Origin: Candidatus Hydrogenedentota bacterium
Lineage (GTDB): Bacteria > Hydrogenedentota > Hydrogenedentia > Hydrogenedentales > JAGMZX01
Length of the DNA stretch: 64,000 nucleotides
NCBI GenBank assembly: GCA_018005585.1
Contig: JAGMZX010000009.1
Coordinates: 6,185-70,184, forward strand
Direction: 5' to 3'
Shown: piece by piece, positions 1-64,000 of the stretch
How positions within the stretch are numbered: position 1 is the first letter of the stretch
Layout of the letters: every line of letters starts with the position of its first letter
The notes under the pieces: generated by a model
The model's database searches: none
What the model was told of the DNA's origin: nothing
What the model saw: only the letters and a program-made list of their open reading frames with translations
Made by a program: the position numbers and the translations under genes

Positions 1-2
1 AT

Positions 3-743
3 GAAAAGGCACGTAGGGGCGCACGCATTCCCCTCCCTTGCGAATTGGCGGCGGAACTGGCGGTCTACATCGACCGGACGCGCCGTTCGCGCAACACGGG
101 GCATCCTACGCGGTCCAATGTGCTGAAATTCGGCCCGGTCCACGACGATCCGCTGCTATTCGACTTGCCCAAGAAGATGACGCGGGTTTTCGACCGGGAC
201 TTGATAGCGGCGGGACTCGCAACAATGGACAAAGACGGGCACACCGTCAAGAAAGATGCTCGCGGGCGCACGTTGGACATTCACGCCCTGCGGCATACCT
301 TCGGAACGCTACTCGCTAAGGCTGGCGTACCGCTGCAACTGGTGCAGTCCGCAATGCGGCACTCGACCCCAGCATTGACGATGCGGCATTACGTCCATCT
401 CGACCTTGGCGACCTTGCCGGAGCGGTATCAAACCTGCCTTCACTGAGCGGTCAAGAAGAGGAATCGGCGGCGGTCTATGCGGGCGCGCGCAACCTTCCC
501 CCGAATCCTCCCCCCGATCCTCCCCTCATGGCGGGCAAATCAATACAAATCTCTGCAAATTCCTGCAAAAGTGGCATAGGGAAACAGGACGGCGACCGTC
601 CACATAGCTATGAACAGAAAAACGCGGAAACGTTAGGAAAACCCAATGTTTTCAGGGGTATTGAGGCGAGTAAAGAGTGGTGGGCGGTGCAAGACTCGAA
701 CTTGCGACCCCCTGCGTGTAAAGCAGGTGCTCTAACCGACTGA
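3..743 (+). CDS. Tyrosine recombinase (phage-type integrase), 5'-partial at window edge; frame is open from nt 3. The catalytic C-terminus is present. The ORF has no in-frame stop until 743, so it reads through an AT-richer spacer and about 66 bp of the antisense tRNA-Val gene.
   Basis: Translation shows the integrase catalytic signature: 'HALRHTFGTLLAKAGVPLQLVQSAMRHSTPALTMRHYVHL' (R/H..R..H..Y box II). Continuous ORF 45..743 in the track; upstream codons 3..44 contain no stop. Confidence 0.8.
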   Translation, partial: EKARRGARIPLPCELAAELAVYIDRTRRSRNTGHPTRSNVLKFGPVHDDPLLFDLPKKMTRVFDRDLIAAGLATMDKDGHTVKKDARGRTLDIHALRHTFGTLLAKAGVPLQLVQSAMRHSTPALTMRHYVHLDLGDLAGAVSNLPSLSGQEEESAAVYAGARNLPPNPPPDPPLMAGKSIQISANSCKSGIGKQDGDRPHSYEQKNAETLGKPNVFRGIEASKEWWAVQDSNLRPPACKAGALTD

Positions 744-754
744 GCTAACCGCCC
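678..754 (-). tRNA. tRNA-Val (anticodon TAC), CCA encoded
   Basis: The reverse complement folds as a canonical cloverleaf: GGGCGGT acceptor, GCTC/GAGC D-stem, CCTGC-TTTACAC-GCAGG anticodon arm (anticodon UAC), GCAAG-TTCGAGT-CTTGC T-arm, ACCGCCC, discriminator A, then CCA. Confidence 0.9.
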
Positions 755-837
755 GCAGTGGCGGATTATACGCATGGGGGGACGGGTCTATCAATGACGT
801 TGCGCGGGCGGCGCGGGCGCCGAGTGTGGGGGGCCGC

Positions 838-1989
838 TCAGGTGAGTTCGGCGAGAATGGCGTTGCCGTACAGGTGGAGGCGGTGGGGCCCGAGCGCGGC
901 GACTTCCGCGAGGTGCTCCAGGCTGTTAGGGTTATGTAGGGCAATGGCCCACATGCTCTCGCGTGTGAGGATCACGTCGGATTCGACGCCGCGGGAGCGG
1001 GCCAGGTTCTTGCGCCACTGCAGGAGTCTCTCGTACCGGTCCAGGGTGCCGCAGGGCTGGCGCTCGGGCGGGTCGGGCGCGACCGGTACCGAGCCCTTGC
1101 GCCCGCGTTGCACGGCCTGGAGCACTTTAGGGCCGAGGTAAGGCATGCTGCGCCCGCCGATGCACCGGCTCGCAGCGAGGTCTTCCAGGGTCTTGGGCAT
1201 GGCGATGGCGAGGCGCATGAGGGCCTCGTTGGAGAGCACCTTGAACGGGGGCAGGTCGCGGCGTTGCGCTTCCGCCTCGCGCAGCAGATACAACTCGCGG
1301 AGCGCCGCAAGCCGGCGCGCCGAGAGTTCGCGCGCGCCGCGCAGATACCAGAACCCGTCGGGGTCGAAGTCCCGGTCGGGCAGGCGCACGTGCGCGGCGG
1401 CGACGAAAATCTCTTGTGCTTCGGTGAGGCGGCCTTTCTCGGTCAATGCCTTCTCGAGGTCGTCTCGCAAGGCAAGCAGGTAGTGGGTGTCGACTTGGGC
1501 GTAAGCGAGTTGTTCCGCGGTGAGGGGACGGTGGTGCCAGTTGCTTTTCTGAAGGCGCTTGCGCTGTTCCACGCCGTAGAACTCGCGCAGGAACCAGGCC
1601 AGTCCCATGTGGGAATACCCGAGCACGCGCGCGGCCCACATGGTGTCGAAGAGATGGTTGAGGTCCCACCCGTAGTGGCGCTTGAGCAGGGTCAAGTCGT
1701 ACTCGGAAGCGTGGAGCACTTTTTCGGTCTTGGGATTGACGAGGATCTTGCCCAGCGCGTCGAGCGGGAAGCCCGCGAGCGGGTCTATGATGAAGTCATG
1801 GCCGGGAACCGATATCTGGATCAGGCAGACGGTTTCCCGGTAGGCATAGAGGCTGTTGGATTCGATGTCGATGGCTACGCGCGGCGCACGGCGCAGGATT
1901 GCCGCGCAGGCCTGCCATGTTTCTTCGCTATCTATCCATTCGTAAGGCGGCAGCTCAGACAAAGTATCCGTTTCCTTCTTTCCTGCCAC
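838..1989 (-). CDS. rnd: Ribonuclease D (3'-5' exonuclease DEDDy domain plus HRDC)
   Basis: 383-aa ORF with the exonuclease motifs 'VAIDIESNSLYAY...CLIQIS' and 'HASEYDL', and a C-terminal HRDC-like region. Sits immediately beside the tRNA. Confidence 0.85.
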   Translation of the reverse strand: MAGKKETDTLSELPPYEWIDSEETWQACAAILRRAPRVAIDIESNSLYAYRETVCLIQISVPGHDFIIDPLAGFPLDALGKILVNPKTEKVLHASEYDLTLLKRHYGWDLNHLFDTMWAARVLGYSHMGLAWFLREFYGVEQRKRLQKSNWHHRPLTAEQLAYAQVDTHYLLALRDDLEKALTEKGRLTEAQEIFVAAAHVRLPDRDFDPDGFWYLRGARELSARRLAALRELYLLREAEAQRRDLPPFKVLSNEALMRLAIAMPKTLEDLAASRCIGGRSMPYLGPKVLQAVQRGRKGSVPVAPDPPERQPCGTLDRYERLLQWRKNLARSRGVESDVILTRESMWAIALHNPNSLEHLAEVAALGPHRLHLYGNAILAELT

Positions 1990-2048
1990 GCCCGCATTTT
2001 ACCGTTTTCGAATGGCGGCTGTCGAAGCGCGGGTTCCGGCAAGGAATC

Positions 2049-4022
2049 CTAGCAGAAATGGAATCCCAGCAGATTCCAATAGTACAGATAAAAGAGCACG
2101 ATCGCCGATGCGGTCGTCTGGACGGTGAATGCCATGCGGAGGGGCAGGTTCCACCAGGTGCGGCGCCAGGCCGCGACGGTGGTGGCGAACGCAGGCACCC
2201 ACGCAGCGGCGGCGCCCCACGGCAGGACGAGCAGGGCCGCCAGTATCCGCGGTATCCCGTACCCGAAGGCGTTCAAATCGACTTGGAGCAGAAACGCCAT
2301 AAATGTTGCTATGAAAAGGACTTGCAGAACGCAGGCGAGGCCGCCCAGCCAGGCTGCCCACGCGGGCCAGCCCGCACGAGGGGCATCGCCGCGGCGGGGG
2401 CCCCGCCAACCGCGCCGCGCCAGCCAAGCCAGGCTGCCCAGGAGGACCACGGGCAATGCCGAACCCACTGCCGCGAGGATTACCGGCCGGGTCTCGTACC
2501 AGGCCAGCCGGTCGTACACGTTGTCGTCGATGAAGACGTGGGTCACCCGGCCTGCGGCGTCGCGTTCGAAGGCGACCCGGCCCCGGTCGAACAGGCCCAC
2601 TTCCGCGCCGTCTTCCGCGGCGTTCCGGCGAAACCGGCGATAGCAATCCGGTTCCACCTCGATGAGGTCCCATACGCCAGCCGTGCGCCCGAGCGAGGAG
2701 AGAAACGCGAGCTGGACGCGAGCGGGCTTGGCGCCGGGTCCGATTCGGATTTCGCGCACGAATTCCGCGGCGACCGTGGCGAGTTTCATGATATCCGAGC
2801 GCACGTGTCGGTTGTGGCGGAAATAGCCGCTTATGGGCGCGGCGGGCGAAGCCTGCCCTGAAGGCGCGGCCACATGCGCGGTTTCACGCGGGGCAGGGAA
2901 GTAGTGGTCCAGGAGGGCGCGGACAACGGCGCCGTCCAGTCCGCCGGTCTGTGTATTATGGGAGACAAAGACGCCAAGGCCCTTTTCTGGAACGAGGACG
3001 ACCTGCGAGATGAATCCCCAGGTCAACCCGCCTTGTTCGAGGATGCGCAGCCCGTTTTCGTAGCGTTCGCCAAAACCGAGGGCCCGCCCCGGCAGCCGCG
3101 GATGCTGCGTGAAGTGTTGCTCCTGCATGCGGCGCGCCGCCGCCTCGCTGAGGATGCGCGCGCCGCCATAACGGCCGTAACCGAGATGGGCGAGCAGGAA
3201 CCGGCCCATGTCCGTTCCGGTCGTCATCAGGCTGGACGCGGGCACGGTCTGCGCAAAATCGAACGTGACGGCCTTCCGGTTACCGAGGGAATCGGTGTAG
3301 CCCGTGGCCAGACCGGACAGCAACTCCGGCACGATTACAAAGCTGCTGCGCGACATGCCGAGCGGTTCGAGAATATGGAGGCGCGCGTATTCCGAAAACG
3401 GCATGACGGATACTTCTTCGACCACGCACCCCGCCAGCGCGAATCCGTGGTTTGAGTATGAGATGTAGTGTCCCGGCGGCATGACTCGCGGCGGGAGGCT
3501 GCGCGCCAGATAGGTGCACAGCGGCAGGATGTCCGCTTCGGTGCGCGCGCCCATGCCGATGAACCGGTCGTCGAATCCCGCCGTATGCGTGAGCAGATGC
3601 GTCAGGGTTATCGGATGAGGGTACGCAGCGGGAACCTGAAAACACGAGAGGTATTCATTGACGTCTGTGTCGAGGTCGAGCTTGCCCTGTTCCCACAGTT
3701 GCATGACGGCCGTGGCCGTGAACAACTTGGATACCGACGCCACGCGGAACAAGGTGCGGTCAGGTTCCACCGGCCGTCCTGTCGCGGTGTCCATTACGCC
3801 GTAGCCTTTGGCGAAGAGTATTCGCCCGTCGCCAACGACAACGCATACGGCGCCAGGAATGTTGAGATCGGGCATTACGCGGGAAAAGACGGGGTCCAAC
3901 AGCGTTTCAAGCGTGTCCGTATCGCCGGGCCATTCCGGCATCTGCGCGAAGAGTGGCATGGCGCATCCCAACAAAGCCAACACGAGAAACCGCGCCGTTC
4001 CGCTATGATTACGCAAAGACAT
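2049..4022 (-). CDS. Serine hydrolase of the beta-lactamase/PBP (class C-like) family, with N-terminal signal peptide and a C-terminal 4-TM membrane domain
   Basis: Signal peptide 'LVLALLGCAMPLFA', S-x-x-K motif 'FRVASVSKLFTA', about 400-aa beta-lactamase fold, then hydrophobic helices in the last about 170 aa. Confidence 0.8.
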   Translation of the reverse strand: MSLRNHSGTARFLVLALLGCAMPLFAQMPEWPGDTDTLETLLDPVFSRVMPDLNIPGAVCVVVGDGRILFAKGYGVMDTATGRPVEPDRTLFRVASVSKLFTATAVMQLWEQGKLDLDTDVNEYLSCFQVPAAYPHPITLTHLLTHTAGFDDRFIGMGARTEADILPLCTYLARSLPPRVMPPGHYISYSNHGFALAGCVVEEVSVMPFSEYARLHILEPLGMSRSSFVIVPELLSGLATGYTDSLGNRKAVTFDFAQTVPASSLMTTGTDMGRFLLAHLGYGRYGGARILSEAAARRMQEQHFTQHPRLPGRALGFGERYENGLRILEQGGLTWGFISQVVLVPEKGLGVFVSHNTQTGGLDGAVVRALLDHYFPAPRETAHVAAPSGQASPAAPISGYFRHNRHVRSDIMKLATVAAEFVREIRIGPGAKPARVQLAFLSSLGRTAGVWDLIEVEPDCYRRFRRNAAEDGAEVGLFDRGRVAFERDAAGRVTHVFIDDNVYDRLAWYETRPVILAAVGSALPVVLLGSLAWLARRGWRGPRRGDAPRAGWPAWAAWLGGLACVLQVLFIATFMAFLLQVDLNAFGYGIPRILAALLVLPWGAAAAWVPAFATTVAAWRRTWWNLPLRMAFTVQTTASAIVLFYLYYWNLLGFHFC

Positions 4023-4113
4023 TGCAGACTTGCCCCGTTGAGGCCATCGTTGATGCGCGGATAGTAGCGCACGCGGGCTCCGCCTTACAATGGCCGTGCA
4101 GTTGGCCCGCCGG

Positions 4114-4164
4114 TTGAACTTGCCGATTGCGGCAGCTATATTGAACAGGTGTTCAGATTCTGAA
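4114..4164 (+). promoter_or_regulatory. Sigma70-like promoter (TTGAAC-N17-TATATT, 4114-4142) followed by a perfect 13-bp palindrome TTCAGATTCTGAA (4152-4164): candidate TetR autoregulatory operator
   Basis: Read directly in the divergent intergenic region upstream of the TetR-Rnk gene. Confidence 0.5.
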
Positions 4165-4207
4165 TTTGGGTTCGCAACTGCCTCTGCCGGCGCGTTGAGG
4201 TGCAGTC

Positions 4208-5293
4208 ATGCCGTTCAGCGATTACAGCATGGCCCTGCCGCGGCGGGAACGCGAGAAAGCGCGCAAGAATACGGCGATTCTTGACGCGGCCCAGCGGGTA
4301 TTCCAGCGTCGCGGCTACCGTCAGGCCACCATGGAAGAGATTGCCCGGGAATCGAGTTATTCCGTGGGCACGCTGTACAACCTGTTCCGGGACAAGGATG
4401 ATTTGTACAACCAAGTCATCGCCCGGATCGGGGAAGCGGTCGTTTCGCGCGTGCAAGGGGCGGTGCTCGCGGAACGTGACCCGGAAAAGGCGATAGAGAC
4501 GCATATCCGTCTGCGCCTGTGCAACTACTTCAACGACCGGCTCTTCTTCGAGACCTTTTCGTGTCCTCCGGAACTCGGGGTACAGCCGGAACCCGGCCGT
4601 TTGGAAGCGGGCGTGCTGGCGTGTTACCGGAAATACCTCGAAGTTGCGGAGCAGTTGCTCGAACGCGTTGCGGGCCCGAAGGGCGAGGGGCGCCGCGATG
4701 ATTTTCGCATGGCGCTGGGTCTCGAAGGCATCGTAACCGCGTACATGGGCTACTGGGCCGGGCCGCGCCAGTCCGACTCGCTTACAGCCATCGCGCACCA
4801 GATACACACGATGCTGTTGCGCGGCGTGGGCTCAGACCGCTTCCGTCAGGCGGCCGCGCCGGATGCTGCGCCGGCCGCGTTGCGCGAGGTTCATCTTTCA
4901 AGTTACGACCTTGAACGGCTTCGGGAACTCATTACGGTGGCGCGCGATTTTGGCGGCGCCGCCTGTTCGGCGTATCTGGACGTGCTCGACGCGGAACTGA
5001 ATCAGGCCCGGGTTGTGCAACCGCGCGAAGTGCCGCCGAACTTGGTCACAATGAATTCGCGCGTACGGCTGCGCCATGCCGACACCGGGGAAGAACGGGT
5101 TTGCGTACTGGTGTTTCCAAAGGACGCGGAAGTGCGCGAAGAAAACGTGTCCATTCTCAGCCGTCTGGGCACGGCGCTGCTGGGCTTTCGTGTGGGCGAC
5201 ATTATCGAATACACGTCGACCCGGGGTACGGCGCGCTACCGCATCGATGCGCTGCTGTACCAGCCGGAAGCCGCCGGAGACTACCACTTGTGA
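4208..5293 (+). CDS. Fusion regulator: N-terminal TetR-family HTH domain plus C-terminal Rnk/GreA-like (Gre-factor C-terminal FKBP-like) domain
   Basis: TetR_N motif 'ILDAAQRVFQRRGYRQATMEEIARESSYSVGTLYNLFRDKDDLY'. The C-terminal 130 aa 'VTMNSRVRLRHADTGEE...VSILSRLGTALLGFRVGDII' aligns to the standalone Rnk at 23169..23564 ('VTMNSRVQLRDV...VSVLAPLGAAILGYRVGDTF'). Confidence 0.75.
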   Translation: MPFSDYSMALPRREREKARKNTAILDAAQRVFQRRGYRQATMEEIARESSYSVGTLYNLFRDKDDLYNQVIARIGEAVVSRVQGAVLAERDPEKAIETHIRLRLCNYFNDRLFFETFSCPPELGVQPEPGRLEAGVLACYRKYLEVAEQLLERVAGPKGEGRRDDFRMALGLEGIVTAYMGYWAGPRQSDSLTAIAHQIHTMLLRGVGSDRFRQAAAPDAAPAALREVHLSSYDLERLRELITVARDFGGAACSAYLDVLDAELNQARVVQPREVPPNLVTMNSRVRLRHADTGEERVCVLVFPKDAEVREENVSILSRLGTALLGFRVGDIIEYTSTRGTARYRIDALLYQPEAAGDYHL

Positions 5294-5464
5294 AGCCGGC
5301 AGGGCCCGTCGCACCCAGTTTCGCGCGTTTTTAGCTGTTTGGCGGGACGTTTGACCGGCCGCGAGGCGCGTGCTTACAATTCGCCATGCATTCAAGCGAT
5401 TACTCAGTCCGTCCTTGACTTGTCTCAAGGGACCGGATTGCGTTTCGCAAAGGTCAGAGAAATC

Positions 5465-6727
5465 ATGCCGGAAATACGACCATTTTGTGGCTTGCGCTTT
5501 AACGCGACCCGCACGGGCGCCTTGGACCGGGTTGTCACGCCGCCCTACGACGTGATCTCGCCCGAGGAGCGGCGGGAACTGGCCCGTTCGCCCTACAGCA
5601 TGGTCCATCTCATCCTTCCGCAGGGCGGCGAGGGCCGGACGCCCTACGAAGCGGCGGCGGCCCGCTTGGCGGCCTGGATCGAGACGGGCGTGCTGGAACG
5701 GGACGGCGCGCCGTTGTACTACCTCCTGGAACAGTCGTTCAGGGACCCTGCGGGCCGGGAACGGGCACGTCGCGGCTTTTTTGCGGTGACCCGATTGCCG
5801 GAAGCGGGAGACCGCTGCATTCTCGGGCATGAGCGCACGTTTCCAAAGCCTGTCGAGGATCGTCTGGCGCTCACCCGCGCGACTTGCGCGAATCTGGGGC
5901 CGGTCTTCGCGCTGTACTCGGACCCGGAAGGCGTGCTGGCGAAATTTCTGGACCAGATGAGCACACGGCCGCCTGATATGACCGCGAGGACCTTCGAAGG
6001 CACGCTGAACCGCGTCTGGCGCGTCGCGCCGGACCCGGCGGTAGCGGCGTTTCTCAAGGACAAGACGCTCTACATTGCCGACGGACACCATCGGTTCGAG
6101 ACCGCGCGTCTCTATCGCGATGAAATGCGCGCGGCGGGTCACACCGCCGCGGGCGGGGACACTCCTTGCGAATTCGTGCTCATGGGTTGTGTCGCGTTGG
6201 AAGACGCGGGGTTGAGCGTTTTCCCGACGCACCGCGTGATTGCGCGCCGCGACGGATTCGACGCGAAGGTGCTGCTGCGGGCGCTCGAACCCTGGTTTGA
6301 CAGCGAAAGCGTCGACGTTGCGGCTCTTCCGGAACGGCTGGCATCAGACCCGGCGGCCTGCGCCATCGGCATGGTCTCGCGTGACCGGGCGGTGGCCCTG
6401 TTGCGGCTGCGCGACATCGACCGGACCGCGTTATTGGGCCACGACCGGGGCCCTGCCTGGCGCGATCTTGATGTCGCGGTGCTGCATCGTGGCATCCTCG
6501 AACGCAGCCTGGGCTTGCCGCCCGAAACGGAATACGGCTACGAAAAAGAGGCGGCGGCGGCAATCCGGGCGGTGCAGGAAGGCCGCGCGGAAGTCGCGTT
6601 CCTGCTCCGCGCGACGCGGCATGACCAGATTCGCGCCTGCGCCGAGGCAGGCGAGGCCATGCCGCAGAAGAGCACGTACTTCTTCCCGAAACTGCCCAGC
6701 GGGGCCGTCATTCACCGGCTCATTTAG
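5465..6727 (+). CDS. DUF1015-family conserved hypothetical protein
   Basis: Typical DUF1015 start 'MPEIRPFCGLRF' and motif 'VTPPYDVISPEE'; about 420 aa from the internal ATG at 5465. The ORF in the track starts upstream at 5339. Confidence 0.7.
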   Translation: MPEIRPFCGLRFNATRTGALDRVVTPPYDVISPEERRELARSPYSMVHLILPQGGEGRTPYEAAAARLAAWIETGVLERDGAPLYYLLEQSFRDPAGRERARRGFFAVTRLPEAGDRCILGHERTFPKPVEDRLALTRATCANLGPVFALYSDPEGVLAKFLDQMSTRPPDMTARTFEGTLNRVWRVAPDPAVAAFLKDKTLYIADGHHRFETARLYRDEMRAAGHTAAGGDTPCEFVLMGCVALEDAGLSVFPTHRVIARRDGFDAKVLLRALEPWFDSESVDVAALPERLASDPAACAIGMVSRDRAVALLRLRDIDRTALLGHDRGPAWRDLDVAVLHRGILERSLGLPPETEYGYEKEAAAAIRAVQEGRAEVAFLLRATRHDQIRACAEAGEAMPQKSTYFFPKLPSGAVIHRLI

Positions 6728-6730
6728 CGG

Positions 6731-9091
6731 TTACTGCGCCGGGAATTCGTAAAGGCACACGCTCAGAGGCGGGAGTTGTAGCGTTTGCGTCCCGCCGGAG
6801 ATCTGCTCTTCCTGGACCGTCACGAGAGGCGGTTTGCCCGGCTCGTTGTGCGCCATAGGGCCGGGCCCGGTAAGCACCCAGCGCCTGCCCGCGCCGGTAT
6901 TGCAGCCCGACACTTCGAGTTCCAGTTCCCGCGCTTCGATGGCCGGATTCACGACGGCGACGGTCAGTGAACCGCGGTCTTCGGTCCATGCGGCGGCAAT
7001 GTCGAGGTACGCGGGCGCATCGCTGACCTCGACCGGGATCGCGCCGTAGTGGTTGCGGTACAACTGAAGCACGAGCCCGGTTGTGTCGAACGCGGCGGCG
7101 GTCTTGCTGGTCTTGACGCAACCGATGACATTCACCGTCTGCGCATAATTCGCCATGTAGACGATGTCGCTCGATCGAAAGTATTCATGGAGACCCATGG
7201 CGACGCCGACCGCGTCCTTGAGAAAGTATGGCGTGCCGAGTTCGCCGTAGACGTGGTCGCCGTACCAGTAGTTCCATTCGTCCATGCAGATGGGGACCTG
7301 CTTGCCCGCGAGAGCCGGGATAGTCTTGTGCGCCTCGCGGTGCGCGCTGACCTTGGCGCGAATGGACTGCCGGATTTGGCGCACGTGTGTCGAGACCCGC
7401 GGGGAACCGCCGCAGTAGAAGTGCTCGCTGAGCAGGTCCATGTGGTCGGCGCATTCGGCGAGCATGGTGTCGGACCACTTGCCCGTTGCGCCGACCGCGA
7501 CCAGTTTGACGGACGCGTCCGCGGCGCGCATGGCTTCGGCGAACGCGTTGTGTTTGTTCACGTATTCCTCGAGCGGCATATGGCCGAGCTGCCAATCACC
7601 GTACATCTCGTTGCCGATGCCCCACCATACGACGCCATACGGCTCCGGGTGGCCGTGTTCCGCGCGCAACCTGCTCATCGGCGAATCGGCCGGACCATTG
7701 ACATATTCGAGTTCTCCGAGCGCGAGCGACAGGTCGCCGAGGCCGCTGTTCACGACGATGTACGGCTCCGCGTTCACTTCGCGGCAGAACGTCAGGAATT
7801 CGTTGATGCCGAAATCGTTGTGCTCAATGCCCTGCCAGGCCGGGTTCTTGCGCGGCGGGCGCTTGTCCGGGTCGCCAATGCCGTCATTCCAGTTGTAGCC
7901 GCTGACGAAGTTGCCGCCCGGCCAGCGATAGATGGGCGCGTTCAATTCCTTGAGCACGGCGAGCGTGTCGGCGCGCATGCCGTGCACATGATCGGCGGGC
8001 ATGAGCGACACCGCCCCGATGTCGGCGCGGCCCGGGCCGCGCACGAGGACCTCGAGCGCGCCGTCATCGGTGTCCGCGCCTGCGGTGAACGAAAGGGGAT
8101 AGGTGCGGAATGCGCCGGCAAAGTTGCCGAGCGTAATCGTCTGCCGCTGCGCGGGTGCGGCGCCCCACGCTAGGCTTACTTCAACGGACGCGAGGCTGCC
8201 CGAGCCCGCCAACACGATGCGGCCCGTATAGACCTTGCCGGATACGAGCCCGAGCCCGCCATGGGCGATGCCCGCGGGCGCGGTCTTGGCCTCGATGCGC
8301 GGCATGTGCTCGCCCACGTAGGGCGCTTCCTGCGTCATGGTCACGGCGTTCACGTCGCCCAGCTTGCGCCAAGGGGACTCTTCTTCCCCGATGCCGTAGA
8401 AGAATTTGCGGTCCTCGAGCATCTCGGCCCAGATACCGCCATAGATACACCGGCCCAAGTGCTCGATGAACTGACCGTAGAGGTACTTCGAAATGAGGGC
8501 GCCGGTCTTTGAAGTCTCGATTCGCGCCACCGGTTGAGACGATTCCGTCTTCAGCAATGCGAGGTCGAGGTCATCGAACCACGCCTTGCCCGAGGCCGTG
8601 CCCCAACCGCCCAGCAGGCAGTTGATCTGGACTTCTTCGTTCTCCTCGCTATCGAACACGAGTTCGACGCGCGTCCAATCGTGCGTGCCCGTGACGGCCC
8701 CGGTTTGCAGTGGCTGCATATTGTGCAGATTCAGGAGCGCGCCACGCCCGTTCTGCGTCGTGACGTTCTGTGTCTTGACCCAGCCGGTCAGGCGGTACTG
8801 CGACCATGGTTCGATTCCGGCCGTGACACACCAGGCGGCGTCCGCGCCATCCTCGGAAGCGACAGCCACGCAGTGCCCGCCTCCGCGCCCGCCTTCCTCG
8901 AACGTGAAGTCCGCCTTGCCGCCCCACGTCTGGGTCGTCCAGCCCGCGGGACCATCACCGCCCTCTTCTTCGAAGGATGCGTTCTTGATGCTGTCCGCCA
9001 TGACGCGACCTTTCACCGGGAACACTATGCAGAGCGTCAGGACCGCTACGAACAGAAATCTCGCGGGCACACTCGCGACGGGCACTCTCAT
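6731..9091 (-). CDS. Secreted GH51 alpha-L-arabinofuranosidase with N-terminal CBM4/9 carbohydrate-binding module
   Basis: Signal peptide, CBM-like N-terminus ('NASFEEEGG...AGWTT...WFDDLDLAL'), and the GH51 catalytic block ('IYRWPGGNFVSGYNWNDGIG', 'WGIGNEMYGDWQLGH'). Confidence 0.8.
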   Translation of the reverse strand: MRVPVASVPARFLFVAVLTLCIVFPVKGRVMADSIKNASFEEEGGDGPAGWTTQTWGGKADFTFEEGGRGGGHCVAVASEDGADAAWCVTAGIEPWSQYRLTGWVKTQNVTTQNGRGALLNLHNMQPLQTGAVTGTHDWTRVELVFDSEENEEVQINCLLGGWGTASGKAWFDDLDLALLKTESSQPVARIETSKTGALISKYLYGQFIEHLGRCIYGGIWAEMLEDRKFFYGIGEEESPWRKLGDVNAVTMTQEAPYVGEHMPRIEAKTAPAGIAHGGLGLVSGKVYTGRIVLAGSGSLASVEVSLAWGAAPAQRQTITLGNFAGAFRTYPLSFTAGADTDDGALEVLVRGPGRADIGAVSLMPADHVHGMRADTLAVLKELNAPIYRWPGGNFVSGYNWNDGIGDPDKRPPRKNPAWQGIEHNDFGINEFLTFCREVNAEPYIVVNSGLGDLSLALGELEYVNGPADSPMSRLRAEHGHPEPYGVVWWGIGNEMYGDWQLGHMPLEEYVNKHNAFAEAMRAADASVKLVAVGATGKWSDTMLAECADHMDLLSEHFYCGGSPRVSTHVRQIRQSIRAKVSAHREAHKTIPALAGKQVPICMDEWNYWYGDHVYGELGTPYFLKDAVGVAMGLHEYFRSSDIVYMANYAQTVNVIGCVKTSKTAAAFDTTGLVLQLYRNHYGAIPVEVSDAPAYLDIAAAWTEDRGSLTVAVVNPAIEARELELEVSGCNTGAGRRWVLTGPGPMAHNEPGKPPLVTVQEEQISGGTQTLQLPPLSVCLYEFPAQ

Positions 9092-9188
9092 TCTCGGACC
9101 TCCCCGTGTATGGTGCGGGCATTATGCGGACCTGGCGCCGTTTCGGCAAATCAGCCTTGCCCGGATTGCGGCCCGGAGAGTCATCCGC

Positions 9189-10625
9189 CTAAAGGGCGGG
9201 CGCCGGCAGAAGCAAGTACCAGTGGCCGCCGACATTGAAGATTACGCGAGGGCCAAGCCCGGCCACGGCCGCGATTTCAGGATGATTCTTCAACAGCACG
9301 CGATAGAAGCGCGTGTCGCGGCGCAGTTCCGTGAGCGATTCGTCCGCGTAGTCTTCTTGCTGCCACGTGTCGCCGCATAACGTGAAGACGTGCCCGTTTG
9401 CTTCGCGAGTGGCGCCCGCTTCCACAGCTTGGGGGGAATCCTGCAAGGGCGCAGGAGCGGCGCCAAGCTGCGCGGCAGGCGGCGCGGCCTTGGGCGGCTG
9501 CGCTTCCGTGGCATGGTCCCCGCGCATGGTTCCGCCGTAGCCGCCATACCCGCCGCCGTATCCCCCAACTGTGGGCGCTCGGCGGTGCCTCTCAAGACGG
9601 TCTTCACCGAGAGACGGCACGGACTGCGGCGCGGGGAGCGGCTCGGGCACGGCTACGACCGTCTCCGCCTGGGCCGGGGGCGTTTCAGCAAGGACGGGCG
9701 GAGGTACTTCCTGCTCTATTGGTGCGGGCGCGGACACCGCCGCGACCGGGGGCTGGGCAGGCGCTGGCGCAGGAGCGGGTTCGAGACCACCCAAATCCCG
9801 CGCCGCCGCGCCAATGCGTGCATCAAATCGGATATCCCCGGTCTCCTGCTTTTCAGTTATTCCATCGAGGCGGACCGGCGGCTGCGGTGCGGCGCGAGGC
9901 GCCGCGACAGGAGGCGGGGCCTGCATCGGGATTTCCATGGCCGGCGAAGGAGCAAGGCGGGCAGGCGGCATATCCGCGGACGGCTCCGGGACCGGCGGCT
10001 CGGGCGCTGGGGTATCGGAGACTTCGGGCGCAGCCTCCGGCGCGGTGTCCAGCATAACGAAGTAGGTCCCTTCCGGCACGTGCGGCCGTCCGGACACTTC
10101 CGGCGCGGTAATCATTCCATCGCCCCGGCTTGGCTGCGGCGCGCCCGCGGCCGTTTCCATCTTCGCCTCGGGCTGCGCGCCCGGAATCCGCTGCGCTCTG
10201 GCCGCGTCGGCGGCGGCTTCCGTGGCTGCTTCCGGCATCGGCGACGGAGGCGCGGCTTGCTCCCGCGCCAATTGCGTCCGTGTTGACACGTAGCTTGTGC
10301 GCGAGAACATCAGGCCCATCACGACGAGGAAACACGCTGCGGCGGCAAGCACCGGCCACAAGCGCACGGGCGCGGCCCGGGGACGCCGGAACCGGATGCG
10401 CACGCCGCGCATTTCGTCCAGCACGGCCGCTTCCAGCGCTTCTGGGGCGCGCACGGGCTCCAACTCACGGTATAGCGCGTCCACGCGGCGCCACGCGTCG
10501 AGTTCCACGCGCAATGCCGGGTCCGCCGCGATACGCGCCTCGAACGCCGCCCGCGCCCCGGTGTCCATCTCGCCGTCGAGGTAGGCCGAAAACTGCTCGC
10601 GTATGTCTTCGTGCTCGCCGTTCAT
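9189..10625 (-). CDS. Membrane anti-sigma factor. It has an N-terminal anti-sigma domain, 1 TM, a long Pro/Ala-rich periplasmic low-complexity region with a GGYGGGYGGYGG tract, and a small C-terminal domain.
   Basis: N-terminus 'FSAYLDGEMD...RIAADPALRVELDAWRRVD', TM 'LWPVLAAAACFLVVMGLMF'. Start is 3 nt after the ECF sigma stop. Confidence 0.7.
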   Translation of the reverse strand: MNGEHEDIREQFSAYLDGEMDTGARAAFEARIAADPALRVELDAWRRVDALYRELEPVRAPEALEAAVLDEMRGVRIRFRRPRAAPVRLWPVLAAAACFLVVMGLMFSRTSYVSTRTQLAREQAAPPSPMPEAATEAAADAARAQRIPGAQPEAKMETAAGAPQPSRGDGMITAPEVSGRPHVPEGTYFVMLDTAPEAAPEVSDTPAPEPPVPEPSADMPPARLAPSPAMEIPMQAPPPVAAPRAAPQPPVRLDGITEKQETGDIRFDARIGAAARDLGGLEPAPAPAPAQPPVAAVSAPAPIEQEVPPPVLAETPPAQAETVVAVPEPLPAPQSVPSLGEDRLERHRRAPTVGGYGGGYGGYGGTMRGDHATEAQPPKAAPPAAQLGAAPAPLQDSPQAVEAGATREANGHVFTLCGDTWQQEDYADESLTELRRDTRFYRVLLKNHPEIAAVAGLGPRVIFNVGGHWYLLLPAPAL

Positions 10626-10628
10626 GTC

Positions 10629-11252
10629 TTACAACACGCCATTTTGTTCCAAGCACGCGCGCAACAGGCGCCGCGCCTGATTCAGCCGCGATTTCACGGT
10701 GCCCTCAGGACATTCGAGGGCGTCCGCGATCTCCTCGTAACTGCGCTCATCGAAAATCCTAAGCACGAACGCCAGCCGGTATGCGTCAGGCACCTGTTCC
10801 AGGCACGCCTCCAGCGCCGCCTGCAATTCACCGCGCTGCGCACGCTCGCGCGGCGTATCGCAATCCGCCGCGGCCGCCTGCGCCGCGCCCGGCGCCGCTT
10901 CCTCGAGCCCTTCGAGCGAAATCGCCTGGCCCCGGCCCTTGCGGCCCCGGTCGCGCACCCGGTTCCGCGCAAGGTTCACCGCGATCCGGTACAACCATGT
11001 ATACACTCGCGCCTCGCCGCGGAAATCGGCCATGCCGCGATACGCCCGCAGGAACACCTCCTGCGCTACGTCCAGCGCGTCCTCGCGGTTGCCCAGGAAG
11101 CGATACAGCACCGCGTAGACGCGATCTTTGTACCGGCGCATGAGCGCCTCGAACGCCGCGTCGTCGCCTTCCTGACACGCCGTCACGAGCGCCATGTCCG
11201 CTTGCCGCGTGCCTTCGCGCAATGCTTCCACGGACCGCCTGACTCCGTTCAT
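10629..11252 (-). CDS. ECF (sigma-70 family group IV) RNA polymerase sigma factor
   Basis: Region 2 'DDAAFEALMRRYKDRVYAVLYRFLGNREDALDVAQEVFLRAYRG' and region 4 'SYEEIADALECPEGTVKSRLNQARRLL'. Internal ATG at 11252 chosen for a 208-aa product. Confidence 0.85.
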   Translation of the reverse strand: MNGVRRSVEALREGTRQADMALVTACQEGDDAAFEALMRRYKDRVYAVLYRFLGNREDALDVAQEVFLRAYRGMADFRGEARVYTWLYRIAVNLARNRVRDRGRKGRGQAISLEGLEEAAPGAAQAAAADCDTPRERAQRGELQAALEACLEQVPDAYRLAFVLRIFDERSYEEIADALECPEGTVKSRLNQARRLLRACLEQNGVL

Positions 11253-11558
11253 ATCTTTGGACACCGGTTGGGGAAAAGGGTTCGCCGCCATTCTACACGC
11301 CCCGGCGCAGGCAAGGGAACCCGCGCGGTGATTCACGACCCCGGGAACACGAGGGCGCCGCACCCGTCTGCAGTCTTGGAGGCAGCGACAGGGACGTCGC
11401 GTCCGCGGGGAGAATTGTTTATAGTGTCATTCCTTATGCGCAACGACATAATTCCCCTGTTCGTTGTCCAAGCTTCAGCGTGCGGATTTTCGGGGACAAC
11501 CTGACGGTTGAACGACGAACAAGGGGCGTCGATTGTGACGCCGTGTATAGAGGCAAGA

Positions 11559-12950
11559 ATGGAGGAACAGATGAGCGTTCTGGATGCTGCTTTGGCGTAT
11601 GCGCGGGGGCGCCGGGCCGATTTTTTGAGCCGCTTGCGGGAACTGGTTGCGATTCCGAGTGTTTCGACGTTGCCGGAGCACAAGGACGACATGGCGCGCA
11701 CTGCCGAGTGGCTGGCGGCGGCGTTGCGCGCATTGGGCATGGCCCGGGTCGAAATCGTGGCCACGGCGGGGCATCCCGTCGTGTATGCGGAGACGGAGCA
11801 GCGGCCGGACCGCCCGACGGTGCTGGTCTACGGGCACTATGACGTGCAGCCGGTCGATCCGGTCGCGGAATGGCGCACGGACCCGTTCGCGGCGGCGGTC
11901 GAGGGCGACTATCTGTATGGGCGCGGCGCGTCGGATATGAAAGGCCAAATCTGGGCGCAACTGTGCGCGGTCGAGGCGCTGGCGGCGCAGGGCGCGTTGC
12001 CGGTGAACCTGAAATACCTGGTCGAGGGCGAGGAGGAGGTCGGGTCGCCGCATCTGGAGGCGTTCATCGAGGCGCGACGCGACCAACTCGCCTGCGACGT
12101 GGTCTTGAACTGCGACAGCGGCGTCCACGCGCCGGACCAGCCGTCGATCACGTATTCGCTGCGCGGGCTGGCCTATTTCGAACTCGAACTTCAGGGCGCG
12201 GCCAAAGACCTGCACAGCGGCCTGTTCGGCGGGTCCATCCGCAACCCGGTCCACGTCCTGTGCGAACTGATTGCGGGCATGCACGACAGCGCGGGGCGGG
12301 TCACCTTGCCGGGTTTCTACGACGATGTGCGGGAACTGGACGCCGAAGAGCGCGAAGTCTTGCGGCGCGTTCCGTACAACGACGAGGGCTGGCTGCAACT
12401 CGCGGGCGCCCGCGGCCTGTACGGCGAGGCGGGTTATACGACGACGGAGCGCGTGGGCGCGCGTCCGACGCTCGAGGTCAACGGCATCTGGGGCGGTTTC
12501 ACGGGCGCGGGCGCGAAGACGGTGCTGCCCGCGCGCGCGTCGGCGAAAATCTCGATGCGGCTCGTGCCGGACCAGCGGCCCGAGCAGATGGAGGCGTGTC
12601 TGCGCGCGTATCTCGAAGCCAACGCGCCCGAAGGCGTTGCGTGGACGCTGCGCGAGCATTCGCGCGGGCCTGGCGCGATCACGGACCGCAAATCGCGGTA
12701 TATGCGCGCGGCGGCGGAGGCGCTGCATGAGGTATTCGGCGTCGAACCGACCTTCAAGCGCGAGGGCGGGAGCGTGCCTGTGGTAGGCATGATGCAGGCG
12801 CGACTCGGCGTGGATTCGGTGATGCTGGGGTTCGCGCTGCCGGACGACGGCATTCACGGCCCGAACGAACGTCAATACCTGCCGAATTTCTACAAGGGGA
12901 TCGAGGCGTACATCCGGTTCCTGGGCGGGCTCTCGGCGCGGGGTGCGTGA
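11559..12950 (+). CDS. Peptidase M20 family dipeptidase/desuccinylase-like metallohydrolase
   Basis: Motifs 'VLVYGHYDVQP', 'LYGRGASDMKGQ', 'LVEGEEEVGS' (metal-ligand blocks of the M20/M28 family). Confidence 0.8.
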   Translation: MEEQMSVLDAALAYARGRRADFLSRLRELVAIPSVSTLPEHKDDMARTAEWLAAALRALGMARVEIVATAGHPVVYAETEQRPDRPTVLVYGHYDVQPVDPVAEWRTDPFAAAVEGDYLYGRGASDMKGQIWAQLCAVEALAAQGALPVNLKYLVEGEEEVGSPHLEAFIEARRDQLACDVVLNCDSGVHAPDQPSITYSLRGLAYFELELQGAAKDLHSGLFGGSIRNPVHVLCELIAGMHDSAGRVTLPGFYDDVRELDAEEREVLRRVPYNDEGWLQLAGARGLYGEAGYTTTERVGARPTLEVNGIWGGFTGAGAKTVLPARASAKISMRLVPDQRPEQMEACLRAYLEANAPEGVAWTLREHSRGPGAITDRKSRYMRAAAEALHEVFGVEPTFKREGGSVPVVGMMQARLGVDSVMLGFALPDDGIHGPNERQYLPNFYKGIEAYIRFLGGLSARGA

Positions 12951-12959
12951 ACGGCGGGG

Positions 12960-14006
12960 CTAGCGCTTCTTGAACGCGGACAGCGCTTTCCAGGCGCATT
13001 TTTCCCACGTGTATTCTGCCACGCGTTTCGCGGCGCGGCGGCGCAAGTCGAGGCTTTCGGGCCCCTGCTGGATGGCGCGGCGCAGACTGCGCACGAATGA
13101 CTCAACGCTTTCGTGGTTGTAGAAGATGGTGTTGTCGGCGGCCACTTCGGGGATTGCGCCGAGGTTCGGCGTGACCAGCATGCCGCCGGCGCGCAACCCT
13201 TCGAGCACGCGCTGGCCGCTGCCGTCGTGCAGTGCGGCGAAGACGATGGCCGCCGCGTTCTGATACAGCCCGGCGAGTTGCGCGTCCGGGCAACGCTCGA
13301 TGCGCACGCCGCGCGGGCCCCACGTAGGCGGCTCCGCGCTGCACGCCGTGCCGGTCACCACGAAATTGTGGGGCGTTTCCTTCTGAATCTGGGCGAGCCC
13401 CTTGAAGATGAGCGGATAATTGTGGGTCTTGCACGTGTCGCCCACAATCATCAGGTACGGTTTCTCGACAATCGAGCTGTTCGGCTCGCTGAATACGGTG
13501 TCCACGCCCGGCGGCGCCACGACGACCTTGTCCAGCGGCACGTCCAGCACTTCGAGACACCGGCGCCGCGTGTGTTCGGACGTCGCGATGATGCCGTGAG
13601 CCTGCGCGCAGACGCGTTTTGCCTGCTTCAGGTCGTCCGCGAGGTCGCCGCCCGGCTCCCAGGGCCGCACGTCGACGATGTACAGCCACGTGGGCAGCGG
13701 GGGACTGACCGGCGCCGCGGCCAGCGGCGCAAGCAACGCATTCACCCCTGCCTTTCTCGCGGCTCGCGCCAGTGGTCCGCCCACGCCAAGCATGCCCGCG
13801 AGCCCGCCGCGGCCGCCGCTCACCTTGCCGATGGCGACGCGCATCCAGCCTTCATAGGAGGCATGTTGCTCCTCGCTGGTGAACAGGAACAGGCGCGCCT
13901 GGTCCTGCATGCGCCGCAACGTTACCAGCAGGCGGCGCATGTAGCGTTCTTCATCCCCGTAGCAGCAGCGATGCTGCACGTCGGGTGTCAATACGCCAAG
14001 ATGCAT
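12960..14006 (-). CDS. Glycosyltransferase family 1/4 (GT-B fold)
   Basis: C-terminal GT1 domain pattern ('PYLMIVGDT...', 'EGLRAGGMLVTPNLGAIPEVA'). Confidence 0.65.
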   Translation of the reverse strand: MHLGVLTPDVQHRCCYGDEERYMRRLLVTLRRMQDQARLFLFTSEEQHASYEGWMRVAIGKVSGGRGGLAGMLGVGGPLARAARKAGVNALLAPLAAAPVSPPLPTWLYIVDVRPWEPGGDLADDLKQAKRVCAQAHGIIATSEHTRRRCLEVLDVPLDKVVVAPPGVDTVFSEPNSSIVEKPYLMIVGDTCKTHNYPLIFKGLAQIQKETPHNFVVTGTACSAEPPTWGPRGVRIERCPDAQLAGLYQNAAAIVFAALHDGSGQRVLEGLRAGGMLVTPNLGAIPEVAADNTIFYNHESVESFVRSLRRAIQQGPESLDLRRRAAKRVAEYTWEKCAWKALSAFKKR

Positions 14007-14147
14007 CGCGAATCTACAGCTTTCTGGCGCCCGTACTCGTACTCGCCATAACAAGGACCAAAAGAACCATGAGGATACGCCCGCAGACTATAAGAGGCGG
14101 AACGCCGCGGAAAGGCCGGCATTCCGCCCCAATCCAGACAGGCGCCG

Positions 14148-15302
14148 TTATTTCGCGCTGGTCGCCCAATCGATGAGCACGCGCGCGACTTCGGGCCGCG
14201 TGAATTCCTCGGGCGGCATCTCCCCGCGCTGCAGCATTTCACGCACCTTCGTGCCGCTGAGGAAGACGTGGTCTTCCGGCCCGCCGGGGCAGGTCTTCGG
14301 CGACGCCATCCCGCCGGTTATCTTGGAGTAGAAGGCGTGTTCGAAGAACAGCGGCGTGATATCCAGTTCCGCGCGGTCGAATTCGTCAAAAATGTAGTGG
14401 GCGTCGTAGGTGCCGTAATAGTTGCCGACGCCCGCGTGGTCGCGGCCCACGATGAAGTGCGTGCAGCCGTAGTTCTTGCGGATGATCGCGTGCATGATTG
14501 CTTCCTTCGGGCCCGCGTACCGCATGTTCACCGGCATAATCGAGAGCATGACGTGTTCGTGTGCGTAATACCGGTCCATGAGAACCTTGTAGCACTTCAT
14601 GCGCACGTCGCCGGGGATATCGTCGCTCTTGGTCGTGCCCATGAGCGGATGTATGAGCAGGCCGTCGCAGATTTCCAGCGCGCACTTCGTCAGATACTCA
14701 TGCGCGCGATGGATGGGATTCCGCGTCTGGAACGCGACGATACGCTTCCAGCCGCGTTCGGTAAAGGCGGCGCGTGTCTGCGCCGGCGTCAGGTTGCACT
14801 CCTGATGCTCGATCTCGCGCGCCTGGAGCACGTCCAGTTCCCCCGCGAGATAGACCGGCCCGTGCGCGTAGGTATAGGCCACGCCCGGGTGCTTCTCGTC
14901 GGTAGTCCGGTAGACTTTCTCCGCGATCTCGCGCTTGTCAAGCGAGAATTTCCCGCTGAGATGCAGGATTGCGGCCAGGTCGCCGCGGTCGTCCGCGATC
15001 GCGACTTCCTGCCCCACTTCAAGGCGGTCCGCGTCGTTCTGCGGGACATGCAGCAGCAGCGGAAAGGTCCAGGGGATGCCGGGCCGCAGATGCATCGTGC
15101 CGAGCACGCGGCGGGCTTCTTCTTCGTTCATGAAGCCCGTCAGCGGGCTGTACAGGCCCTTGGCGATGCCGTCGATCTCGAACGCCAGGTAGGTGTCGAC
15201 CTGGATGCGCGGCAGCGTGCGCGCCTTCGTCCGCGCCGCCTCAAGGGCGGCCCCTTCGAGCAGGCGGTTGACCAGCGCACCGCCGTGAGGCTTAATAGGC
15301 AT
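14148..15302 (-). CDS. sat: Sulfate adenylyltransferase (ATP sulfurylase)
   Basis: Conserved blocks 'VAFQTRNPIHRAHE', 'GRDHAGVGNYYGTYDAH', 'PLFFEHAFY'. Confidence 0.9.
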   Translation of the reverse strand: MPIKPHGGALVNRLLEGAALEAARTKARTLPRIQVDTYLAFEIDGIAKGLYSPLTGFMNEEEARRVLGTMHLRPGIPWTFPLLLHVPQNDADRLEVGQEVAIADDRGDLAAILHLSGKFSLDKREIAEKVYRTTDEKHPGVAYTYAHGPVYLAGELDVLQAREIEHQECNLTPAQTRAAFTERGWKRIVAFQTRNPIHRAHEYLTKCALEICDGLLIHPLMGTTKSDDIPGDVRMKCYKVLMDRYYAHEHVMLSIMPVNMRYAGPKEAIMHAIIRKNYGCTHFIVGRDHAGVGNYYGTYDAHYIFDEFDRAELDITPLFFEHAFYSKITGGMASPKTCPGGPEDHVFLSGTKVREMLQRGEMPPEEFTRPEVARVLIDWATSAK

Positions 15303-15456
15303 GATGCTCTACTCCTTTTCAGTGTAAGCGCCACATTGGACCGCGGAAGATTCCCGGTTTCGCCTTTTGAACCGGGGAAAGAAACGCCATTATATCAGCG
15401 GAATCGGGAGGTCTCAAGCATAGAATGCGCGGGACGGAATGCGACGCGCCGTCCCC

Positions 15457-15485
15457 TTGAAGGCCGCACGATTCAGCCTTATACT
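15457..15485 (+). promoter_or_regulatory. Sigma70-like promoter TTGAAG-N17-TATACT upstream of the epimerase gene
   Basis: Read directly in the divergent sat/epimerase intergenic region. Confidence 0.4.
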
Positions 15486-15516
15486 GACGCATCTGGCAGA
15501 ATTCGGGGAGACGAAC

Positions 15517-16488
15517 ATGCGCGTATTGGTTACAGGCGGTGCGGGTTTCATCGGGTCCCATTTATGCGAGGCGCTGCTGGCGCGGGGCGAGCAGGTATTC
15601 GTGCTGGACGACCTGAGCACGGGCCGCTTCCAGAATATTGAGCCGCTTGCTGCACGGCTGACGTGCGTCATCGATTCCACGCTGAACCAGCAGATCGTGC
15701 GGGAACTGGTGCGGGAAGTGGACGTGGTGTATCACCTGGCCGCGACGGTGGGCGTGCAGTTGGTCGTCAACGCGCCGATCCGGACAATCGTCAACAACAT
15801 TCGCGGCACGGAAACGGTGCTGGAAGAGACCTGCCGTTACCGCAGGCGCCTGCTTATCACCTCGACGAGCGAAGTGTACGGCAAGAGCATGAAGGAGGTG
15901 TTTGAGGAAGAAGACGACAGCGTCATAGGCCCGACGAGCCGGCATCGCTGGGCGTATGCGGCGTCCAAGGCCATTGATGAGTATCTGGCGATGGCGTATT
16001 GGCGCGAGAAGCGGCATCCGGTCGTCATCTGCCGCTTGTTCAATACCGTCGGTCCGCGCCAGACGGGCCGCTACGGCATGGTCATTCCCACGTTCGTGGC
16101 GCAGGCGCTGCGCGGCGAGCCGCTGACGGTCTACGGCGACGGGAAGCAGTCGCGCTGTTTCGCGTATGTGGGCGACATCGTGCCGGCCTTGGTCGGCTTG
16201 ATGGAGCAGTGCGCGCTGTGCGGTGACGTATATAACATAGGGAACGACCAGCGCGTCACGATTGAAGAACTTGCGCAACGGATCATCGAGCGCACGGGCA
16301 GCAAGTCGCAAATCCGGTATGTTCCCTATGACGCGGCCTACGGTCCGGGCTATGACGACATGCGGCACCGCCGGCCTTCCCTGAAAAAGATACGCGAGGC
16401 CATCGGCTATGAGCCCAAGACCTCGCTCGACGCCATTCTCGACGCCGTCATTGCGGATATCCGCGGGCGGCTGGATGCGGATGACTGA
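15517..16488 (+). CDS. NAD-dependent epimerase/dehydratase (UDP-sugar epimerase/decarboxylase-like SDR)
   Basis: 'MRVLVTGGAGFIGSHL' Rossmann motif and YxxxK 'YAASKAIDEY'. Confidence 0.85.
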   Translation: MRVLVTGGAGFIGSHLCEALLARGEQVFVLDDLSTGRFQNIEPLAARLTCVIDSTLNQQIVRELVREVDVVYHLAATVGVQLVVNAPIRTIVNNIRGTETVLEETCRYRRRLLITSTSEVYGKSMKEVFEEEDDSVIGPTSRHRWAYAASKAIDEYLAMAYWREKRHPVVICRLFNTVGPRQTGRYGMVIPTFVAQALRGEPLTVYGDGKQSRCFAYVGDIVPALVGLMEQCALCGDVYNIGNDQRVTIEELAQRIIERTGSKSQIRYVPYDAAYGPGYDDMRHRRPSLKKIREAIGYEPKTSLDAILDAVIADIRGRLDADD

Positions 16489-16519
16489 GCCCGGATGCCG
16501 GCGCGCCGGCCCCGGCACG

Positions 16520-19500
16520 TCAGTTGGGCGCAAAGCAGAAGCCGTCTTCCGTGCCGGAATCCGGGCACGGATAGCAGCCGCCCGCATTGTAGAACTGCAC
16601 GACCCGGAGCAGTTCGGACAAGTCGATCCGCCAGTCCGCGGGGGCGTAGTCGAGGTCGTGCGGCGGGCACCATTGGCCGCCCGGCCCGGGCGCGTATCCA
16701 TCTTCCGTGCCCAGTTCGCAATGGTGGCTCTTCGTGTTATAGAACTGGATGACGCGCAGCAGCTCGGCGAGGCCGATGCGGAAATCGCCGTTCTGGTCCG
16801 CGGTATGGCCGCAATCATCGAGGATGATGACCGTGCGTACGACGGGTTCGGCTTCGTTCCCCTGGCTGTCTGCGACACGGTAGGTGACGGGGTATTCGCC
16901 GGGTGAGTGCTCCACAATGCTGCTCTCGGCCCGGATGAAGGCGGTCCTGTCGCCGTCTACGAGGTCGAAGGCCATCGCGCCGGGGTCCATGAAGTCGTCG
17001 AAGCAACGCAGCGTCACTATGGCGTCGCCTATGAGCACGAGCGTGGGCGCGGTGGAATCGGCGACCAGCACATGGCGGACGGACGGCTGGGCCTCGTTGC
17101 CTTCCGAATCCGACACCCGATAGGTCACCGTGTATGCTCCCGGCGTGTCTTCATCCACAGTGTTTTCGACCTGCAGCAGCGCCGTAAGGTCGCCCTGGCG
17201 CGAGTCCGCGGCGATGGCGCCCGGGTCGGCATAGGCCGTGCCCGCTTCGTGCAGGAGAGTCTCCGGCCCGATTAAAGTAATGACCGGCGGCGTCGTGTCG
17301 GCCACATGGACCAGGCGCTGCGCGTCGGCCGTATTGCCCGACGCGTCTTCTACCGAATAGGCGACGGTGTAATCGCCCAGCACGGCGACGTTCACGTTGT
17401 CCGTCACCACAATGGCGGCGGTGAGGTCGCCATCCACGGTGTCCGCGGCGGTGGCGCCCGGGTCGGCATAGGGGGTCGCTGCTTCATGCGTCAGTTCAGA
17501 GGGGCCTGTGACCGTGATTATGGGGGCGGTCGTGTCCACGACATGAACGGCGCGCAACGCTTGTGCCGGATTACCAGACGAGTCGGCCAGTGAATAGGTG
17601 ACCGTGTAATCACCCGGAATCGCCGGGTTCACGTCATTCGCGGTCTGTATGGCCGCGGTGAGATCGCCGTCGTAGTTGTCGAACGCGGTGGCACCTGGGT
17701 CATTGTAGGGTTCGGGCGCTTCGTGGGTCAGGGGATTGTCTCCCGTGACGGAGAGCACGGGCGGGACCTCGTCCACGACATGAACCGTGCGCACGGCCGG
17801 GATGGACACATTCCCCGCGGCGTCCTGCGCGGTATACGTCAACACGTACGCGCCCAGTATCTCCGTATCGGCCATGCCGATGACGACTACGGCCGCGCTG
17901 AGGTCGCCGTCGAGCGCATCCCACGCCACGACCCCCGGTTCTGCGAAGGGCTCTCCGACGGGGACGGACATGTCCGCAGGCCCCAGGAGCGTCACGAAAG
18001 GAGGTTGCGTGTCAACGACATGGACAGTTCGCGAGACGGTTACCGCATCGTTGCGGTTGGCGTCACGCACGTCGTAGGCCAGCACGTACGTGCCGGGCGT
18101 CATGACATCCACGCTCCCCGTCACCCGTATCTCGGGGGTGATGTCACCGCTGAAGGAGTCCCACGCGGTCGCGCCGGGGTCATTGAACGGTTCGGCCGCC
18201 TCGACGGTCATTTCCGCGTCTCCGAGCATCGTGATGACGGGGATTGTGCGGTCGCGCACGTCCACGATGCGCGTCGCCGTCAGCGCAAAGTTGCCCGCGG
18301 TGTCCTCGACATCATAGGTGACGCTGAACGTGTCGATCAGGCTCGGATTGACGTTGTTCGTCATGTTCAAGCGTTCGCTGATGTCGCCCTCCCGGTCGTC
18401 CATGGCAGTTGCGCCGGGATCGAGGTACGGCTCCCCTGCTTCGGCCGTCAACCGGCCCGGTCCGTTCAGCGCGATGACGGGGGCTACCGTGTCGATGATG
18501 AGTTCATCGGTGGTGCTGTCGTGCCCTTCGCGGTTGTACGCGCCTACGGCCCGGACGCGCACGTCGTACACGCCGTCCGGCAGCGGGTCGGGCACGTTAT
18601 GAACCCACTCGTTGTTATCGACGAGGACAGCGCGCCACGTGGCGCCGTCCAGGCTCAGCCCCAGCGCCACCGAGTAGCGCACCGTGCCGGTAATGGCCGG
18701 GCGGGAATCGTTGGTGATCAACGGGTCGACCGTCAGTTCGGGCGCGGGCGGGTAGTAAGAGCCCAGCACGGCGCGGACGTATTCGGGCACGGTTGCGTCG
18801 AGGCCGCCTATGTTCTCGAATTCCTCATAGTTCAGCGCGCCGTCCAGGTCGAGGTCGCCCAGGGACGACAACGGCAGGTCGGCGCCGTTCGAGTAGGGGG
18901 CATAGTCGCCCTCGAGCGACAACCCCGCTTTCAGGATGTCGGCAAAGGCCTGGTCGAGCGTCGCCAGCGCGGCCATGATGTCGAACACGGGGGCCAGGAA
19001 CGGGATACCGGGTTCCACACGGAGCAAGGCCAGATTGGCGTCATGAACCTGTTGCACCGTCTCATGGAGCGGGTGATGTTCATCGCACAAGATAGCCGCG
19101 AGCACGGAAATTTCGTAGCGGTCCGGAATCATGCTGACGTCCGCGTCGGCGGTTTGCCAGACGTCCTCCTCGAACGCGAATTCATAGAAATCGCGGCCTT
19201 GGCTCTCGAACGTGACCGCCACGTCGCAATTGGGAATGGCGGCATCCGGCGCCCGGTTCGGGTCGGAGGCCTCGTCGGCATAGACCTCCGGCGAACCGCC
19301 GCGTATGAACGTCCACGTGAATTCGCGGTCATTGGAGGCGCCGTCGCCGTCCAGGTCGGACGCGGCGGCAAACGGCTCTGCGCTTTCGTACTGGAGGCCG
19401 GCGATTGGGGCGGTCAGGGCCATGTCCTGGACGATGCTGTCTGCGGCTTCCTGGGAGCTTGCGGCGAACAGGGACAGATACCCGATATAGGGCAGGAACA

Positions 19501-21580
19501 GTTCCGCGGCGGGGTCTGCTTCAAGCGCGGCGCGATTGTCCGCGTATACGAGGGCCAGCGGGTCATGGAGCGGGTGCCTCCCGTCGCAGAAGACCCGGCC
19601 CAGCAGCGCAAGTTCGTAGCGGTCAGGAATGCCATTGTCACCCCAGTCCGCGTCTTTCCATTCGATACCCTGCTGCAACGCGACGAAGAATGCCTCTGCC
19701 TCGTCATCGAACACGCTCGGATCCGGGCACGTGGGCAGGTCGTCGGGGCCGCAGCCGGCCGTGGATGCCGCGATGGCGTATTCGACGTGGGCGCACTCCT
19801 GGTCTACAACCCAGTCATATTCGAACAGGTTCGAGATTTCGTCGCCGTCCGGGTCGCCGAGGGACGCAAGCGGAAACGCCATGTCCAACTCGAAGACGCT
19901 GTATGCCGCGGTGAGAGAGAGCGCGGAAACGATGCCGTCGCGCAAGTCAGGCGATATGGCGCAGAACGCTGCAATCGCGTCCGTATAAGGTTCCAGCGCT
20001 GCAAAGCCGGGCTCCGATTCGAGTGCGGCGGCGTTGGAGGCGATAGCGGCCTGAAGCGGGTCATGTCCGGGATATGACGTGTCGCAGCACAGGCGCGCGG
20101 CGAGAGCGAGTTCGAAACGGTCCGGAATGCCGTTGCCGTCCAGGTCAGCGAAAGGCCAAGCGCCGCCGAGTTGTGCGTCATAGAGCGCGTTGCCCTGCAT
20201 TTCCAGAGCCGTAGCTTGGGCGCAGTCCAACAGGCCGCCGCCGAGCCAATAGGCTTGGACACCGCGGAAACTGCCATCGTCCAGGCGCTTCAGCGGATAC
20301 CAGACCGCGTCGTAAATCGTGTCGTCGTCCACGAGGTCGAGGGCGACCGTGCCCGCGCCCGTCATGCCGGAAACGGTGACAAAACAGGTGGCGTCCGCGC
20401 CTGACATGTCCGAAATCACGGCATCGGATACACTGGCCGAAGTGCGCACGGAGAAATCCGTGACATCGACACCGGTAACGGGCTCGGTGAACTTGACCTC
20501 AAAGATGACCTCCGGCGCGTCCGTCGGATTAGCGGCTTCCGCCAAAGGGCGAATACTGGCAACCACGGGCGGGGTGGAATCCGCGAGCCAGGCCGCGTAG
20601 CACTGGCGCACCGCGTTTTCCATGAACGTCAGGAAACCCTCCGCATTCAGGTGGAGCGGGTCCATCTCGCCGTCATCTATTTTCATGACGATACGCGGGT
20701 TGTACAGGTCTGGCCTGCCATTCGGGAAATTGGCGTAGCCGTTCTCCGGCCCGTCGGGTATGCCGGCTTCGCCCGGTTCCACCCCCTCGGCAGGCACGCC
20801 AAAAACGTGCTGGACATAGCCGAAATTGTGGATGTACGTGACGCGGCCGGGAAACTCTTGCGCGAGTTCAATCTTGCGCCGCTCCAATTCGGCCCAAATG
20901 TCGTGTACTTCCCGGACGATTTCGAGCACTTCCTGCCGGTTGGCGGGTATTGGATAGCCCCAGTAGGTGACCGCCCAGTGCGTGATGCTTTCGTAGTCCC
21001 AGACTTCGCCGAAATCGTTGATCATGAAGCCTTCGTACAAGTTGACGTAATCGTAGCCCAGCAAGGCCACGCGCACGTCCGGGCGCTGGTCGAGGCAGAA
21101 CTGCACCACGTTCCGGATGTGGCCGATGATTTCGGCCATCATCGTATCGACCTGCGCCGGGCTCATGAATTGTTTCCATGTGTGAACGATGTCGTTGCCG
21201 CCCAGGCTTACGTGGCAGATATCGAGCGTGGGCAAGGCAGCCAGCCGGTCCGCAATCTTCTGAAGCTGCTCCGGCGTGTCCCAGCCTTCCGCGAAGATAT
21301 TGGTCAAACCGATACTGCCATCTTCGCGGTACTGCCCGAGGTCGAATTCCGGGCGGGCAAGGACTTCCTCGAGCGCGGGCGGCGATTGCAGCGCGTAGGG
21401 GAAAAACACCCAACTGTCGCCAACGTCCAGGATGCGCGCGATATCCCCCCGCGCGCATACCGCGAAGCAGCATAATGACAGCACGACACCGCACGACCGC
21501 CGAAACGCATCCCGCTTGCCAACTGCGTTCCGCGCGCGCCTTGCCTTGCCGCACCACACGCTCCGCCGCTGCATTCTCAC
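16520..21580 (-). CDS. Giant secreted multidomain protein (1686 aa). Domains in order: SGNH/GDSL hydrolase domain; three ~140-aa repeats flanked by Dx[DN]xDG calcium-binding motifs; an Ig-like domain; 7 tandem DUF5011-like ~77-aa repeats; C-terminal pair of dockerin-like repeats.
   Basis: 'ILDVGDSW' (GDS) and 'HVSLGGNDI' SGNH blocks. Repeats 'DLDGNGIPDRFELA..CD..HPLHD' appear three times. Seven repeats of 'DxxxPxIxLxG...xExGxxYxDPGATAxDxxDGDLT' follow. C-terminus has 'DQNGDFRIGLAELLRVIQFYN' and 'DWRIDLSELLRVVQFYN'. Confidence 0.8.
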   Translation of the reverse strand: MRMQRRSVWCGKARRARNAVGKRDAFRRSCGVVLSLCCFAVCARGDIARILDVGDSWVFFPYALQSPPALEEVLARPEFDLGQYREDGSIGLTNIFAEGWDTPEQLQKIADRLAALPTLDICHVSLGGNDIVHTWKQFMSPAQVDTMMAEIIGHIRNVVQFCLDQRPDVRVALLGYDYVNLYEGFMINDFGEVWDYESITHWAVTYWGYPIPANRQEVLEIVREVHDIWAELERRKIELAQEFPGRVTYIHNFGYVQHVFGVPAEGVEPGEAGIPDGPENGYANFPNGRPDLYNPRIVMKIDDGEMDPLHLNAEGFLTFMENAVRQCYAAWLADSTPPVVASIRPLAEAANPTDAPEVIFEVKFTEPVTGVDVTDFSVRTSASVSDAVISDMSGADATCFVTVSGMTGAGTVALDLVDDDTIYDAVWYPLKRLDDGSFRGVQAYWLGGGLLDCAQATALEMQGNALYDAQLGGAWPFADLDGNGIPDRFELALAARLCCDTSYPGHDPLQAAIASNAAALESEPGFAALEPYTDAIAAFCAISPDLRDGIVSALSLTAAYSVFELDMAFPLASLGDPDGDEISNLFEYDWVVDQECAHVEYAIAASTAGCGPDDLPTCPDPSVFDDEAEAFFVALQQGIEWKDADWGDNGIPDRYELALLGRVFCDGRHPLHDPLALVYADNRAALEADPAAELFLPYIGYLSLFAASSQEAADSIVQDMALTAPIAGLQYESAEPFAAASDLDGDGASNDREFTWTFIRGGSPEVYADEASDPNRAPDAAIPNCDVAVTFESQGRDFYEFAFEEDVWQTADADVSMIPDRYEISVLAAILCDEHHPLHETVQQVHDANLALLRVEPGIPFLAPVFDIMAALATLDQAFADILKAGLSLEGDYAPYSNGADLPLSSLGDLDLDGALNYEEFENIGGLDATVPEYVRAVLGSYYPPAPELTVDPLITNDSRPAITGTVRYSVALGLSLDGATWRAVLVDNNEWVHNVPDPLPDGVYDVRVRAVGAYNREGHDSTTDELIIDTVAPVIALNGPGRLTAEAGEPYLDPGATAMDDREGDISERLNMTNNVNPSLIDTFSVTYDVEDTAGNFALTATRIVDVRDRTIPVITMLGDAEMTVEAAEPFNDPGATAWDSFSGDITPEIRVTGSVDVMTPGTYVLAYDVRDANRNDAVTVSRTVHVVDTQPPFVTLLGPADMSVPVGEPFAEPGVVAWDALDGDLSAAVVVIGMADTEILGAYVLTYTAQDAAGNVSIPAVRTVHVVDEVPPVLSVTGDNPLTHEAPEPYNDPGATAFDNYDGDLTAAIQTANDVNPAIPGDYTVTYSLADSSGNPAQALRAVHVVDTTAPIITVTGPSELTHEAATPYADPGATAADTVDGDLTAAIVVTDNVNVAVLGDYTVAYSVEDASGNTADAQRLVHVADTTPPVITLIGPETLLHEAGTAYADPGAIAADSRQGDLTALLQVENTVDEDTPGAYTVTYRVSDSEGNEAQPSVRHVLVADSTAPTLVLIGDAIVTLRCFDDFMDPGAMAFDLVDGDRTAFIRAESSIVEHSPGEYPVTYRVADSQGNEAEPVVRTVIILDDCGHTADQNGDFRIGLAELLRVIQFYNTKSHHCELGTEDGYAPGPGGQWCPPHDLDYAPADWRIDLSELLRVVQFYNAGGCYPCPDSGTEDGFCFAPN
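16820..18470 (-). repeat. Intragenic tandem array (about 7 units of about 230 bp) encoding the DUF5011-like repeats of the giant protein. Boundaries are approximate.
   Basis: Periodic protein motif 'DPGATA.D..DGD' and recurrent DNA strings (for example 'gcccgggtcggcatagg' at about 17221 and about 17461). Confidence 0.55.
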
Positions 21581-21840
21581 GGGTACTCGTCCACCGATTC
21601 GCCTCTTACCTAATGCGTGCGACCGTTGCTTCCCCCTCTTCCTGAGCTTCGGACGCTATTATACCCCGAAACGGTTTCACGCGTGGCGTGCGACGGGCGC
21701 CGCTGTTGGCCGGGTGTCGAAAAGCACCAGACCGTCGAATATGGCTTTGTGCCTGACAAACGGCCCGGACCGCGCGCCAAACACCGCCCGCGGCGGACGG
21801 CTGCGAACCGCCCGCCGCCATGCGTCTCCGTGACTACGGG

Positions 21841-22377
21841 TCAATAGTTCTCGGGGACAATTTCAAAATAGGACTGCGGATGCCCGCATATGGGGCATTT
21901 CATCGCGGCCTTTGCGCCCTCGTGAACAAAACCGCAGTTCCGGCAACGCCATTTGACTTTTCCGGGCTTCTGAAATACCTGGCTGTCTTCCAGATTCTTC
22001 AACAGCGCCTGATACCGTTCCTGGTGTTCCTTCTCGATCTTCCCGATGCCTTCGAGGACGCGGGCAATGTCCGCGAAGCCTTCCTCGCGTGCCTCGGCGG
22101 CCATTCGAGGATACATGTCAGTCCATTCCTCGTTCTCGCCCGACGCCGCGGCTTTCAGATTGTCGAGGGTGCCGCCGATACCGCCCAATGCCTTCAAGTG
22201 GAGCTTGGCATGCTCCTTCTCCTGTTCGGCCGTCTCCAGGAAAATCGCCGCGATTTGCTCATACCCCTCCTTCTTGGCGACGGAAGCGAAATAGGTGTAT
22301 TTGTTCCTTGCCTGCGATTCGCCGGCAAAGGCTGCCCAAAGGTTCTTCTCGGTTTTTGAGCCATTCAATTCCGCCAT
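21841..22377 (-). CDS. rbr: Rubrerythrin (ferritin-like diiron domain plus C-terminal rubredoxin-like Cys4 domain)
   Basis: 'EGESQARNKYTYFA', 'ETAEQEKEHAKL', C-terminal 'WRCRNCGFVHEG...CPICGHP'. Confidence 0.9.
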   Translation of the reverse strand: MAELNGSKTEKNLWAAFAGESQARNKYTYFASVAKKEGYEQIAAIFLETAEQEKEHAKLHLKALGGIGGTLDNLKAAASGENEEWTDMYPRMAAEAREEGFADIARVLEGIGKIEKEHQERYQALLKNLEDSQVFQKPGKVKWRCRNCGFVHEGAKAAMKCPICGHPQSYFEIVPENY

Positions 22378-22415
22378 GATACAGACTCCTTGGTTTCTTG
22401 CGGCAGGTTTGCATG

Positions 22416-22433
22416 TACATAAACATTTATGTA
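22416..22433. promoter_or_regulatory. Perfect inverted repeat TACATAAA-CA-TTTATGTA, 39-56 bp upstream of the rubrerythrin start: candidate operator for a Fur-family (PerR-like) or other redox repressor
   Basis: Palindrome read directly. It lies in an AT-rich patch within an otherwise GC-rich locus. Confidence 0.45.
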
Positions 22434-22936
22434 ACAATTGCATTCAAACCCGCGCGCATGACGACGTGCCGGAAGCGTTCAATCTAGGGCAACGCGCCAC
22501 GGCTATGCAACCTCTTGCCGGATGAGGTGTGACATCATGGAAAGACCCGCGCTGAGTCCAAATGAAAATGGCCACTCAAGGGGACGCGTGCAGAATAGGG
22601 GCAAACAAGCCGGACGCTCGTCCTCTGACAGCCCGAGAATGGGAGGGACTGTCACGTCTCCGGTCGAACGCACGGAGAGGCATGACCGGTCTAGGGAGGT
22701 TTGCCTGGACCGCGTTTGCCTTTCTGGTGTCTGGGCTTGGGTTGACTAAGAGGCGAGAACCTTATTACCATGAATTCAGGTTCAGTCTTGAATATGCGTT
22801 CAGTACCCAGGAAGGATGCGGAGTATGGCATCTGGCCAAAGAGCACGAGAACTTGTACGAACCTGCGGCTGGCCCCATCCTGGGTGCCGCCAAGTGCAGC
22901 TCTGGCAAGGAAAAGGTATCAGCACAGAAGTGTCGT

Positions 22937-22969
22937 GGCCCCGTCCCGGAGACCGGGGCCGTTTTGTTT
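22937..22969 (+). terminator. Rho-independent terminator-like hairpin on the plus strand (GGCCCCG-tcccggagac-CGGGGCC followed by GTTTTGTTT)
   Basis: 7-bp GC stem with a T-rich tail, read directly. Located in the 0.8-kb lower-GC gap between rbr and rnk. Confidence 0.5.
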
Positions 22970-23168
22970 CCTGCACGGGGATGTCATGTTGCGTATGCCG
23001 GAAGGTTGCGCGGCGCGGCGCGCCGCATGACAGACACGTGTACACACCCTTTAGGAATGCCGGCCTTTAAAGATGGGTGCGGCGATGATATTCCGCGGAG
23101 CCCGTGTCTGCATGACTCCGGCAGGGTCTGCCGGTGCTTTCTGGAAAGCTATTGGAGGAAATCCGAGC

Positions 23169-23564
23169 ATGGCTAAGCAGATTCACATCACCGCGCAGGA
23201 CAGGCAGCGGCTGCTGGAATGCCTCGCCGTGGTGCACGAGTTTCCGGACAAGCGTGACCTGCCGCATATCCGGCAGCTGGAGGAAGAGATTGCGCAGGCA
23301 CAGATAATCATCGATGCGCTCATGACTCCCGAGGATGTGGTCACGATGAATTCGCGCGTACAGCTGAGGGACGTTACCGCGGACAGAGACCTGGAATGCA
23401 CGCTGACGTATCCCGGTGAACGCGACCCGGACAACGAGAGCGTGTCGGTGCTCGCGCCACTGGGCGCGGCCATACTCGGGTATAGGGTGGGCGATACCTT
23501 TGTGGCAGACTTGCCCGAAGGACGGACGCAGTTCCGCATTGAGAGTGTCCGTCATCGGCCCTAG
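23169..23564 (+). CDS. rnk: Rnk-like regulator (GreA/GreB C-terminal domain protein; regulator of nucleoside diphosphate kinase family)
   Basis: 'MAKQIHITAQDRQRLLE...VTMNSRVQLRDV...VSVLAPLGAAILGYRVGD'. Confidence 0.8.
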   Translation: MAKQIHITAQDRQRLLECLAVVHEFPDKRDLPHIRQLEEEIAQAQIIIDALMTPEDVVTMNSRVQLRDVTADRDLECTLTYPGERDPDNESVSVLAPLGAAILGYRVGDTFVADLPEGRTQFRIESVRHRP

Positions 23565-23672
23565 GAGGCCGGAAATTGCCCGCCACGGGTTGCCCATGAC
23601 CGGCTCAACCGGTCTCAAGCCTCGCAAGGCACGATGCCTTATGCATATGCATTACTTGTGGAGACCAGCAGC

Positions 23673-24881
23673 ATGAAGTTCAAGGGTCTGGTCCTTGGGA
23701 TACCCAAGGAGATTATGCAACATGAGTACCGGGTGTCGGCGATACCTGAAACGGTGGCAAAACTGACGGATGAAGGCGCGCGTGTACTGGTGGAAAGCGG
23801 CGCGGGCGCGGCGGCGCATCACCATGATGACAGGTACCGGGAAGCGGGCGCCGGGATTGTTGCCGACAGTGACGCCGTCTTCGCGGAATCGGGCGTGATA
23901 TTGAAGGTCAAGGAGCCTCAATTCGACGCTCGGAAGAACCGACACGAGGTCACGATGATGAAGCCGGGCCAGGCGCTGGTGGCCTTTCTCCACCCGGCTT
24001 CGCCGGCCAACCACCAGATGGTGCGGGACCTCGCCGCCCAAGGGGTGACCAGTTTCACGCTGGACGGCGTGCCCCGCATATCAAACGCGCAGCCCATGGA
24101 CGCGCTGACGTCCATGAGTACGGTCGCGGGATACAAGAGTGTCGTGATGGCGGCGGACGAACTGGGCTGTTTCGTGCCCCTGACCAATACCGCGGTCGGG
24201 GTCGTGCCGGCCGCGCAGGTCTTCGTTGTGGGGGCGGGTGTCGCCGGACTTCAGGCGCTGGCTACGGCCAAGCGTCTCGGCGCCATCAACTTTGCCGCGG
24301 ACATCCGGCCCGAGGCGATGGAGCAGGCCCGGAGCATCCGCGCGCAGATTGTCGATACCGGGGTTCCGGTTGAAGCAGCGAGAGGCGCGGGCGGCTATGC
24401 CAGGGCTTTGGCGCCGGAGTGGCTCGCGCGGGAACAGGAAGCCATTAGAGAAACGGTCTGCAAGGCGGATATTCTGATACTCTCCGCGCTCGTGCCGGGT
24501 CGCATCGCGCCCGTAATCGTGACCGAAGACATGGTCAGGGGCATGAAATCCGGCTCTGTAATCGTGGATATTGCCATTGACCAAGGCGGCAACTGCGCAT
24601 TGACGGAGGCCGGCCGTACGGTTGTCAAGCATGGCGTGACCATCATGGGAGTCAAGAACATTCCCGGCTACGTTCCCGTGAGCGCTTCCTGGCTATTCGC
24701 GCACAATCTCCTTCATTTTCTCACCTACCTAGTTGAAGACGGCGCGGTGCGCGCCGACCGCCAAGACGAGATCATCGGACCGACGCTGGTAACGCTGGAT
24801 GGGCAGGTGGTGCATGCGGGGGCCCTGGAGGCCATGGCGCAGCGCGCCGGAGAGAAAGGGTCTGCCTCGTGCGATTTGTGA
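23673..24881 (+). CDS. pntAA: NAD(P) transhydrogenase subunit alpha part 1 (AlaDH/PNT domain)
   Basis: 'VFVVGAGVAGLQA' NAD-binding motif, AlaDH/PNT N- and C-domains; followed by the small membrane alpha2 and beta subunits. Confidence 0.9.
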   Translation: MKFKGLVLGIPKEIMQHEYRVSAIPETVAKLTDEGARVLVESGAGAAAHHHDDRYREAGAGIVADSDAVFAESGVILKVKEPQFDARKNRHEVTMMKPGQALVAFLHPASPANHQMVRDLAAQGVTSFTLDGVPRISNAQPMDALTSMSTVAGYKSVVMAADELGCFVPLTNTAVGVVPAAQVFVVGAGVAGLQALATAKRLGAINFAADIRPEAMEQARSIRAQIVDTGVPVEAARGAGGYARALAPEWLAREQEAIRETVCKADILILSALVPGRIAPVIVTEDMVRGMKSGSVIVDIAIDQGGNCALTEAGRTVVKHGVTIMGVKNIPGYVPVSASWLFAHNLLHFLTYLVEDGAVRADRQDEIIGPTLVTLDGQVVHAGALEAMAQRAGEKGSASCDL

Positions 24882-25147
24882 TTCTCTTGACGGTGTTCCT
24901 GGTGTCGTCGGTGGTCGGCTACCGGATTATCCGGCGGGTGCCGCCGCTTCTGCACACGCCGCTGATGTCCGGCATGAACGCTATTTCGGGCGTCACCGTA
25001 TTGGGCGCGCTGACCGCGACGGCGGCGGCGCTGGCGACGGGCAGCCGGTTCCTCGGCGCCGCCGCAATTGTACTGGCCATGACCAATGTCGTGGGCGGTT
25101 TTGTCGTGACGGACCGCATGTTACAGATGTTCCGCTCCAAGAAATAA
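24869..25147 (+). CDS. pntAB: NAD(P) transhydrogenase subunit alpha part 2 (small 3-TM membrane subunit)
   Basis: 92-aa hydrophobic protein 'ISGVTVLGAL...VVGGFVVTDRML' sitting between pntAA and pntB. Confidence 0.85.
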   Translation: MRFVILLTVFLVSSVVGYRIIRRVPPLLHTPLMSGMNAISGVTVLGALTATAAALATGSRFLGAAAIVLAMTNVVGGFVVTDRMLQMFRSKK

Positions 25148-25166
25148 CAGAAGGGCCGCTGCGCGC

Positions 25167-26606
25167 ATGCATGGTGTGGTCGAGATTGTGTTGGCCGTCG
25201 CGATTCTTTTGGGAATCCGGCTGATGGGCGCGCCGGAAACGGCGGTCCGGGGCAATCGCCTGGCCGCCTTGAGCCTCCTGACCGCAATTCTGCTCGTTCT
25301 CTGGTCTCAAGAGTTGCTGGCGCTGCCGCTCGTTCTCGTTTCGCTGTTGGCGGGAGCTGTTCTGGGTCTGGTGCTCGCGGTCCGGGTAACGATGCTGCAG
25401 ATGCCGCAGCTGGTGGCGCTGCTGAACGGGCTTGGCGGCGCGGCGTCCCTGCTGACGGCGTTCGCGGCGGCCGAAGTGTCCGCGCACGCAGGCAATCTGT
25501 ATGACCTCGTGACGGGGGGATTGGCTGTTGCCGTTGGGGGTGTTACGTTGAGCGGAAGCCTTGTCGCGGCTGCGAAGTTGCACCGCCTGCTCCCCCAGCA
25601 ACCCTTGCGCTTCCCGCTTGGGGTGCGGATTGCGGGGGCGATTCTCATTGTCCTGTTCGTTCTTCTGATTACGCTGGGAGGCGGTCTGGGCGGACCGGGT
25701 ATCATGATGGGACTCACGCTCCTGGCTGCTGGCGCTTTGGTCTTCGGGGCGCTGTTCGCCTTGCCCGTTGGCGGCGCTGACATGCCCATCACGATATCGC
25801 TGCTGAACGCGACGTCGGGAATCGCCGCAAGCATCTGCGGCTTTGTGGTGGATGACGCCTTCCTCGTGGCCGCGGGCGCGGTCGTCGGCGCGGCGGGGCT
25901 GATTCTGACGCGCGTGATGTGCGCGGCCATAAACCGCTCGCTTCTTCAGGTGCTGACGGGCGCCACGATGGCGGGGGCGAACGCGCCCGCAGCCGATGCT
26001 GTCGCCGCGTCCGAACCCGCTGCGGGCGGAGCGCCGCTTGATTCGGCCGGTGGCCCCGCTCCGGCCGCCTTTGACCCCGTCGAGGCTCTTCTTGAGGCGA
26101 ACAGAATCATCATCATTCCTGGCTACGGCATGGCGCTCGGCGAAGCGGAGGGTCCGGTACGGGACCTCTATGAACTGCTTGACCACCTGGGCAAAGACGT
26201 TCGGTTTGCCATCCATCCCGTGGCGGGCCGCATGCCGGGCCACATGACGGTGCTGCTTGCCGACGTTGATATTCCGTATGACAAGATGGTGCAACTCCAA
26301 GAAGTCAACTCCGAGTTTGCCCAGACCGACGTGGCGCTTGTCGTTGGCGCGTGTGACGTGGTGAACCCCGCGGCTATCACCGCAAGAGGCACGCCCATCT
26401 ATGGCATGCCCATCCTGCATGCGCATGACGCCAGAAACGTGATCGTCTGTAATGCGGACACGAAACCAGGATACTCCGGCATCGAGAATCCCTTGTACGG
26501 CCGCGAGAATGTCGTGCTCCTTCTTGGTAATGCCGCGACAACGCTGGAGACGCTCCTGCATGACCTGGAATCGCGCATCGCTTCCCGGCAACAGACGGGG
26601 CCATGA
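25167..26606 (+). CDS. pntB: NAD(P) transhydrogenase subunit beta
   Basis: N-terminal multi-TM region and C-terminal NADP(H)-binding domain 'IIIIPGYGMALGEAE...GHMTVLLADVDIPYD...ALVVGACDVVNPAA'. Confidence 0.9.
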   Translation: MHGVVEIVLAVAILLGIRLMGAPETAVRGNRLAALSLLTAILLVLWSQELLALPLVLVSLLAGAVLGLVLAVRVTMLQMPQLVALLNGLGGAASLLTAFAAAEVSAHAGNLYDLVTGGLAVAVGGVTLSGSLVAAAKLHRLLPQQPLRFPLGVRIAGAILIVLFVLLITLGGGLGGPGIMMGLTLLAAGALVFGALFALPVGGADMPITISLLNATSGIAASICGFVVDDAFLVAAGAVVGAAGLILTRVMCAAINRSLLQVLTGATMAGANAPAADAVAASEPAAGGAPLDSAGGPAPAAFDPVEALLEANRIIIIPGYGMALGEAEGPVRDLYELLDHLGKDVRFAIHPVAGRMPGHMTVLLADVDIPYDKMVQLQEVNSEFAQTDVALVVGACDVVNPAAITARGTPIYGMPILHAHDARNVIVCNADTKPGYSGIENPLYGRENVVLLLGNAATTLETLLHDLESRIASRQQTGP

Positions 26607-26761
26607 GAGGGATGCGGCGGCCGGCCGGAACGCGGCGCGCAGCGGCCTTGAACAGGCGACTGGACCGGAGCGGCGAGGCGTGCTCGAGCCATGTGCCGGA
26701 AGCCGGACGGCGGCTTCCTGTGACGCAGAGGTTTGCCCTGTCTTGGCGCATCCTGTCAGTG

Positions 26762-26767
26762 TATAAT
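26762..26767 (+). promoter_or_regulatory. Consensus -10 hexamer TATAAT (with upstream GTG) about 165 bp upstream of the RR-PP2C gene; possible promoter
   Basis: Read directly; no good -35 identified. Confidence 0.3.
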
Positions 26768-26934
26768 CCACTTGCGCGGCTTGTGGCGGACTGGAAAGCG
26801 TCGGATTGTCGTGACTACAGGGCAACGATTGGGGCGTCGAACTGAGGACAAGAGACAGGAGCGGATGGTCAGGAGCCAGATGTCTATAGCCAGTTAGACC
26901 TTCCAGGAACCTTTTTCGCAGGGAATCGCGCCTT

Positions 26935-28113
26935 ATGCACAACCCTCCGCGTATCTTAAGTATCGAAGATGAGGCGACCGTCCGGCGCGGCATGGCCGCC
27001 TACCTGACGGACAGTGGTTACGAGGTTATCGAGGCAGAGAACGGGCGGATCGGCCTGCAGCGCGTTCTTCTTGATGAACCGGACCTGATCCTCTGCGACT
27101 TGCGCATGCCGGAACTCGACGGCATGCGGGTGTTGTCTGAAGTGCGCCGGCTTGTTCCGGAATTGCCGTTCATCATCGTCTCAGGTTCCGGTGAGATGAT
27201 AGACGCGATCGAAGCGCTGCGCCTGGGGGCGTGGGACTATCTCCTGAAACCCATTGAGGACATGGGAATTCTGGAACATGCCGTGAAGCGCGCGCTGGAC
27301 CAGGCGCGTCTTATCCAGCAGAACCGCAAATACCGGGAGGACCTCGTCGCCACCAACCGCCGTCTGCAGCAAAGCCTGCAACAACTGGAAGAGGACGAGA
27401 CGGCGGCCCGGTACATCCAGTTCCAGTTGCTTCCCCAGCGGTCGACGGTGCTCAACGGCGTCCTGTTCGATTATTTCTTGAGGACTTCCGCGTTTCTCAG
27501 CGGAGATTTTCTGGACTATTTCAAGATCAACGACGCGCAAACGGGTTTTTACGTGGCGGACGTTTCCGGGCACGGGGTCTCGTCCGCTTTCGTCACGGTG
27601 CTGCTCAAGAATACGATCAGCCATTTGATCGACGAATACCGCGAGTTCAAGAACGATACTATCCTGGACCCCGGCCGGGTACTGAAACTGCTGAATGACC
27701 GGATTCTCGCACGGAAATTCGACAAGCACCTCACCATGTTCTTCGCGGTGATCGACACGGGGCAACAGGTCATGCGGTACGGGAACGCAGGGCATTTCCC
27801 CTATCCGGTCTTTCATGACGGGCAGTCGGCACATTTCCTGGCCGACACGCATCTGCCCGTGGGCATGTTTGAGGATTGGACGTATGCTTCCAAGACGCTG
27901 ACGCTGCCGGAGTCTTTCGCTTTGGCCATATTCTCTGACGGCGTCTTCGAGGTGTTCCCGGCACACCGGCTGCTCGACAAGGAGAACCGGCTGCTCTCGC
28001 TGATGGAGCCGTGCGTCCCGGACATCGAGACCGCGGTGGACGCTTTGGGGCTTGCGCGGCCAGGACAGGTGCCTGACGACATATCGGTGCTCTTGCTCAA
28101 GAAAGGAGGCTGA
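26935..28113 (+). CDS. Response regulator receiver domain fused to PP2C-type (SpoIIE/RsbU-like) serine phosphatase
   Basis: Receiver motif 'ILSIEDEATVRRGMAAYL...LILCDLRMPELDG...VSGSG'; PP2C region 'GDFLDYF...YVADVSGHGVSSA...FSDGVFE'. Confidence 0.85.
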   Translation: MHNPPRILSIEDEATVRRGMAAYLTDSGYEVIEAENGRIGLQRVLLDEPDLILCDLRMPELDGMRVLSEVRRLVPELPFIIVSGSGEMIDAIEALRLGAWDYLLKPIEDMGILEHAVKRALDQARLIQQNRKYREDLVATNRRLQQSLQQLEEDETAARYIQFQLLPQRSTVLNGVLFDYFLRTSAFLSGDFLDYFKINDAQTGFYVADVSGHGVSSAFVTVLLKNTISHLIDEYREFKNDTILDPGRVLKLLNDRILARKFDKHLTMFFAVIDTGQQVMRYGNAGHFPYPVFHDGQSAHFLADTHLPVGMFEDWTYASKTLTLPESFALAIFSDGVFEVFPAHRLLDKENRLLSLMEPCVPDIETAVDALGLARPGQVPDDISVLLLKKGG

Positions 28114-28115
28114 GG

Positions 28116-28628
28116 GTGGACACAGGTAACATCCTGTATGCGCGGCGGGGCGACTTGGTGGCGCTGAAGTTTGTGGGGAGAATTGGCTTTGCACAGGGCG
28201 GCTCCCGGCATCTTCTGGCATCCTTGAATACCTTCTTGAATGGCCTGTTTGAAGCCGGGGATGTCAGGTACTTCCTGGTCGACCTTACGGAAGCCTCAGG
28301 GATAGACAGCACGGGTCTGGGGCTGCTGGCCAAGATAACGAAGCACACCATACAGCGGTTCAGCCGAAAGGCCATCCTCCTGACGATGACGGAAGATATG
28401 GAACGCATTCTGGAAAGTATGGGCTTTCACGCCGTCTTCCTCATCATTCATGGGCCGCCGGAACAGTGCACGGACCTGACCTCCCTGCCGGAAGTCGAGG
28501 AAAGCGACCGTGAATGGGCGTGTACCGTCTTGGCCGCGCATAAGGAACTGTGTGCACTGAACGAGGCCAATCGCGAGACGTTCCGGGGCGTGGTCGATAC
28601 GCTCGAAGACGCACTGGAGCACCGCTAG
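28116..28628 (+). CDS. STAS-domain protein (anti-sigma factor antagonist-like) with an about 60-aa C-terminal extension. Likely substrate of the upstream RR-PP2C phosphatase.
   Basis: 3-bp spacing from the PP2C gene; STAS-like 'DLTEASGIDSTGLGLLAKI'. Confidence 0.65.
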   Translation: MDTGNILYARRGDLVALKFVGRIGFAQGGSRHLLASLNTFLNGLFEAGDVRYFLVDLTEASGIDSTGLGLLAKITKHTIQRFSRKAILLTMTEDMERILESMGFHAVFLIIHGPPEQCTDLTSLPEVEESDREWACTVLAAHKELCALNEANRETFRGVVDTLEDALEHR

Positions 28629-29001
28629 GGTCCGTTTTCCGTGGCCGTCTCTCCTGATTTGACCGGACTGCGGGTCAGGTACCCCGGCGTGTGGGGGGGC
28701 GTGCAAGTGCTGTGTCTCCCGGGGTCGTATAGCGAACGTTAGAGAGGAGGGCCCTCGCCAAAGGAAACGCGGGGTGAGGACTTCCAAGAGGACTTCGCAG
28801 GAAGCGTGGACTGCAACGCTTTGCGCCGGTGGAAGCGCCAAGGTGCACGACGAGGACGTCGGGTTTATGCGATGCGTGGTTTTGTGCGCCCCGCGAATAA
28901 CGGGTTGCCGAAGGTGGCCGGCCACAAGCTGTGTGGGCGGTCTGACAGATTGGCTACCGCTAATGGGGGTTGCGGTGGGCATCATATGGTATTTTAGGTC
29001 T

Positions 29002-29030
29002 TGACATGCCACAAGATGTTGAATACACTA
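29002..29030 (+). promoter_or_regulatory. Near-consensus sigma70 promoter TTGACA-N17-TACACT, about 270 nt upstream of the MltD-like gene
   Basis: Read directly. Confidence 0.55.
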
Positions 29031-29302
29031 TGCGCATGGAGAGCCTTACGGCACGGAGGCCGAGGGCGGTGTGGGAGGCGGGGGCGCTGGGTCGGGGAAG
29101 GCGGATGGCGGAGAGGTTCAGACCCGCTGGCGGAGATGGCCTGGTATCATGCCCGGCCGGGTGTGTCGGCGGTTCTGGACGGAGATGGGGTGCAGCGGCC
29201 GTTCCCGTCGGGATGTGCCGCGCGAGCAAGGGAAGCACGACCGGCGACGCTCTGTAACGAATCCGCGCGCGCCAACGGTAAGCACAGGAGCGTACAATCC
29301 TC

Positions 29303-31573
29303 ATGAAGCAGAGTACCCGATTTTTGTGCCTGGCCGGGATCCTGGCGATTGTGCTGGCGGCCGGTTGCGCCAAGGACGTACACCAGTTCGAGCCGTTGCC
29401 GGCGGGAAGCGTCGGTGCGGCGGACCTGGCGGCGCCGGCCGAGCCGCGTTCTGTGACGGAACTGCTGCGCGACGCGGAGAAGGCGTTCCAGGAGGCGAAT
29501 GCGGCGCAGGAACGGGGCGACCACGAGGCGGCCCTGCGCCAGTACACGGTGATGCTCGAGCTGCTCATCGAGGCCGACCTGGACCCGGGCATCTTTTACT
29601 CGCTCCGGGGGGAATTTGAGACGGTCTTGAATACATCGACGCACCACGCGAGCGCATTCGACCACCGGCGGCGCCACCTTTTCTCAGAAGACGATTTTGG
29701 GGCCCTGCAAGGCTATAGTGAAATCCCGATACCCTTTCCGCTGCCGGAGCGGGTCTTGGCGGAGATAGACGAAATCCAGACGGGCTACCCGAAGAATTTT
29801 CAGGCGGGCTTGGACCGGGCCCAGAGATATTTGCCCTATATCCGGGAGGAATTGCGCAAAGCCGGCCTTCCGGAAGAGGTTGCCTGGGTGGCCATGGTCG
29901 AGAGCCTGTTCACCCCGAAGATTGTGTCGCGTGCGGGCGCGGGCGGCATGTGGCAGTTCATGAAGAGCACGGGCAAGCGCTACAACCTGCGCATCGATAG
30001 CCATGTTGACGAACGTTACAATTGGCAGAGTTCAACACGGGCCGCTATCGGCTATTTGACCGACCTCTACCGGATGTTCGACGGCAACTGGGGGTTGGCC
30101 GTTACCGCGTATAACATGGGTGAAGGCGGGCTCGAACGGGCGATTGCGGACAATGGCGGCGACCGGAATCTCTGGACACTGCTCGAGACAGCGCCCGCAG
30201 CGAATCGTATCCCGCTGGAAGCCAAGAAGTACTATTCGCGATTTCTGGCGACGCTCATCGTGGCCAGCAACCCGGAACGCTACGGATTCCGCACGAACCC
30301 GCAGCCGCCGGAGAACACGGTACGCCTTGCGGTCAAAGGCATGTATTCGCTGAACGAGCTGGACAAAGCCATGGGCCTGCCAACGGGTACGCTCGAGGCG
30401 CTGAATCCCGACCTGGTCCAGCGCGTCACGCCGCCGACGGGCGAGTATCCCGTCGCCGTGCCGGTCGAGCATCGTCAGACCTTTCTGGCGGCACTGCAGA
30501 AGGTCAAGACGGTCCAATACGCGGGGGGCACGCACACCGTCCGCCGCGGCGAGACCGTCGCGGCAATCGCCTCACGCTATGGCGTGAGCGCGGACGAACT
30601 GATGCGGCTGAACGGGATCCGGTCCGCGCGGCACTTGCAGGCCGGTGCGCGGTTGAAGCTGCCGTCGAGCGCCCAGGTGGCGTCGAATGAGTCCGCGCAA
30701 GGCGGCGCTCCCTCGGCGATGGACACGCCGTCCCAGCCCGCGCCGCCCAAGACGTATCGGGTCAAGTCGGGCGACACATTGTATGACATTGCGCGCGCGC
30801 ATCATGTCAGCGTGAGCGACATCCAGGAGTGGAACAAGCTGGGCCGCACGGCGCGCATTCAGGTGGGCCGCACGCTATATGTGTCCGACCCGTCCTTGAA
30901 GACGGCCAAGGCCGCCCCGGCAGCCGCTCCCGAACCGGCGCCGGAACCGGAGCCTGCGCGTGGGGAAGAGGTGGCAGCGGCCAAGGACGAGCCGGAGGTC
31001 GCGTTCCATACGGTGGTTGCGGGTGAGTGTCCGGCGGTCATTGCCCAGAAGTACGGGATGAACCTCGACGCCTTTCTCGCGCTGAACCGGCTGACGAAGA
31101 CGTCGACAATCCGGGCGGGCGACAAACTGCGCGTGCGCGGCGGCGGTGGGGGCGCTGCGGCGGCGAAGGCGGCGCCCGCGCCTGAACAGCCGGAAGAGGC
31201 GAAAGTGGTGCACAAAGTGGCCGCAGGCGAGACTGCCGGCGCTATTGCCCAGAAATATGGGGTGAGCACGCGCGACCTGCTCGCCTGGAATAAGCTGACG
31301 GCGAGCTCCGTGCTCCATGTGGGCGACGAGCTCGTGATACACAGGAAAGGCGCGCCTGCCGCCGCGGAAGCGTCCTCCGAGCGGATTGTCACGGCGTCAA
31401 ATGCCTCGGAAGGCGGAACTGGGAGGATTGTGCACGTGGTGGCGCGCGGCCATAATCCCACGACAATCGCACGCCGCTACGGCGTCAGCGTCAGCGACCT
31501 GTTCCGATGGAATGAATGGCCCAGGAATCACGTGCTGCGCGTCGGCGATCAAGTCGTTGTCTTCAAGAATTGA
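29303..31573 (+). CDS. Membrane-bound lytic murein transglycosylase (MltD-like). Lipoprotein signal, SLT domain and 5 LysM repeats.
   Basis: Lipobox 'LAAGC'; SLT motifs 'WVAMVESLFTP...AGAGGMWQFMKSTG...AYNMGEG'; repeated LysM 'Y.V..GDTL..IA..Y'. Confidence 0.85.
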   Translation: MKQSTRFLCLAGILAIVLAAGCAKDVHQFEPLPAGSVGAADLAAPAEPRSVTELLRDAEKAFQEANAAQERGDHEAALRQYTVMLELLIEADLDPGIFYSLRGEFETVLNTSTHHASAFDHRRRHLFSEDDFGALQGYSEIPIPFPLPERVLAEIDEIQTGYPKNFQAGLDRAQRYLPYIREELRKAGLPEEVAWVAMVESLFTPKIVSRAGAGGMWQFMKSTGKRYNLRIDSHVDERYNWQSSTRAAIGYLTDLYRMFDGNWGLAVTAYNMGEGGLERAIADNGGDRNLWTLLETAPAANRIPLEAKKYYSRFLATLIVASNPERYGFRTNPQPPENTVRLAVKGMYSLNELDKAMGLPTGTLEALNPDLVQRVTPPTGEYPVAVPVEHRQTFLAALQKVKTVQYAGGTHTVRRGETVAAIASRYGVSADELMRLNGIRSARHLQAGARLKLPSSAQVASNESAQGGAPSAMDTPSQPAPPKTYRVKSGDTLYDIARAHHVSVSDIQEWNKLGRTARIQVGRTLYVSDPSLKTAKAAPAAAPEPAPEPEPARGEEVAAAKDEPEVAFHTVVAGECPAVIAQKYGMNLDAFLALNRLTKTSTIRAGDKLRVRGGGGGAAAAKAAPAPEQPEEAKVVHKVAAGETAGAIAQKYGVSTRDLLAWNKLTASSVLHVGDELVIHRKGAPAAAEASSERIVTASNASEGGTGRIVHVVARGHNPTTIARRYGVSVSDLFRWNEWPRNHVLRVGDQVVVFKN

Positions 31574-31577
31574 CGGG

Positions 31578-31598
31578 TTCGAGCGGCGCGCGCGGCCG
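31578..31598. terminator. Palindromic hairpin GAGCGGC-gcgcgcg-GCCGCTC between convergent genes (weak, possibly bidirectional terminator)
   Basis: Read directly; only a short T run (TT) follows. Confidence 0.3.
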
Positions 31599-31639
31599 CT
31601 CTTCCCGGAGCAGCCATGAGGGCCGCGGGGATAGACGCA

Positions 31640-31996
31640 TCACTTCTTCCGGTCCGGTTTCGCGAAATCCCACTTGACCTTGTACTTGACCGTGGCTTCC
31701 GGACCTTCTTCGTAGTCCAGGTCCGCGCTGAGGCCGGTTTCCCGCCCGATATTCAACCGCGGCCGGCCCTTCTCGTCCATATATACTGCCGCGCGCGATT
31801 TGCCTTCCTCGCCCATAAGGACGACCTCGTCGCCGCCGCGCAGCCGTTCCAGGCGCTGTTGAAACGCGCGCTCGCGGACTTGGCCGCGCCGCCAATCCTG
31901 CGTGAAGGGCTGGGGACTGTCGGGACCGGTTGCGCACGCCGCAAGCCACGCCGCAACCGACGAGGCACACACATTGATTAAAAAGGTCCTGAACAT
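31640..31996 (-). CDS. Small predicted lipoprotein (hypothetical)
   Basis: Signal plus lipobox 'VAAWLAAC'; 118-aa ORF in an intergenic-sized slot; no recognisable domain. Confidence 0.45.
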   Translation of the reverse strand: MFRTFLINVCASSVAAWLAACATGPDSPQPFTQDWRRGQVRERAFQQRLERLRGGDEVVLMGEEGKSRAAVYMDEKGRPRLNIGRETGLSADLDYEEGPEATVKYKVKWDFAKPDRKK

Positions 31997-32173
31997 GACC
32001 TTGGCCGTTGGCCTCCATGCGTCCGCTCATCGTCTCATCCCTATTCTACCGCATTTCCCCGTGGTCCTGACCGGAATTCGCGGCATCTCTCTGACGGGGC
32101 CGGGAGGCAGCGCGCACGGGGTATTCCTCGGGCCGGTTGTATTCCGGCCGGACAAGACGGTAGCATCCTTTCC

Positions 32174-33253
32174 ATGAATGCGGCCCCGGGCGCCATAAAC
32201 ATAGTTTCGCCCCTCGAATGGGAGGCGGGCCGGCTGACCATTCTGGACCAGACCCTCTTGCCGCAGGAAACGCGCCGTATCGAACTTGCCACACTGCATC
32301 AGGTCCACGAAGCCATTCGCAGTCTGCGTGTGCGCGGCGCACCGGCGATCGGCTGTTGCGCGGCCTTCGGCGTGCTTGTCGGCGTTCTCGAAAAACGCCC
32401 GGACACCGTTAGGGATGCGCTTCGTGCGGCGGAGGAAGCCGCCGCGTATCTGGCTGCTGCACGCCCGACGGCGGTGAACCTGTTCTGGGCGGTGGAGCGC
32501 ATGCGCGCGGCTGCCGTGGCTAACGCGGGCGCGGAGAGCGTGTCCGCCTTTCTGTCGCGCCTCGAAGGGGAGGCGGTGGGGATTCTCGAAGAGAACCGGC
32601 GTATCTGCCTCGCCATCGGCGAACACGGCGCGGCCCTGGTCCATGCCGGGGACGGTGTGTTGACTCACTGTAATGCGGGGCCCCTTGCCACCGCGGGCTA
32701 CGGCACGGCGCTGGCGGTGGTTTTCCGGGCATGGGAACTGGGCCGGCGCGTTCGGGTCTTTGCCGGCGAGACACGCCCCTTGCTGCAAGGCGCGCGTCTT
32801 ACCGCGTGGGAATTGGCGCAAGCGGGAATAGACGTGACGCTCATTTGCGACAACATGGCCGCGCAAGTGATGCGCGAAGGCCGCGTGCAGCTGGTCGTGG
32901 TCGGCGCGGACCGCATCGCCGCGAACGGCGACACCGCAAACAAGATCGGCACTTACGGACTCGCCTTATTGGCACAGAACCACGGAATCCCCTTCTACGT
33001 GGCCGCACCCTCTACCACCTTTGATTTTGCGTTGCGGGATGGCGCGGGCATTCCGATAGAAGAGCGCAGCGCGGAAGAAGTCACGGAAGGATTTGGCCGC
33101 AGAACCGCGCCGGAAGGGATTCGCGTCTATAACCCGGCGTTCGATGTGACCCCCGCGGAACTGATTGCGGGATTCATCACGGAAAAGGGCGTATTGCGGC
33201 CGCCGTACCTGAAAGGCTTGGAGGTTCTCGGGCCGGGGGGAAATAGGACGTGA
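32174..33253 (+). CDS. mtnA: S-methyl-5-thioribose-1-phosphate isomerase (eIF-2B alpha/beta/delta family)
   Basis: 'LTILDQTLLPQE', 'VRGAPAIGCCAAFG', 'VGADRIAANGDTANKIGTY'. Confidence 0.85.
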   Translation: MNAAPGAINIVSPLEWEAGRLTILDQTLLPQETRRIELATLHQVHEAIRSLRVRGAPAIGCCAAFGVLVGVLEKRPDTVRDALRAAEEAAAYLAAARPTAVNLFWAVERMRAAAVANAGAESVSAFLSRLEGEAVGILEENRRICLAIGEHGAALVHAGDGVLTHCNAGPLATAGYGTALAVVFRAWELGRRVRVFAGETRPLLQGARLTAWELAQAGIDVTLICDNMAAQVMREGRVQLVVVGADRIAANGDTANKIGTYGLALLAQNHGIPFYVAAPSTTFDFALRDGAGIPIEERSAEEVTEGFGRRTAPEGIRVYNPAFDVTPAELIAGFITEKGVLRPPYLKGLEVLGPGGNRT

Positions 33254-33259
33254 CGGCAC

Positions 33260-35269
33260 TTGTCGTATGACGCGTTTGTAGAGCATGTCTTGGACAGGTC
33301 TCCGGAAGAGGCCTGTTCCATGACCTTGGAGGACGTTGCGCTGTGCGCGGCGTGGTGCGAATCCAAGGGGGAGACGCTTGCGGACCAGGCGAGCCGTATT
33401 CAGGCCCTTGAGGCGCGTTGGGCCGCTGAACACGAGCCGCCAGCCACTCTGTTTGAAGGGGGCCGGCAGCAACCCCTGCTCAGGAAACTGATTGACGAAT
33501 TGCGTGCCGGGAGCCTTGCCCGGCTTGCCCGAGACGAGCTGGATTTTCTCTGCATTGCTTACGAACTCATGGGGCGCGCGGCGCGGCCCGAGGAGTTTGC
33601 CCGGCCGCGGTCCTGCATCGAACCCCACATCGAGGCTATTATCCAAAGGCGCGCGGAACTTCCGGTGGCGCCCGGGCTGCCGGCCCTGGAACACCGCGTG
33701 ACCCTGGTTCTGCCGCGGGAATTAGAGGCGGCGCCGGTGCGTCGGCTGACCGCGTTTGCCGGGATGGCCCTTCCCTTCACGGGGCATGTGCTGCAGCATT
33801 GGGGCACGGTCCGTATAGTCGGGGACGTGCCGGAAGACTGTGCGGTGGCAGTCGAGGAAGGCGACTGTTACGTGGGCGGTTACGTGCTGGGCCACGTGGC
33901 GGCTACCTTCTGTTGCGAAGTGTGCCGGAACGTGTCCGGCGCCGTGGTGGTGCGCCGGGGCGACGTATCCCTGCGCGACATCATCGACCATGCGCTTGTG
34001 GTCAGCAAGCATGGTTCGGTTCGGTGCCGCGCGTCGCGAAGGCCGCGCCTGGTCTTCGCGCAACAGCAGTTCCTCGCACGGACGTGCGTGGCGGGCGGCC
34101 TTTATTTCGCCGCGGCCGTCCAGGTGCAGGGCGAAGTCTTCGGCGGAACGCTGCACATCGCGGGTACGGGGCGGGCGTCGCGTTTTCGCTGTGATCCTGA
34201 ACACGCGCTGATGATTGTGCTGCGCCGCGGCTTGAACCACGGCGATTACGGCGAACGCATGCCGGAAGACGCGCTGCGCCTGCTATTGCGCGCGCGCATG
34301 TTGCGGCGGCGCGCGAAGGACTTGCGCGACATGACCGCAATGGCCCGGCGCGAGTCGGAGCATTTTGCGCGCAATGCCCTGCTGTTCTTGTCCGGCGGCG
34401 ACCGGGTCACGGCGTCCGTCGAGCGCCTTGAGACCGCGGAACGGCGTCTGGCGTTCCTGGACCGGGTCATCGCAGGCATGGAATCGATGATGGAACGGCT
34501 GGATGAGCGCCTGAATGCGCGCAAACTGTCGGAAGAACGGCAACCCGTTGACGAGGCCGATGACACGACGCTCGAGGCGCTGCGGCGCGAACTGCAATCC
34601 CTGGAATCCGAGGGCGGCATCGACGAGGAACTGGCGCGCAAGCGCGACGAAGTCCTCAAGCTTCAACATGACCTGCGGGACCGGCGCTCGGAGCTTGGCG
34701 AGGCGCTGGCATTGCTCCGGGGTCTGCTGGAACGCGTGTCCGCGTGGCAGAACGAACGGCAGACGCTCGCCGGCAGCATCGAAGCCATGCGCGCGGAGGT
34801 CCAACAGGGGATTGGGCGCGTGGCCGTCCTGGACCGGGCCGGCAACGGCCTGCCGGGCCTGAAAATCTTGCAGCAGGTGCTGACGGCAGCCCGCGAAGAA
34901 CCCGCAGCCTCGCCTGTGGCCGCGCGGTTGCGGCATCCTTTCATGAAGCTCATGCTGCGCAACATCGAGCAACACGGCAATCGTGTGCGCGCCTTTGCGG
35001 CAACGCTTCGGGAGACCTGCGACGAATATGCGGAGGCAGCGCGCGTCCTGCAAACAGAGCATCACGTGCAACTTCCCGGCGCGGCATCTGGCGAGGAAGA
35101 ACCCGGCGGCCGGGTCACGGGCGCGTTTGACGCAGGCGTGCGCATCTACGCGAACTTGCGCGCGTTCGAGACGGACGCCCCCGAGGGCCGCGGACGTGTC
35201 ACGACCGCCGCAAGCGCGGATTCCGTAACCTACCGGCTGGGCCACGCGGGAACGGTTGAGCGTGCCTGA
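33260..35269 (+). CDS. Large hypothetical protein (669 aa): central Gly/Val-rich beta-helix-like repeats (bactofilin/FapA-DUF342-like) followed by a long C-terminal coiled coil
   Basis: 'VRIVGDVPEDCAVAVEEGDCYVGGYVLGHVAATFCCEVCRNVSGAVVVRRGDVS' and E/R/L-rich heptad region 'ERLETAERRLAFLDRVIAGMESMMERLDERL...'. Same strand and tight spacing with mtnA and cmk. No domain confirmed; the exact start is uncertain. Confidence 0.5.
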   Translation: MSYDAFVEHVLDRSPEEACSMTLEDVALCAAWCESKGETLADQASRIQALEARWAAEHEPPATLFEGGRQQPLLRKLIDELRAGSLARLARDELDFLCIAYELMGRAARPEEFARPRSCIEPHIEAIIQRRAELPVAPGLPALEHRVTLVLPRELEAAPVRRLTAFAGMALPFTGHVLQHWGTVRIVGDVPEDCAVAVEEGDCYVGGYVLGHVAATFCCEVCRNVSGAVVVRRGDVSLRDIIDHALVVSKHGSVRCRASRRPRLVFAQQQFLARTCVAGGLYFAAAVQVQGEVFGGTLHIAGTGRASRFRCDPEHALMIVLRRGLNHGDYGERMPEDALRLLLRARMLRRRAKDLRDMTAMARRESEHFARNALLFLSGGDRVTASVERLETAERRLAFLDRVIAGMESMMERLDERLNARKLSEERQPVDEADDTTLEALRRELQSLESEGGIDEELARKRDEVLKLQHDLRDRRSELGEALALLRGLLERVSAWQNERQTLAGSIEAMRAEVQQGIGRVAVLDRAGNGLPGLKILQQVLTAAREEPAASPVAARLRHPFMKLMLRNIEQHGNRVRAFAATLRETCDEYAEAARVLQTEHHVQLPGAASGEEEPGGRVTGAFDAGVRIYANLRAFETDAPEGRGRVTTAASADSVTYRLGHAGTVERA

Positions 35270-35338
35270 AGCACCGTGATAGCATCCGTCTTCTCTCGAC
35301 GCCGCAAGAGGCCGCGGCGTTTCCGGGCCGGAGGTCTG

Positions 35339-36013
35339 ATGCCGAGAATCACCTGGATCGTGGCTATTGACGGCCCCGCGGGCGCGGGGAAGAGCACGAC
35401 GGCGCGGCGCGCCGCCGAGGCGCTCGGTTTCGCGTTTCTCGATACGGGCGCCATGTATCGCGCGGCGACGTGGTGGGCGTTGCACAACGGCGTCGACCTC
35501 GATGACGCGGCGGCGCTCGCCGCTTCCACCGAAGCCATGCAATTGGAGATAGCAGAGGCCGGGGGCAGGCAGCGGGTGACGGTCGGCGGCAGGGACGTGA
35601 CGGAAGCGATCCGCACGCCCGAAGTGACGCGGCTCATTTACAGGGTCGATCAGAATCCCGCGGTGCGGCGGCGCCTGGTCGCCCTCCAGCGGGAGCTAGG
35701 CGCGCGCGGCCCAACAGTGGCCGAAGGCCGGGATATCGGGACGGTCGTGTTTCCGGACGCCGCCTGCAAGGTCTATCTGGACGCTTCCTTGGACGAGCGG
35801 ACACGCCGCCGCGCCCGCGAACTGGAAGCCAGGGGCATCGCCGTCGATTTCGACGCGCTGCGCGCGGAAATCCACGACCGAGACGAGAAGAACAAGAACC
35901 GGCAGCAGTCGCCCTTGCGCCAGGCGGACGACGCCGTGCTGGTCGATACGACGGCTATGAGCCCCGACGAAGTCGTACACGCCATTGTGCGTCTTGCACG
36001 GGAGCGCCTGTGA
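35339..36013 (+). CDS. cmk: Cytidylate kinase
   Basis: P-loop 'IAIDGPAGAGKST', 'LDTGAMYRA', 'GRDIGTVVFPDA'. Confidence 0.9.
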   Translation: MPRITWIVAIDGPAGAGKSTTARRAAEALGFAFLDTGAMYRAATWWALHNGVDLDDAAALAASTEAMQLEIAEAGGRQRVTVGGRDVTEAIRTPEVTRLIYRVDQNPAVRRRLVALQRELGARGPTVAEGRDIGTVVFPDAACKVYLDASLDERTRRRARELEARGIAVDFDALRAEIHDRDEKNKNRQQSPLRQADDAVLVDTTAMSPDEVVHAIVRLARERL

Positions 36014-37710
36014 ACGGGGCGCCGAAACGGCAATGGCGGATTGGCGAGCAGGACCGCGCCGTCACGATGGCGCTGGCGCGCGAAGTTGGCGTCGCGCCGG
36101 TAGTGGCGAAGCTGTTGATGGCGCGCGGCGTGCATGACGGTGACGCGGCCCGTGAGTTCCTCAATCCCACGCAAAAGCAACTCAGCGACCCGTTCCTGCT
36201 TACAGACATGCTCGCCGCCGCGGACCGCATCGCCGAGGCGAGGGAGCGGGGCGAGCATGTGCGCGTGTTTGGCGATTACGATGTCGACGGGATTGCCGCG
36301 ACGGCCATCCTTTTCACGGGGCTGCGCCGGTTCGGTATCCCGCAGGTTAGTTACGGGATGCCGCAGCGGCTGGTCGAGGGGTATGGCATTAACGCCGAGC
36401 ATGTGGATGCCGCGAGCCGCGACGGCGTTTCGCTGATCATCACCGTGGACAACGGCGTGCGGGCATATGCCGCGGCCGCCCGCGCGCGGGACCTTGGGAT
36501 CGACCTCATCATCACGGACCACCATTCCATCGATGGCCCCTTGCCGGAAGCCGTGGCGGTCGTCAATCCGAAGCGCGAAACGCCGGAGCATCCGGCGTGG
36601 CGCCTTTGCGGGGCGGGTATCGCGTTCAAGCTTTCAGAGGCGCTCAACGGCACGCGCAACGACCTTGACCTGGCCGCGCTCGGCACGGTCGCCGACATTG
36701 TGCCCCTCCTTGGCGAGAACCGCGTCATTGTGACGCTGGGTCTCAAGCACATGGCGAGATACGCCCGCACGGGCCTGGCGCAGCTTGCGTCCGTGGCCGG
36801 CCTCAAGGTGCGCGAGCTACGCTCCCGCGAACTCGGTTTTCAAATCGCTCCCCGGCTCAATGCGGCGGGCCGCCTGAGCGACGGATTGACCGCGCTGCGC
36901 CTCTTGCTCGAAGAAGACACCACCGCCGCGCACGTAATGGCGCTCGAACTGCACCGGGCCAACGACGACCGCCGCGCCATCGAAAAAGCCATCTACGACG
37001 ACGCCGTTGCGGAACTGGACGGCGTATTCCGCCCGGAACAGCGCACGATCGTGCTGGCGCGGCGCGGCTGGCACCCGGGCGTCATCGGCATTGTCGCCAC
37101 GCGCGTGCAGACATGCTTTTACCGCCCCGTCTTGCTGGTCGCGATCGACGAGAACGGCATGGGCAAAGGCTCGGGCCGGAGCATCCCGGGTTTTGACCTT
37201 GTGGGCGCGCTTGGCGCGTGCGAGGGGACTTTCGAGCAATACGGCGGGCATCAGGCCGCCGCGGGGCTGACCATTCGCGAAGAGAACATCCCCGCATTCC
37301 GCGAGGCGTTCGAGGCGGAGGCGCTGCGCCGGCTTGGGCCGGACGAAATTCTGCCCGTGCTCGAAATCGACGGGCCCGTATCGCTGAGCGAACTCGACGG
37401 CGGTTTCATGAACACGCTCGCGCACCTCGAACCGTTCGGCAACAGCAATCCCGCGCCGCTCTTCTGCGCGCTGGATGTCGAACTCGTGCCGCGCTCGCCC
37501 CGCCTGTTGAACGGCGGCCATCTCAGGCTTTCCGTCCGCCAGGGCGGCCGCGTTTTTGAGGCCGTGGGTTTCGGGTTCGCCGAATGGATGCCGCCCGAGG
37601 CCGTGCCGCGCCGCCTCGACATCGCCTTCGTGCCGGAACTCAACACATACCGGAACGAGACCTACGTCCAGCTCGTGCTGCGCGACCTGCGTCCGGCTCA
37701 GGGCGGCTGA
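36010..37710 (+). CDS. recJ: Single-stranded-DNA-specific exonuclease RecJ (DHH/DHHA1)
   Basis: 'VFGDYDVDGIAA', 'IITVDNG', 'LIITDHH', DHHA1 'GGHQAAAGL'. Start overlaps the cmk stop (GTGA). Confidence 0.9.
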   Translation: MNGAPKRQWRIGEQDRAVTMALAREVGVAPVVAKLLMARGVHDGDAAREFLNPTQKQLSDPFLLTDMLAAADRIAEARERGEHVRVFGDYDVDGIAATAILFTGLRRFGIPQVSYGMPQRLVEGYGINAEHVDAASRDGVSLIITVDNGVRAYAAAARARDLGIDLIITDHHSIDGPLPEAVAVVNPKRETPEHPAWRLCGAGIAFKLSEALNGTRNDLDLAALGTVADIVPLLGENRVIVTLGLKHMARYARTGLAQLASVAGLKVRELRSRELGFQIAPRLNAAGRLSDGLTALRLLLEEDTTAAHVMALELHRANDDRRAIEKAIYDDAVAELDGVFRPEQRTIVLARRGWHPGVIGIVATRVQTCFYRPVLLVAIDENGMGKGSGRSIPGFDLVGALGACEGTFEQYGGHQAAAGLTIREENIPAFREAFEAEALRRLGPDEILPVLEIDGPVSLSELDGGFMNTLAHLEPFGNSNPAPLFCALDVELVPRSPRLLNGGHLRLSVRQGGRVFEAVGFGFAEWMPPEAVPRRLDIAFVPELNTYRNETYVQLVLRDLRPAQGG

Positions 37711-37735
37711 GACCTGCGCCGCGCCGCAGGACAGT

Positions 37736-39907
37736 TCACAGCGTATTCCGCAGGCGTTCGGTGAGGCGGGTGTTGCGGCGGGTGATCATGTTGTTGCGCA
37801 CGGCGGTGGCGATCGCCTTGGGGGTTCCGACGATGACGACGACGCGGCGCGCGCGCGTGATGGCCGTGTACAGCACGTTGCGCTGGAGCATCATGTAGTG
37901 CTGCGGCAGCAGGGCGAGCACGACCGCCGGATACTCGCTCCCCTGCGATTTGTGGACCGTCGCCGCGTAGGCGAGGCCGAGATCATCGAGGTCGTCGAAG
38001 TCGTAGAGCACTTCGTGATTGTCGAAAGAAACCCCGAGCGCGCGCTCGTCCTCGCGCACGTCCGTGATGACGCCGACGTCGCCGTTGAAGACCTCGAGTT
38101 CGTAATTGTTGCGCAATTGCATGACCTTGTCGCCTGCGCGGAAATTGCGGCGCGGCACGGGCGCGCCGTTGGGGTTGAGCGCCTGTTGCAGCGCCTCGTT
38201 GAGCCGGGTAACGCCTGCGTCGCCGCGGTGCATGGGCGCCAGCACCTGGATGTCGCGGGCCGGGTCGAAACCGAAAGAACGGGGCAGGCGGCGCTGCACC
38301 ACCTCGACGACCGTTTCGAGCGCTTGCGCCGGGTCAGAGCGCTGGATCAGGAAGAAGTCCTTTGTGTTGAACAGCGGCTGTTGACCGGTGTTGATCCGGT
38401 GCGCATTCGCGATGATCCCGCTCTCCGCCGCCTGCCGGAACACCGTATGCAGCCGCACGGTGGGGAAGCAGTTGCTCGCGATGATGTCCAGGAGCACGCT
38501 GCCGGGGCCGACGGACGGCAGTTGATCGATATCGCCGACCAGGATCAGCCGGGCGTAAGACGGCAGCGCTTTCAGCAGGTGGTGCATGAGGGCGATGTCG
38601 ATCATCGACGCCTCGTCGATGACGAGCAGCTCGACGTGCAACGGGTTATACTCGTTGCGCGTGAAGCCGCCGTTCTGCGGGCTGTATTCGAGAAGGCGGT
38701 GAATCGTGCGCGCGGGCCGGCCCGTAGCCTCTTCCATGCGTTTCGCGGCGCGGCCTGTCGGCGCGGCAAGAAGGCATACGACGCTCTTCTTCTCGTTAAT
38801 AGCCAGGATGCTCTTGATCACCGTCGTCTTGCCCGTGCCGGGACCGCCCGTGATAACCATGACCTTCGCGCTGAGCCCGATGCGCACGGCATCGCGCTGC
38901 TCCGGCGACAGTTCGATGGATTGCGCGCGCTCGGCATAGCGCAGCGCGTTGTCGACGTTCTTGATGGGGGGCAGGTCGTCCCTGGCGGCGGCCAGACGCT
39001 TCAACCGTTCGGCGCAACCGGACTCCGCGGCGTGCCAGCGCACGGCAAAGGTCCAATCGTCCTCGGCAACCATGCGGTTTTCCAGGACCAGCGCCTGAAA
39101 CGGGCTTTCAATCGCCGTTTCAGGCACTTGCAGCAGTTCCGCGCCGTCTTTCAGCAGATTTTCCCGTTTCAGGCAGACATGGCCGTCGTTTGCGGCCTCG
39201 TCCAGCACGTGCAGGAGGCCCGCCTGGATGCGTTGCGGCGCTTCGGGCGCGATGCCGAGTTCGCGCGCGATCTTGTCCGCCGTGCGGAACGCCACGCCGG
39301 AGATGTCCTGCGCCAGCCGGTACGGATTCTCGCGCAACACGGCCACGGCCCCGTCGCCGTAGCGCTTGTATATCTTGGCGGCAAGCGCCGTGCCGATGCC
39401 ATGCCCCTGCAGAAAGATCATAATCGATTGGACCGACTTCTGGCGCGCCCACGCCTCGCGGATCTGCGCCGCCCGCTTCGGGCCGATGCCGGGCACGCGC
39501 TGGAGCCGCGCCGGTTCCTCGTCGATGACGCGCAGGGTCTCGACGCCGAACGTCTCCACCAGCCGCTTCGCGTAGACCGGGCCGACGCCCTCGACCAGTC
39601 CGGAGCCGAGGTACTTCTCAATGCCCTGCACCGTCGCGGGCAGGACGGTCTGAAATGACTCGACGCGCAGTTGCCGGCCAAACCGCTTCTCGTCCACCCA
39701 GCGCCCCGTGAGCCGGACGGTTTCGCCCGGCGACACGGCCAGGAACGTGCCCACGAAGGTCAGGAGGTCCGGGCGGCCTTCCTGCTTGAGGCGGGCCACA
39801 AAGAAGCCGTTTTCGGCGTTTTCGTAGACGACGCGCTCGACCACGCCCTCGATGGTCACGAGAGGTTCGAGGTCTGTTTGTTCGGGGCTTGTGCCGCTGT
39901 TTCCCAT
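37736..39907 (-). CDS. recD2: RecD2-type ATP-dependent 5'-3' DNA helicase (RecD/TraA family, SF1B) with N-terminal HhH domains
   Basis: Walker A 'VITGGPGTGKTT', 'LLAAPTGRAAKRM', 'LLVIDEASMID', 'VGDIDQLPSVGPG', 'TVHKSQGSE'. Confidence 0.85.
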   Translation of the reverse strand: MGNSGTSPEQTDLEPLVTIEGVVERVVYENAENGFFVARLKQEGRPDLLTFVGTFLAVSPGETVRLTGRWVDEKRFGRQLRVESFQTVLPATVQGIEKYLGSGLVEGVGPVYAKRLVETFGVETLRVIDEEPARLQRVPGIGPKRAAQIREAWARQKSVQSIMIFLQGHGIGTALAAKIYKRYGDGAVAVLRENPYRLAQDISGVAFRTADKIARELGIAPEAPQRIQAGLLHVLDEAANDGHVCLKRENLLKDGAELLQVPETAIESPFQALVLENRMVAEDDWTFAVRWHAAESGCAERLKRLAAARDDLPPIKNVDNALRYAERAQSIELSPEQRDAVRIGLSAKVMVITGGPGTGKTTVIKSILAINEKKSVVCLLAAPTGRAAKRMEEATGRPARTIHRLLEYSPQNGGFTRNEYNPLHVELLVIDEASMIDIALMHHLLKALPSYARLILVGDIDQLPSVGPGSVLLDIIASNCFPTVRLHTVFRQAAESGIIANAHRINTGQQPLFNTKDFFLIQRSDPAQALETVVEVVQRRLPRSFGFDPARDIQVLAPMHRGDAGVTRLNEALQQALNPNGAPVPRRNFRAGDKVMQLRNNYELEVFNGDVGVITDVREDERALGVSFDNHEVLYDFDDLDDLGLAYAATVHKSQGSEYPAVVLALLPQHYMMLQRNVLYTAITRARRVVVIVGTPKAIATAVRNNMITRRNTRLTERLRNTL

Positions 39908-40047
39908 GTCGGGCCTGCTTCCGGTTCGCACTTGACCACGAGTAGCGGCCAAGATACGGGAATGGCGGCACGCCGCGCAAAATGGCCTTGCGCCGGCCTT
40001 TTTAAAATAGGTAAAGTAAGCCCAAACTTCCGGAGGAAGGGCGACCC

Positions 40048-40968
40048 ATGCGCGATGTAGCGGCCATATGCTGTCTGGGCTTGATCATAGCCGTTGCCTC
40101 CGGCTGCGAGGCGGGCGGCGGGGGCAAGGTCATCGGCGCCGCGATGCTCACGGCGACGCACGTGTTCTACCAGGACCTGGTAGAAGAGATGGAGGCGGCG
40201 GCGAAGGAACAGGGCTTCACGCTGCGCGTCCAGTACGCGGAATTCAACAGTCAGCGGCAAGTTGAGCAGATCGAGATGTTTATCGCTCAGGGCGTTAACG
40301 CCCTGATCATCGCGCCGACGGACTCGAGCGGCATGGGCCCGGCCATCGCGGCCGCGCGCGCGCGCGGGATACCCGTGTTTACGGCCGACATTGCCGCGAA
40401 AGATGCGGACGTGGTCAGCCATATCGCCTCGGACAACCACCAGGGCGGCGCAATCCTCGCGGAATACCTGGCGGGATTGCTCGGCGGCAAGGGTACGGTC
40501 GCGGTCATCGACAATCCCGAGGCGACATCCGTCCAGGACCGTGTGCGCGGCTTCGAGGAGACCCTGGCCAAACACCCGGATATCCGCATCGTGCAAAAGG
40601 CGCCGGGCGAGGGGCAGCGCGACAAGGCGCACAGCGCCGCCGAGAAGCTCTTGTCGGCCTATCCCGACCTGAGCGCGATCTTTGGCGTCAACGACGATTC
40701 GGCCCTGGGCGCGCTGGCGGCGGTTGAGGCGGCGGGGCTGCAGGACAAGGTCATCGTGGTGGGGTTCGACGGCACGCCCGAGGCCCGTGCGGCCATCCAG
40801 GCGGGCAAGGCGCTGAAAGCGGATACGGTGCAGTATCCGCGCGAGATTGGCCGGAAGACCATCGAGACGGTCGCGGCGTTCCTGCGCGGCGAGCGTGTGC
40901 CGAAGCAGGTCGACGTGCAGGTGGGCATCATCGACAAGGCGAAGTTGGACGCGGAGCAGGGGCCATGA
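40048..40968 (+). CDS. Sugar ABC transporter substrate-binding lipoprotein (CUT2 / ribose-type periplasmic binding protein)
   Basis: Lipobox 'AVASGC'; PBP type-I pattern 'FIAQGVNALIIAP...IPVFTADI...VGFDGTPEA'. Confidence 0.85.
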   Translation: MRDVAAICCLGLIIAVASGCEAGGGGKVIGAAMLTATHVFYQDLVEEMEAAAKEQGFTLRVQYAEFNSQRQVEQIEMFIAQGVNALIIAPTDSSGMGPAIAAARARGIPVFTADIAAKDADVVSHIASDNHQGGAILAEYLAGLLGGKGTVAVIDNPEATSVQDRVRGFEETLAKHPDIRIVQKAPGEGQRDKAHSAAEKLLSAYPDLSAIFGVNDDSALGALAAVEAAGLQDKVIVVGFDGTPEARAAIQAGKALKADTVQYPREIGRKTIETVAAFLRGERVPKQVDVQVGIIDKAKLDAEQGP

Positions 40969-42533
40969 AGACGCAAATTCCCGGACAAGGCCGGGTCATT
41001 CTCGAGATGCGGGGCGTCTCGAAGTCGTTTCCCGGCGTGAAGGCGCTGGACCGTGCGGAACTCGAGGTGCGCGCGGGCGAGGTGCACTGCCTCGTGGGCG
41101 AGAACGGCGCCGGGAAATCGACCTTGATGAAAATCCTCGCGGGCGCAGTCCCTCTGGACGAGGGCGAGATCCGCATCGACGGGCAACCGGTTCATGTTCG
41201 CTCGCCGCACCATGCCCAGCAACTGGGCATCAGCATGATCTACCAGGAATTCAACCTCAGCCCGTACTTGAGCGTGGCCGAGAATATCTTTCTCGGACGC
41301 GAGCCGCGTTACGCGCGCACGCCATTCGTGAATTGGCAGGCCATGTACGACCAGGCGCGCGAACTGCTACGCCGCATCAACGTCGACATCGACGTGCGCC
41401 GCCCGGTCAATGAACTCAGCATAGCCCAGCAGCAGATGGTCGAAATCGCGAAGGCGCTCTCTTTCGCGGCGAAGGTCATCGTGATGGACGAGCCTTCCGC
41501 CACGCTGACCGAGCATGAGTTGAACGCCTTGTTCAAGCTGATTCATGAACTCAAGCGTCAGGGTGTGGGCATTATCTACATCTCGCACCGGCTCGAGGAA
41601 CTCTTCGAGACCGGCGACCGCGTCACGATCATGCGAGATGGCAAATACGTGGGCCGCCTCGACATCAGCGCGATTACCGAACGGCGCGACGACCCGGAGC
41701 GTGCGGCGAAAATCACGGCGACACGGGACGAGATCATCCGCATGATGGTGGCGCGGAAGCTCGAAGAGGGCCTGTTTCCCAAAGAGAAGTTCCATCGCGG
41801 TGAACAGATTCTGCGCGTCGAAGGCTTGTGCCGCTACGGCGTATTTCATGACATCAACTTCTCCGTGCACAAGGGCGAGATCGTCGGGCTTACCGGGCTG
41901 GTTGGCGCGGGCCGGACCGAGGTGGCGCGCGCTATTTTCGGCGCGGACCCGCTGGACGAAGGCACGATCTATCTCGATGGGAAGCCGATCGAAGTGCGTT
42001 CCCCGCAGGACGCAATCCGGCACGGAATCGGCCTCCTGACGGAGGACCGCAAGAATCAGGGGCTCATCCTGGGGATGACGGTGCGGGAGAATACGTCGCT
42101 GGCGAACCTCAAGCAACTGGTGCGGGGGTTGTTCTTCTTGGACAAGCGCAAAGAGCGCGATGCCGCGGCCCGGCTGTCGCGAGACCTGGAGATACGCACG
42201 CCCACGGTGGAAACCGCGGTACAGACGCTGAGCGGCGGCAATCAGCAGAAGGTAGTGCTGGCGAAGTGGCTGTTCACGCAGTCGAAGGTGCTGATCTTTG
42301 ACGAACCGACGCGCGGCATTGATGTCGGCGCGAAGGTGGCCATATATGAACTCATGAACAAGCTGGTACGGCAGGGCGTCGGGGTGCTCATCATTTCGAG
42401 CGAATTGCTCGAAGTCATCGGCATGTGCGACCGCATTCTCGTGATGAACAGCGGGTGGATGCCTAACGAGGCTTCGCGGGAATTGCAGAACTGGCCTTCG
42501 CATGAATTGACGCATGCGGAAGTGAACGCGTAG
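40965..42533 (+). CDS. Sugar ABC transporter ATP-binding protein with duplicated NBDs (RbsA/MglA type)
   Basis: Two Walker A sites ('GENGAGKST', 'GLVGAGRTE') and two signature motifs ('LSIAQQQMVEIAKAL', 'LSGGNQQKVVLAKWL'). Confidence 0.9.
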   Translation: MKTQIPGQGRVILEMRGVSKSFPGVKALDRAELEVRAGEVHCLVGENGAGKSTLMKILAGAVPLDEGEIRIDGQPVHVRSPHHAQQLGISMIYQEFNLSPYLSVAENIFLGREPRYARTPFVNWQAMYDQARELLRRINVDIDVRRPVNELSIAQQQMVEIAKALSFAAKVIVMDEPSATLTEHELNALFKLIHELKRQGVGIIYISHRLEELFETGDRVTIMRDGKYVGRLDISAITERRDDPERAAKITATRDEIIRMMVARKLEEGLFPKEKFHRGEQILRVEGLCRYGVFHDINFSVHKGEIVGLTGLVGAGRTEVARAIFGADPLDEGTIYLDGKPIEVRSPQDAIRHGIGLLTEDRKNQGLILGMTVRENTSLANLKQLVRGLFFLDKRKERDAAARLSRDLEIRTPTVETAVQTLSGGNQQKVVLAKWLFTQSKVLIFDEPTRGIDVGAKVAIYELMNKLVRQGVGVLIISSELLEVIGMCDRILVMNSGWMPNEASRELQNWPSHELTHAEVNA

Positions 42534-42562
42534 GCGCTGCGCGCCGGAAGAGGAGCGAAATC

Positions 42563-44197
42563 ATGATGCAAAAGAAGCAACCGGCGGGGGGAGGAAAGAA
42601 GAAGGGAAAGGCTTCGCCCAAGAAGAAGGAACAGCTCCCGCCGCAGGCGACCGCTGGCGGCAAACCGGCGCAGGAAACGCCGGAGGAGTCGGTGCTCGTC
42701 CGTGAAGCGGCGCGGAAAGCGGCTGAAGCGGTGAAGGCTCAGCCGGGTGCGCCCGCGGAACCGCCGCTGCGCCTCGAAGTCGAGGGGGGAAGAGGCGCGG
42801 CGGCCGCAGCCAAGAAGGGAGAGAAGACCGGCCAGGAAAAGATCATGGACCTGGCGACGAAGAAGATGCCGCCGCTGCCGCAGAAGGAGCGCGCCCGGTC
42901 GCGGCGCGGCTACGCGTGGCTGATTGTGGGTATCGTCGGGGTCGTCCTGGGCGTCGTCGCCGGCCCATACGTGGGCCCCAAGTTCGCGTTCTTGCCCAAT
43001 CCCCAATTGCGCGAGATTGAACGGCTGAACGGCGTCATTTCCGGGCTGCAGGTGGACATCGACGACTTGTCCGCCGCCAATACCGGCCTTGAAGGGCAGG
43101 TGGGGGCGTTGACCAGCGAGCGCGACACGCTGCAGAAACAGAAGGCCGCTCTCACGGACCACGCGGCGGCGCTGTCTTCCGCCGCGGTGAAGCTCGAGGA
43201 AGGCTGCGCTGCGGCGTATGCAGAGATTGAGCAGTTGCGCGGCAGGGTCACGGGCTTGACCACGGAACGGGACCAGTTGACGCAATCGGTGCAGACGTTG
43301 ACCTCCGAACAGGAACAGTTGCAGCAGGAACACGCGAACCTGGCCGCGCAATTCGAGCAATTGCAGCAGGACCATACCGCGCTCACCGCGGACAAGGAGC
43401 AGTTGGGGCAGGAATTGAATGCGGCGCTGGACGAGACGCGGCAACTTAAGGAGAACAATACGGGCCTGACGCAGGAGAACGCGGCTTTGACTGCGACGCT
43501 CGACAAGGCGCGGCAGGACGCCGCCGCGGCGCAGCAGGCGCACGAAGCGCTGGCCGCCGAGCATGCGGCGCTGCAGGAACGCGTCACGGCGCTCGAGCAG
43601 GAGCTTGCGCAGCAGAAGGAAGTCGCAGCGGCGGAAATGGACGCGTTGCGGAAAAATGTCGAGGCGCTGGGAACGGAGAACGCGGGCATCAAGGAAGTGC
43701 ATGAGAGCCTGACGGCGGAAAACAACACGTTGAAGGAGACGACCCGCGGCCTCACCGAAGAGAATGCGCGCCTGCGCGAAGAGAGCGAAACACTGGCGCA
43801 AGCGAAGGCTGCGCTGGAGGCCGAAATCGCGGCGGCGCGCCAGCAGGCGGAACAACTGGCCGCGCGCGCGGAGGCCATGCGGAATTATTACGTCACCAAG
43901 ATGATGGTTACCGACGCGGCGGGCACACAGAGCGTCGCGGTCGCGGAATGCGTCTTGCAGGGGGATGACGGCGCGTTTGTCTATCGCACGGTGGACGGCG
44001 CGCACGTGGGCTCCTTCGAACGCAAGCCGGAGACGGAAGGCGGCGCCTGGGGGTATCGCGAGAACCTCGATGACGCGGCGCGCGCCCAAGTCGAGCAACT
44101 GATTGCGGGGGCGCGCCCCGCGGACTACGAGGCGCGCCTGAACGCCCTCGCGGACGCTGCGCCCGCGCAACCGGCGCCGCCCGGCGATGGCGGCTGA
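42563..44197 (+). CDS. Membrane-anchored coiled-coil protein (544 aa): Lys-rich basic N-terminus, single TM, about 300-aa coiled coil, C-terminal globular domain. Embedded between the ABC ATPase and permease genes.
   Basis: TM 'YAWLIVGIVGVVLGVVAGPYVG'; heptad-like E/Q/L/A-rich run 'LTSEQEQLQQEHANLAAQFEQLQQDHTALTADKEQLGQELNAALDETRQLKENN...'. Starts 30 bp after the ATPase stop and overlaps the permease start by 11 bp. The antisense 678-aa ORF is an Arg-rich artefact. Confidence 0.7.
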   Translation: MMQKKQPAGGGKKKGKASPKKKEQLPPQATAGGKPAQETPEESVLVREAARKAAEAVKAQPGAPAEPPLRLEVEGGRGAAAAAKKGEKTGQEKIMDLATKKMPPLPQKERARSRRGYAWLIVGIVGVVLGVVAGPYVGPKFAFLPNPQLREIERLNGVISGLQVDIDDLSAANTGLEGQVGALTSERDTLQKQKAALTDHAAALSSAAVKLEEGCAAAYAEIEQLRGRVTGLTTERDQLTQSVQTLTSEQEQLQQEHANLAAQFEQLQQDHTALTADKEQLGQELNAALDETRQLKENNTGLTQENAALTATLDKARQDAAAAQQAHEALAAEHAALQERVTALEQELAQQKEVAAAEMDALRKNVEALGTENAGIKEVHESLTAENNTLKETTRGLTEENARLREESETLAQAKAALEAEIAAARQQAEQLAARAEAMRNYYVTKMMVTDAAGTQSVAVAECVLQGDDGAFVYRTVDGAHVGSFERKPETEGGAWGYRENLDDAARAQVEQLIAGARPADYEARLNALADAAPAQPAPPGDGG

Positions 44198-45176
44198 GCC
44201 GCGCCCAATCGACGCCGCAACGCGCCGCCTGCTCGTGTTCGGGCCGCTGCTGGCGGCGTTGTTCGTCGAGGTGATCATTTTTGAGTTTGTCGGACGGTAT
44301 CAGGGGAAACCGTCCTTCTTTTCTTTCGACAACGCAATCCTGATCCTGAATCAGTCCTCCGTGCACGGAGTCGTTGCCGTAGGGATGACTTTCGTAATCC
44401 TCACGGGCGGTATTGACCTTTCAGCGGGCTCGATGCTCGCGTTCGCGGGCGTGATCTGCGCGCTTGTGACCCGGTACGGAGGCGAACCGGCGGCGCCGTG
44501 GATCGGCGGCGGCTGGATTGCGGCCTTGGTCTTGGGCGCGGGCGCGGGCGCGCTTGTCGGGTTGCTGGTCACGCGCTTCGCCATTCCGCCGTTCATCGCG
44601 ACGCTTGCGCTGATGAGTTCGCTTCGCGGATTGGGCAACCTGATCACCGACGGCAAGCCCGTATCGCCTTTGCCTGACCTTTACGCTCAGGTGGGCCGCT
44701 ACCAATTGTTCGGGCACGTGCCCGTGAGCGTGTTGTTCTTTGTCGCCGTGCTCGTGTGCGGGGCCGTGCTGCTCAACATGACGCAATTCGGCCGGTACGT
44801 CTACGCCATCGGCGGCAGCGAGGAATCGGCCCGGCTCAGCGGCGTGAACGTCGCCCGCGTCAAGGTCAAGGTTTACATGTTGTGCAGCGCGCTCACCGCG
44901 TTGGCCGGGCTTATGCTCTCGTCGCGGCTCGGCGCGGGCAGCCCGAAGGTCGGCGTCGGCGACGAACTCGCCGTGATCGCCGCGGTCGTCGTGGGCGGCA
45001 CCAGTCTCAGCGGCGGCCGCGGCAGCGTCGTCGGGACCTTCGTCGGGCTGCTTGTGGTCTCGGTGCTCAACAGCGGCCTCACCTGGATCGGCGTCGAGAC
45101 CTTCGGCCAGCAGGTCACGCTCGGGCTGGTCATCCTCGCGGCCGTCCTGCTCGACAAGCTCAAGGGGCAGGCGTGA
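44187..45176 (+). CDS. Sugar ABC transporter permease (RbsC/CUT2 family)
   Basis: 10-TM-type hydrophobic profile with conserved 'ILTGGIDLSAGSMLAFAGV', 'YVYAIGGSEESARLSGVNV'. Confidence 0.85.
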   Translation: MAAEPRPIDAATRRLLVFGPLLAALFVEVIIFEFVGRYQGKPSFFSFDNAILILNQSSVHGVVAVGMTFVILTGGIDLSAGSMLAFAGVICALVTRYGGEPAAPWIGGGWIAALVLGAGAGALVGLLVTRFAIPPFIATLALMSSLRGLGNLITDGKPVSPLPDLYAQVGRYQLFGHVPVSVLFFVAVLVCGAVLLNMTQFGRYVYAIGGSEESARLSGVNVARVKVKVYMLCSALTALAGLMLSSRLGAGSPKVGVGDELAVIAAVVVGGTSLSGGRGSVVGTFVGLLVVSVLNSGLTWIGVETFGQQVTLGLVILAAVLLDKLKGQA

Positions 45177-45284
45177 GCGTATAGCGGCCAAAAGGACCAG
45201 GCGGATGGGTGAGGCGCTGCTGTCTACCGCGCCCTTTTCTCTTCGTCCTTCAGGCCGTTTTCGTCCTGTGGGCCCCTTTGCGGT

Positions 45285-45312
45285 TTGCGTGTGGGCCTCG
45301 AATTGCTACAAT
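45285..45312 (+). promoter_or_regulatory. Sigma70-like promoter TTGCGT-N16-TACAAT (-10 preceded by TG) upstream of the sulfatase gene
   Basis: Read directly. Confidence 0.4.
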
Positions 45313-45338
45313 GCGCGGGGAAACGGAAGGAAGGGACC

Positions 45339-46826
45339 ATGCGAGACGGAACGACGCGCCGGGACTTCATGAAACTTGCGGGCGCCGCCGCGATGGGCGC
45401 CGCGGTCGGGGAACGGGCGGAAGCGCAGGAAGCCGCCAAGCCGGGCGCGCGCAACATCGTATTCATCCTCACGGATGACCAACGTTTCGACGCGCTGGGC
45501 ATGCTCAACCCCTATTTCGAGACGCCTGCGCTGGACGCGCTCGTCCGGGGCGGAATCCTGTTCGATCGCGCGTTCGTCACGACGTCGCTGTGTTCGCCGA
45601 GCCGCGCCTCCATACTTACCGGCCAGTACGCGCACCGGCACGGTATTCTCGACAACAACACCCTGCTGCCGGAATCCACGCCGACGTTTCCCCGGGAACT
45701 GAAGCGGGGCGGCTACGAGACCGCCTACGTCGGCAAGTGGCACATGGGCGGGTCCACCGACGCGCCGCAGCCGGGGTTCGACCATTGGGTGTCGTTTCGC
45801 GGCCAGGGCGTGTACCGGGACCCGACCTTCAACATCAACGGTGAGCAGGTGAAGCAGGAGGGCTACGTGACGGACCTGATCACGGATTACGCGGAGGAAT
45901 TCATTCGCAAGCCGCATTCGGGCCCGTTCCTGCTTTACGTCGGGCACAAGGCGGTGCACGCCGATTTCCAGCCCGCGCCGCGCCACGCGGGAAGCTACGC
46001 GGACCGGACCTATCCGCGCCCGGCGTCCATGGCCGATACGGAGGAGAACTATCGCGGCAAGCCGGCCTGGGTGCGCGCGCAGCGGCGCAGTTGGCACGGC
46101 GTGGACGGGATGTACAATAACACGACCGATTTCGACCGTTTTACGCGGGAATATGCGGAGACGCTGCGCGCGGTCGACGACAGCGTGGCCCGGGTTGTTC
46201 AAGCGCTGAGCGAGACGGACCAGTTGGACTCCACGATCATCGTGTTTACTTCGGACAACGGTTTTCAGTTCGGCGAACACGGCCTGATCGACAAGCGCAC
46301 CATGTACGAAGCCTCGATTCGTGTTCCGTTGATTGTTCATTGCCCGGGACTGTTTGCGGGCGGGCAGCGCCGCCGTGAAATGATCCTGAACATCGACTTC
46401 GCACCGACTTTCATCGAGGCGGCGGGCCTGCCCATACCCGACACCGTTCAGGGCGCTTCGTTCTACGGGCTGCTGGACGGATCGCGCACGGACTGGCGCG
46501 ACGCCTGGCTGTACGAGTATTTCTGGGAGCGGTCGTTTCCGCAGACGCCGTCCGTGCTGGGTGTGCGCACGGACCGCTACAAGTTCCTGCAGTATCACGG
46601 CGTCTGGGACCGCTACGAATTGTACGACCTCGACGCGGACCCCGGCGAGAGGAACAACCTGCTCGCGGATTTCCAGGTCGCGGCGGAAGGCGGCACGCTG
46701 GACGCGTTGATCGCTCGCAGGGCGAAGGGCGAACTGAAGGAGACTTATCAGCAAATGCGGAGCACTCTGGACCGGCTCCTTGCCGAAGCGGATTGTGCGG
46801 CGGAACCCAACTGGCATGTATGGTGA
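45339..46826 (+). CDS. Sulfatase (arylsulfatase/formylglycine-dependent family) with twin-arginine signal peptide
   Basis: Tat motif 'TRRDFMKLAGAAAMGAA'; sulfatase signature 'CSPSRASILTGQY' and 'NIVFILTDDQRFDALG'. Confidence 0.9.
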   Translation: MRDGTTRRDFMKLAGAAAMGAAVGERAEAQEAAKPGARNIVFILTDDQRFDALGMLNPYFETPALDALVRGGILFDRAFVTTSLCSPSRASILTGQYAHRHGILDNNTLLPESTPTFPRELKRGGYETAYVGKWHMGGSTDAPQPGFDHWVSFRGQGVYRDPTFNINGEQVKQEGYVTDLITDYAEEFIRKPHSGPFLLYVGHKAVHADFQPAPRHAGSYADRTYPRPASMADTEENYRGKPAWVRAQRRSWHGVDGMYNNTTDFDRFTREYAETLRAVDDSVARVVQALSETDQLDSTIIVFTSDNGFQFGEHGLIDKRTMYEASIRVPLIVHCPGLFAGGQRRREMILNIDFAPTFIEAAGLPIPDTVQGASFYGLLDGSRTDWRDAWLYEYFWERSFPQTPSVLGVRTDRYKFLQYHGVWDRYELYDLDADPGERNNLLADFQVAAEGGTLDALIARRAKGELKETYQQMRSTLDRLLAEADCAAEPNWHVW

Positions 46827-46888
46827 CTGCCGGGCCTGACAGTGTTAAGATAGGAATCGCTCGGCCAGAGCAGTAAGGAGGGCCCGGG

Positions 46889-47413
46889 ATGGTTCAGAGC
46901 ACAATGCCCGCCGCGGTGCGGCAGTATGTAACGGTAATGCGCCTGCTGGGCGTAGTCTACGCGGTTGCCGGGTGCGTCTTTTTCTTCTCTCCAAAGTTCG
47001 TTTTCTGGCTGCTGAACATGTTGCCCAGCATAACGACATCGCTGGCCCCGCTCCCGGAGAGCACGGAGTTCTTCTGGGTCTCGCTCACGTTCTCCATGAT
47101 GGCCATGCTCAGCGCGCTGTCTTTCGCCGCGGCCGCCGCGCCGCAGCAGCGCAGCTACGCCTGGATCCAAGTCCTCGCGAAAGTGGTGTCCAGCCTGGGT
47201 CTTTTCTATTACTTCATGCATCATCATGTTGACGGCAAGCCCGTCTTCGGCTACCTGGCCGGTGTTATCACGGACCTGCCCATCGCGATCCTGGTGCTTA
47301 TCCTGACCCTCCGCGCGGCTATAGCGGGGCGCGCGCCGGCCGCGGGCGCGCCGGACACGGGAGCGGACGCGCCGGACACGGGAGCGGACGCGCCGCCCAA
47401 GAGCGAGGAGTAG
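46889..47413 (+). CDS. Small 4-TM membrane protein (hypothetical) with C-terminal APDTGAD tandem repeat
   Basis: Four hydrophobic segments; 6 bp upstream of the tocopherol-cyclase-like gene. Confidence 0.5.
   Translation: MVQSTMPAAVRQYVTVMRLLGVVYAVAGCVFFFSPKFVFWLLNMLPSITTSLAPLPESTEFFWVSLTFSMMAMLSALSFAAAAAPQQRSYAWIQVLAKVVSSLGLFYYFMHHHVDGKPVFGYLAGVITDLPIAILVLILTLRAAIAGRAPAAGAPDTGADAPDTGADAPPKSEE
47349..47390 (+). repeat. Perfect 21-bp tandem direct repeat x2 (cgccggacacgggagcggacg), encoding APDTGAD-APDTGAD
   Basis: Read directly. Confidence 0.8.
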
Positions 47414-47418
47414 CGGTC

Positions 47419-48459
47419 ATGGGGCAGCGCGGCACGCTCGCCTCGGGGAACCGGCCGCTCTGGAGCCCTGCGCTCGAAGGGCCCGGACGCGGTTTTCAGG
47501 AAGTGTGGTACCTCAAGCTCAATGACGCAGGCGCGGGCCGCGCGCTCTGGCTGCGGTTTACGATCCTGGTGCGCAGCGACGGCTCAAAACGTATCGCGGA
47601 GACGTGGGCCATCGCGTTTCACCGCACGGACGGCAGCGTACTCAAGACGGCGCTCAAGCACACGCGACGGCTTGACGTTTTTGTGCCCGGCGCGGAGGAA
47701 GAAATGCCCAGCCTGCGCATCGGCAACTGCTTCTTCTCCGAAAACGCCACGGGTGGCGAACTCCAGGACAAGGGGCGCAGCATCCGCTGGGACTTGACGA
47801 TGCGGCCGGAACGTGACCTGGGTTTCGATTTCGTGCCTCAGTCCCTGGCGCGGGCGCGGCTGGTCAAGAATACGGCCCTGACCGTGTTCGAGGACCTGCG
47901 TTTCAACGGCTGGAGCGAGGTGGATGGCCAACGCCACGAGTGGCGCGACGCCCCAGGCATGCAGGGGCACCTTGCCGGGCCGAAAAACGGCCACTCCTGG
48001 GTCTGGGGCCACTGCAACACGTTTCGGGACGAACAAGGAAACCCGGTGGACTGCGTGTGGGACGGGTTGATGGCTCGCGCGCGCCTGGGCCGCGCCAAGG
48101 GCACGCCTCCGTTGACGAGCATGCTGATTTTCCACGAGGGGCGTGCATACCGTCTCAACCGTACGCGTCAGGCCCTGCGCACTCCGTCCCACGCCGATGA
48201 CACGGGATGGAGCTTCGACGCGCGCTTCCAATCGATCACGTTTCACGGCCAAGTGCGCGCGGCGCGCGGCCAGTTCGCGGGCGTCACCTACGAAGACACC
48301 GACGGGAGCCTCTTGTACTGCTACAATTCGAAGGTGTCGGACATGACGATCCGGGTACGGCGCGGGGACGCGCTCGAGCGGACGCTTACCGCCGTGGGTA
48401 CGGTCGCCTTCGAAGTCGTGACGCGCGAACGTTGGGCCGATGTGCCCCTCCTGATCTGA
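47419..48459 (+). CDS. Tocopherol cyclase-like family protein (bacterial homolog of VTE1/SXD1; function unknown)
   Basis: N-terminal 'FQEVWYLKLND' resembles the cyclase 'FFEGWYFKV' block. 'HEWRDAPGMQGHLAGPKNGHSWVWGHCNTF' resembles '[30 protein letters not shown]' of plant/cyanobacterial tocopherol cyclase, from memory. Confidence 0.6.
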   Translation: MGQRGTLASGNRPLWSPALEGPGRGFQEVWYLKLNDAGAGRALWLRFTILVRSDGSKRIAETWAIAFHRTDGSVLKTALKHTRRLDVFVPGAEEEMPSLRIGNCFFSENATGGELQDKGRSIRWDLTMRPERDLGFDFVPQSLARARLVKNTALTVFEDLRFNGWSEVDGQRHEWRDAPGMQGHLAGPKNGHSWVWGHCNTFRDEQGNPVDCVWDGLMARARLGRAKGTPPLTSMLIFHEGRAYRLNRTRQALRTPSHADDTGWSFDARFQSITFHGQVRAARGQFAGVTYEDTDGSLLYCYNSKVSDMTIRVRRGDALERTLTAVGTVAFEVVTRERWADVPLLI

Positions 48460-48561
48460 GGACTCCGTGAAACCGTGCAGACGCCGCGGTACTTGACGCC
48501 GCGCGGGCGTTTGTGCCAGAACACAGCGTAGATTTTCGCACCTTCCAAGGGAGGGAGCTTC

Positions 48562-49041
48562 ATGAACGCGGAACGTGAGGGGTCATGCCGCGCCCTGTCG
48601 CCGCGCGCGCGGCTGACGATGGAGGCGTTGATTGTCACGCTGGCCGGCGACGAGCGGGAACTGCTGGACCGCGTGGCGATGCCGGACGTCCTTGACCGAG
48701 CCGACCTGACGTTTCAGCATCTCCCTCCATTATTCCGGGCCGCCTGCCGGGTAACTCTGGGGGTCTTCGAATACCTGCCGTGCTTGTTGGCCCGGAAGGT
48801 CAGGCCGTTTTGCCGGCTGTCGCTCGAAGCGCGGACCAGGTACGCGGAGGTGTGGGCGCATCACTACCTCAGCGGGGTGCGCAACATTTTCAAGATCCTG
48901 CGTCTTATCGCCATTGGAAGTCTGGTCCAGGATCCCGCCGTGACCGCCGGGACCGGCTACGCGCCATTCCTCGAACACCGGCTCACGCGCCCGGCCGATG
49001 GCGCCGGCGGCCCCTGCGCCCCGGCGAGGACCGCGCCATGA
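48562..49041 (+). CDS. Hypothetical 159-aa protein. Stop overlaps the GMC oxidoreductase start (ATGA); possibly a partner subunit.
   Basis: ORF and translational coupling only; no motif recognised. Confidence 0.4.
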   Translation: MNAEREGSCRALSPRARLTMEALIVTLAGDERELLDRVAMPDVLDRADLTFQHLPPLFRAACRVTLGVFEYLPCLLARKVRPFCRLSLEARTRYAEVWAHHYLSGVRNIFKILRLIAIGSLVQDPAVTAGTGYAPFLEHRLTRPADGAGGPCAPARTAP

Positions 49042-50576
49042 CAAACGCCACGGCTTCTGGCATCGCTCCCGCGGATGCCGCGCAACTGGACGCGGACGTG
49101 GACGCCGCGTTCGACGCCGTTGTCGTGGGCAGCGGCGCGGGTGGCGCGGTCATTGCGAAAGAACTTGCGGAAGGCGGCCGGCGTGTCGCCATAGTCGAGG
49201 AGGGTGGAGTTCATACAGCCCACCGCGACGTGCCGTTCGCGTCGCTCGCGCGCCTCTACCGCGACTGCGGCTTTACCGGCACGCTGGGCCGGCCTGCGGT
49301 CGTCGCGCCCGCTGGCAAATGTTTCGGCGGCACAACGACCATCAATTCCGGCACGTGTTTCCGGACGCCCTCAGACGTGATTGCGCGTTGGCGCGGGGAT
49401 CTCGGGCTTACGGAGATTGAACCCGGGGATCTTGCCCGCGCGTCTGAGCGGGTCGAGCGCGAGATCAACGTTACCACGACCGACCTTGCCCTGATGAGCC
49501 GGGGGAATCAGCTCATTCATGAACTGCTGGAACGGGAAGGTCTGCGCGGCGCGCCGTTGCGGCGCAACGTCCGCGGTTGCGAGGGTTGCGGCACGTGTTG
49601 TTACGGCTGCACGTCAGGCGCGAAACAGAGCATGGACCGTTGCTACCTGCCGAAAGCGTTGCGCGCTGGCGCAACGGCCTTCGTGCATGCCCGCGCCGGG
49701 AAGATACTGTGCGACAGCGCGGGCAGGGCTGCGGGCATTGCCGCGGTTGCCGCGGGCGGACAACGCAGGCGTTTGACGCTGCGCGCGCCCGTCGTCGTGT
49801 TGGCGTGCGGCTCGTTCCTCACGCCGCAGGTGTTGAGAGACAACGGCATCGCGCACGGCAACCCGCATCTGGGCAGACACCTCACGGTGCACCCCGCAAC
49901 CAAGGTTTACGCGGAATTCGAGGAGCGGGTCGAGGACTGGAAAGGCGTGCCGCAATCGTATTCCTACGACGGCCTGCATGATGACGGGATCATGTTCGAG
50001 GGCGCGAGCATGCCGCCGGAATTGGCCGCCATGGCCATGCCCTTGATCGGTCCCCGGCTCGCGCATTTCATCAGGCGATACGCTCACATCGCGTCTTTCG
50101 GCATGATGGTCAGTGACACCACGGAAGGCCGCATGATGCGCGCGCCGGGCTACGGCTGCGTATTCCGTTACTCGCTGACAAAGACCGACCTCGAGCGCAT
50201 GCGGCGCGGCATCGCTTTTCTCGCGCGCCTGTATCTTCGCCATGGCGCGTTGCGCGTGTATACGCCCGTGAACCGGAAGGAAAACGTGTTTCACAGTCTC
50301 AATGACGTGGACCGCTTCGAGCGGGCGCCCCTGCGCGCGTCGGAAATCGAGGCGATGGCGTTTCACCCGCTGGGAACGTGCCGCATGGCCGCCTCGGCCG
50401 GGTGCGGCGTTTGCGGTCAGGACCATCAGGTCTATGGCGTGCCCGGCTTGTACGTGTGCGACGGCAGCATTGTGCCGAGCGCGCTCGGGGTGAATCCGCA
50501 AGTGACCATCATGTCGCTGGCCACGCGCCTCGCCGAACGCCTGCTGGGCCGGGAACTGCCGCCCGCGGCTTCGTAA
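49038..50576 (+). CDS. GMC-family FAD-dependent oxidoreductase (choline/glucose dehydrogenase-like)
   Basis: 'AVVVGSGAGGAVIAKELAEGG' FAD-binding GxGxxG near the N-terminus; C-terminal GMC block 'HPLGTCRMA...VCDGSIVPSALGVNPQVTIMSLA'. Confidence 0.85.
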   Translation: MTNATASGIAPADAAQLDADVDAAFDAVVVGSGAGGAVIAKELAEGGRRVAIVEEGGVHTAHRDVPFASLARLYRDCGFTGTLGRPAVVAPAGKCFGGTTTINSGTCFRTPSDVIARWRGDLGLTEIEPGDLARASERVEREINVTTTDLALMSRGNQLIHELLEREGLRGAPLRRNVRGCEGCGTCCYGCTSGAKQSMDRCYLPKALRAGATAFVHARAGKILCDSAGRAAGIAAVAAGGQRRRLTLRAPVVVLACGSFLTPQVLRDNGIAHGNPHLGRHLTVHPATKVYAEFEERVEDWKGVPQSYSYDGLHDDGIMFEGASMPPELAAMAMPLIGPRLAHFIRRYAHIASFGMMVSDTTEGRMMRAPGYGCVFRYSLTKTDLERMRRGIAFLARLYLRHGALRVYTPVNRKENVFHSLNDVDRFERAPLRASEIEAMAFHPLGTCRMAASAGCGVCGQDHQVYGVPGLYVCDGSIVPSALGVNPQVTIMSLATRLAERLLGRELPPAAS

Positions 50577-50590
50577 AAGGCGAGAGCGCG

Positions 50591-52405
50591 CTACGAAAGG
50601 CCCGAAAACTCCAGGATGTCTACCTGTTCTTCGCCCGCGCCGTGCATTCTGGGCAGCTGGAAGTCCTTGACTGTCCGGAAATGGGTCAAGTCCGCTTGCC
50701 ACTGCTGAAACATGGGCAGGAGCCCATCACGCAGTTCGTTTGAGCTTTCGAGGTACGTCCACGGAATGATCACATAGCGGATGCCGTGTTCGCGCAGCCA
50801 CGCGCGCTGCCGTTCCGCGTCGAGTCCGGCGATGCGCCGCATAGCCGCATGATTCTGGAACGCGGGACCTTCCAGGTAGTAGGTGCGCTGGTCCGGGGTG
50901 AGAATCACACCCTTGTCGGCGAGGTACCGGTTCGCATACTCGAAGACGGGGAATCGTTCGATATGCTCACGCAGGTATGCTTCGCGTGTCTGCTTTCCGA
51001 ACAGCACGGGTAACTTGGCTTGGAAAGTCATCACGTGGAGCGCCAGGCCATAGACGAAGGCGCACGTCAGCAGCACGGCGACGCCGTTCCAGAGCCAGCG
51101 CGCGCGGTTGGTCATCACCGCGGCGACAACCATCATCGGCAGGAAGAACGGCAGCAGGTATCGGGCGAGACGCTGATAGAAGAAGAAGAACGTGCCGCCC
51201 GCGATGCTGAACGCGCCCAGCGCCAGCGCCCTGCGCCCGCCCAAAACCAACCCGGGCATGCCCAGCGCCAGCACCATGCCGCCCGGCGACCTGCTCCAGC
51301 CGTCGTAGAGGTGCGGGCGCATGATGATGTCCCAGGGAAAGCGCATCAACGTCACCAGGCCGGCGCCGCCGGTGTCGCGCACGGATTCAGCAGCCCCAAA
51401 ACCCGGAAGAGCGGCATGTTCCATGCCGTGCGCCGGGAAAACAGACGACAATAGCGGGAAGACGGGATTGCCGGTAACGGCCGTGCTGCGCGCGAGCCAA
51501 GGCAGCGCGGTGACCGCGGCGAGCGCGGCGAAAAGCGTCGCGGCGCGGAATCGCCGTGCGCGCCCGCACCACAGGACGCCCGCGAACAGCAGCATGCAGA
51601 CGAGCAGGCCCGCGTGGCGCGCGCCGCAGGCGCTGCCCGCCAGCGCGGCGCTGAGCAGGAGCCAGCCGTCACGGCGCTCGTCGGCCCACGCGGCCAGAGC
51701 GGCCAGGGCCGCGGTTGTCATCGCCGCGAAGCCCAGGTCGATGGCAGGCGCACCTGCCTGGTCCAGGAATACCGGCGCCGTGGCGAGCAGCGCTGCGGCG
51801 GCAAAGCCGCAGCGCCGGTTCTCGATGCGTTTGCCGAGCGCGTATACGGCGAAACAGGCGAGCGCGCCGAAGGTCCAATTGACGAGTGAAACGGTCTGTT
51901 CGCCGCCGCCGGCATAGGCCGCCGCATACAGGCTGTGCAACAAGTGAGGATAGCCCGAGTATCCGTTACCGGGAAGCGCGTGTATGTAACCGTCGCGCGC
52001 GTATGCGGCAGGCAACGCGAGATGTGCCGCGGCCGCGTCCCAACTCGTCACGGGCGCCAAGGCCGACAGGAGCGCGATAAGCAAAGCGCCTGTAACGGCG
52101 CCCAGACTTATGAAATCGAAGAGGGTCAGCGGGGCACCGGCGGGCGCGGGTGCTGCCGCAGGGGCGTTGTGCGTGCGCCGGGCGCGTGAAATTTCCCAAA
52201 GCAATCCCGCGGCGGCGATGGTGTAGAGCGCGGTAGTCGCCAGGCTGAGACTGCTGCTGCCAAGGAGCATCGCCAACAGCGCGCAGAGCCCGAAACCCGC
52301 AAGCATGCGGTAGAGCCATCCTTCCACGCTCGTGCCAACGCCAAGCAGACGCGTCGCGAGCGTCCCCAGAACGGCTGCCGCTGCTATCAATGCCGGATAG
52401 GCCAT
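50591..52405 (-). CDS. Integral-membrane glycosyltransferase of the GT39/GT83 (PMT/ArnT-like, dolichyl- or undecaprenyl-phosphate-sugar dependent) type
   Basis: More than 10 predicted TM helices; N-terminal loop region and general architecture of ArnT/PMT-like 4-amino-arabinose or mannosyl transferases; no precise family confirmed. Confidence 0.65.
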   Translation of the reverse strand: MAYPALIAAAAVLGTLATRLLGVGTSVEGWLYRMLAGFGLCALLAMLLGSSSLSLATTALYTIAAAGLLWEISRARRTHNAPAAAPAPAGAPLTLFDFISLGAVTGALLIALLSALAPVTSWDAAAAHLALPAAYARDGYIHALPGNGYSGYPHLLHSLYAAAYAGGGEQTVSLVNWTFGALACFAVYALGKRIENRRCGFAAAALLATAPVFLDQAGAPAIDLGFAAMTTAALAALAAWADERRDGWLLLSAALAGSACGARHAGLLVCMLLFAGVLWCGRARRFRAATLFAALAAVTALPWLARSTAVTGNPVFPLLSSVFPAHGMEHAALPGFGAAESVRDTGGAGLVTLMRFPWDIIMRPHLYDGWSRSPGGMVLALGMPGLVLGGRRALALGAFSIAGGTFFFFYQRLARYLLPFFLPMMVVAAVMTNRARWLWNGVAVLLTCAFVYGLALHVMTFQAKLPVLFGKQTREAYLREHIERFPVFEYANRYLADKGVILTPDQRTYYLEGPAFQNHAAMRRIAGLDAERQRAWLREHGIRYVIIPWTYLESSNELRDGLLPMFQQWQADLTHFRTVKDFQLPRMHGAGEEQVDILEFSGLS

Positions 52406-52570
52406 CGCTGCTTTTTCAATCCTCCTCCCAACGCCGGTGCACGATACCATGGCGGATTGAAGCAAGTCATTCGGTGCGTGAGCGCTTTCCAGCCATCTTG
52501 CCCCTGGCCGCGCGAATATCCAAGAATTCAAACGGGTTTCCCGTCAAAGAGGTATTCCCTGACAGCAGAA

Positions 52571-52599
52571 GCGCCCCCAAGAGCGATTCTTGGGGGCGC
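52571..52599 (-). terminator. Strong hairpin GCGCCCCCAAGA-gcgat-TCTTGGGGGCGC downstream of rpoD: likely terminator of the dnaG-rpoD operon
   Basis: 12-bp perfect stem read directly. The minus-strand downstream tract TTCTGCTGTC is only moderately T-rich. Confidence 0.45.
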
Positions 52600-52628
52600 G
52601 CACCGTTGCAGGGCGGGCGTGCAGCGTC

Positions 52629-54389
52629 CTATTGATTCAGACTCCACTCGACGAATGACTTCAACTCGCGCGCGCGCGTCGGGTGGCGCATCTTGCGCAG
52701 CGCCTTGGCTTCGATCTGGCGCACGCGTTCGCGCGTCACGTTGAATACGCTGCCCACTTCTTCCAGCGTGCGCGGGTAGCCGTCACCGAGGCCGAACCGC
52801 AACCGCAGCACCTTCTCTTCGCGCTCGGTGAGTGTCGCGAGCACTTCGGAGAGCTTTTCCTGGAACACGCTGAACGCGGTGGCGTTCGCAGGGTTCTCGG
52901 CGCTCTTGTCTTCGATAAAATCGCCGAAACTCGAATCGCCTTCGTCGCCTACGGGCGTTTCGAGGCTGATAGCCTCCTGAGCGATCTTGAGGATCGAGCG
53001 CACCTTATCGGAAGACATGATCATTTCCTCCGCGATCTCTTCCGGGCTCGGTTCGCGGCCCAGCTGCTGGACCATCCGGCGGCTCGTGCGCACGAGCTTG
53101 TTGATGCTCTCGATCATGTGCACTGGAATGCGGATTGTGCGCGCCTGATCGGCGATCGAGCGGGTGATGGCCTGGCGGATCCACCACGTGGCGTACGTGC
53201 TGAACTTGTAGCCGCGCTGGTATTCGAACTTGTCTACGGCCTTCATCAGGCCGATGTTGCCTTCCTGGATCAGGTCGAGAAAGGACATGCCGCGGTTGGT
53301 ATACTTCTTGCCAATGCTGACGACCAGCCGCAAGTTGGCCTCGACCAGTTCCATCTTGGCCTTGTAAATCTTTTCTTCCTTCGCCTTGACTGTGTCGATG
53401 AGGGCGTTAATTTCATCCGCGCCGAGCTTGGCGTCGGCCTCGATCTGTTCGATGCGGCGCAACGACAATTGCAGACGCCGTTCCGCGTCGAGCACGACGT
53501 CCTTATCCAGGTTATACTTGGCTGCGGCGACAGGCGAGCGGCGCACCTGCACAGCCATCTTGTGCACATCGCGCCCTTCAAACCCGATTTCGCGCTCGAC
53601 CCGGTCAATCTCGTCGCGCGCAGCGTGGATGCGCCGCCTCAACCCCTTGATCTTGCGCGCGATCTTCATGATTTCTTTGGGCTTGAGACAGAACTGGCGG
53701 ATGATTTCGACCTGCTTCGAGCGATAGGCATCGACGCGTTTCTTGATGTTGTCGCGGCTCTTGCGCGAAAGGCGGGAACGCCGCTGCCGCTTTTCCTGAG
53801 ATTCGATGAGCACGTCGAGCGCGCCGATTTTCTCCATGAGTTCCGGCAGCCGCTTCACGAATTGGTGCTGCGTCCGCGGGTCCTCGATGTCGGTAATCTG
53901 GACAAAGCTGAGCCTGCCCGCGAGCAGGCGCGCGGCAATCATCGTGATTTCTTTGAGCGTGTAGGGCGTATGCAGGAGGACTTCAATGAGCTCCTGTTCC
54001 GCGGCCTCGATCCGCTTGGCAATCGCGACTTCCTGGTCCTTGGTCAAGAGGGGCACGCGGCCCATCTCGCGCAAATACATGCGCACGGGGTCGTCCGCCC
54101 GTTCGAGGCGGCTGTGCGCCGCTTCGCGCTTGAGTTCCTGCTTGCGTGCCTGGGCCGCCTGCTTCTTCGCCTGTTCCTGCGACTCGGTGTCGATCTTGAA
54201 TTCATCTACGACCTCGACGTTCATGTCGCTCAGCGCTACCATGACCTCATCGAAGTCCACGACCGGCGCGTCTTCCGGCAGCATCTCGGCGAGTTCGTCG
54301 TAGGTTACCTTGCCCTTTTTACGAGCCTCTTCGAGCGCCTTGCGTGTCTTTTCGGATTCAATTGCCTTGGTCTTGGAAGTTACCGCCAT
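52629..54389 (-). CDS. rpoD: RNA polymerase primary sigma factor sigma-70
   Basis: Regions 1.2-4.2 present: '[17 protein letters not shown]', '[36 protein letters not shown]', '[30 protein letters not shown]'. Confidence 0.95.
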
Positions 54390-54517
54390 GTGCTGTTACC
54401 ACCTGAATTGTGCCCTTGCCGATTGAACCACCATTTCCGCATGTGCCGCCGGCGCCTGCGGCGGGCCGCGCAAACTGCGCCGCCTCGCACCGCCTCGCCG
54501 CGCAAGCACCTTTTCCG

Positions 54518-56281
54518 CTACGTAAGCCCCGTTTTCTCGCGAAGCTCCTGTTCCACGCGCACCTTTTCCTGCAAAAGCGCCACCACCCGTTCCTGGTCTT
54601 GCGCCCGTTCCGCCTCGCGGATGGCCGCCTGCAACGAGGCTGCGCGCGCGCGCAACGCCTCCTGTTCGAACCGGGACAGCCGTTTCTCAACCAGGGAGTC
54701 GGCGGCTGCGCCGCGGGGCGGCTCAGAGGTCGCCGCCGCGGTATAGAGCGACATCGCCATATCATTCTCGAAATTCGGAGTAAGTTCCGCGCCGCCCGTT
54801 TCCTCACCGAGAATTGCGCTCAGCACGTCCTTCACGGGGCCCGGCTCCAGCGTTACGGCTCGCAACGCATCCCGCGCGCGGGCGCGCAACGGCTCGCTCT
54901 GCACGAGCGCCGCCACGAAATCGATATCGTCGCGGCTCCAACGCGGACTGGGCGCCGCCTCGCGGGGCCGCACCGGCCGCTCTCCCGCTCGCCGGAACTT
55001 TTCGAATTCCCCGCGGAACGACCATTCATTCAGACCCAACTCCCGCGCACCTCGTTTCAGGTAATCATCGAGCCGCAACTGGTCCTCGATATGCTGCAGC
55101 ACGGCAAACATCTCCCGCGCCACCGCGGACTTGCCCTCGATACTGCCCAGACGCGCCTGGTTCATCCTGGCGCAGAACGTGATGAAATCTGGCGCTTCCT
55201 CTACAAGACCTTGAAAGGCTTCGGCGCCGGCCTGCCGCAGGAAGTCGTCCGGGTCCTGCCCTTCGGGCAGGGCCATCGCACGCACCTGCAGGCCCGCCGC
55301 CACCAGCAACCCAATCCCGCGCAACGCCGCCTGGATGCCCGCCGCGTCGCCGTCGTATACGACCACGACATCCGCAACGTGGCGGCGGATCATGGCCGCT
55401 TGTTCCGAAGTCAAGGCCGTGCCGCATGTCGCCACGACGTTTTCGATACCGGCGTCAAAACAACGCAGCAGATCGATGTAGCCCTCGACCAGCAACACCC
55501 GTTTCTCGCGCCGTATTGCCTCCCGCGCTTCGTACAAACCGTACAGCACGCGGCCTTTCTTGTAGATCAACGTTTCGGGCGAGTTGATGTATTTCGCCTC
55601 GCCTTCGGCAAGCGCGCGGCCGCCGAACGCCACCGTATTGCCCGAGGGGTTGCGTATGGGAAATATCAACCGGTCGCGGAACATGTCGTACCAGGAACCG
55701 CGTTCGCCCCGCTTGAACAGACCGGAGGCTTCGACGACGTCCTGTGCAAAGCGTTTCTTGCGCGCCACGTCGAGGAGATTCGACCAGCCCTCGGGGGCAT
55801 ATCCGACGCCGAACCGTTCCACGGTTTCATGCTTCAACTTTCGCGTTTCCAGATAGCGGCGGCCTCGCTCGCCACGCTCCGGGGCCCGCAGCGTTTCCCG
55901 GTAGAAGTGCTCCGCCTGGCGGCACAACTCCATGGCCTGCGTCCGCAGGAAATCCGAGCGCTGGTCGCTGTTCGGCACGGCAGGCAGCCGCACGCCCGCG
56001 CGGTCCGCGAGCTTGTGCAGTGCCTCGGCAAAACTGAGTCCCTCGTACTCCACGATGAAGGCGATGGCGTCGCCGCCTTTGCCGCAGCCGAAACAATGGT
56101 ACATTTGCCGGTCGCGGCTTACGATGAACGAGGGCGTCTTCTCGGTGTGAAAGGGGCACAGGGCCCTGAATCGCGATCCCGCCGGTTTTAGTTCGAGATA
56201 TGCGCCAATGACATCGACAATGTCGATTGCCGCAAGTACTTCAGAAATGTGGTCCCGGTTGTACCTCTGCGGACTGGCCAT
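54518..56281 (-). CDS. dnaG: DNA primase (CHC2 zinc finger, Toprim)
   Basis: 'CPFHTEKTPSFIVSRDRQMYHCFGCGKGGDAIAFI'; Toprim 'VLLVEGYIDLL...VVATCGTALT...VVVYDGDAAG'. Confidence 0.95.
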   Translation of the reverse strand: MASPQRYNRDHISEVLAAIDIVDVIGAYLELKPAGSRFRALCPFHTEKTPSFIVSRDRQMYHCFGCGKGGDAIAFIVEYEGLSFAEALHKLADRAGVRLPAVPNSDQRSDFLRTQAMELCRQAEHFYRETLRAPERGERGRRYLETRKLKHETVERFGVGYAPEGWSNLLDVARKKRFAQDVVEASGLFKRGERGSWYDMFRDRLIFPIRNPSGNTVAFGGRALAEGEAKYINSPETLIYKKGRVLYGLYEAREAIRREKRVLLVEGYIDLLRCFDAGIENVVATCGTALTSEQAAMIRRHVADVVVVYDGDAAGIQAALRGIGLLVAAGLQVRAMALPEGQDPDDFLRQAGAEAFQGLVEEAPDFITFCARMNQARLGSIEGKSAVAREMFAVLQHIEDQLRLDDYLKRGARELGLNEWSFRGEFEKFRRAGERPVRPREAAPSPRWSRDDIDFVAALVQSEPLRARARDALRAVTLEPGPVKDVLSAILGEETGGAELTPNFENDMAMSLYTAAATSEPPRGAAADSLVEKRLSRFEQEALRARAASLQAAIREAERAQDQERVVALLQEKVRVEQELREKTGLT

Positions 56282-56626
56282 GACCCACCAACAATAGGAA
56301 TTTACCTGCTTAAACCTTTTAGTGAGAACCGGTTAACGCCCTGCCGCACCGCGAAGCGCAAGGGAGGTGTCTATGTGCAAGCATAGACCTCCCCTCGGAG
56401 TTGTCAAGCATCATAAGCTTACCACATTGCCGCCGCGCTGTCAACTCGACTCGCGTATCGGGTGATGCGCGCGTCGCTGACTGGCCTTGGCCTTCAGGCC
56501 GTGCGTCCTTGATGGAAAGCCACGGCGGGAATGGTTGCAGCCCCGTTCAGGAATGCCTACAATGTCGCGCGACTCGGGGAAATGAACCTGTCGCGGCGCG
56601 GATGTCGTGTTACGGGGAGGCATGTC

Positions 56627-57655
56627 ATGAACAAACTCGGAGTGGGCATGGTCGGGGCCGGTTGGGTCGCCGGAGAATATCTGCGTGCTTTCTCTGCAAA
56701 CCCGCACACGGAAATACGCGCGGTCTGCGCAAGGAACAAGGACCGCGCCAACGCGCTTACGGGCCAGAAGGGCGTGTCCTGCGAGATTCTGACCGACTAC
56801 GAGCGGCTGCTCGCCATGGACGGCATCGATATCGTCGTGATTGCCACGCCGCCAGACTGTCATTGCGCGCAGGCCGTCGCCGCTGCGCAGGCGGGCAAGC
56901 ATATGGTCCTGGAAAAGGCGATGGCAGTCGGCATCCAGGAAGCGCGCGCCATCCGGGACGCAGTGGCCAAGGCGGGCGTGAAATCGGTGGTCAGCTTCGT
57001 GCTTCGCTGGAACCCGCTTTTCGAGATCATCAAGAAGCAGCTGGCGGACGACACCATAGGCGACATCTTTTTCGGCGAGGTGGACTATTTCCACGGCATC
57101 GGGCCGTGGTACAAACTCTACGGCTGGAACGTGAAGCGGGAGGTGGGCGCCAGTTCGCTGCTTGCGGCGGGCTGTCACGCGATGGACGCGTTGCGCTGGT
57201 TCATGGGCGGTGAAGTGGCGGAGGTGTTTCAATACTCGACGTTCGGCCGCGGCGCCGATTTCAAGGAATACGAGTACGATCCCACCTCCTGCACGGTATG
57301 CAAATTCACGGACGGGCGCATCGGCAAGGTCGTCTCGTGCATCGAGTGTATCCAGCCCTACGTTTTCGACATCAATCTCGTTGGCACACACGGCACGATC
57401 CGCAATAACCAGATTTATTCGCGCGCCAAGTTCCCCGGTCAGACGTCTTGGGTTCAGGTGCCTACGGTGCTGCCGGACAGCGGCGATGTAACGCATCATC
57501 CCTTCACGGACGAGGTTGCGCACCTCGTCGATTGCATTCAGCGGGACCGGGAGAGCCACGCTAATGTGGCCGACGCCTACAAGACGCACGAGATCTGCTA
57601 TGCCGCGGATTTGTCGGGGAAGGAAGGGCGGCCGGTTGCGCTGCCCTTGCCGTAA
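56627..57655 (+). CDS. Gfo/Idh/MocA-family NAD(P)-dependent oxidoreductase
   Basis: 'LGVGMVGAGWVAGEYLRAF' Rossmann N-terminus; 'MVLEKAMA' typical EKP-like block. Confidence 0.85.
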   Translation: MNKLGVGMVGAGWVAGEYLRAFSANPHTEIRAVCARNKDRANALTGQKGVSCEILTDYERLLAMDGIDIVVIATPPDCHCAQAVAAAQAGKHMVLEKAMAVGIQEARAIRDAVAKAGVKSVVSFVLRWNPLFEIIKKQLADDTIGDIFFGEVDYFHGIGPWYKLYGWNVKREVGASSLLAAGCHAMDALRWFMGGEVAEVFQYSTFGRGADFKEYEYDPTSCTVCKFTDGRIGKVVSCIECIQPYVFDINLVGTHGTIRNNQIYSRAKFPGQTSWVQVPTVLPDSGDVTHHPFTDEVAHLVDCIQRDRESHANVADAYKTHEICYAADLSGKEGRPVALPLP

Positions 57656-57691
57656 CGCACTGCAAATGCCGGGGGCCAAGGGCCGGACATC

Positions 57692-58675
57692 ATGTGGAAC
57701 GAAGAAATAAAGCGGGTCGTAGCGAAGCATTCGCCGCTGTTCATCCTTGCGGGATTGTGCGTCCTGTTTGCGGTTATCTCGCCTCCGTTTCGCATGCCGC
57801 ACAACGTGCAGCAGGTCATGGCGCGCACAACCTTTGTCGGCGTGCTTGCCGTGGGTCAACTGCTTGTGATCTTGACCGCGGGCATCGACTTATCCGTGGG
57901 CAGCGTGGCGGCGCTCGCGGGCATGGCCGGCTGTTTCTGCATGAAATCGGCCGGGCTGGAACAGGTCTTTGGCGATGACTCGCTCGCGCTTGCCGCGCTG
58001 GGCGTGCTCGCGGGTGCAGCCACGGGTCTCGCCTGTGGACTGACCAACGGCCTGCTGGTGGCGAAAGGCCGTATTCCGCCGTTTATCGTGACGCTGGGCA
58101 TGATGATGATTGCGCGCGGCGCCGCGCGGCTGCTCTCCGGCGGAACCAACATCTCCGATCTGCCGGAAGTCTTCGCCTGGCTCGGCGGTTCGCGTGCCTG
58201 GTGGTTTCCTGTCGCAATAACGTTGACCATCACGGCAGCCGGCGCCGTGACCTTGGCCCTTGCGCGGTTTGGGCGGTATCTATATGCCGTAGGCGGCAAC
58301 CGCGAAGCCGCGCGTTTGTCTGGTTTGCCCGTAGACCGGATCCGCATCGCCGCCTATGCGATTTGCGGCCTCCTCGCGGGGTTCGGCGGGATGGTCCTGG
58401 CGTCGCGCACGATGATCGGGTCGCCGAACGCCGCCGAGATGAGCGAATTGGACGCCATCGCCGCGTGCGTGATAGGCGGCGCGAGTCTGATGGGCGGCGA
58501 GGGCGGCGCGTTGACGTCGCTTGCGGGCGCGCTCATCATGGCCGTGCTCACCAATTTCTGCATTCTGATGGGCTTGAACGACAACTGGCAGCGGGTGTTG
58601 ATCGGGTCGCTGATCATCGCGCTCGTCTTCTACGACAATCTGCGCAAACGGCGCGTCGGACTGCTTAAGGAATAA
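57692..58675 (+). CDS. ABC transporter permease (CUT2/RbsC-type). No cognate ATPase or binding protein adjacent.
   Basis: 'ILTAGIDLSVGSVAALAGM', 'YLYAVGGNREAARLSGLPV', paralogous to the permease at 44187..45176. Confidence 0.8.
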   Translation: MWNEEIKRVVAKHSPLFILAGLCVLFAVISPPFRMPHNVQQVMARTTFVGVLAVGQLLVILTAGIDLSVGSVAALAGMAGCFCMKSAGLEQVFGDDSLALAALGVLAGAATGLACGLTNGLLVAKGRIPPFIVTLGMMMIARGAARLLSGGTNISDLPEVFAWLGGSRAWWFPVAITLTITAAGAVTLALARFGRYLYAVGGNREAARLSGLPVDRIRIAAYAICGLLAGFGGMVLASRTMIGSPNAAEMSELDAIAACVIGGASLMGGEGGALTSLAGALIMAVLTNFCILMGLNDNWQRVLIGSLIIALVFYDNLRKRRVGLLKE

Positions 58676-58834
58676 GCCGGACCCCGCAAAAGGAATCGCA
58701 CCGTGCCTTGCCGGTTGCGCATAGGCTGTCTGTGACTTGACACCACCCGCGCAGTCCGATTGAATACCCACGACAGACCGGATCCGCCAGGAGGCCCGGT
58801 GGGCGGCCGCGGCATTGCAGAAGGAGGCCTACAC

Positions 58835-59782
58835 ATGCGCGCACTCGTGTTTGACGGCGAGTTACGGCTTGTGGAAGCGCCGTTGCCGCGCGTGAGACCC
58901 GGTGAAGCACTGATTCGCGTGCTGGTGGCGGGCGTCTGCAACACCGACCTCGAGATCATGCGGGGCTACATGCGGTTTGAAGGCATCCCCGGCCATGAGT
59001 TCGTCGGGATTGTGGAAGACGCGGAACACCGTCACCTGATTGGCAAACGGGTGGTCGGAGAGATCAACTGCGTCTGTCACGCTTGTCAGTTCTGTCAACT
59101 CGAGATGCCGCACCACTGCCTGAACCGCACGGTGCTCGGTATCCAGGGCCGGAATGGCGCATTCGCGGAGTTTCTCGCCCTGCCGGAGGAAAACCTGCAC
59201 CTGGCGCCGTCCTCCATCCGGGACGATGTGGCCGTGTTCACGGAACCGGTCGCCTCCGCGTTCCGGATCGCGGAGCAGGTAGTCATCACGGGCGATGACC
59301 GCGTCGTAGTGCTGGGGGATGGCAAGTTGGGCCAGCTCTGCGCCCAGGTCTTATGGCTGCAAACGAAGAATCTGGTGTGCGTGGGCAAGCATCCCTGGAA
59401 GCTGGAAATGCTGGCCCGTCTGGGGATCGGCACGGTGCTCGCCGACGAGCCGGTCGAACGAGGGGCCGACATTGTCGTCGAGGCAACCGGTTCGGAGAGC
59501 GGCCTGGCGCGCGCGCTTGAACTGGTGCGCCCCGAGGGCTCGATCATCCTGAAGACGACCGTTCCGCGGGCGACCGCACTCGAATTCAGCGTGCCGGTGG
59601 TCAACGAAGTGCGCATTGTGGGCAGCCGTTGCGGCCCCTTCCGCCCGGCCATGGACGCGCTGGCGATGGGCAACGTCGAGGTGCGGCCCATGATCTCCGA
59701 GGTGTTCCCGCTCGCCGATGGGGTCGCCGCGCTCCGCCGCGCGCAGGATGCCGGGGTGATGAAGGTGCTGATTCAAGTGTGA
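58835..59782 (+). CDS. Zinc-dependent alcohol/polyol dehydrogenase (MDR family)
   Basis: 'GHEFVGIVE' zinc-ligand motif, structural-zinc Cys cluster 'CVCHACQFCQLEMPHHC', GxGxxG 'VVLGDGKLGQL'. Confidence 0.85.
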   Translation: MRALVFDGELRLVEAPLPRVRPGEALIRVLVAGVCNTDLEIMRGYMRFEGIPGHEFVGIVEDAEHRHLIGKRVVGEINCVCHACQFCQLEMPHHCLNRTVLGIQGRNGAFAEFLALPEENLHLAPSSIRDDVAVFTEPVASAFRIAEQVVITGDDRVVVLGDGKLGQLCAQVLWLQTKNLVCVGKHPWKLEMLARLGIGTVLADEPVERGADIVVEATGSESGLARALELVRPEGSIILKTTVPRATALEFSVPVVNEVRIVGSRCGPFRPAMDALAMGNVEVRPMISEVFPLADGVAALRRAQDAGVMKVLIQV

Positions 59783-59824
59783 CGCGGGAGGCGGCGTGGG
59801 GGGGACCGCTGCCAGCAGACGCGA

Positions 59825-61276
59825 TTATGCGCGGTGTTGATCGAGCAGAGCGCGTATTGCCGGCACCATCTCGCCGCGTGGCACCGTCACCTGCCCGGTC
59901 TTGCCCGCTTCGCGATAGGCTTCGCGGTCGACGATGTGCTCGCGCTCGGCCTTGCCCGCGCACAGATCTTTTACCGCTACGACGCCATGGGCCAGTTCGT
60001 CCTCCCCGAGAATGACGGCGACGGGAATTCCGTAGTGGTCCGCGTGCGAAAGCTGGTTGCCCATCTGCATCTTCTTCTTTGAGGCGAAGAACGTCTCGGT
60101 GCAGAGCCCTGCGGCGCGCAGTTCCGCGCCAAGCCGCAGCGTTTCCGTTTTCGGCACGTTTCCCATCGTCACCACGAGCACCTGCACGGGCGTGCTGACA
60201 TCGTCGAGGCACCCCGTGTGCCTGAGCGCCGCGACCAGCCGGTCGAGTCCGACCGACATGCCCGTGCAGGGGACCGGGCGGTCCAGGAACCGCGAGACCA
60301 GGCCGTCGTAACGGCCCCCGCCCATCACGGAGCCGAATTGCGGCGCATCGGGGAGCGCCATCTCGAACACGGGCCCGGTGTAGTAATCGAGTCCACGGGC
60401 GAGGCTCGGCGTGAAGCGGGCGTGTGCCTCGTCTACGCCCAAAGCATCCAGTGCGTCCGAGAGTTCGAGCATCTCCGCAATGGCCTCTTGCGCGGCCTTG
60501 CTGTCTGGCAGCGCGGTCTCCAGCGCCGCGGCGACAGCCGCGCGGCTGCCGCCCTCAATCGCGATGAAGTCCAGGATCCGTCCAATGGTTGCGCCATCGA
60601 GCTTCGCGCCGGGAATAGGGTCCCCCGATTCGTCGACGCGCCCGGGACCGAGTTCGAGGCGTACATTGTCTGCCCCGGCCTTGTCCAGCTTATCGATAAT
60701 GCGCAGTACGTGTTTCTGCCGGGCCTGCTCCGTGACCCCGCAAGCGTCCAGCAGGGCGTCGATGACCTTGCGGTTGTTGATAACGGCCGTGAAGCGTGTC
60801 GCGCCCGCGGCGCGCATGATGTCCGCCATCACGGCGATGATCTCCGCATCCACCGCAACCGTCGCGGCGCCTGCGACGTCGATGTCGCACTGCACGAACT
60901 GGCGGAAACGGCCCACGCCCGGCTTGTCCGCGCGCCAGACCGGGCCGATGGCGTAGCGCCGGAACGGCGGTTTCAATTGTTCGGGGTACTGGGCGAGCAG
61001 ACGCGCGAACGGCACCGTGAGGTCGAACCGCAGCGCAATGGCTTCGTTTTCGGGGCTTTCGAAGCGGAACAGTTCCTTGTTTGCGCCTTCGCCGCCTGCG
61101 CCAAGCAGCACGTCGAGATACTCCATGGCGGGCGTCTCGACGGGCGCGAACCCGTATCGCTCGAAAACGGACTCGATTGCGCGCAAGAGGCGCTGTCTCG
61201 GGAGCACATCGCCCGGGAACAGGTCCTGGAAGCCTTTCAGCGTGCGTGGTTCAACGAATTGTCTTTTTTCGGTCAT
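59825..61276 (-). CDS. hisS: Histidine--tRNA ligase (class II)
   Basis: 'RTLKGFQDLFPGD', motif 2 'FRRYAIGPVWRADKPGVGRFRQFVQCDID', motif 3 'GGGRYDGL', C-terminal anticodon-binding domain. Confidence 0.9.
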   Translation of the reverse strand: MTEKRQFVEPRTLKGFQDLFPGDVLPRQRLLRAIESVFERYGFAPVETPAMEYLDVLLGAGGEGANKELFRFESPENEAIALRFDLTVPFARLLAQYPEQLKPPFRRYAIGPVWRADKPGVGRFRQFVQCDIDVAGAATVAVDAEIIAVMADIMRAAGATRFTAVINNRKVIDALLDACGVTEQARQKHVLRIIDKLDKAGADNVRLELGPGRVDESGDPIPGAKLDGATIGRILDFIAIEGGSRAAVAAALETALPDSKAAQEAIAEMLELSDALDALGVDEAHARFTPSLARGLDYYTGPVFEMALPDAPQFGSVMGGGRYDGLVSRFLDRPVPCTGMSVGLDRLVAALRHTGCLDDVSTPVQVLVVTMGNVPKTETLRLGAELRAAGLCTETFFASKKKMQMGNQLSHADHYGIPVAVILGEDELAHGVVAVKDLCAGKAEREHIVDREAYREAGKTGQVTVPRGEMVPAIRALLDQHRA

Positions 61277-61407
61277 GAGAGGATTCACCCGGCGTTCAGA
61301 CACAGGAGTATGCAGACAACGCTGACTCTAACAAACCCCCCCGCATGCCCTCAATGCAAGGCGGGACCGCCGCGCGCGTGCGAGCGTCTTCTATCGGGGG
61401 TTGGCAA

Positions 61408-61557
61408 TCAGGGGACGATGCCGTTGCCTGTGCCGTTCACACCAAATATCCAGTTGACCAGCCCGGCGATCAAATGCGTAAACGCCGTCATCCAGTAGTC
61501 CAGCGCCATCGTCCAGACCTGCTCCGTCACATCGCCCCAAAAGTCACCCCAGCCCAT
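61408..61557 (-). CDS. Candidate small hydrophobic protein (49 aa; MGWGDFWGDVTEQVWTMALDYWMTAFTHLIAGLVNWIFGVNGTGNGIVP) immediately upstream of hisS in a lower-GC stretch
   Basis: ORF only (internal Met of the 61408..61635 track ORF); no homology recognised. Confidence 0.25.
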   Translation of the reverse strand: MGWGDFWGDVTEQVWTMALDYWMTAFTHLIAGLVNWIFGVNGTGNGIVP

Positions 61558-61909
61558 TGAGACATGCTCCTTTGCTCGAATTTTGCAGAGACTATATGGT
61601 GATGGTCCTGCCGAACAATGCCAGAATGAACTCAATTACCTGGAAAAGCGGCAGGCTGGACAAGAGGCCCGTTCCGCGGTCGACGAGACCGTCAACGACG
61701 TCCGAGCACCAATCGTCAAACCACGCGACAAATCCGGTCCAATTCGACATGCTGCGTCTCCCCGCATTGCATTCCCTGCGTGCGCTTTGGATTTCACCCC
61801 GGCAACCCCGCCTCGCCATGGACACATGCTTGCCCGCGTTCGTATGTGCGACGATATGGTAACGGAAGGACGTTTCACGCTGCAACCGGCGCGTATTGAC
61901 AGCGGCGCA

Positions 61910-61938
61910 TTGACACGCGGCGCGCCGTCTGGTACTAT
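61910..61938 (+). promoter_or_regulatory. Consensus sigma70 promoter TTGACA-N17-TACTAT upstream of the TetR gene, with a second TTGACA copy 14 bp upstream (direct repeat ATTGACA...ATTGACA)
   Basis: Read directly. Confidence 0.5.
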
Positions 61939-61969
61939 TTTGAGCGAGCGCTCAGTCAGGAGATACCCC

Positions 61970-62644
61970 ATGCCGTCCACTCAGACCGCGCACAAACGCA
62001 AATGCATACCCGCGCGTGTGAAGAACAACGAATTGGTCGAGAAGAAACGCCGCGAACTTGTCAATGCGGCCGTGGGCCTGTTCACTCGGAAGGGGTTCCA
62101 CCGGACGACGACACGCGAATTGGCCGAGGCGGCGGGCTGGTCCGTGGGGCTGCTGTATGAGTACGTGAAGAGCAAGGAGGACGTGCTTTACCTGGTTTGC
62201 GAGGCGATCCACAGGGACATGGAGCATGCGTTGCGTGAGCGGATTGGGGGGGCGGCAACGGGCCGCGCGTCGCTTGAGGCGGCGATTGCGGAGTACATGC
62301 GCGTCTGCGACCGGATGCAGGACGCGATTCTGCTGATTTACCGCGAAACGGGCGCGCTGGACGCGGTATCCCGCCGCTTCGTATTGCGAAACGAAGAGCG
62401 GATCACCCGCATCTTCGAGGAAATCCTGCGCGCCGGGCGGGAAGATGGCACGCTGCGCCTTCGCGACGGCAGGGCGCTGCGGCTCATGGCGCACAACGTC
62501 GTCGTGCTCGGACATATGTGGGCGTTCCGGCGCTGGTTCCTTGCCAAGAGCTACACGGTGGATGAATACAGCCGCCAGCAGACGGCGTTGATCTTGAATG
62601 AAATGACTTCGGCAAACGAGGGATCCAGGACATGGCCGCCGTGA
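61970..62644 (+). CDS. TetR-family transcriptional regulator
   Basis: 'LVNAAVGLFTRKGFHRTTTRELAEAAGWSVGLLYEYVKSKEDVLY'. Confidence 0.8.
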   Translation: MPSTQTAHKRKCIPARVKNNELVEKKRRELVNAAVGLFTRKGFHRTTTRELAEAAGWSVGLLYEYVKSKEDVLYLVCEAIHRDMEHALRERIGGAATGRASLEAAIAEYMRVCDRMQDAILLIYRETGALDAVSRRFVLRNEERITRIFEEILRAGREDGTLRLRDGRALRLMAHNVVVLGHMWAFRRWFLAKSYTVDEYSRQQTALILNEMTSANEGSRTWPP

Positions 62645-64000
62645 CGCTTGCACTCGAAACGCCTGATACTTGGGTTCGCGGACCCGTCCGGGTAATAACG
62701 GCGACAGCGCTCTTTGACGGACACGACGCCGCCATCAGCATCATGCGCCGCGTGTTGCTTGAGGCCGGCGCGGAAGTCATTCATCTCGGTCATAACCGGC
62801 CGGCGCAGGAAATCGTGCGCGCGGCCATACAAGAAGATGCGGACGCCATTGCCGTGAGTTCTTATCAGGGCGGGCACATGGAATTCTTTCCCTACATGCT
62901 CGACCTGTTGCGGGAGGCCGGCGCCGGCCATATCAAAGTATTTGGGGGCGGCGGCGGCGTCATCGTGCCGCGTGAAATCCGGGAACTCGAGGCGCGGGGC
63001 GTCGCGAAGATCTATTCTCCGGAAGACGGGCGGCGCCTGGGCTTGCGCGGCATGATCGACGACTTAGTCGCGCGGACGCTGGCGGACCGGCAGGCGCTCG
63101 AGCCCGGACGCGTGTACCACCTCGATGATCAACGTGAACTGGCCCGGTATATCACCGTTCTCGAAGCCGCAAGGGCTTCCCGCGGCGTGGACGTTCTCCC
63201 CGTGAAAACGGAGATCCCGCGGGCGGGTGAATCGGATGCTCATGGCGCGGCAGGTGACATGGGCGCCGCGACGGCGGTTGTCGGCATTACCGGCCCGGGC
63301 GGCGCGGGAAAATCGTCGCTCATTGACGAATTGGCAACCCGTTTTCTCCACGATTTCGCGGAGAAGCGCGTGGCGATACTGTCGACCGACCCGACGCGCA
63401 GGCGCACGGGCGGCGCCCTGCTCGGGGACCGCATTCGCGTCAACAGCGCGGCGCATCCGCGGGTTTACATGCGGTCGCTGGCTACGCGCGCGCAGGGGGG
63501 CGAAGTCGCCGCGGTACTGCAGGAAGCGATTCTCGCCGTTGGCGCGGCAGGGTATGAACTCGTTATTGCGGAGACGGCCGGGGCGGGCCAGAGTGACGCG
63601 GCCATCGCGCCCTTGGCCGATGTGGCCGTATACGTGATGACGCCCGAATATGGGGCTGCGTCGCAACTCGAAAAGATCAGCATGCTGGACTACGCGGACC
63701 TCGTGGTCGTCAACAAGTTCGACCGGCCCGGCGCGTTGGACGCCTTGCGCGACGTGCGCAAGCAGTACCAGCGCAATCACCGTCTGTTTGAAAGTCCCGT
63801 TGAGCGCATGCCGGTATTCGGCGCGATCGCGTCGCGGTTCAACGACGACGGCGTCACGGCCTTCTACCACGCCCTGATAGATGCGCTCAATGCCAAGCGC
63901 GGACTTGCGCTGCGTTCCGAATTGCCGCGTCCCGCGTCCCAATGCTCGACGGATTCCACGGTTGTCGTGCCGCATGGTCGTGCGCGGTACCTGGCGGAGA
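62632..64000 (+). CDS. IcmF-type fused acyl-CoA mutase, N-terminal part (B12-binding domain plus MeaB/ArgK-like G-protein domain). 3'-partial; continues beyond the window.
   Basis: Translated manually from 62632 with no stop to the window end. B12-domain 'ALFDGHDAAISIMRRVLLEAGAEVIHLGHN...AIAVSSYQGGH'; GTPase P-loop 'GITGPGGAGKSS' and NKxD 'VVNKFD'. Confidence 0.75.
   Translation, partial: MAAVTLALETPDTWVRGPVRVITATALFDGHDAAISIMRRVLLEAGAEVIHLGHNRPAQEIVRAAIQEDADAIAVSSYQGGHMEFFPYMLDLLREAGAGHIKVFGGGGGVIVPREIRELEARGVAKIYSPEDGRRLGLRGMIDDLVARTLADRQALEPGRVYHLDDQRELARYITVLEAARASRGVDVLPVKTEIPRAGESDAHGAAGDMGAATAVVGITGPGGAGKSSLIDELATRFLHDFAEKRVAILSTDPTRRRTGGALLGDRIRVNSAAHPRVYMRSLATRAQGGEVAAVLQEAILAVGAAGYELVIAETAGAGQSDAAIAPLADVAVYVMTPEYGAASQLEKISMLDYADLVVVNKFDRPGALDALRDVRKQYQRNHRLFESPVERMPVFGAIASRFNDDGVTAFYHALIDALNAKRGLALRSELPRPASQCSTDSTVVVPHGRARYLAE

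What the first reader, a model, noticed from the sequence alone, without database searches (positions are those of the whole stretch)
4114..5293. TetR DNA-binding domain fused to a complete Rnk/Gre-factor-like domain, with a candidate autoregulatory palindrome
The 361-aa product has a canonical TetR N-terminal HTH. Its last about 130 aa align residue-for-residue with the standalone Rnk protein found 19 kb away (23169..23564), including the 'VTMNSRV.L' and 'LGAAILGYRVGD' blocks of the Gre-factor C-terminal FKBP-like domain. Fusing a sequence-specific DNA-binding repressor domain to a Gre/Rnk-type module is an unusual architecture and could give promoter-specific control through the polymerase channel. 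A sigma70-like promoter (TTGAAC-N17-TATATT) followed by the perfect palindrome TTCAGATTCTGAA sits directly upstream, as expected for TetR autoregulation.
Basis: partly seen in the sequence, partly recalled or inferred. Interest (0 to 1): 0.6.

Follow-up and report, generated by a model that had tools for sequence, protein, structure and literature searches.

The report
TetR repressor fused to Rnk
This is a real, conserved gene for a DNA-binding TetR repressor joined to an RNA-polymerase-docking Rnk module; it appears to switch off its own promoter and that of a second Rnk gene, which gives a new handle on Rnk, a polymerase-binding protein with no known function.

Summary
ORF 4208..5293 (361 aa) is a complete FadR-like TetR regulator, an 11-21 aa disordered linker, then a complete Rnk module (Pfam, PDB and AlphaFold/Foldseek agree).

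It is not a frameshift artefact. About 70 clusters at 90% identity (about 30 at 50%) keep the same single ORF down to 32% identity, mostly in Hydrogenedentota-type MAGs.

The palindrome TTCAGATTCTGAA is only the junction of two real operators:
- O1 = TGAACAGGTGTTCA (4142-4155)
- O2 = TGAATTTGGGTTCG (4161-4174)
- consensus TGARYnnnnRYTCA, spaced 18-19 bp, starting on the last base of the -10

This layout recurs in 18 promoters from 16 loci. The only other tandem pair in the 64-kb window (22771/22789) lies in a promoter upstream of the standalone rnk, which is followed by pntAA-pntAB-pntB. In 11 of 16 loci the standalone rnk lies directly downstream of the fusion.

Best reading: an autoregulated, ligand-gated repressor of a small Rnk regulon whose own C-terminal half is an Rnk-type RNAP-docking module. 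Promoter-specific action through the secondary channel is not excluded, but it is disfavoured. O1 overlaps -10/+1, and an unfused relative uses the same operator layout. I found no paper on this architecture, so I rate it a new variant of known kinds.

The parts
4114..4119 (+). -35 hexamer TTGAAC of the fusion gene's promoter
   Evidence: Aligned on O1, all 18 related promoters have TTGACA-like hexamers at this position.
4137..4142 (+). -10 hexamer TATATT. Its last T is the first base of O1.
   Evidence: TAnnAT conserved in 18 promoters.
4142..4155 (+). Operator O1, TGAACAGGTGTTCA. Exact match to TGARYNNNNRYTCA. Spans about -7..+6 relative to the inferred transcription start.
   Evidence: 4 exact hits in the window against 0.5 expected. 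Conserved position.
4161..4174 (+). Operator O2, TGAATTTGGGTTCG (1 mismatch). Starts 19 bp after O1 and spans about +12..+25.
4152..4164 (.). It is the right arm of O1, 5 bp, then the left arm of O2, so it is a by-product and not a separate site.
4197..4202 (+). Shine-Dalgarno-like GAGGTG, 5 nt before the ATG.
   Evidence: read directly.
4208..5293 (+). CDS of the TetR-Rnk fusion protein (361 aa; stop codon included).
4232..4831 (+). Complete TetR-family regulator (residues 9-208, nine helices). HTH at residues 24-69. The base-contacting Gly54 and Tyr57 are equivalent to B. halodurans FadR Gly42 and Tyr45.
   Evidence: PMC5397183.
4829..4882 (+). Disordered linker rich in Ala, Pro, Gly, Ser and Glu (residues 208-225). 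pLDDT below 50. Pairwise identity 13% in the family, but length held at 11-21 aa.
4886..5017 (+). Short Rnk_N coiled coil (residues 227-270; helices 232-248 and 251-265).
5039..5248 (+). Gre-factor C-terminal globular domain (residues 278-347).
   Evidence: TM-score normalised to target 0.79 to 3BMB and 0.83 to 2PN0.
5255..5290 (+). Rnk signature tail LYQPEAAGDYHL. This is the most conserved stretch of the protein (87% pairwise identity).
22742..22771 (+). Promoter-like TTGACT-N18-TACCAT upstream of the standalone rnk.
22771..22784 (+). Operator O1' TGAATTCAGGTTCA (exact match).
22789..22802 (+). Operator O2' TGAATATGCGTTCA (exact match, 18 bp after O1').
22803..23168 (+). 366-nt leader of unknown content, with two terminator-like hairpins (22943-22959 and 23118-23134).
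23169..23564 (+). Standalone Rnk paralog (131 aa). It lacks the Rnk tail because a stop codon lies inside it.
23634..26606 (+). pntAA (23634-24881), pntAB (24869-25147) and pntB (25167-26606): proton-translocating NAD(P) transhydrogenase, directly downstream of rnk.
   Evidence: The same order follows the fusion gene in L082, L085 and L001.

Best explanation
The gene encodes a genuine bifunctional protein.

N-terminal two thirds. This part is a complete FadR-like TetR-family repressor. It should dimerise and bind two adjacent 14-bp palindromes (TGARYnnnnRYTCA, half-site (A)TGA(A/G)T). The palindromes begin on the last base of the -10 element, so a bound repressor occludes the -10/+1 region.

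Targets. In this genome exactly two promoters carry the operator pair: its own, and that of a diverged standalone Rnk paralog followed by pntAA-pntAB-pntB. The protein is therefore the self-limiting repressor of a small Rnk regulon. An unidentified ligand of the TetR pocket, possibly an acyl-CoA-like lipophile, presumably releases it.

C-terminal third. This part is tethered by an 11-21 aa flexible linker and is an intact Rnk module (short coiled coil, Gre C-terminal domain, YQPEAAGDY tail). By homology it docks on the beta' rim helices at the RNA polymerase secondary channel and competes with Gre/DksA-type factors, without reaching the active site.

What the fusion most likely achieves. It couples dosage and signal: the cell's supply of Rnk-type factors is produced, capped and ligand-gated by the same polypeptide. 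Each dimer presents two RNAP-docking modules.

Shown here: architecture, conservation, single origin, operators, the two-promoter regulon, and linkage to rnk.

Inferred, not shown: repression, ligand response, RNAP docking.
For: Architecture:
- Pfam and NCBIfam hits.
- PDB sequence hits to Rnk, 2PN0 at 5e-25 and 3BMB at 3e-22, and full-length hits to Bacillus FadR.
- AlphaFold model with mean pLDDT 85.8 and a disordered stretch at 208-223.
- Foldseek top hits are 3BMB and 2PN0 for the C-terminal part, and FadR, FasR and AibR acyl-CoA sensors for the N-terminal part.

Real and conserved:
- About 70 clusters at 90% identity have the same architecture, down to 32% identity.
- About 30 clusters at 50% identity among 1.84 billion representatives.
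- A 100% identical protein occurs on 5 contigs from independent sources.
- The Rnk module is as conserved as the HTH (0.47-0.49 against 0.54 pairwise identity), the tail is at 0.87 and the linker at 0.13.
- Fusion Rnk modules form one clade in a neighbour-joining tree, and its branching mirrors that of the partner Rnks.

Operators:
- The exact pattern occurs 4 times in the window against 0.5 expected.
- The tandem-pair scan found 15 pairs in 243.5 kb of fusion loci against 0.86 in shuffles. Fourteen of the 15 lie at promoters: 13 just upstream of the fusion gene's start (-22 to -66) and one at the window's rnk promoter.
- The negative control, 728 kb of generic rnk loci, gave 5 weak pairs, none at rnk.
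- The -35/-10/O1/O2 register is identical in 18 promoters.
- The half-site equals the ATGA(A/G)T read by FadR Gly42 and Tyr45. These align with Gly54 and Tyr57, which are nearly invariant in the family.

Linkage:
- rnk lies directly downstream of the fusion in 11 of 16 loci.
- pntAB follows in 4 loci.

Rnk biology:
- Gre globular domains bind the beta' rim helices (PMC7527559).
Against: - Nothing here tests DNA binding, repression, ligand response or RNAP binding.
- The fusion's Rnk module has lost the W-x-V-P-x-G hairpin that is at least 90% conserved in generic Rnks (retention 0.02-0.32), so its RNAP contact may differ from that of canonical Rnk.
- FadR's ligand-binding Arg117 aligns with a non-conserved Glu133 (low-confidence region), so an acyl-CoA ligand is only a guess.
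- The NCBIfam Rnk score (103.7) is just under the equivalog cut-off (109).
- A pure dosage-coupling rationale does not explain why the fusion has been kept for so long alongside a separate rnk, nor the complementary decay of the two paralogs.
Confidence: 0.6

Rival explanations
1. Operator-tethered effector. The dimer sits on O2, or on O1 and O2. Through the flexible linker it inserts its Rnk module into the secondary channel of an RNAP at the same promoter. This would trap RNAP, block Gre/DksA access or modulate escape, giving promoter-specific control through the channel.
For: - Linker length is constrained to 11-21 aa although its sequence is free.
- O2 lies at about +12..+25, at the downstream edge of a promoter-bound RNAP (geometry inferred).
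- The Rnk module is under strong purifying selection.
- Rnk is always C-terminal in several other fusions, which suggests a general RNAP-targeting role.
Against: - O1 starts on the last base of the -10 and covers +1, so repressor and open complex should exclude each other.
- An unfused TetR relative (P0159, L088) has the same -35/-10/O1/O2 design in front of an efflux gene, so the layout was not shaped for an Rnk module.
- Rnk's coiled coil cannot reach the active centre (PMC4598747).
Confidence: 0.15
2. RNAP-occupancy sensor (homeostat). The Rnk module binds free secondary-channel sites on RNAP, and while it is docked the TetR half cannot occupy its operators. When the channels are filled by the standalone Rnk or by Gre factors, the fusion is released, binds O1/O2 and shuts off rnk and itself.
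For: - The regulon in the window consists of the fusion gene and the rnk(-pnt) operon only.
- The pair has been co-inherited and its trees mirror each other.
- Rnk competes with other secondary-channel factors for RNAP (PMC4598747).
Against: - There is no direct evidence.
- A normal TetR ligand pocket is retained, so a small-molecule signal is expected as well.
- pntAB and other unrelated genes ride behind the operators in some lineages, which a pure Rnk homeostat does not explain.
Confidence: 0.12
3. Partner-binding module. The fused Rnk domain mainly contacts the standalone Rnk paralog, as co-repressor or anti-repressor, rather than RNAP. The two half-decayed paralogs would act as one unit.
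For: - The two paralogs show complementary loss of ancestral Rnk features. The fusion keeps the tail but lost W-x-V-P-x-G. The partner keeps P-x-G but often lost the tail.
- The genes are tightly adjacent in 11 of 16 loci.
Against: - No Rnk-Rnk interaction was found in the sources read.
- Three of the 16 loci (L003, L084, L081) and the window have no adjacent rnk, and L001 goes straight from the fusion to pntAA.
- No multimer prediction could be run.
Confidence: 0.08
4. Artefact: a frameshift or misassembly joined a tetR gene to an rnk gene.
For: None found. Only the prior that fusions in MAGs are sometimes artefacts.
Against: - The same uninterrupted ORF occurs in about 70 clusters from NCBI, JGI, ENA and Logan assemblies.
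- A separate rnk usually follows it.
- The linker is in frame everywhere.
Confidence: 0.01

Closest known systems
Rnk, 'regulator of nucleoside diphosphate kinase' (E. coli Rnk, PDB 3BMB; Nitrosomonas homolog 2PN0)
   Same: Residues 226-361 have the short Rnk_N coiled coil, the Gre C-terminal domain and the YQPEAAGDY tail. Identity to 3BMB and 2PN0 is 37-41%, and TM-score normalised to target is 0.79-0.83.
   Different: Here it is the C-terminal third of a 361-aa DNA-binding protein. It lacks the W-x-V-P-x-G hairpin conserved in generic Rnks. It scores just under the NCBIfam equivalog cut-off. Rnk itself has no known physiological function (PMC4598747).
TetR-family FadR of Bacillus (B. subtilis YsiA/FadR 3WHB, 1VI0; B. 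halodurans FadR 5GP9, 5GPC)
   Same: - Full-length sequence and fold match over residues 16-207.
- The same base-contacting Gly and Tyr in the recognition helix.
- The same half-site ATGA(A/G)T.
- Two dimers on adjacent inverted repeats at its own promoter (PMC5397183).
   Different: - Only about 20% identical, and far below NCBIfam's FadR cut-off (49.5 against 200 bits).
- Operator spacing differs: two 14-bp palindromes 18-19 bp apart, against inverted repeats offset by 4 bp.
- Ligand-binding Arg117 is not conserved.
- The targets are rnk and pnt, not fad genes.
- It carries an extra C-terminal module.
GreA/GreB transcript-cleavage factors and Gfh1
   Same: The homologous C-terminal globular domain, which binds the beta' rim helices (PMC7527559).
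   Different: No long GreA_GreB_N coiled coil and no acidic tip. GreA and GreB models score far below their cut-offs. Cleavage stimulation is not expected.
Bifunctional repressor-effector proteins such as PutA, BirA and NadR (named from general knowledge, not tested here)
   Same: One polypeptide both represses the operon of a pathway and carries out that pathway's function, which makes expression self-limiting.
   Different: In those proteins the effector part is an enzyme. Here it is an RNAP-binding factor, so the regulator's 'cargo' targets the transcription machinery itself.
Other Rnk fusions seen in the databases (GNAT-Rnk, S30AE/HPF-Rnk, Rnk-Rnk, Zn-ribbon-Rnk, unknown-domain-Rnk)
   Same: The Rnk module is C-terminal to an unrelated N-terminal domain.
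   Different: None of them has a DNA-binding domain. I did not look for literature on them.

Membership tests
TetR family of regulators (TFR) | N-terminal helix-turn-helix matching PF00440 above the gathering score | tested here: met
   55 bits against a cut-off of 24, residues 24-69.
TetR family of regulators (TFR) | All-helical C-terminal ligand-binding/dimerisation domain (about nine helices in total) | tested here: met
   AlphaFold model with helices 9-208. Foldseek TM-score normalised to target 0.70-0.75 to full-length TetR structures.
TetR family of regulators (TFR) | Palindromic operator at its own promoter (autoregulation) | tested here: met
   Met computationally. Tandem palindromes are conserved in register with -35/-10 in 18 promoters, with a negative control. 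Binding itself was not tested.
TetR family of regulators (TFR) | Ligand-induced release from DNA | not testable with these tools
   Needs EMSA or ITC with candidate ligands.
Rnk (NCBIfam NF004396 / PRK05753) | Rnk_N short coiled coil plus Gre C-terminal domain | tested here: met
   PF14760 at 26.6 bits (cut-off 23.7) and PF01272 at 54.8 bits (cut-off 26.9). Fold match to 3BMB and 2PN0.
Rnk (NCBIfam NF004396 / PRK05753) | C-terminal YQPEAAGDY signature | tested here: met
   LYQPEAAGDYHL is present, and Y351, Q352, P353 and E354 are invariant in the family.
Rnk (NCBIfam NF004396 / PRK05753) | Equivalog score at or above the curated cut-off; single-domain protein of about 136 aa | tested here: not met
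   103.7 bits against a cut-off of 109. The protein is 361 aa with an extra TetR half. The W-x-V-P-x-G hairpin is lost.
Rnk (NCBIfam NF004396 / PRK05753) | [quoted passage not shown] | not testable with these tools
   This property is known for E. coli Rnk (PMC4598747). It needs a pull-down or competition assay.
GreA/GreB transcript-cleavage factors | Long N-terminal coiled coil with an acidic tip (D41/E44 in GreA); GreA or GreB model above cut-off | tested here: not met
   No GreA_GreB_N hit. TIGR01462 scores 49.9 against 139, and the greB model 21.3 against 171. The coiled coil is only about 17 + 15 residues.
Bacillus-type FadR (TetR-family acyl-CoA sensor, NF053878) | Model score above cut-off | tested here: not met
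   49.5 bits against a cut-off of 200.
Bacillus-type FadR (TetR-family acyl-CoA sensor, NF053878) | Recognition-helix Gly and Tyr reading the ATGA(A/G)T half-site | tested here: met
   Gly54 and Tyr57 align with Gly42 and Tyr45 (PMC5397183). The operator half-site is TGA(A/G)Y.
Bacillus-type FadR (TetR-family acyl-CoA sensor, NF053878) | Conserved ligand-binding Arg117; a regulon of fad genes | tested here: inconclusive
   Arg117 aligns with a non-conserved Glu133, but this part of the alignment has low confidence. The operator-bearing promoters in the window drive the fusion gene and rnk-pnt, not fad genes.

The most novel reading that the evidence does not exclude
The protein physically couples a sequence-specific operator to the RNA polymerase secondary channel. 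There are two forms of this idea. In the first, it delivers or anchors its Rnk module to RNAP at operator-bearing promoters. In the second, RNAP acts as the 'ligand': docking of the Rnk module on free secondary channels controls operator binding, giving a feedback loop that measures secondary-channel occupancy. Either form would be the first DNA-binding regulator found to act through, or sense, the secondary channel. It would also give Rnk its first physiological role.
Probability: 0.25. Interest if true: 0.85.

Novelty: new variant of a known kind. Interest (0 to 1): 0.6.

Why it matters
Rnk has been known since 2008 to bind RNA polymerase and compete with Gre factors and DksA. It has no phenotype and no known function (PMC4598747).

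This work defines a conserved two-gene module: TetR-Rnk plus an Rnk paralog. It comes with a defined operator, a defined promoter and a two-promoter regulon. Rnk regulation and function therefore become directly testable by EMSA, reporter assays, RNAP pull-down and ligand screening.

If the two halves are mechanistically coupled, this would be a new way to connect a sequence-specific repressor to the polymerase secondary channel. The other C-terminal Rnk fusions (GNAT, HPF and others) suggest that Rnk may be a general module for targeting proteins to RNAP.

If the halves work independently, the protein is a tidy example of a self-limiting repressor-effector fusion, of moderate interest.

Tried and rejected
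- **Relic of a fusion gene in the rnk leader.** I looked for one in the 366-nt leader (22700-23200) with tblastn and 8 family members. Only noise came back (E >= 0.18).
- **Rfam scan of the leader.** Nothing credible.
- **Single-site operator scan with one mismatch.** 16 hits against 14.5 expected, so single degenerate sites carry no information. Only exact sites and tandem pairs are informative.
- **The exact single site at 61941.** It belongs to the promoter of a different TetR gene (61970..62644, 28% identical in the HTH), so it is not counted in the regulon.
- **Synteny beyond rnk and pnt.** None is conserved. The beta-lactamase-like gene (2049..4022) is shared only with the 84%-identical relative L081, and DUF1015 (5339..6727) is in none of the loci, so neither is part of the system.
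- **Acyl-CoA as ligand.** The fold neighbours are acyl-CoA sensors, but the key Arg is not conserved, so this stays a guess.
- **AFDB Foldseek search for taxonomic spread.** The library was unavailable.
- **Lamour et al. 2008 (Rnk structure paper).** Not held.
- **Literature.** Searches for TetR-Rnk or TetR-Gre fusions found nothing relevant.
- **Residue-level Gre-CTD/beta' contacts.** Not found in the accessible papers, so the RNAP-binding surface of the fused module was not mapped.
- **Internal translation start.** An internal start that would release a free Rnk module was considered. There is no ATG near residues 215-230 and no SD before L224 (TTG), so I rejected it.
Full report
**1. What is in the sequence**

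The ORF runs from 4208 to 5293 on the + strand. It is 361 aa long and starts at an ATG that lies 5 nt after GAGGTG.

Domain searches give three hits (Pfam):
- TetR_N at residues 24-69 (E 7e-15)
- Rnk_N at residues 227-270 (E 8e-6)
- the Gre-factor C-terminal domain at residues 278-347 (E 1e-14)

NCBIfam's Rnk model covers 131 of its 137 positions on residues 227-360. The score is 103.7 bits, just under the equivalog cut-off of 109.

BLASTP against the standalone Rnk at 23169..23564 gives 32% identity over 129 residues with one gap, E 8e-23. 'Residue for residue' is too strong.

PDB sequence searches hit Rnk proteins for the C-terminal part: 2PN0 at 5e-25 and E. coli Rnk 3BMB at 3e-22. For residues 16-207 they give full-length matches to Bacillus FadR (5GP9, 3WHB, 1VI0).

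An AlphaFold model built on 66 family members has mean pLDDT 85.8. It shows:
- a nine-helix TetR body (residues 9-208)
- a disordered stretch at 208-223 (pLDDT below 50)
- a confident Rnk module with a short coiled coil (helices 232-248 and 251-265)

Foldseek against the PDB ranks 3BMB and 2PN0 first (TM-score normalised to target 0.79-0.83). Next comes a run of acyl-CoA-sensing TetR regulators: Bacillus and Thermus FadR, FasR, AibR and BkaR.

**2. Not an artefact, and a small old family**

The word-indexed search found about 70 clusters at 90% identity with the same TetR_N + GreA_GreB architecture. They are full length and go down to 32% identity. They come from NCBI, JGI, ENA and Logan assemblies, and the names that exist are Candidatus Hydrogenedentes MAGs. 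The window's own protein occurs 100% identical on five contigs.

An exhaustive HMMER scan of 1.84 billion representatives found about 28-30 full-length clusters at 50% identity.

Among GTDB species representatives, 8 of the best 80 loci carry the fusion. Their labels are Hydrogenedentota, Planctomycetota, Omnitrophota, unclassified, and one 'Bathyarchaeia' contig that is probably mis-binned.

Conservation by segment, as mean pairwise identity:

| Segment | Identity |
|---|---|
| HTH domain | 0.54 |
| Ligand/dimer domain | 0.39 |
| Linker | 0.13 (length held at 11-21 aa) |
| Rnk_N coiled coil | 0.49 |
| Gre-C domain | 0.47 |
| Tail LYQPEAAGDYHL | 0.87 |

The Rnk half is therefore under purifying selection as strong as that on the DNA-binding domain.

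In a neighbour-joining tree the fused Rnk modules form one clade, which points to a single origin.

**3. The operator**

I extracted the upstream regions of the fusion gene from the orthologous loci. Each showed the same design:
- a TTGACA-like -35
- a 17-nt spacer
- a TAnnAT -10 whose last T is the first base of a 14-bp palindrome, TGARYnnnnRYTCA (O1)
- a second copy (O2) starting 18-19 bp later

In the window, O1 is TGAACAGGTGTTCA (4142-4155) and O2 is TGAATTTGGGTTCG (4161-4174).

Any two such sites five bases apart produce a TTCA-N5-TGAA inverted repeat, and here chance extends it to six-base arms.

Statistics:
- The exact pattern occurs 4 times in the 64-kb window against 0.5 expected, and no shuffle out of 100 reached 4.
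- A tandem-pair scan of 16 fusion loci (243.5 kb) found 15 pairs against 0.86 in shuffles. Fourteen of the 15 lie at promoters: 13 just upstream of the fusion gene's start (-22 to -66) and one at the window's rnk promoter. The fifteenth is a weak pair (2 mismatches in its first site) that overlaps the true pair in L081.
- 728 kb of generic rnk loci gave 5 weak pairs, none of them at rnk.
- With one mismatch allowed, single sites are at chance level.

The half-site matches the ATGA(A/G)T that B. halodurans FadR reads through Gly42 and Tyr45 (PMC5397183). Those residues align with Gly54 and Tyr57 of the fusion, which are invariant or nearly so in the family.

With the -10 at 4137-4142, the start site should be near 4149. 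O1 then spans about -7..+6 and O2 about +12..+25. This geometry is inferred. It is the classic arrangement for repression by occlusion.

**4. The regulon and the partner gene**

The only other tandem pair in the window is at 22771-22784 and 22789-22802. Both are exact matches, 18 bp apart, and they sit directly behind a TTGACT-N18-TACCAT promoter. This is 366 nt upstream of the standalone rnk.

The standalone rnk is followed by pntAA, pntAB and pntB.

In 11 of 16 loci a standalone rnk of about 135-160 aa lies directly downstream of the fusion gene on the same strand, with gaps of about 45-240 bp. These loci are L002, L004-L008, L082, L083 and L085-L087.

Other arrangements:
- L082 and L085 continue into pntAA-pntAB-pntB.
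- L001 goes straight from the fusion to pntAA.
- None of the 72 generic rnk loci has pnt nearby.
- No other neighbour is conserved.

The ancestral unit is therefore promoter/O1/O2, then the fusion, then rnk, with pnt added in one clade. In the window the unit has been split, and both halves kept a promoter with the operator pair. That argues for selection on co-regulation.

The trees of the partner Rnks and of the fused modules have matching subclades, as expected if the two genes were inherited together.

**5. An unfused relative**

P0159 is 227 aa and 37% identical over residues 6-207. It has the same -35/-10/O1/O2 layout and precedes a TolC-like outer-membrane efflux gene.

The promoter/operator design therefore predates the fusion and was not shaped for an Rnk module. 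The other two are that O1 overlaps -10/+1, and that Rnk's coiled coil is too short to reach the active centre (PMC4598747).

**6. How it most likely works**

Shown here:
- a complete TetR regulator joined by a flexible tether to a complete Rnk module
- conserved operators at two promoters
- linkage to a second rnk

Inferred from family knowledge:
- The dimer represses both promoters and is released by a ligand of the TetR pocket.

My preferred reading (confidence 0.6) is a self-limiting, ligand-gated supply of Rnk-type factors in which the repressor is itself one of those factors.

Rivals:

| Rival | Confidence |
|---|---|
| Tethered delivery of the Rnk module to promoter-bound RNAP | 0.15 |
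| RNAP-occupancy sensor, where docking on RNAP competes with operator binding | 0.12 |
| Hetero-complex with the standalone paralog | 0.08 |
| Artefact | 0.01 |

**7. Points that do not fit neatly**

I compared the family with 50 columns that are at least 80% conserved in 61 generic Rnks. The two paralogs have decayed in complementary ways:
- The fused module keeps the tail and the coiled-coil residues but has lost the W-x-V-P-x-G hairpin (retention 0.02-0.32).
- The partner keeps P-x-G (1.0) but often loses the tail.

In the window the partner has a stop codon inside the tail (..VRHRP*EAGN).

The 366-nt rnk leader has no Rfam match and no relic of a fusion gene. It has two terminator-like hairpins.

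The ligand is unknown. FadR's Arg117 aligns with a non-conserved Glu133, in a low-confidence part of the alignment.

**8. Comparison and novelty**

The parts are known: the TetR family (FadR-like) and Rnk. As a whole protein it falls short of Rnk equivalog status on score and size. It fails the FadR model cut-off and is clearly not a GreA or GreB.

Databases label it 'TetR family transcriptional regulator', 'GreA/GreB family elongation factor' or 'regulator of nucleoside diphosphate kinase'.

Full-text searches found no paper that describes the architecture.

Other C-terminal Rnk fusions exist, to GNAT, S30AE/HPF, a second Rnk, a Zn-ribbon and an unknown domain. None has a DNA-binding domain.

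I rate it a new variant of known kinds, with interest 0.6. It is a real and unusual architecture that makes the unknown function of Rnk experimentally approachable. The more exciting mechanistic reading is, on present evidence, the less likely one.

Noticed in passing
window 22803-23168: A 366-nt leader lies between the rnk operators and the rnk start. It has no Rfam match and no relic of a fusion gene. Two terminator-like hairpins are present (22943-22959 and 23118-23134), which suggests possible attenuation, as reported for the E. coli greA leader (PMC2836576, title and abstract only).
   Followed up: partly
window 23550-23600: The standalone Rnk ends ..VRHRP*, and the next in-frame residues are EAGN. 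The conserved Rnk tail (YQPEAAGDY) is therefore interrupted by a stop codon. The partner Rnks in L008 and L086 also lack the tail.
   Followed up: partly
window 23634-26606; L001, L082, L085: pntAA-pntAB-pntB (NAD(P) transhydrogenase) rides behind the TetR-Rnk operators in four Hydrogenedentes-type loci. It is found in none of the 72 generic rnk loci. The reason is unknown.
   Followed up: partly
window 61941-62644: A separate 224-aa TetR gene (61970..62644; TetR_N + TetR_C_24) has a single perfect palindrome, TGAGCGAGCGCTCA, two bases after its TACTAT -10. It is probably its own autoregulatory operator. It is only 28% identical to the fusion in the HTH region.
   Followed up: partly
P0075, P0086, P0148, P0172, P0232, P0226, P0074 (protein collections): Rnk modules occur at the C-terminus of several other fusions: GNAT acetyltransferase-Rnk (many clusters of about 308 aa), S30AE/HPF-Rnk, tandem Rnk-Rnk, Zn-ribbon-Rnk, and an unknown 200-aa domain fused to Rnk. 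This suggests Rnk may be a general RNAP-targeting module.
   Followed up: partly
L088 240-340: The unfused TetR relative P0159 has the same TTGACA-N17-TACAAT + O1/O2 layout and overlaps the start of a TolC-like OEP gene. The operator design predates the Rnk fusion.
   Followed up: yes
L085 4630-7541: Two fusion paralogs sit in tandem, each with its own promoter and operators, followed by rnk-pntAA-pntAB-pntB and a baeRF-family gene.
   Followed up: no
L001 (DATKVG010000080.1): The contig is labelled 'Candidatus Bathyarchaeia archaeon', but it carries the fusion, bacterial-type operators and a PntAA 79% identical to the window's. It is probably mis-binned.
   Followed up: partly
window 26935-28113: A response-regulator receiver + SpoIIE/PP2C phosphatase gene lies directly after pntB. 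At the same position L085 has a baeRF-family gene instead.
   Followed up: no
window 5351-5380: The DUF1015 gene (5339..6727 as listed) has a strong promoter-like site, TTGACC-N18-TACAAT, just after the fusion's stop codon. The fusion gene therefore looks monocistronic here, and the true DUF1015 start is probably downstream of 5380.
   Followed up: no

Follow-up and report, generated by a model that had tools for sequence, protein, structure and literature searches.

Introduction

Promoters that are autoregulated by TetR-family repressors can carry palindromic operators over the -10 box and start site, as in tetO and QacR IR1. Rnk, the regulator of nucleoside diphosphate kinase, is an RNA polymerase secondary-channel protein. 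Translation across a hairpin normally suppresses intrinsic termination. In the greA leader of E. coli, a terminator hairpin separates the promoter from a Gre-family gene; two-thirds of the greA transcripts terminate in this leader and yield the short GraL RNAs, termination was shown experimentally, and the GraL stem is conserved among enterics (PMC2836576).

Here we examined the gap between a rubrerythrin gene and an rnk gene in 64,000 nucleotides of a Candidatus Hydrogenedentota contig (the window, by which we mean this whole stretch). The original prediction had described the gap as a lower-GC island that ends a plus-strand transcript in an intrinsic terminator, and had proposed an ncRNA or a small protein in it. 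Comparison with relatives points instead to the remains of a gene for a TetR-Rnk/Gre fusion regulator, with each of the systems above resembling a part of the locus.

Results

Layout of the gap and the relatives available for comparison

The gap measures 791 nt (22378-23168), and the rnk that follows it is the first gene of rnk-pntAA-pntAB-pntB (Table 1). The lower-GC island is present as predicted; with a GC content of 0.50-0.60 over 22300-23000 compared to 0.60-0.70 in the flanks (200-nt windows), the drop is mild. The lowest value, 0.50 at 22300-22499, belongs to the rubrerythrin upstream region. This region also contains the palindrome TACATAAACATTTATGTA (22416-22433), of which the window has a single copy against a chance expectation of 0, a candidate operator that probably serves the minus-strand rubrerythrin promoter. 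To the right of it, similarity to the diverged relative L060 begins only at ~22690, and no homolog of the spacer at 22451-22689 was found in any relative locus retrieved. The left part of the island is thus composed of an AT-rich rubrerythrin promoter region and a species-specific spacer. A search for a repeat or mobile-element origin of the island found no further copies within the window.

L060 was the sole diverged and informative relative, and the comparative power is accordingly low. Fifteen other contigs, found by exact matches of the Rnk and rubrerythrin proteins, match the window at 99.4-100% identity and yielded 7 SNP positions; being so similar, they are useless for conservation tests beyond these SNPs. 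The matching contigs derive from metagenomes of sewage-type and other origin (e.g. JGI 3300027914, SRR11088371). The best match to Rnk in a scan of a genome collection was 41% identical, so a close genome is lacking in that collection.

Table 1. Features of the gap, its flanking genes and the paralogous locus (positions in the window)
Feature	Position	Strand	Basis or remarks
Intact paralog (TetR_N + Rnk_N + GreA_C) including its promoter	4114-5293	plus	start 4208 or 4229, stop 5293
Rubrerythrin gene	21841-22377	minus	Pfam Rubrerythrin + RUBY_RBDX
Rubrerythrin upstream region, AT-rich	22378-22450	minus	separate from the relic
Species-specific spacer	22451-22689	none	not alignable with L060
Sigma-70-type promoter of the lost regulator	22742-22771	plus	promoter scan and family matrix; -35 TTGACT (22742-22747), 18-nt spacer, -10 TACCAT (22766-22771)
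Tandem 14-bp palindromic candidate operators	22771-22802	plus	TGAATTCAGGTTCA (22771-22784), overlapping the final base of the -10 box; TGAATATGCGTTCA (22789-22802)
Ribosome-binding site and relic ATG	22809-22816; 22825-22827	plus	AGGAAGGA; ATG
Degenerate remnant of the first ~33-35 codons (TetR helix-turn-helix region)	22825-22935	plus
Terminator-like hairpin	22936-22969	plus	stem 22936-22961, T-tract TTTTGTTT 22962-22969
Unrecognisable sequence in place of the ~950-nt regulator gene body	22970-23136	plus
Conserved spacer directly before rnk	23137-23168	plus	homologous to the relatives' fusion-gene/rnk spacer; rnk SD GGAGGA at 23154-23159
rnk (GreA/GreB-family, Rnk-like, 131 aa)	23169-23564	plus	Pfam Rnk_N + GreA_GreB C-term

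A fusion regulator gene occupies the same position in relatives

In related Ca. Hydrogenedentes contigs, a gene encoding a 355-358-aa TetR_N+Rnk_N+GreA_C fusion stands directly upstream of rnk-pntAA-pntAB-pntB. The order fusion gene, rnk, pntAA was found in seven independent loci (L061, L066, L067, L070, L072, L074 and L075), with 42-44 nt between the fusion gene and rnk. The promoter before the relatives' fusion gene is of the sigma-70 type, and its -10 box extends into the first member of a tandem pair of palindromic operators (TGAAT-N4-ATTCA, 4 nt, TGAAn-N4-ATTCA).

An nhmmer profile of the 5' regions of five relatives, searched against both strands of the whole window, matched 22738-22924 with 39.3 bits (E=8.5e-12). 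This match spans the -35 and -10 boxes, both operators, the SD, the ATG and ~33 degenerate codons. The promoter part by itself gave E=3e-5 to 1e-3 and the coding part by itself, with the five close relatives, a weak E=0.019. When the 130 nt after the ATG were shuffled, none of 300 shuffles reached the real score (maximum 29.3 bits, median 19.6 bits). In the alignment, the stump's SD and ATG coincide with those of the fusion genes in relatives. At the other end, a profile of six relatives aligned from ~32 nt before the rnk ATG onwards (42.7 bits), and downstream homology is limited to 23137-23168.

Between these two ends, ~170 nt of unrecognisable sequence stand in place of the ~950-nt gene body. 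This sequence is ~88% identical to L060, its substitutions show no preference for a codon position, and it includes an imperfect inverted repeat of 20 nt (22974-22993 / 23021-23040) as well as a small hairpin (23118-23134). It shows no DNA or protein similarity to the fusion gene, and a search of 22960-23136 for the 3' end of the gene found nothing. Searches for the fusion regulator by tblastn and protein HMM gave no match in the six-frame translated island, in L060 or in the L064 gap, and a DNA profile of the HTH-coding region from 18 genes did not detect the relic.

From the homology at its two ends, ~22690-23168, the right 60% of the island, is recognisable as the remnant of a TetR_N-Rnk_N-GreA_C fusion regulator gene: it is homologous to an intact gene at the equal syntenic position and has lost coding integrity and purifying selection. 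The ncRNA gene that had been proposed for the island is not supported, the region being homologous to the 5' end of the regulator gene found at that position in relatives. As in other bacterial pseudogenes and deletion remnants, an intact homolog persists at the equal syntenic position in relatives, ~1070 nt have shrunk to ~340 nt, a frameshift separates close relatives and the substitutions are neutral. The stump differs from these in its upstream control region, where promoter, two operators, SD and ATG still fit the family consensus at first rank; it also heads an operon that presumably still needs a promoter, and part of it may remain in use.

The stump has lost coding constraint

Compared to L060, the stump is 87.8% identical, with 16, 12 and 13 substitutions at first, second and third codon positions. 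Substitutions in rnk and pntAB are dominated by third positions, with a third-position divergence in rnk, pntAA and pntB of 7-10.6%. The stump diverges at about the rate of third codon positions in these neighbouring genes, which is roughly neutral, and it carries no coding constraint. One extra A (22838-22840) in the window relative to L060 shifts the frame, and the remaining frame has at most 116 codons compared to 355-358 in the intact gene.

The even spread over codon positions and the frameshift also speak against the small protein that had been proposed for the gap. A real protein could in principle be encoded by the 204-aa ORF (22562-23176), by the 116-aa ORF of L060 or by a small ORF, and two observations favour it: gene callers predict the 204-aa ORF in every assembly, and the L060 ORF that starts from the SD/ATG ends in a ATGGCTAA overlap with rnk, a geometry of translational coupling. 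Yet just one homolog of the 204-aa ORF, which runs through the hairpin into the start of rnk, was found among 5.8 billion proteins, and the earlier judgement that this ORF is implausible as a gene holds. Its N-terminal 90 residues lie in sequence that L060 lacks, and because of the frameshift the start codon and frame are not common to the window and L060. Amino-acid identity is 74-75% at 88% nucleotide identity, and substitutions are even over codon positions in all frames. Thus the 204-aa ORF has neither conserved homologs nor an excess of synonymous change nor a shared start and frame. A Pfam search of ten candidate ORFs on both strands returned the flanking genes only, with no domain in the 204-aa or 75-aa ORF. 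The 75-aa ORF (22522-22749) lies mostly within the non-homologous spacer, and the two within-species SNPs in it (22685 and 22726) fall on codon positions 2 and 1; an 86-aa ORF begins inside the -10 box and operator. We consider a real protein scarcely credible here, and the 204-aa hypothetical protein annotated in public assemblies is almost certainly spurious.

The promoter and operators of the lost regulator remain readable

The original prediction expected a plus-strand transcript to start somewhere after about 22450, and a promoter-like TTGACT-18-TACCAT does lie downstream of that point, at 22742-22771. We compared it with a matrix made from 17 foreign fusion-gene promoters from other metagenomes, all of the same architecture: the -35 and -10 boxes are 17-18 nt apart, and the -10 box reaches into the first of a pair of 14-bp palindromes whose starts are separated by 18 nt. 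The stump shows this layout. With 128 kb searched, the best match lay at 22739 and scored 31.5 bits, compared to 23.6-73 bits for the training sites. The second-best match (4110, 25.2 bits) is the promoter of the intact paralog, and a 6.0-bit match on the reverse strand at 22834 is an echo of the relic's own palindromic operators. All remaining sites in the window scored below -4.8 bits, against a background of -67 ± 13.6. The motif TGAA-N6-TTCA occurs three times in the 64 kb compared to 0.28 expected, at 22771-22784, 22789-22802 and 4142-4155.

Conservation in L060 is uneven over this module. The -35 and -10 hexamers are identical, and the SD and ATG lie within a 33-nt stretch identical to L060. 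Both L060 operators are damaged, with 5 changes in 9 nt, and the matrix score falls to 3.5 bits; a test for targeted loss gave P=0.30. The damage and the low score speak for the L060 lineage, at least, being able to do without functional operators. Among positions invariant in relatives, the relic has kept 22 of 27 in the promoter/UTR compared to 26 of 39 in the early coding part, a difference with which selection on the promoter is not separable from recent decay.

These data bear on whether the stump is wholly inert, its promoter and operators as dead as its coding part, with rnk-pntAB transcribed from an unrecognised promoter in 22970-23168 and the hairpin only insulating rnk-pntAB or doing nothing. 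Divergence from L060 at a neutral level along the whole block, the degraded L060 operators with their low matrix score and the lack of significant excess conservation of the promoter over the coding remnant would all fit such a relic, and neither the clustering of mismatches nor the identical run reached significance. On the other side, a consensus scan gave no sigma-70-like promoter downstream of the hairpin and ahead of rnk, and the hexamers are unchanged in both species. The stump also beats the intact gene's own promoter in the family matrix, where it is the best in the window, and the short gap between fusion gene and rnk in relatives suggests co-transcription from a promoter of the stump's type. 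We regard a wholly inert relic as rather unlikely. The orphan promoter is probably still the promoter of rnk-pntAB.

An intact paralog carries the same operator motif

The window contains an intact paralog of the lost regulator, 46-49% identical to the relatives' fusions by tblastn. Its promoter, TTGAAC-17-TATATT (4114-4142), is followed by the operators TGAACAGGTGTTCA (4142-4155) and TGAATTTGGGTTCG (4161-4174), and in the L103 ortholog of the paralog the operator half-sites are conserved while the spacers have diverged. From the shared motif, the paralog is a candidate trans-acting repressor of the orphan operators, 18 kb away.

The layout at the stump resembles TetR-autoregulated promoters in that the lost regulator carried a TetR HTH at its N terminus, the tandem 14-bp palindromes overlap the -10 box, and the same layout recurs before the regulator's own gene across the fusion family. 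It differs in that the fusion regulator adds a C-terminal Rnk/GreA-like module (Pfam Rnk_N + GreA_GreB) and in that the cognate gene is gone at the stump, so that control of the stump would need the paralog.

Like Rnk, the rnk product matches Pfam Rnk_N + GreA_GreB and NCBIfam PRK05753 (91.7 bits for the latter), and so does the lost regulator in its C-terminal half (103.7 bits). Unlike Rnk, both fall under the equivalog cutoff of 109, and their association with pntAB transhydrogenase genes and with TetR fusions is particular to this lineage. The TetR-Rnk/Gre fusion family comprises at least 76 sequence clusters, and its source-named members all come from Ca. Hydrogenedentes. No description of TetR-Gre/Rnk fusions was found in the papers searched, and the family is apparently uncharacterised.

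The hairpin before rnk lies within decayed coding sequence

The plus-strand hairpin with a T-tract that had been reported before rnk was confirmed at 22936-22969. Its structure is that of an intrinsic terminator: a GC-rich stem of 10 pairs (8 G-C) with one bulged C, a short loop of 5 nt (CCGGA) and an immediate 3' U-tract. Its position is not, because a terminator is expected behind a stop codon, where a transcription unit ends: none of the three plus-strand frames has a stop within the hairpin, no ORF stops just before 22936, and in both the window (stop 23070) and L060 (stop overlapping rnk) it lies inside the ORF of the relic ATG. Similarity to the regulator gene ceases to be recognisable at the hairpin, which is absent from relatives with an intact fusion gene.

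We counted 4 terminator-like sites in 2.5 kb compared to 2.3 ± 1.7 in shuffles, and ~30 hairpin and T-tract sites of similar energy on both strands of the window, among which the site at 22936-22969 ranks 16th; the 51-nt hairpin fold has z=-0.8. By these counts the hairpin is not statistically exceptional. It is unchanged in L060, within a 48-nt mismatch-free run (P=0.07 by simulation), which leaves some room for a selected terminator. Most likely, the hairpin arose incidentally during decay and does not terminate a dedicated RNA.

The suggestion that the region is a leader or attenuator for rnk keeps some standing from the geometry, and it has gained no support from our comparison, in which a covarying antiterminator pairing was not found. 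By analogy with greA, transcripts from the orphan promoter would partly stop at 22962-22969, which would set the level of rnk-pntAB and leave short RNAs as by-products. The promoter and the T-tract hairpin do share a strand, ~160-190 nt apart, before a Gre-family gene; the hairpin is perfectly conserved in L060, and the E. coli greA leader provides a precedent (PMC2836576). The likeness to that leader is one of arrangement and extends neither to sequence nor to Rfam similarity, and the Rfam library, which gave no match, is assumed to include the enterobacterial greA-leader (GraL) family. In further contrast to GraL, the hairpin here stands ~200 nt before rnk inside the relic ORF, which is served by a good SD and start codon in the window and in L060 alike, it arose from decayed coding sequence, and its conservation is not significant. 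We consider an attenuator very unlikely.

The island shows no signature of a structured RNA

With Rfam 15 at gathering thresholds, the only match in the whole window was one tRNA. Relaxing the search of 22300-23300 to E<=10 added three chance matches to eukaryotic miRNA/snoRNA families at 14-18 bits, compared to gathering thresholds of 54-100 bits, and ARAGORN found neither a tRNA nor a tmRNA in the island. The families covered by Rfam 15 include 6S, tmRNA, RNase P, SRP, riboswitches, leaders and sRNAs. The fold of the putative 192-nt transcript (22778-22969) had z=+0.36, compared to -1.21 for 22970-23175 and -1.39 for 22440-22975. In an RNAalifold analysis of three sequences, of low power with its one diverged relative, 1 of 127 pairs was compensatory and the covariation term was -0.97 kcal/mol. 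The island thus shows neither folding beyond shuffles nor compensatory changes of the kind expected from a structured ncRNA.

A stand-alone trans-acting sRNA of ~190 nt (~22778-22969), co-opted from the 5' part of the dead gene, would nevertheless have a segment of suitable size at hand, bracketed by promoter and terminator, and the 33-nt and 48-nt runs identical to L060 fall at the two ends of this segment. Its fold is no more stable than shuffles, it belongs to no Rfam family, and its substitutions relative to L060 accumulate at a neutral rate with no structural compensation. Three within-species SNPs (22856, 22868 and 22898) fall inside the segment, which moreover carries an SD and an ATG. 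The unclassified sRNA considered by the original prediction gains no support, and we judge such an RNA highly improbable.

Discussion

The explanation that we favour, and hold to be fairly probable, is that the gap is a decayed fusion-regulator stump whose orphan promoter still drives rnk-pntAB under paralog control. The gene body of the fusion regulator has been lost, leaving the promoter, operators, SD, ATG and ~33 degenerate codons. The orphan promoter probably still transcribes rnk-pntAB, and the paralog (4208/4229-5293) probably represses it in trans, as the operator motif common to both promoters suggests. Ribosomes entering at the retained SD/ATG would translate a meaningless ORF across the hairpin; translated in this way, the hairpin would be masked as a terminator and is most likely incidental.

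A bolder variant would make the stump an orphan control module, in which the TetR + Rnk/Gre-like fusion encoded at 4229-5293, as a regulator of an undescribed class, governs rnk and pntAB in trans and the relic's 5' transcript, with its end at the hairpin, acts as an attenuator or a newborn sRNA. The Rnk/Gre-like module of the regulator would then bind the RNA polymerase secondary channel. We regard this variant as quite unlikely.

With the decayed stump as the favoured reading, the outcome for the candidate ncRNA locus is deflationary: what remains is the remnant of a gene, left by ordinary gene decay. It is also a clean example of a regulator gene that decays while its promoter-operator module stays readable before the operon that the gene formerly headed. 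Decay that leaves such a module readable would be a route by which cis-regulatory DNA is handed to a paralog. It is the TetR-Rnk/Gre fusion family, with its well-defined tandem operator and its recurrent link to rnk and pntAB, rather than the island, that deserves follow-up.

A decayed fusion-regulator gene upstream of rnk

The lower-GC island predicted between rubrerythrin and rnk is real as sequence: the gap of 791 nt has a GC content of 0.50-0.60 in 200-nt windows over 22300-23000, versus 0.60-0.70 in the flanks. Its biology is ordinary: a regulator gene has decayed here, its promoter-operator module can still be read, and no new RNA is involved. Four loci of relatives, found by a search with Rnk (58-69% identical), were examined. 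In three of them (L061, L066 and L067) the gene directly upstream of rnk-pntAA-pntAB-pntB encodes a protein of 355-358 aa that combines TetR_N, Rnk_N and GreA_GreB domains, and in L061 and L066 this fusion gene is present as two tandem copies. In the fourth, L064 (Rnk identity 64%), the fusion gene is missing, and rnk is preceded by a gap of 970 nt in which no gene is called (L064 3034-4000). Searches of that gap with the fusion protein and with the promoter profile gave no match; it contains a promoter-like TTGACA-17-TATCCT ~190 nt before rnk. This relative may have lost the regulator in a separate, older event.

Searches with tblastn and a protein HMM of the fusion regulator found no trace of it in the island. 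At the DNA level, nhmmer matched a block of the window to the start of the rnk-proximal fusion copy in L061 and L066, and a profile of the 5′ regions of five relatives (-110 to +200), run on both strands of the whole window, matched 22738-22924 with E = 8.5e-12. Past the promoter, operator and start signals listed in the table, the alignment continues through ~33 degenerate codons that belong to the TetR helix-turn-helix (HTH), for example ATCCTGGGTGCCGCCAAG against ATCCTTGATGCGGCTGAA. When the profile was split, the promoter/UTR part gave E = 3e-5 to 1e-3 and the coding part E = 0.019. With the 130 nt downstream of the ATG shuffled, the score fell from 39.3 bits to a median of 19.6 (maximum 29.3, 300 trials), so the coding part adds real signal. 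The relic was not detected by a broader HTH-region profile of 18 genes; what supports its coding homology is the match to the closest relatives, together with colinearity. The HTH DNA profiles of the fusion genes also matched a conventional TetR-family regulator (TetR_N + TetR_C_24) at 61994-62600 (+), with E ~1e-9; this gene is unrelated to the operator motif.

On the right side, the stretch homologous to the relatives reaches back from the rnk ATG by just 32 nt, within the SD-bearing spacer. Because homology is limited to the 5′ part and these last 32 nt, ~950 nt of gene body must have been replaced by ~170 nt of unrecognisable sequence.

Features of the rubrerythrin-rnk gap, tandem fusion genes of relative L061, and promoter-matrix matches (window coordinates unless marked)
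Feature	Position	Strand	Score (bits)	Remark
rubrerythrin	21841-22377	-		left flank of gap
AT-rich upstream region of rubrerythrin	22378-22450			from sequence
Species-specific segment	22451-22689			no homolog in any fetched locus
Relic -35 TTGACT	22742-22747	+		alignment with relatives
Relic -10 TACCAT	22766-22771	+		alignment with relatives
Relic 14-bp palindrome 1, TGAATTCAGGTTCA	22771-22784	+		alignment with relatives
Relic 14-bp palindrome 2, TGAATATGCGTTCA	22789-22802	+		alignment with relatives
Relic SD, AGGAAGGA	22809-22816	+		alignment with relatives
Relic ATG	22825-22827	+		alignment with relatives
rnk	23169-23564	+		right flank of gap
Tandem fusion genes of L061	L061 1509-2585 and 2880-3956			
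Matrix rank 1	22739	+	31.5	relic promoter
Matrix rank 2	4110	+	25.2	promoter of intact paralog
Matrix rank 3	22834	-	6.0	relic palindromes read in reverse
All other matrix matches			below -4.8	background -67 ± 13.6

The promoter-operator module

When metagenomes were scanned with an alignment of fusion proteins, 19 loci were recovered whose fusion genes were full-length or nearly so, and the order fusion, rnk, pntAA recurred in 7 loci. Seventeen independent fusion promoters shared TTGACA, a 17-18-nt spacer and a TAnnAT that overlaps TGAAT-N4-ATTCA, with a second palindrome 4 nt further on. The matrix scanned on both strands of the window was built on 17 foreign sites and contained no window sequence. 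Three occurrences of TGAA-N6-TTCA were found in the 64 kb versus 0.28 expected, all at the promoters of the relic and of the intact paralog. The latter gene (4208/4229-5293, +) encodes all three Pfam domains and is 46-49% identical to the relatives' proteins. Its ortholog in L103 (84% amino-acid identity) keeps the hexamers and operator half-sites while the intervening sequence has diverged, a footprint of selection at this promoter. The relic retains 22 of 27 invariant positions in the promoter/UTR versus 26 of 39 in the early coding part, a difference that fits recent decay as well as selection on the module.

In L060, the locus of the sole diverged relative informative for the gap, the operators are damaged (matrix score 3.5 bits), and the clustering of its five changes in the operators was not significant (P = 0.30). 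The -35 and -10 hexamers of the relic are unchanged in both the window and L060.

Divergence of the relic and the RNA and protein readings

Fifteen same-species contigs (99.4-100% identical, from exact-protein look-ups) had just 7 SNP positions in rubrerythrin plus the gap; 6 were in the gap, 3 of these between the relic start and the hairpin. L060 was reached via P0002, a 116-aa protein, and its rnk-pntAB genes are 95-97% identical to the window at the nucleotide level. Upstream of its rnk operon stands a family-78 rhamnosidase gene (-; L060 5381-6000) in place of rubrerythrin, and the alignment with the window begins only at ~22690 and extends rightwards. The abrupt onset of this homology, ~50 nt ahead of the relic -35 box, places a rearrangement breakpoint beside the relic. 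Over 22840-23176 (336 nt past a 1-bp indel) identity was 87.8%, with 16/12/13 substitutions by codon position in the ORF frame and equally flat counts in the remaining two frames. Third positions took 14 of 20 substitutions in rnk, 28 of 43 in pntAA and 41 of 58 in pntB (third-position divergence 7-10.6%). The indel, an extra A at 22838-22840 in the window, puts the frame out of step with L060. Together, the flat pattern, the identity and the indel indicate that the block is non-coding and evolves at about the neutral rate. That the relic is fully inert is possible, and we rank this first among the alternatives.

The original prediction of an ncRNA or small protein was not borne out. An Rfam search of the whole window at gathering thresholds returned a single tRNA, located elsewhere, and at E ≤ 10 over 22300-23300 only three chance matches to eukaryotic miRNA/snoRNA models; ARAGORN called no tRNA or tmRNA in the gap region. 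The putative 192-nt transcript (22778-22969) folded no better than shuffles (z = +0.36; z = -1.21 for the downstream 206 nt), and RNAalifold found a compensatory change in 1 of 127 pairs. A nascent sRNA is possible and ranks last of the alternatives. Elsewhere, ARAGORN reported a 'tRNA-???' with a two-base anticodon at 39203-39288 (+), probably a false positive since Rfam at gathering thresholds calls no tRNA there.

No candidate ORF on either strand of the gap matched Pfam. The 204-aa ORF (22562..23176) spans the hairpin and overlaps the rnk start as described, and the doubt cast on it was justified: among 5.8 billion proteins its sole homolog outside the species is P0002, 74% identical across the C-terminal 112 residues. 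With no coding pattern, a single homolog and a frameshift relative to L060, the 204-aa protein of public gene calls was rejected as almost certainly spurious.

The left part of the island holds an 18-bp near-perfect palindrome, TACATAAACATTTATGTA (22416-22433), which precedes the rubrerythrin start codon by ~40 nt. It occurs only once in the window (0 expected by chance) and is a possible operator at which a peroxide- or metal-sensing repressor would control rubrerythrin. A 75-aa ORF in the species-specific segment carries within-species SNPs at codon positions 2 and 1.

The terminator-type hairpin

The predicted hairpin is present: its stem spans 22936-22961 and has 10 pairs, a single bulged C and the loop CCGGA, and TTTTGTTT comes directly after it at 22962-22969. 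The hairpin lies at the left edge of the unrecognisable replacement sequence. It is statistically unremarkable for a GC-rich genome: 4 terminator-like sites were observed in 2.5 kb versus 2.3 ± 1.7 in shuffles, the local fold gave z = -0.8, and in a separate scan the site was mid-rank among ~30 hairpin-plus-T-tract sites of similar energy across the window. A 48-nt run over the hairpin, identical in the window and L060, was not significant (P = 0.07). The best candidate of the window scan was a strong hairpin with a T-tract at ~16393 (-), just past the stop of a 1686-aa ORF (16520-21580, -) with many Ig-like repeats (Bact_surface_Ig-like; precomputed Pfam hits on matching contigs). A second small hairpin at 23118-23134 (CCGGCAG-GGT-CTGCCGG, then TGCTTTCTGG) lies ~20 nt upstream of the rnk SD; L060 differs there at two positions, both within the loop or adjacent to it, and retains the stem.

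Open frames cross the 22936-22961 stem in all three plus-strand frames, and thus no ORF ends just upstream of it. In the window, the ORF from the retained SD and ATG ends at 23070, and in L060 it extends far enough to overlap the rnk start; because it spans the hairpin, its translation would tend to keep the hairpin from acting as a terminator. A leader attenuator of rnk, comparable to the greA/GraL leader of E. coli (PMC2836576), is possible and ranks between the inert relic and the nascent sRNA.

Probable present working of the locus, and the fusion family

The distance from the end of the fusion gene to rnk is just 42-44 nt in the relatives, which suggests that rnk-pntAB was probably co-transcribed from the operator-controlled promoter. 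With the regulator gene lost, the gap has no other sigma-70-like site ahead of rnk, and the hexamers of this orphan promoter are unchanged in both species. We therefore consider it most likely that the orphan promoter still drives rnk-pntAB, under repression in trans by the intact paralog.

The fusion proteins (~355 aa) combine a TetR DNA-binding domain, a TetR-like middle region and a C-terminal Rnk_N + GreA/GreB module, which is expected to bind RNA polymerase. The family comprises at least 76 clusters at 90% identity; those bearing a source name are all Ca. Hydrogenedentes, under the generic labels 'TetR family regulator' or 'GreA/GreB elongation factor'. Members were noted in the window (the intact paralog), L061, L066, L067 and L070-L088, and the genes often form tandem pairs, usually upstream of a stand-alone rnk and pntAB. 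A literature search found no paper describing the TetR-Rnk/Gre architecture, and this family is a more interesting by-product of the analysis than the island itself.

Follow-up and report, generated by a model that had tools for sequence, protein, structure and literature searches.

A divergent FapA/DUF342-superfamily protein encoded between mtnA and cmk in Candidatus Hydrogenedentota

The 64,000-nucleotide stretch of Candidatus Hydrogenedentota DNA analysed here, termed the window, carries a 669-codon gene wedged between mtnA and cmk. Its product is a soluble, cytoplasmic, non-enzymatic protein combining a β-solenoid with a long coiled coil. Profile comparisons place it, in divergent form, within the FapA/DUF342 superfamily, in a sub-clade with an architecture of its own; this membership is transitive, because the protein itself has no match to the FapA model PF03961. 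On balance we lean, by a little, towards an elongated structural protein of FapA/DUF342 type that serves as a scaffold or as a positioning adaptor. The solenoid superfamily was already known, while the N-terminal α-domain and the non-flagellar gene order across the Hydrogenedentota loci examined are new. DUF342/FapA proteins are widespread in bacteria and their mechanism is barely known, function having been studied in few flagellated species (Vibrio and Borrelia).

Gene order and coding strand

The positions of the gene, of its neighbours and of the regions of its product are collected in Table 1. The genes mtnA (its product also matches Pfam IF-2B at 1.1e-82), the 669-codon gene, cmk and recJ are all transcribed in the same direction. 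The TTG start of the 669-codon gene lies 6 nt from the end of mtnA, 69 nt separate it from cmk when cmk is taken to begin at the ATG at 35339, which is most likely its start as it matches that of a homolog, and the end of cmk overlaps the start of recJ by 4 nt. These 6-nt and 69-nt gaps and the identity of the mtnA, cmk and recJ neighbours agree with the tight, co-directional placement among housekeeping genes described in the first-pass annotation. Given the two gaps and the 4-nt overlap, the 669-codon gene is probably co-transcribed with mtnA-cmk-recJ.

Table 1. Features of the mtnA-cmk region of the window and of the encoded protein
Feature	Position	Strand	Basis or remarks
mtnA, S-methyl-5-thioribose-1-phosphate isomerase, upstream	32174..33253	+	TIGR00512, 439.6 bits (cut-off 279)
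FapA-like solenoid/coiled-coil protein, complete CDS	33260..35269	+	669 aa plus stop; TTG start at 33260
N-terminal all-α domain, residues 1-146	33260..33697	+	clade-specific; helices in model (residues 2-146)
Right-handed β-solenoid plus cap, residues 147-335	33698..34264	+	most conserved domain
Long helical coiled-coil region, residues 336-605	34265..35074	+	AlphaFold2 helices, 336-601
Small C-terminal β region, residues 606-669	35075..35266	+	AlphaFold2 strands
419-aa antisense ORF, no gene, high-GC artefact	34283..35542	-	substitution pattern; variable length in relatives
cmk, (d)CMP kinase, downstream	35339..36013	+	TIGR00017, 230.5 bits (cut-off 135.55)
recJ, 3' of cmk	36010..37710	+	DHH, DHHA1 and RecJ_OB domains

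The public record of the protein (MBP8128509.1, our P0001/P0160), a "hypothetical protein" of a Candidatus Hydrogenedentes MAG, has 649 aa and starts at ATG 33320, 20 codons downstream of TTG 33260. The upstream TTG is supported as the better start, because the 75%-identical homolog P0002 has a GTG at the equivalent codon, and because residues 2-20 are conserved and are modelled as confident helices.

The first-pass annotation had recognised the plus-strand gene and had suspected the Arg-rich 419-aa ORF of the reverse strand to be an artefact, while leaving some doubt about the true coding frame. A comparison of base composition between the strands, proposed there as a check, is by itself ambiguous: GC at codon positions 1, 2 and 3 is 0.746, 0.481 and 0.767 in the sense frame and 0.786, 0.51 and 0.731 in the antisense ORF, whose GC1 exceeds its GC3. 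Conservation in relatives, in contrast, favours the plus strand. When the 669-codon gene was aligned by codons with the DNA encoding P0002 (locus L028, same gene order), substitutions at positions 1, 2 and 3 of the sense frame numbered 120, 89 and 291, 56% of the changed codons were synonymous, and protein identity (74.6%) was about that of the nucleotides (75.1%). For the antisense ORF the corresponding values were only 13.5% synonymous among the changed codons and 50% protein identity. The sense ORF is intact in 15 of 15 relatives examined (648-815 aa), whereas the longest antisense ORF varies among them from 131 to 788 aa, the shortest occurring in a genome of 49% GC. As the synonymous excess is confined to the sense frame and antisense lengths vary, the substitution record marks the reverse-strand ORF as a high-GC artefact, and the doubt about the frame is settled for the plus strand. 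The alternative that there is no gene, or that the Arg-rich ORF is the true one, could draw on the near equality of GC1 and GC3 in the sense frame and on the very existence of long antisense ORFs. It is effectively refuted by the third-position excess and the intact sense ORFs, together with the confident predicted fold of the sense product.

Domain organisation and predicted fold

An AlphaFold2 model built on a 13-sequence alignment (mean pLDDT 85.1, pTM 0.72) divides the protein into the four regions of Table 1. The N-terminal all-α domain contains the conserved residues W54, R69, Q71, L74, R75, E93 and L97, several of them within a G-x-R-Q-Q-P-L-L-R motif, and a search for relatives of this domain with a solved structure found none. 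The solenoid that follows has strands spanning residues 147-321 (about 175 residues), with pLDDT values mostly above 90, and includes, at residues 184-237, the Gly/Val-rich segment remarked on in the first-pass annotation. Twenty-eight solenoid positions are at least 80% conserved, among them D329, Y330, G331 and E332 of the cap motif L-R-x-x-L-x-x-x-D-Y-G-E, with which the solenoid ends. The predicted long coiled coil after the central β-helix is likewise present in the model, as a helical region of about 266 residues that is the least conserved part of the protein; it opens with an 88-residue helix, continues with return helices (433-518) and includes a further helix of 42 residues (560-601). 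The C-terminal region forms strands at 618-623, 628-630, 646-648, 652-660 and 666-668 and displays a conserved G-x-F-D-A-G-V-x-I motif (G621, F623, G626).

Neither a transmembrane segment nor a signal-like N-terminus was detected in the 669-aa protein (maximum hydropathy 1.45), which also lacks a Walker A motif. PADLOC (anti-phage defence) and PHROG (phage) models gave no matches to it, NCBIfam returned only coiled-coil noise, and the family has no RsiG-type c-di-GMP-binding motif.

Relationship to the FapA/DUF342 superfamily

The window protein has no match to PF03961, the FapA β-solenoid model (gathering score 31 bits), even at E 0.1, and passes no Pfam threshold. Three close relatives (P0007, P0008 and P0011) match PF03961 over the equivalent residues at 19-22 bits, below the cut-off. 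When 70 relatives were compared with Pfam, FapA was the only recurring family among the seven matched at E<=0.01, being found in 19 of the 70 with a best E of 1.6e-15 and covering about positions 19-229 of the 272 in the profile. The relatives P0157 (57.9 bits) and P0143 and P0152 (31.5-31.6 bits) score above the gathering threshold and give E values of 1e-20 to 1e-26 (P0157, 1.4e-20) with the window protein. With the window solenoid alone the three are matched at 1e-13 to 1e-19; the value for P0157, 1.1e-13 on the scale of the full library, renders the FapA link independent of coiled-coil composition. Precomputed PF03961 assignments also exist for relatives of P0157, among them P0169 from a Hydrogenedentota MAG. 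When the close family (alignment A1) was compared with the FapA-positive group (alignment A6) by hhalign, the probability was 100% and the E 7.8e-66 over the full length (661 columns), the common parts being the N-domain, the solenoid, the coiled coil and the C-terminal motif, which is kept in both groups.

The overall organisation thus resembles that of FapA proteins such as Vibrio vulnificus FapA, V. cholerae VCA1085 and Borrelia burgdorferi BB0267, in which a homologous β-solenoid is followed by a helical coiled coil, and which are likewise soluble and non-enzymatic. Major differences from canonical FapA, besides the sub-threshold Pfam score, are the all-α N-domain in place of FapA_N (presumably PF20250) and a coiled-coil region of different length, here about 266 aa. 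FapA_N was found in none of the 70 relatives at E<=0.01. At 669 aa the protein is larger than VcFapA (about 60 kDa, PMC6877527), and its gene lies between mtnA and cmk instead of in a flagellar cluster (PMC11607428).

Second-messenger genes were observed near some distant FapA-positive relatives: a PAS-nucleotidyl cyclase gene (L027, 3024-4100) lies directly upstream of P0159, with a 41-nt gap, and P0163 and P0165 have a PilZ gene (L022, 5729-6220; L024, 5781-6272) at a distance of about 4 kb. These proximities may be coincidence.

Distribution and synteny in Hydrogenedentota

A word-indexed search returned 12 full-length homologs with 33-100% identity, and an exhaustive phmmer search of 1.84 billion representatives gave 229 matches at E<=1e-3, of which 129 reached E<=1e-30; among the matches listed, most have 640-700 aa and are collinear from end to end. 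Among 185,579 species, each represented by a single genome, 18 loci were identified, all in Candidatus Hydrogenedentota MAGs. The branch is thus well conserved, with about 229 sequence clusters, and has so far been found in Hydrogenedentota only. Of these loci, 13 have mtnA directly upstream, 13 have cmk downstream and 10 have recJ downstream; loci that lack one of the three are mostly on short contigs, and three loci (L011, L013 and L017) have none of them. The neighbours are 50-70% identical to their counterparts in the window (mtnA and cmk mostly 62-70%, recJ 50-55%), whereas the solenoid/coiled-coil protein is only 29-39% identical. Judged from these identities, it evolves considerably faster than the adjoining enzymes.

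Several loci differ in detail. In several relatives (L003-L005) the gap to cmk measures 450-600 nt, compared with 69 nt in the window, and L013 (JACPGE010000075.1), a Hydrogenedentota MAG, has two tandem paralogs (7866-9986 and 10224-12203) outside the mtnA-cmk context. Four loci (L001, L002, L014 and L015) stem from records titled "uncultured Nitrospirales/Nitrospiraceae bacterium", although they display the same order, with mtnA upstream and/or cmk-recJ downstream, and their mtnA and cmk are 62-70% identical to those of the window, as close as in genomes labelled Hydrogenedentota. The shared synteny and neighbour identity indicate that the Nitrospirales/Nitrospiraceae labels are probably wrong.

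Proposed role and alternative explanations

From the architecture, which the first-pass annotation had called typical of cytoskeletal or positioning factors, and by analogy with Vibrio FapA, we infer that the protein may serve as a scaffold, bind partners and position them within the cell. Surfaces for binding partner proteins would be offered by the solenoid, which bears the conserved DYGE cap, and by the N-terminal domain, while the coiled coil would act as a spacer that gives length and probably mediates self-association or oligomerisation. Partners would thereby be kept at a particular cellular site, analogous to published Vibrio FapA at the pole. The mtnA, cmk and recJ neighbourhood gives no functional hint towards positioning.

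What is known of FapA comes from flagellated bacteria. In V. vulnificus, according to work cited in PMC6877527 and PMC8789113, FapA is required for the polar flagellum and is recruited by the landmark protein HubP, whereas dephospho-EIIAGlc pulls it off the pole. Across bacteria, fapA occurs in flagellar superoperons near flhF, flhG and the gene for sigma-28 (PMC11607428). The window protein might be orthologous in function to canonical FapA and act in flagellar assembly at the flagellated pole, simply being encoded away from flagellar genes. A solenoid of the same superfamily is compatible with this, as are the presence of FliG in 108 of 179 Hydrogenedentota genomes (about 60%) and the prediction that the phylum is motile, with many flagellated members (PMC11406978 and its supplement). 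We nonetheless regard such orthology as unlikely. Genes of this branch neighbour mtnA, cmk and recJ (mtnA and cmk each in 13 of 18 loci) where fapA normally sits beside flhF, flhG and sigma-28; no flagellar, chemotaxis or min/par genes were detected among the 25 window proteins scanned; and distant FapA-positive relatives also lie in housekeeping surroundings, for example with folC, accD and an RNase H-like gene. The absence of FapA_N from all 70 relatives, the different N-terminal domain and the coiled-coil length depart from the canonical form as well.

Two other solenoid proteins were considered. As in a MinC-like regulator, the solenoid could bind an ATPase of the MinD/ParA/FlhG type and regulate through it where division occurs or where another machine is placed. 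This reading appears doubtful, since the likeness stays at a generic β-helix level: MinC_C (PF03775) is matched in two relatives only, at 12-20 bits against a cut-off of 33.2, similarity is no higher than to unrelated β-helices, many of which score higher, and the solenoid is much longer than the MinC C-terminal domain. The MinC N-domain is not matched, there is no min operon context, and neither minD nor parA adjoins the gene in any locus examined. The central β-helix had also been compared to bactofilins, which are cytoplasmic and likewise have a β-solenoid with Gly/hydrophobic rungs. A self-polymerising cytoskeletal filament protein of this kind would fit the solenoid core with its Gly/Val-rich rungs and the lack of an enzymatic signature. 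Bactofilins, however, are short proteins with disordered tails, differing in domain architecture and size from a protein with a 146-aa helical N-domain and a 266-aa coiled coil; the bactofilin (DUF583) HMM matched neither the window protein nor any of the 70 relatives in the Pfam comparison, and the solenoid matches FapA instead. A bactofilin-like filament is therefore highly improbable, so that of the two affinities first suggested for the β-helix, that to FapA stands, through transitive HMM matches and hhalign, and that to bactofilins finds no support.

The FapA/DUF342-type scaffold or positioning adaptor may, more speculatively, have become uncoupled from flagella. It would then be a phylum-specific cell-organising protein, associated with the pole, the division site or the nucleoid, whose N-terminal α-domain recruits a lineage-specific partner and which is expressed constitutively from a nucleotide/DNA-maintenance operon, mtnA-X-cmk-recJ. 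We hold this fuller proposal only tentatively; if it is true, the DUF342 solenoid would be a module for positioning in general, not one for flagella. The branch mostly escapes the Pfam model, has a confident N-terminal fold without a solved relative and lies in a housekeeping operon, not at a flagellar locus. These findings suggest that the FapA solenoid has uses other than flagellar assembly. As an advance this is incremental and leaves the overall picture unchanged, while providing a name and a testable hypothesis for a protein labelled "hypothetical" in an uncultured phylum.

Other genes in the window

A second protein with a long coiled coil, of 544 aa with a Lys-rich N-terminus, is encoded at 42563-44197 (+), where its gene separates a sugar-ABC ATPase gene (40965-42533) from the next member of an apparent sugar-ABC transporter operon. 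It matches ZapB at 47.9 bits (cut-off 31.5) and phrog_13113 at E 2.4e-16, with coiled-coil similarity of the crescentin/intermediate-filament kind, and the site is an odd one for a cytoskeleton-like protein. The plus-strand region 26935-28628 encodes a SpoIIE/PP2C phosphatase fused to a response-regulator receiver and, after it, a STAS-domain protein; the two look like a partner-switching signalling pair. The region 9189-11363 (-) comprises an ECF sigma factor gene (10629-11363) and then a 478-aa ORF without a Pfam match, whose N-terminus (…FSAYLDGEMD…) reads like that of an anti-sigma factor. With seven Bact_surface_Ig-like repeats (E 2.4e-122), the 1686-aa protein encoded at 16520-21580 (-) is presumably a large adhesin of the cell surface.
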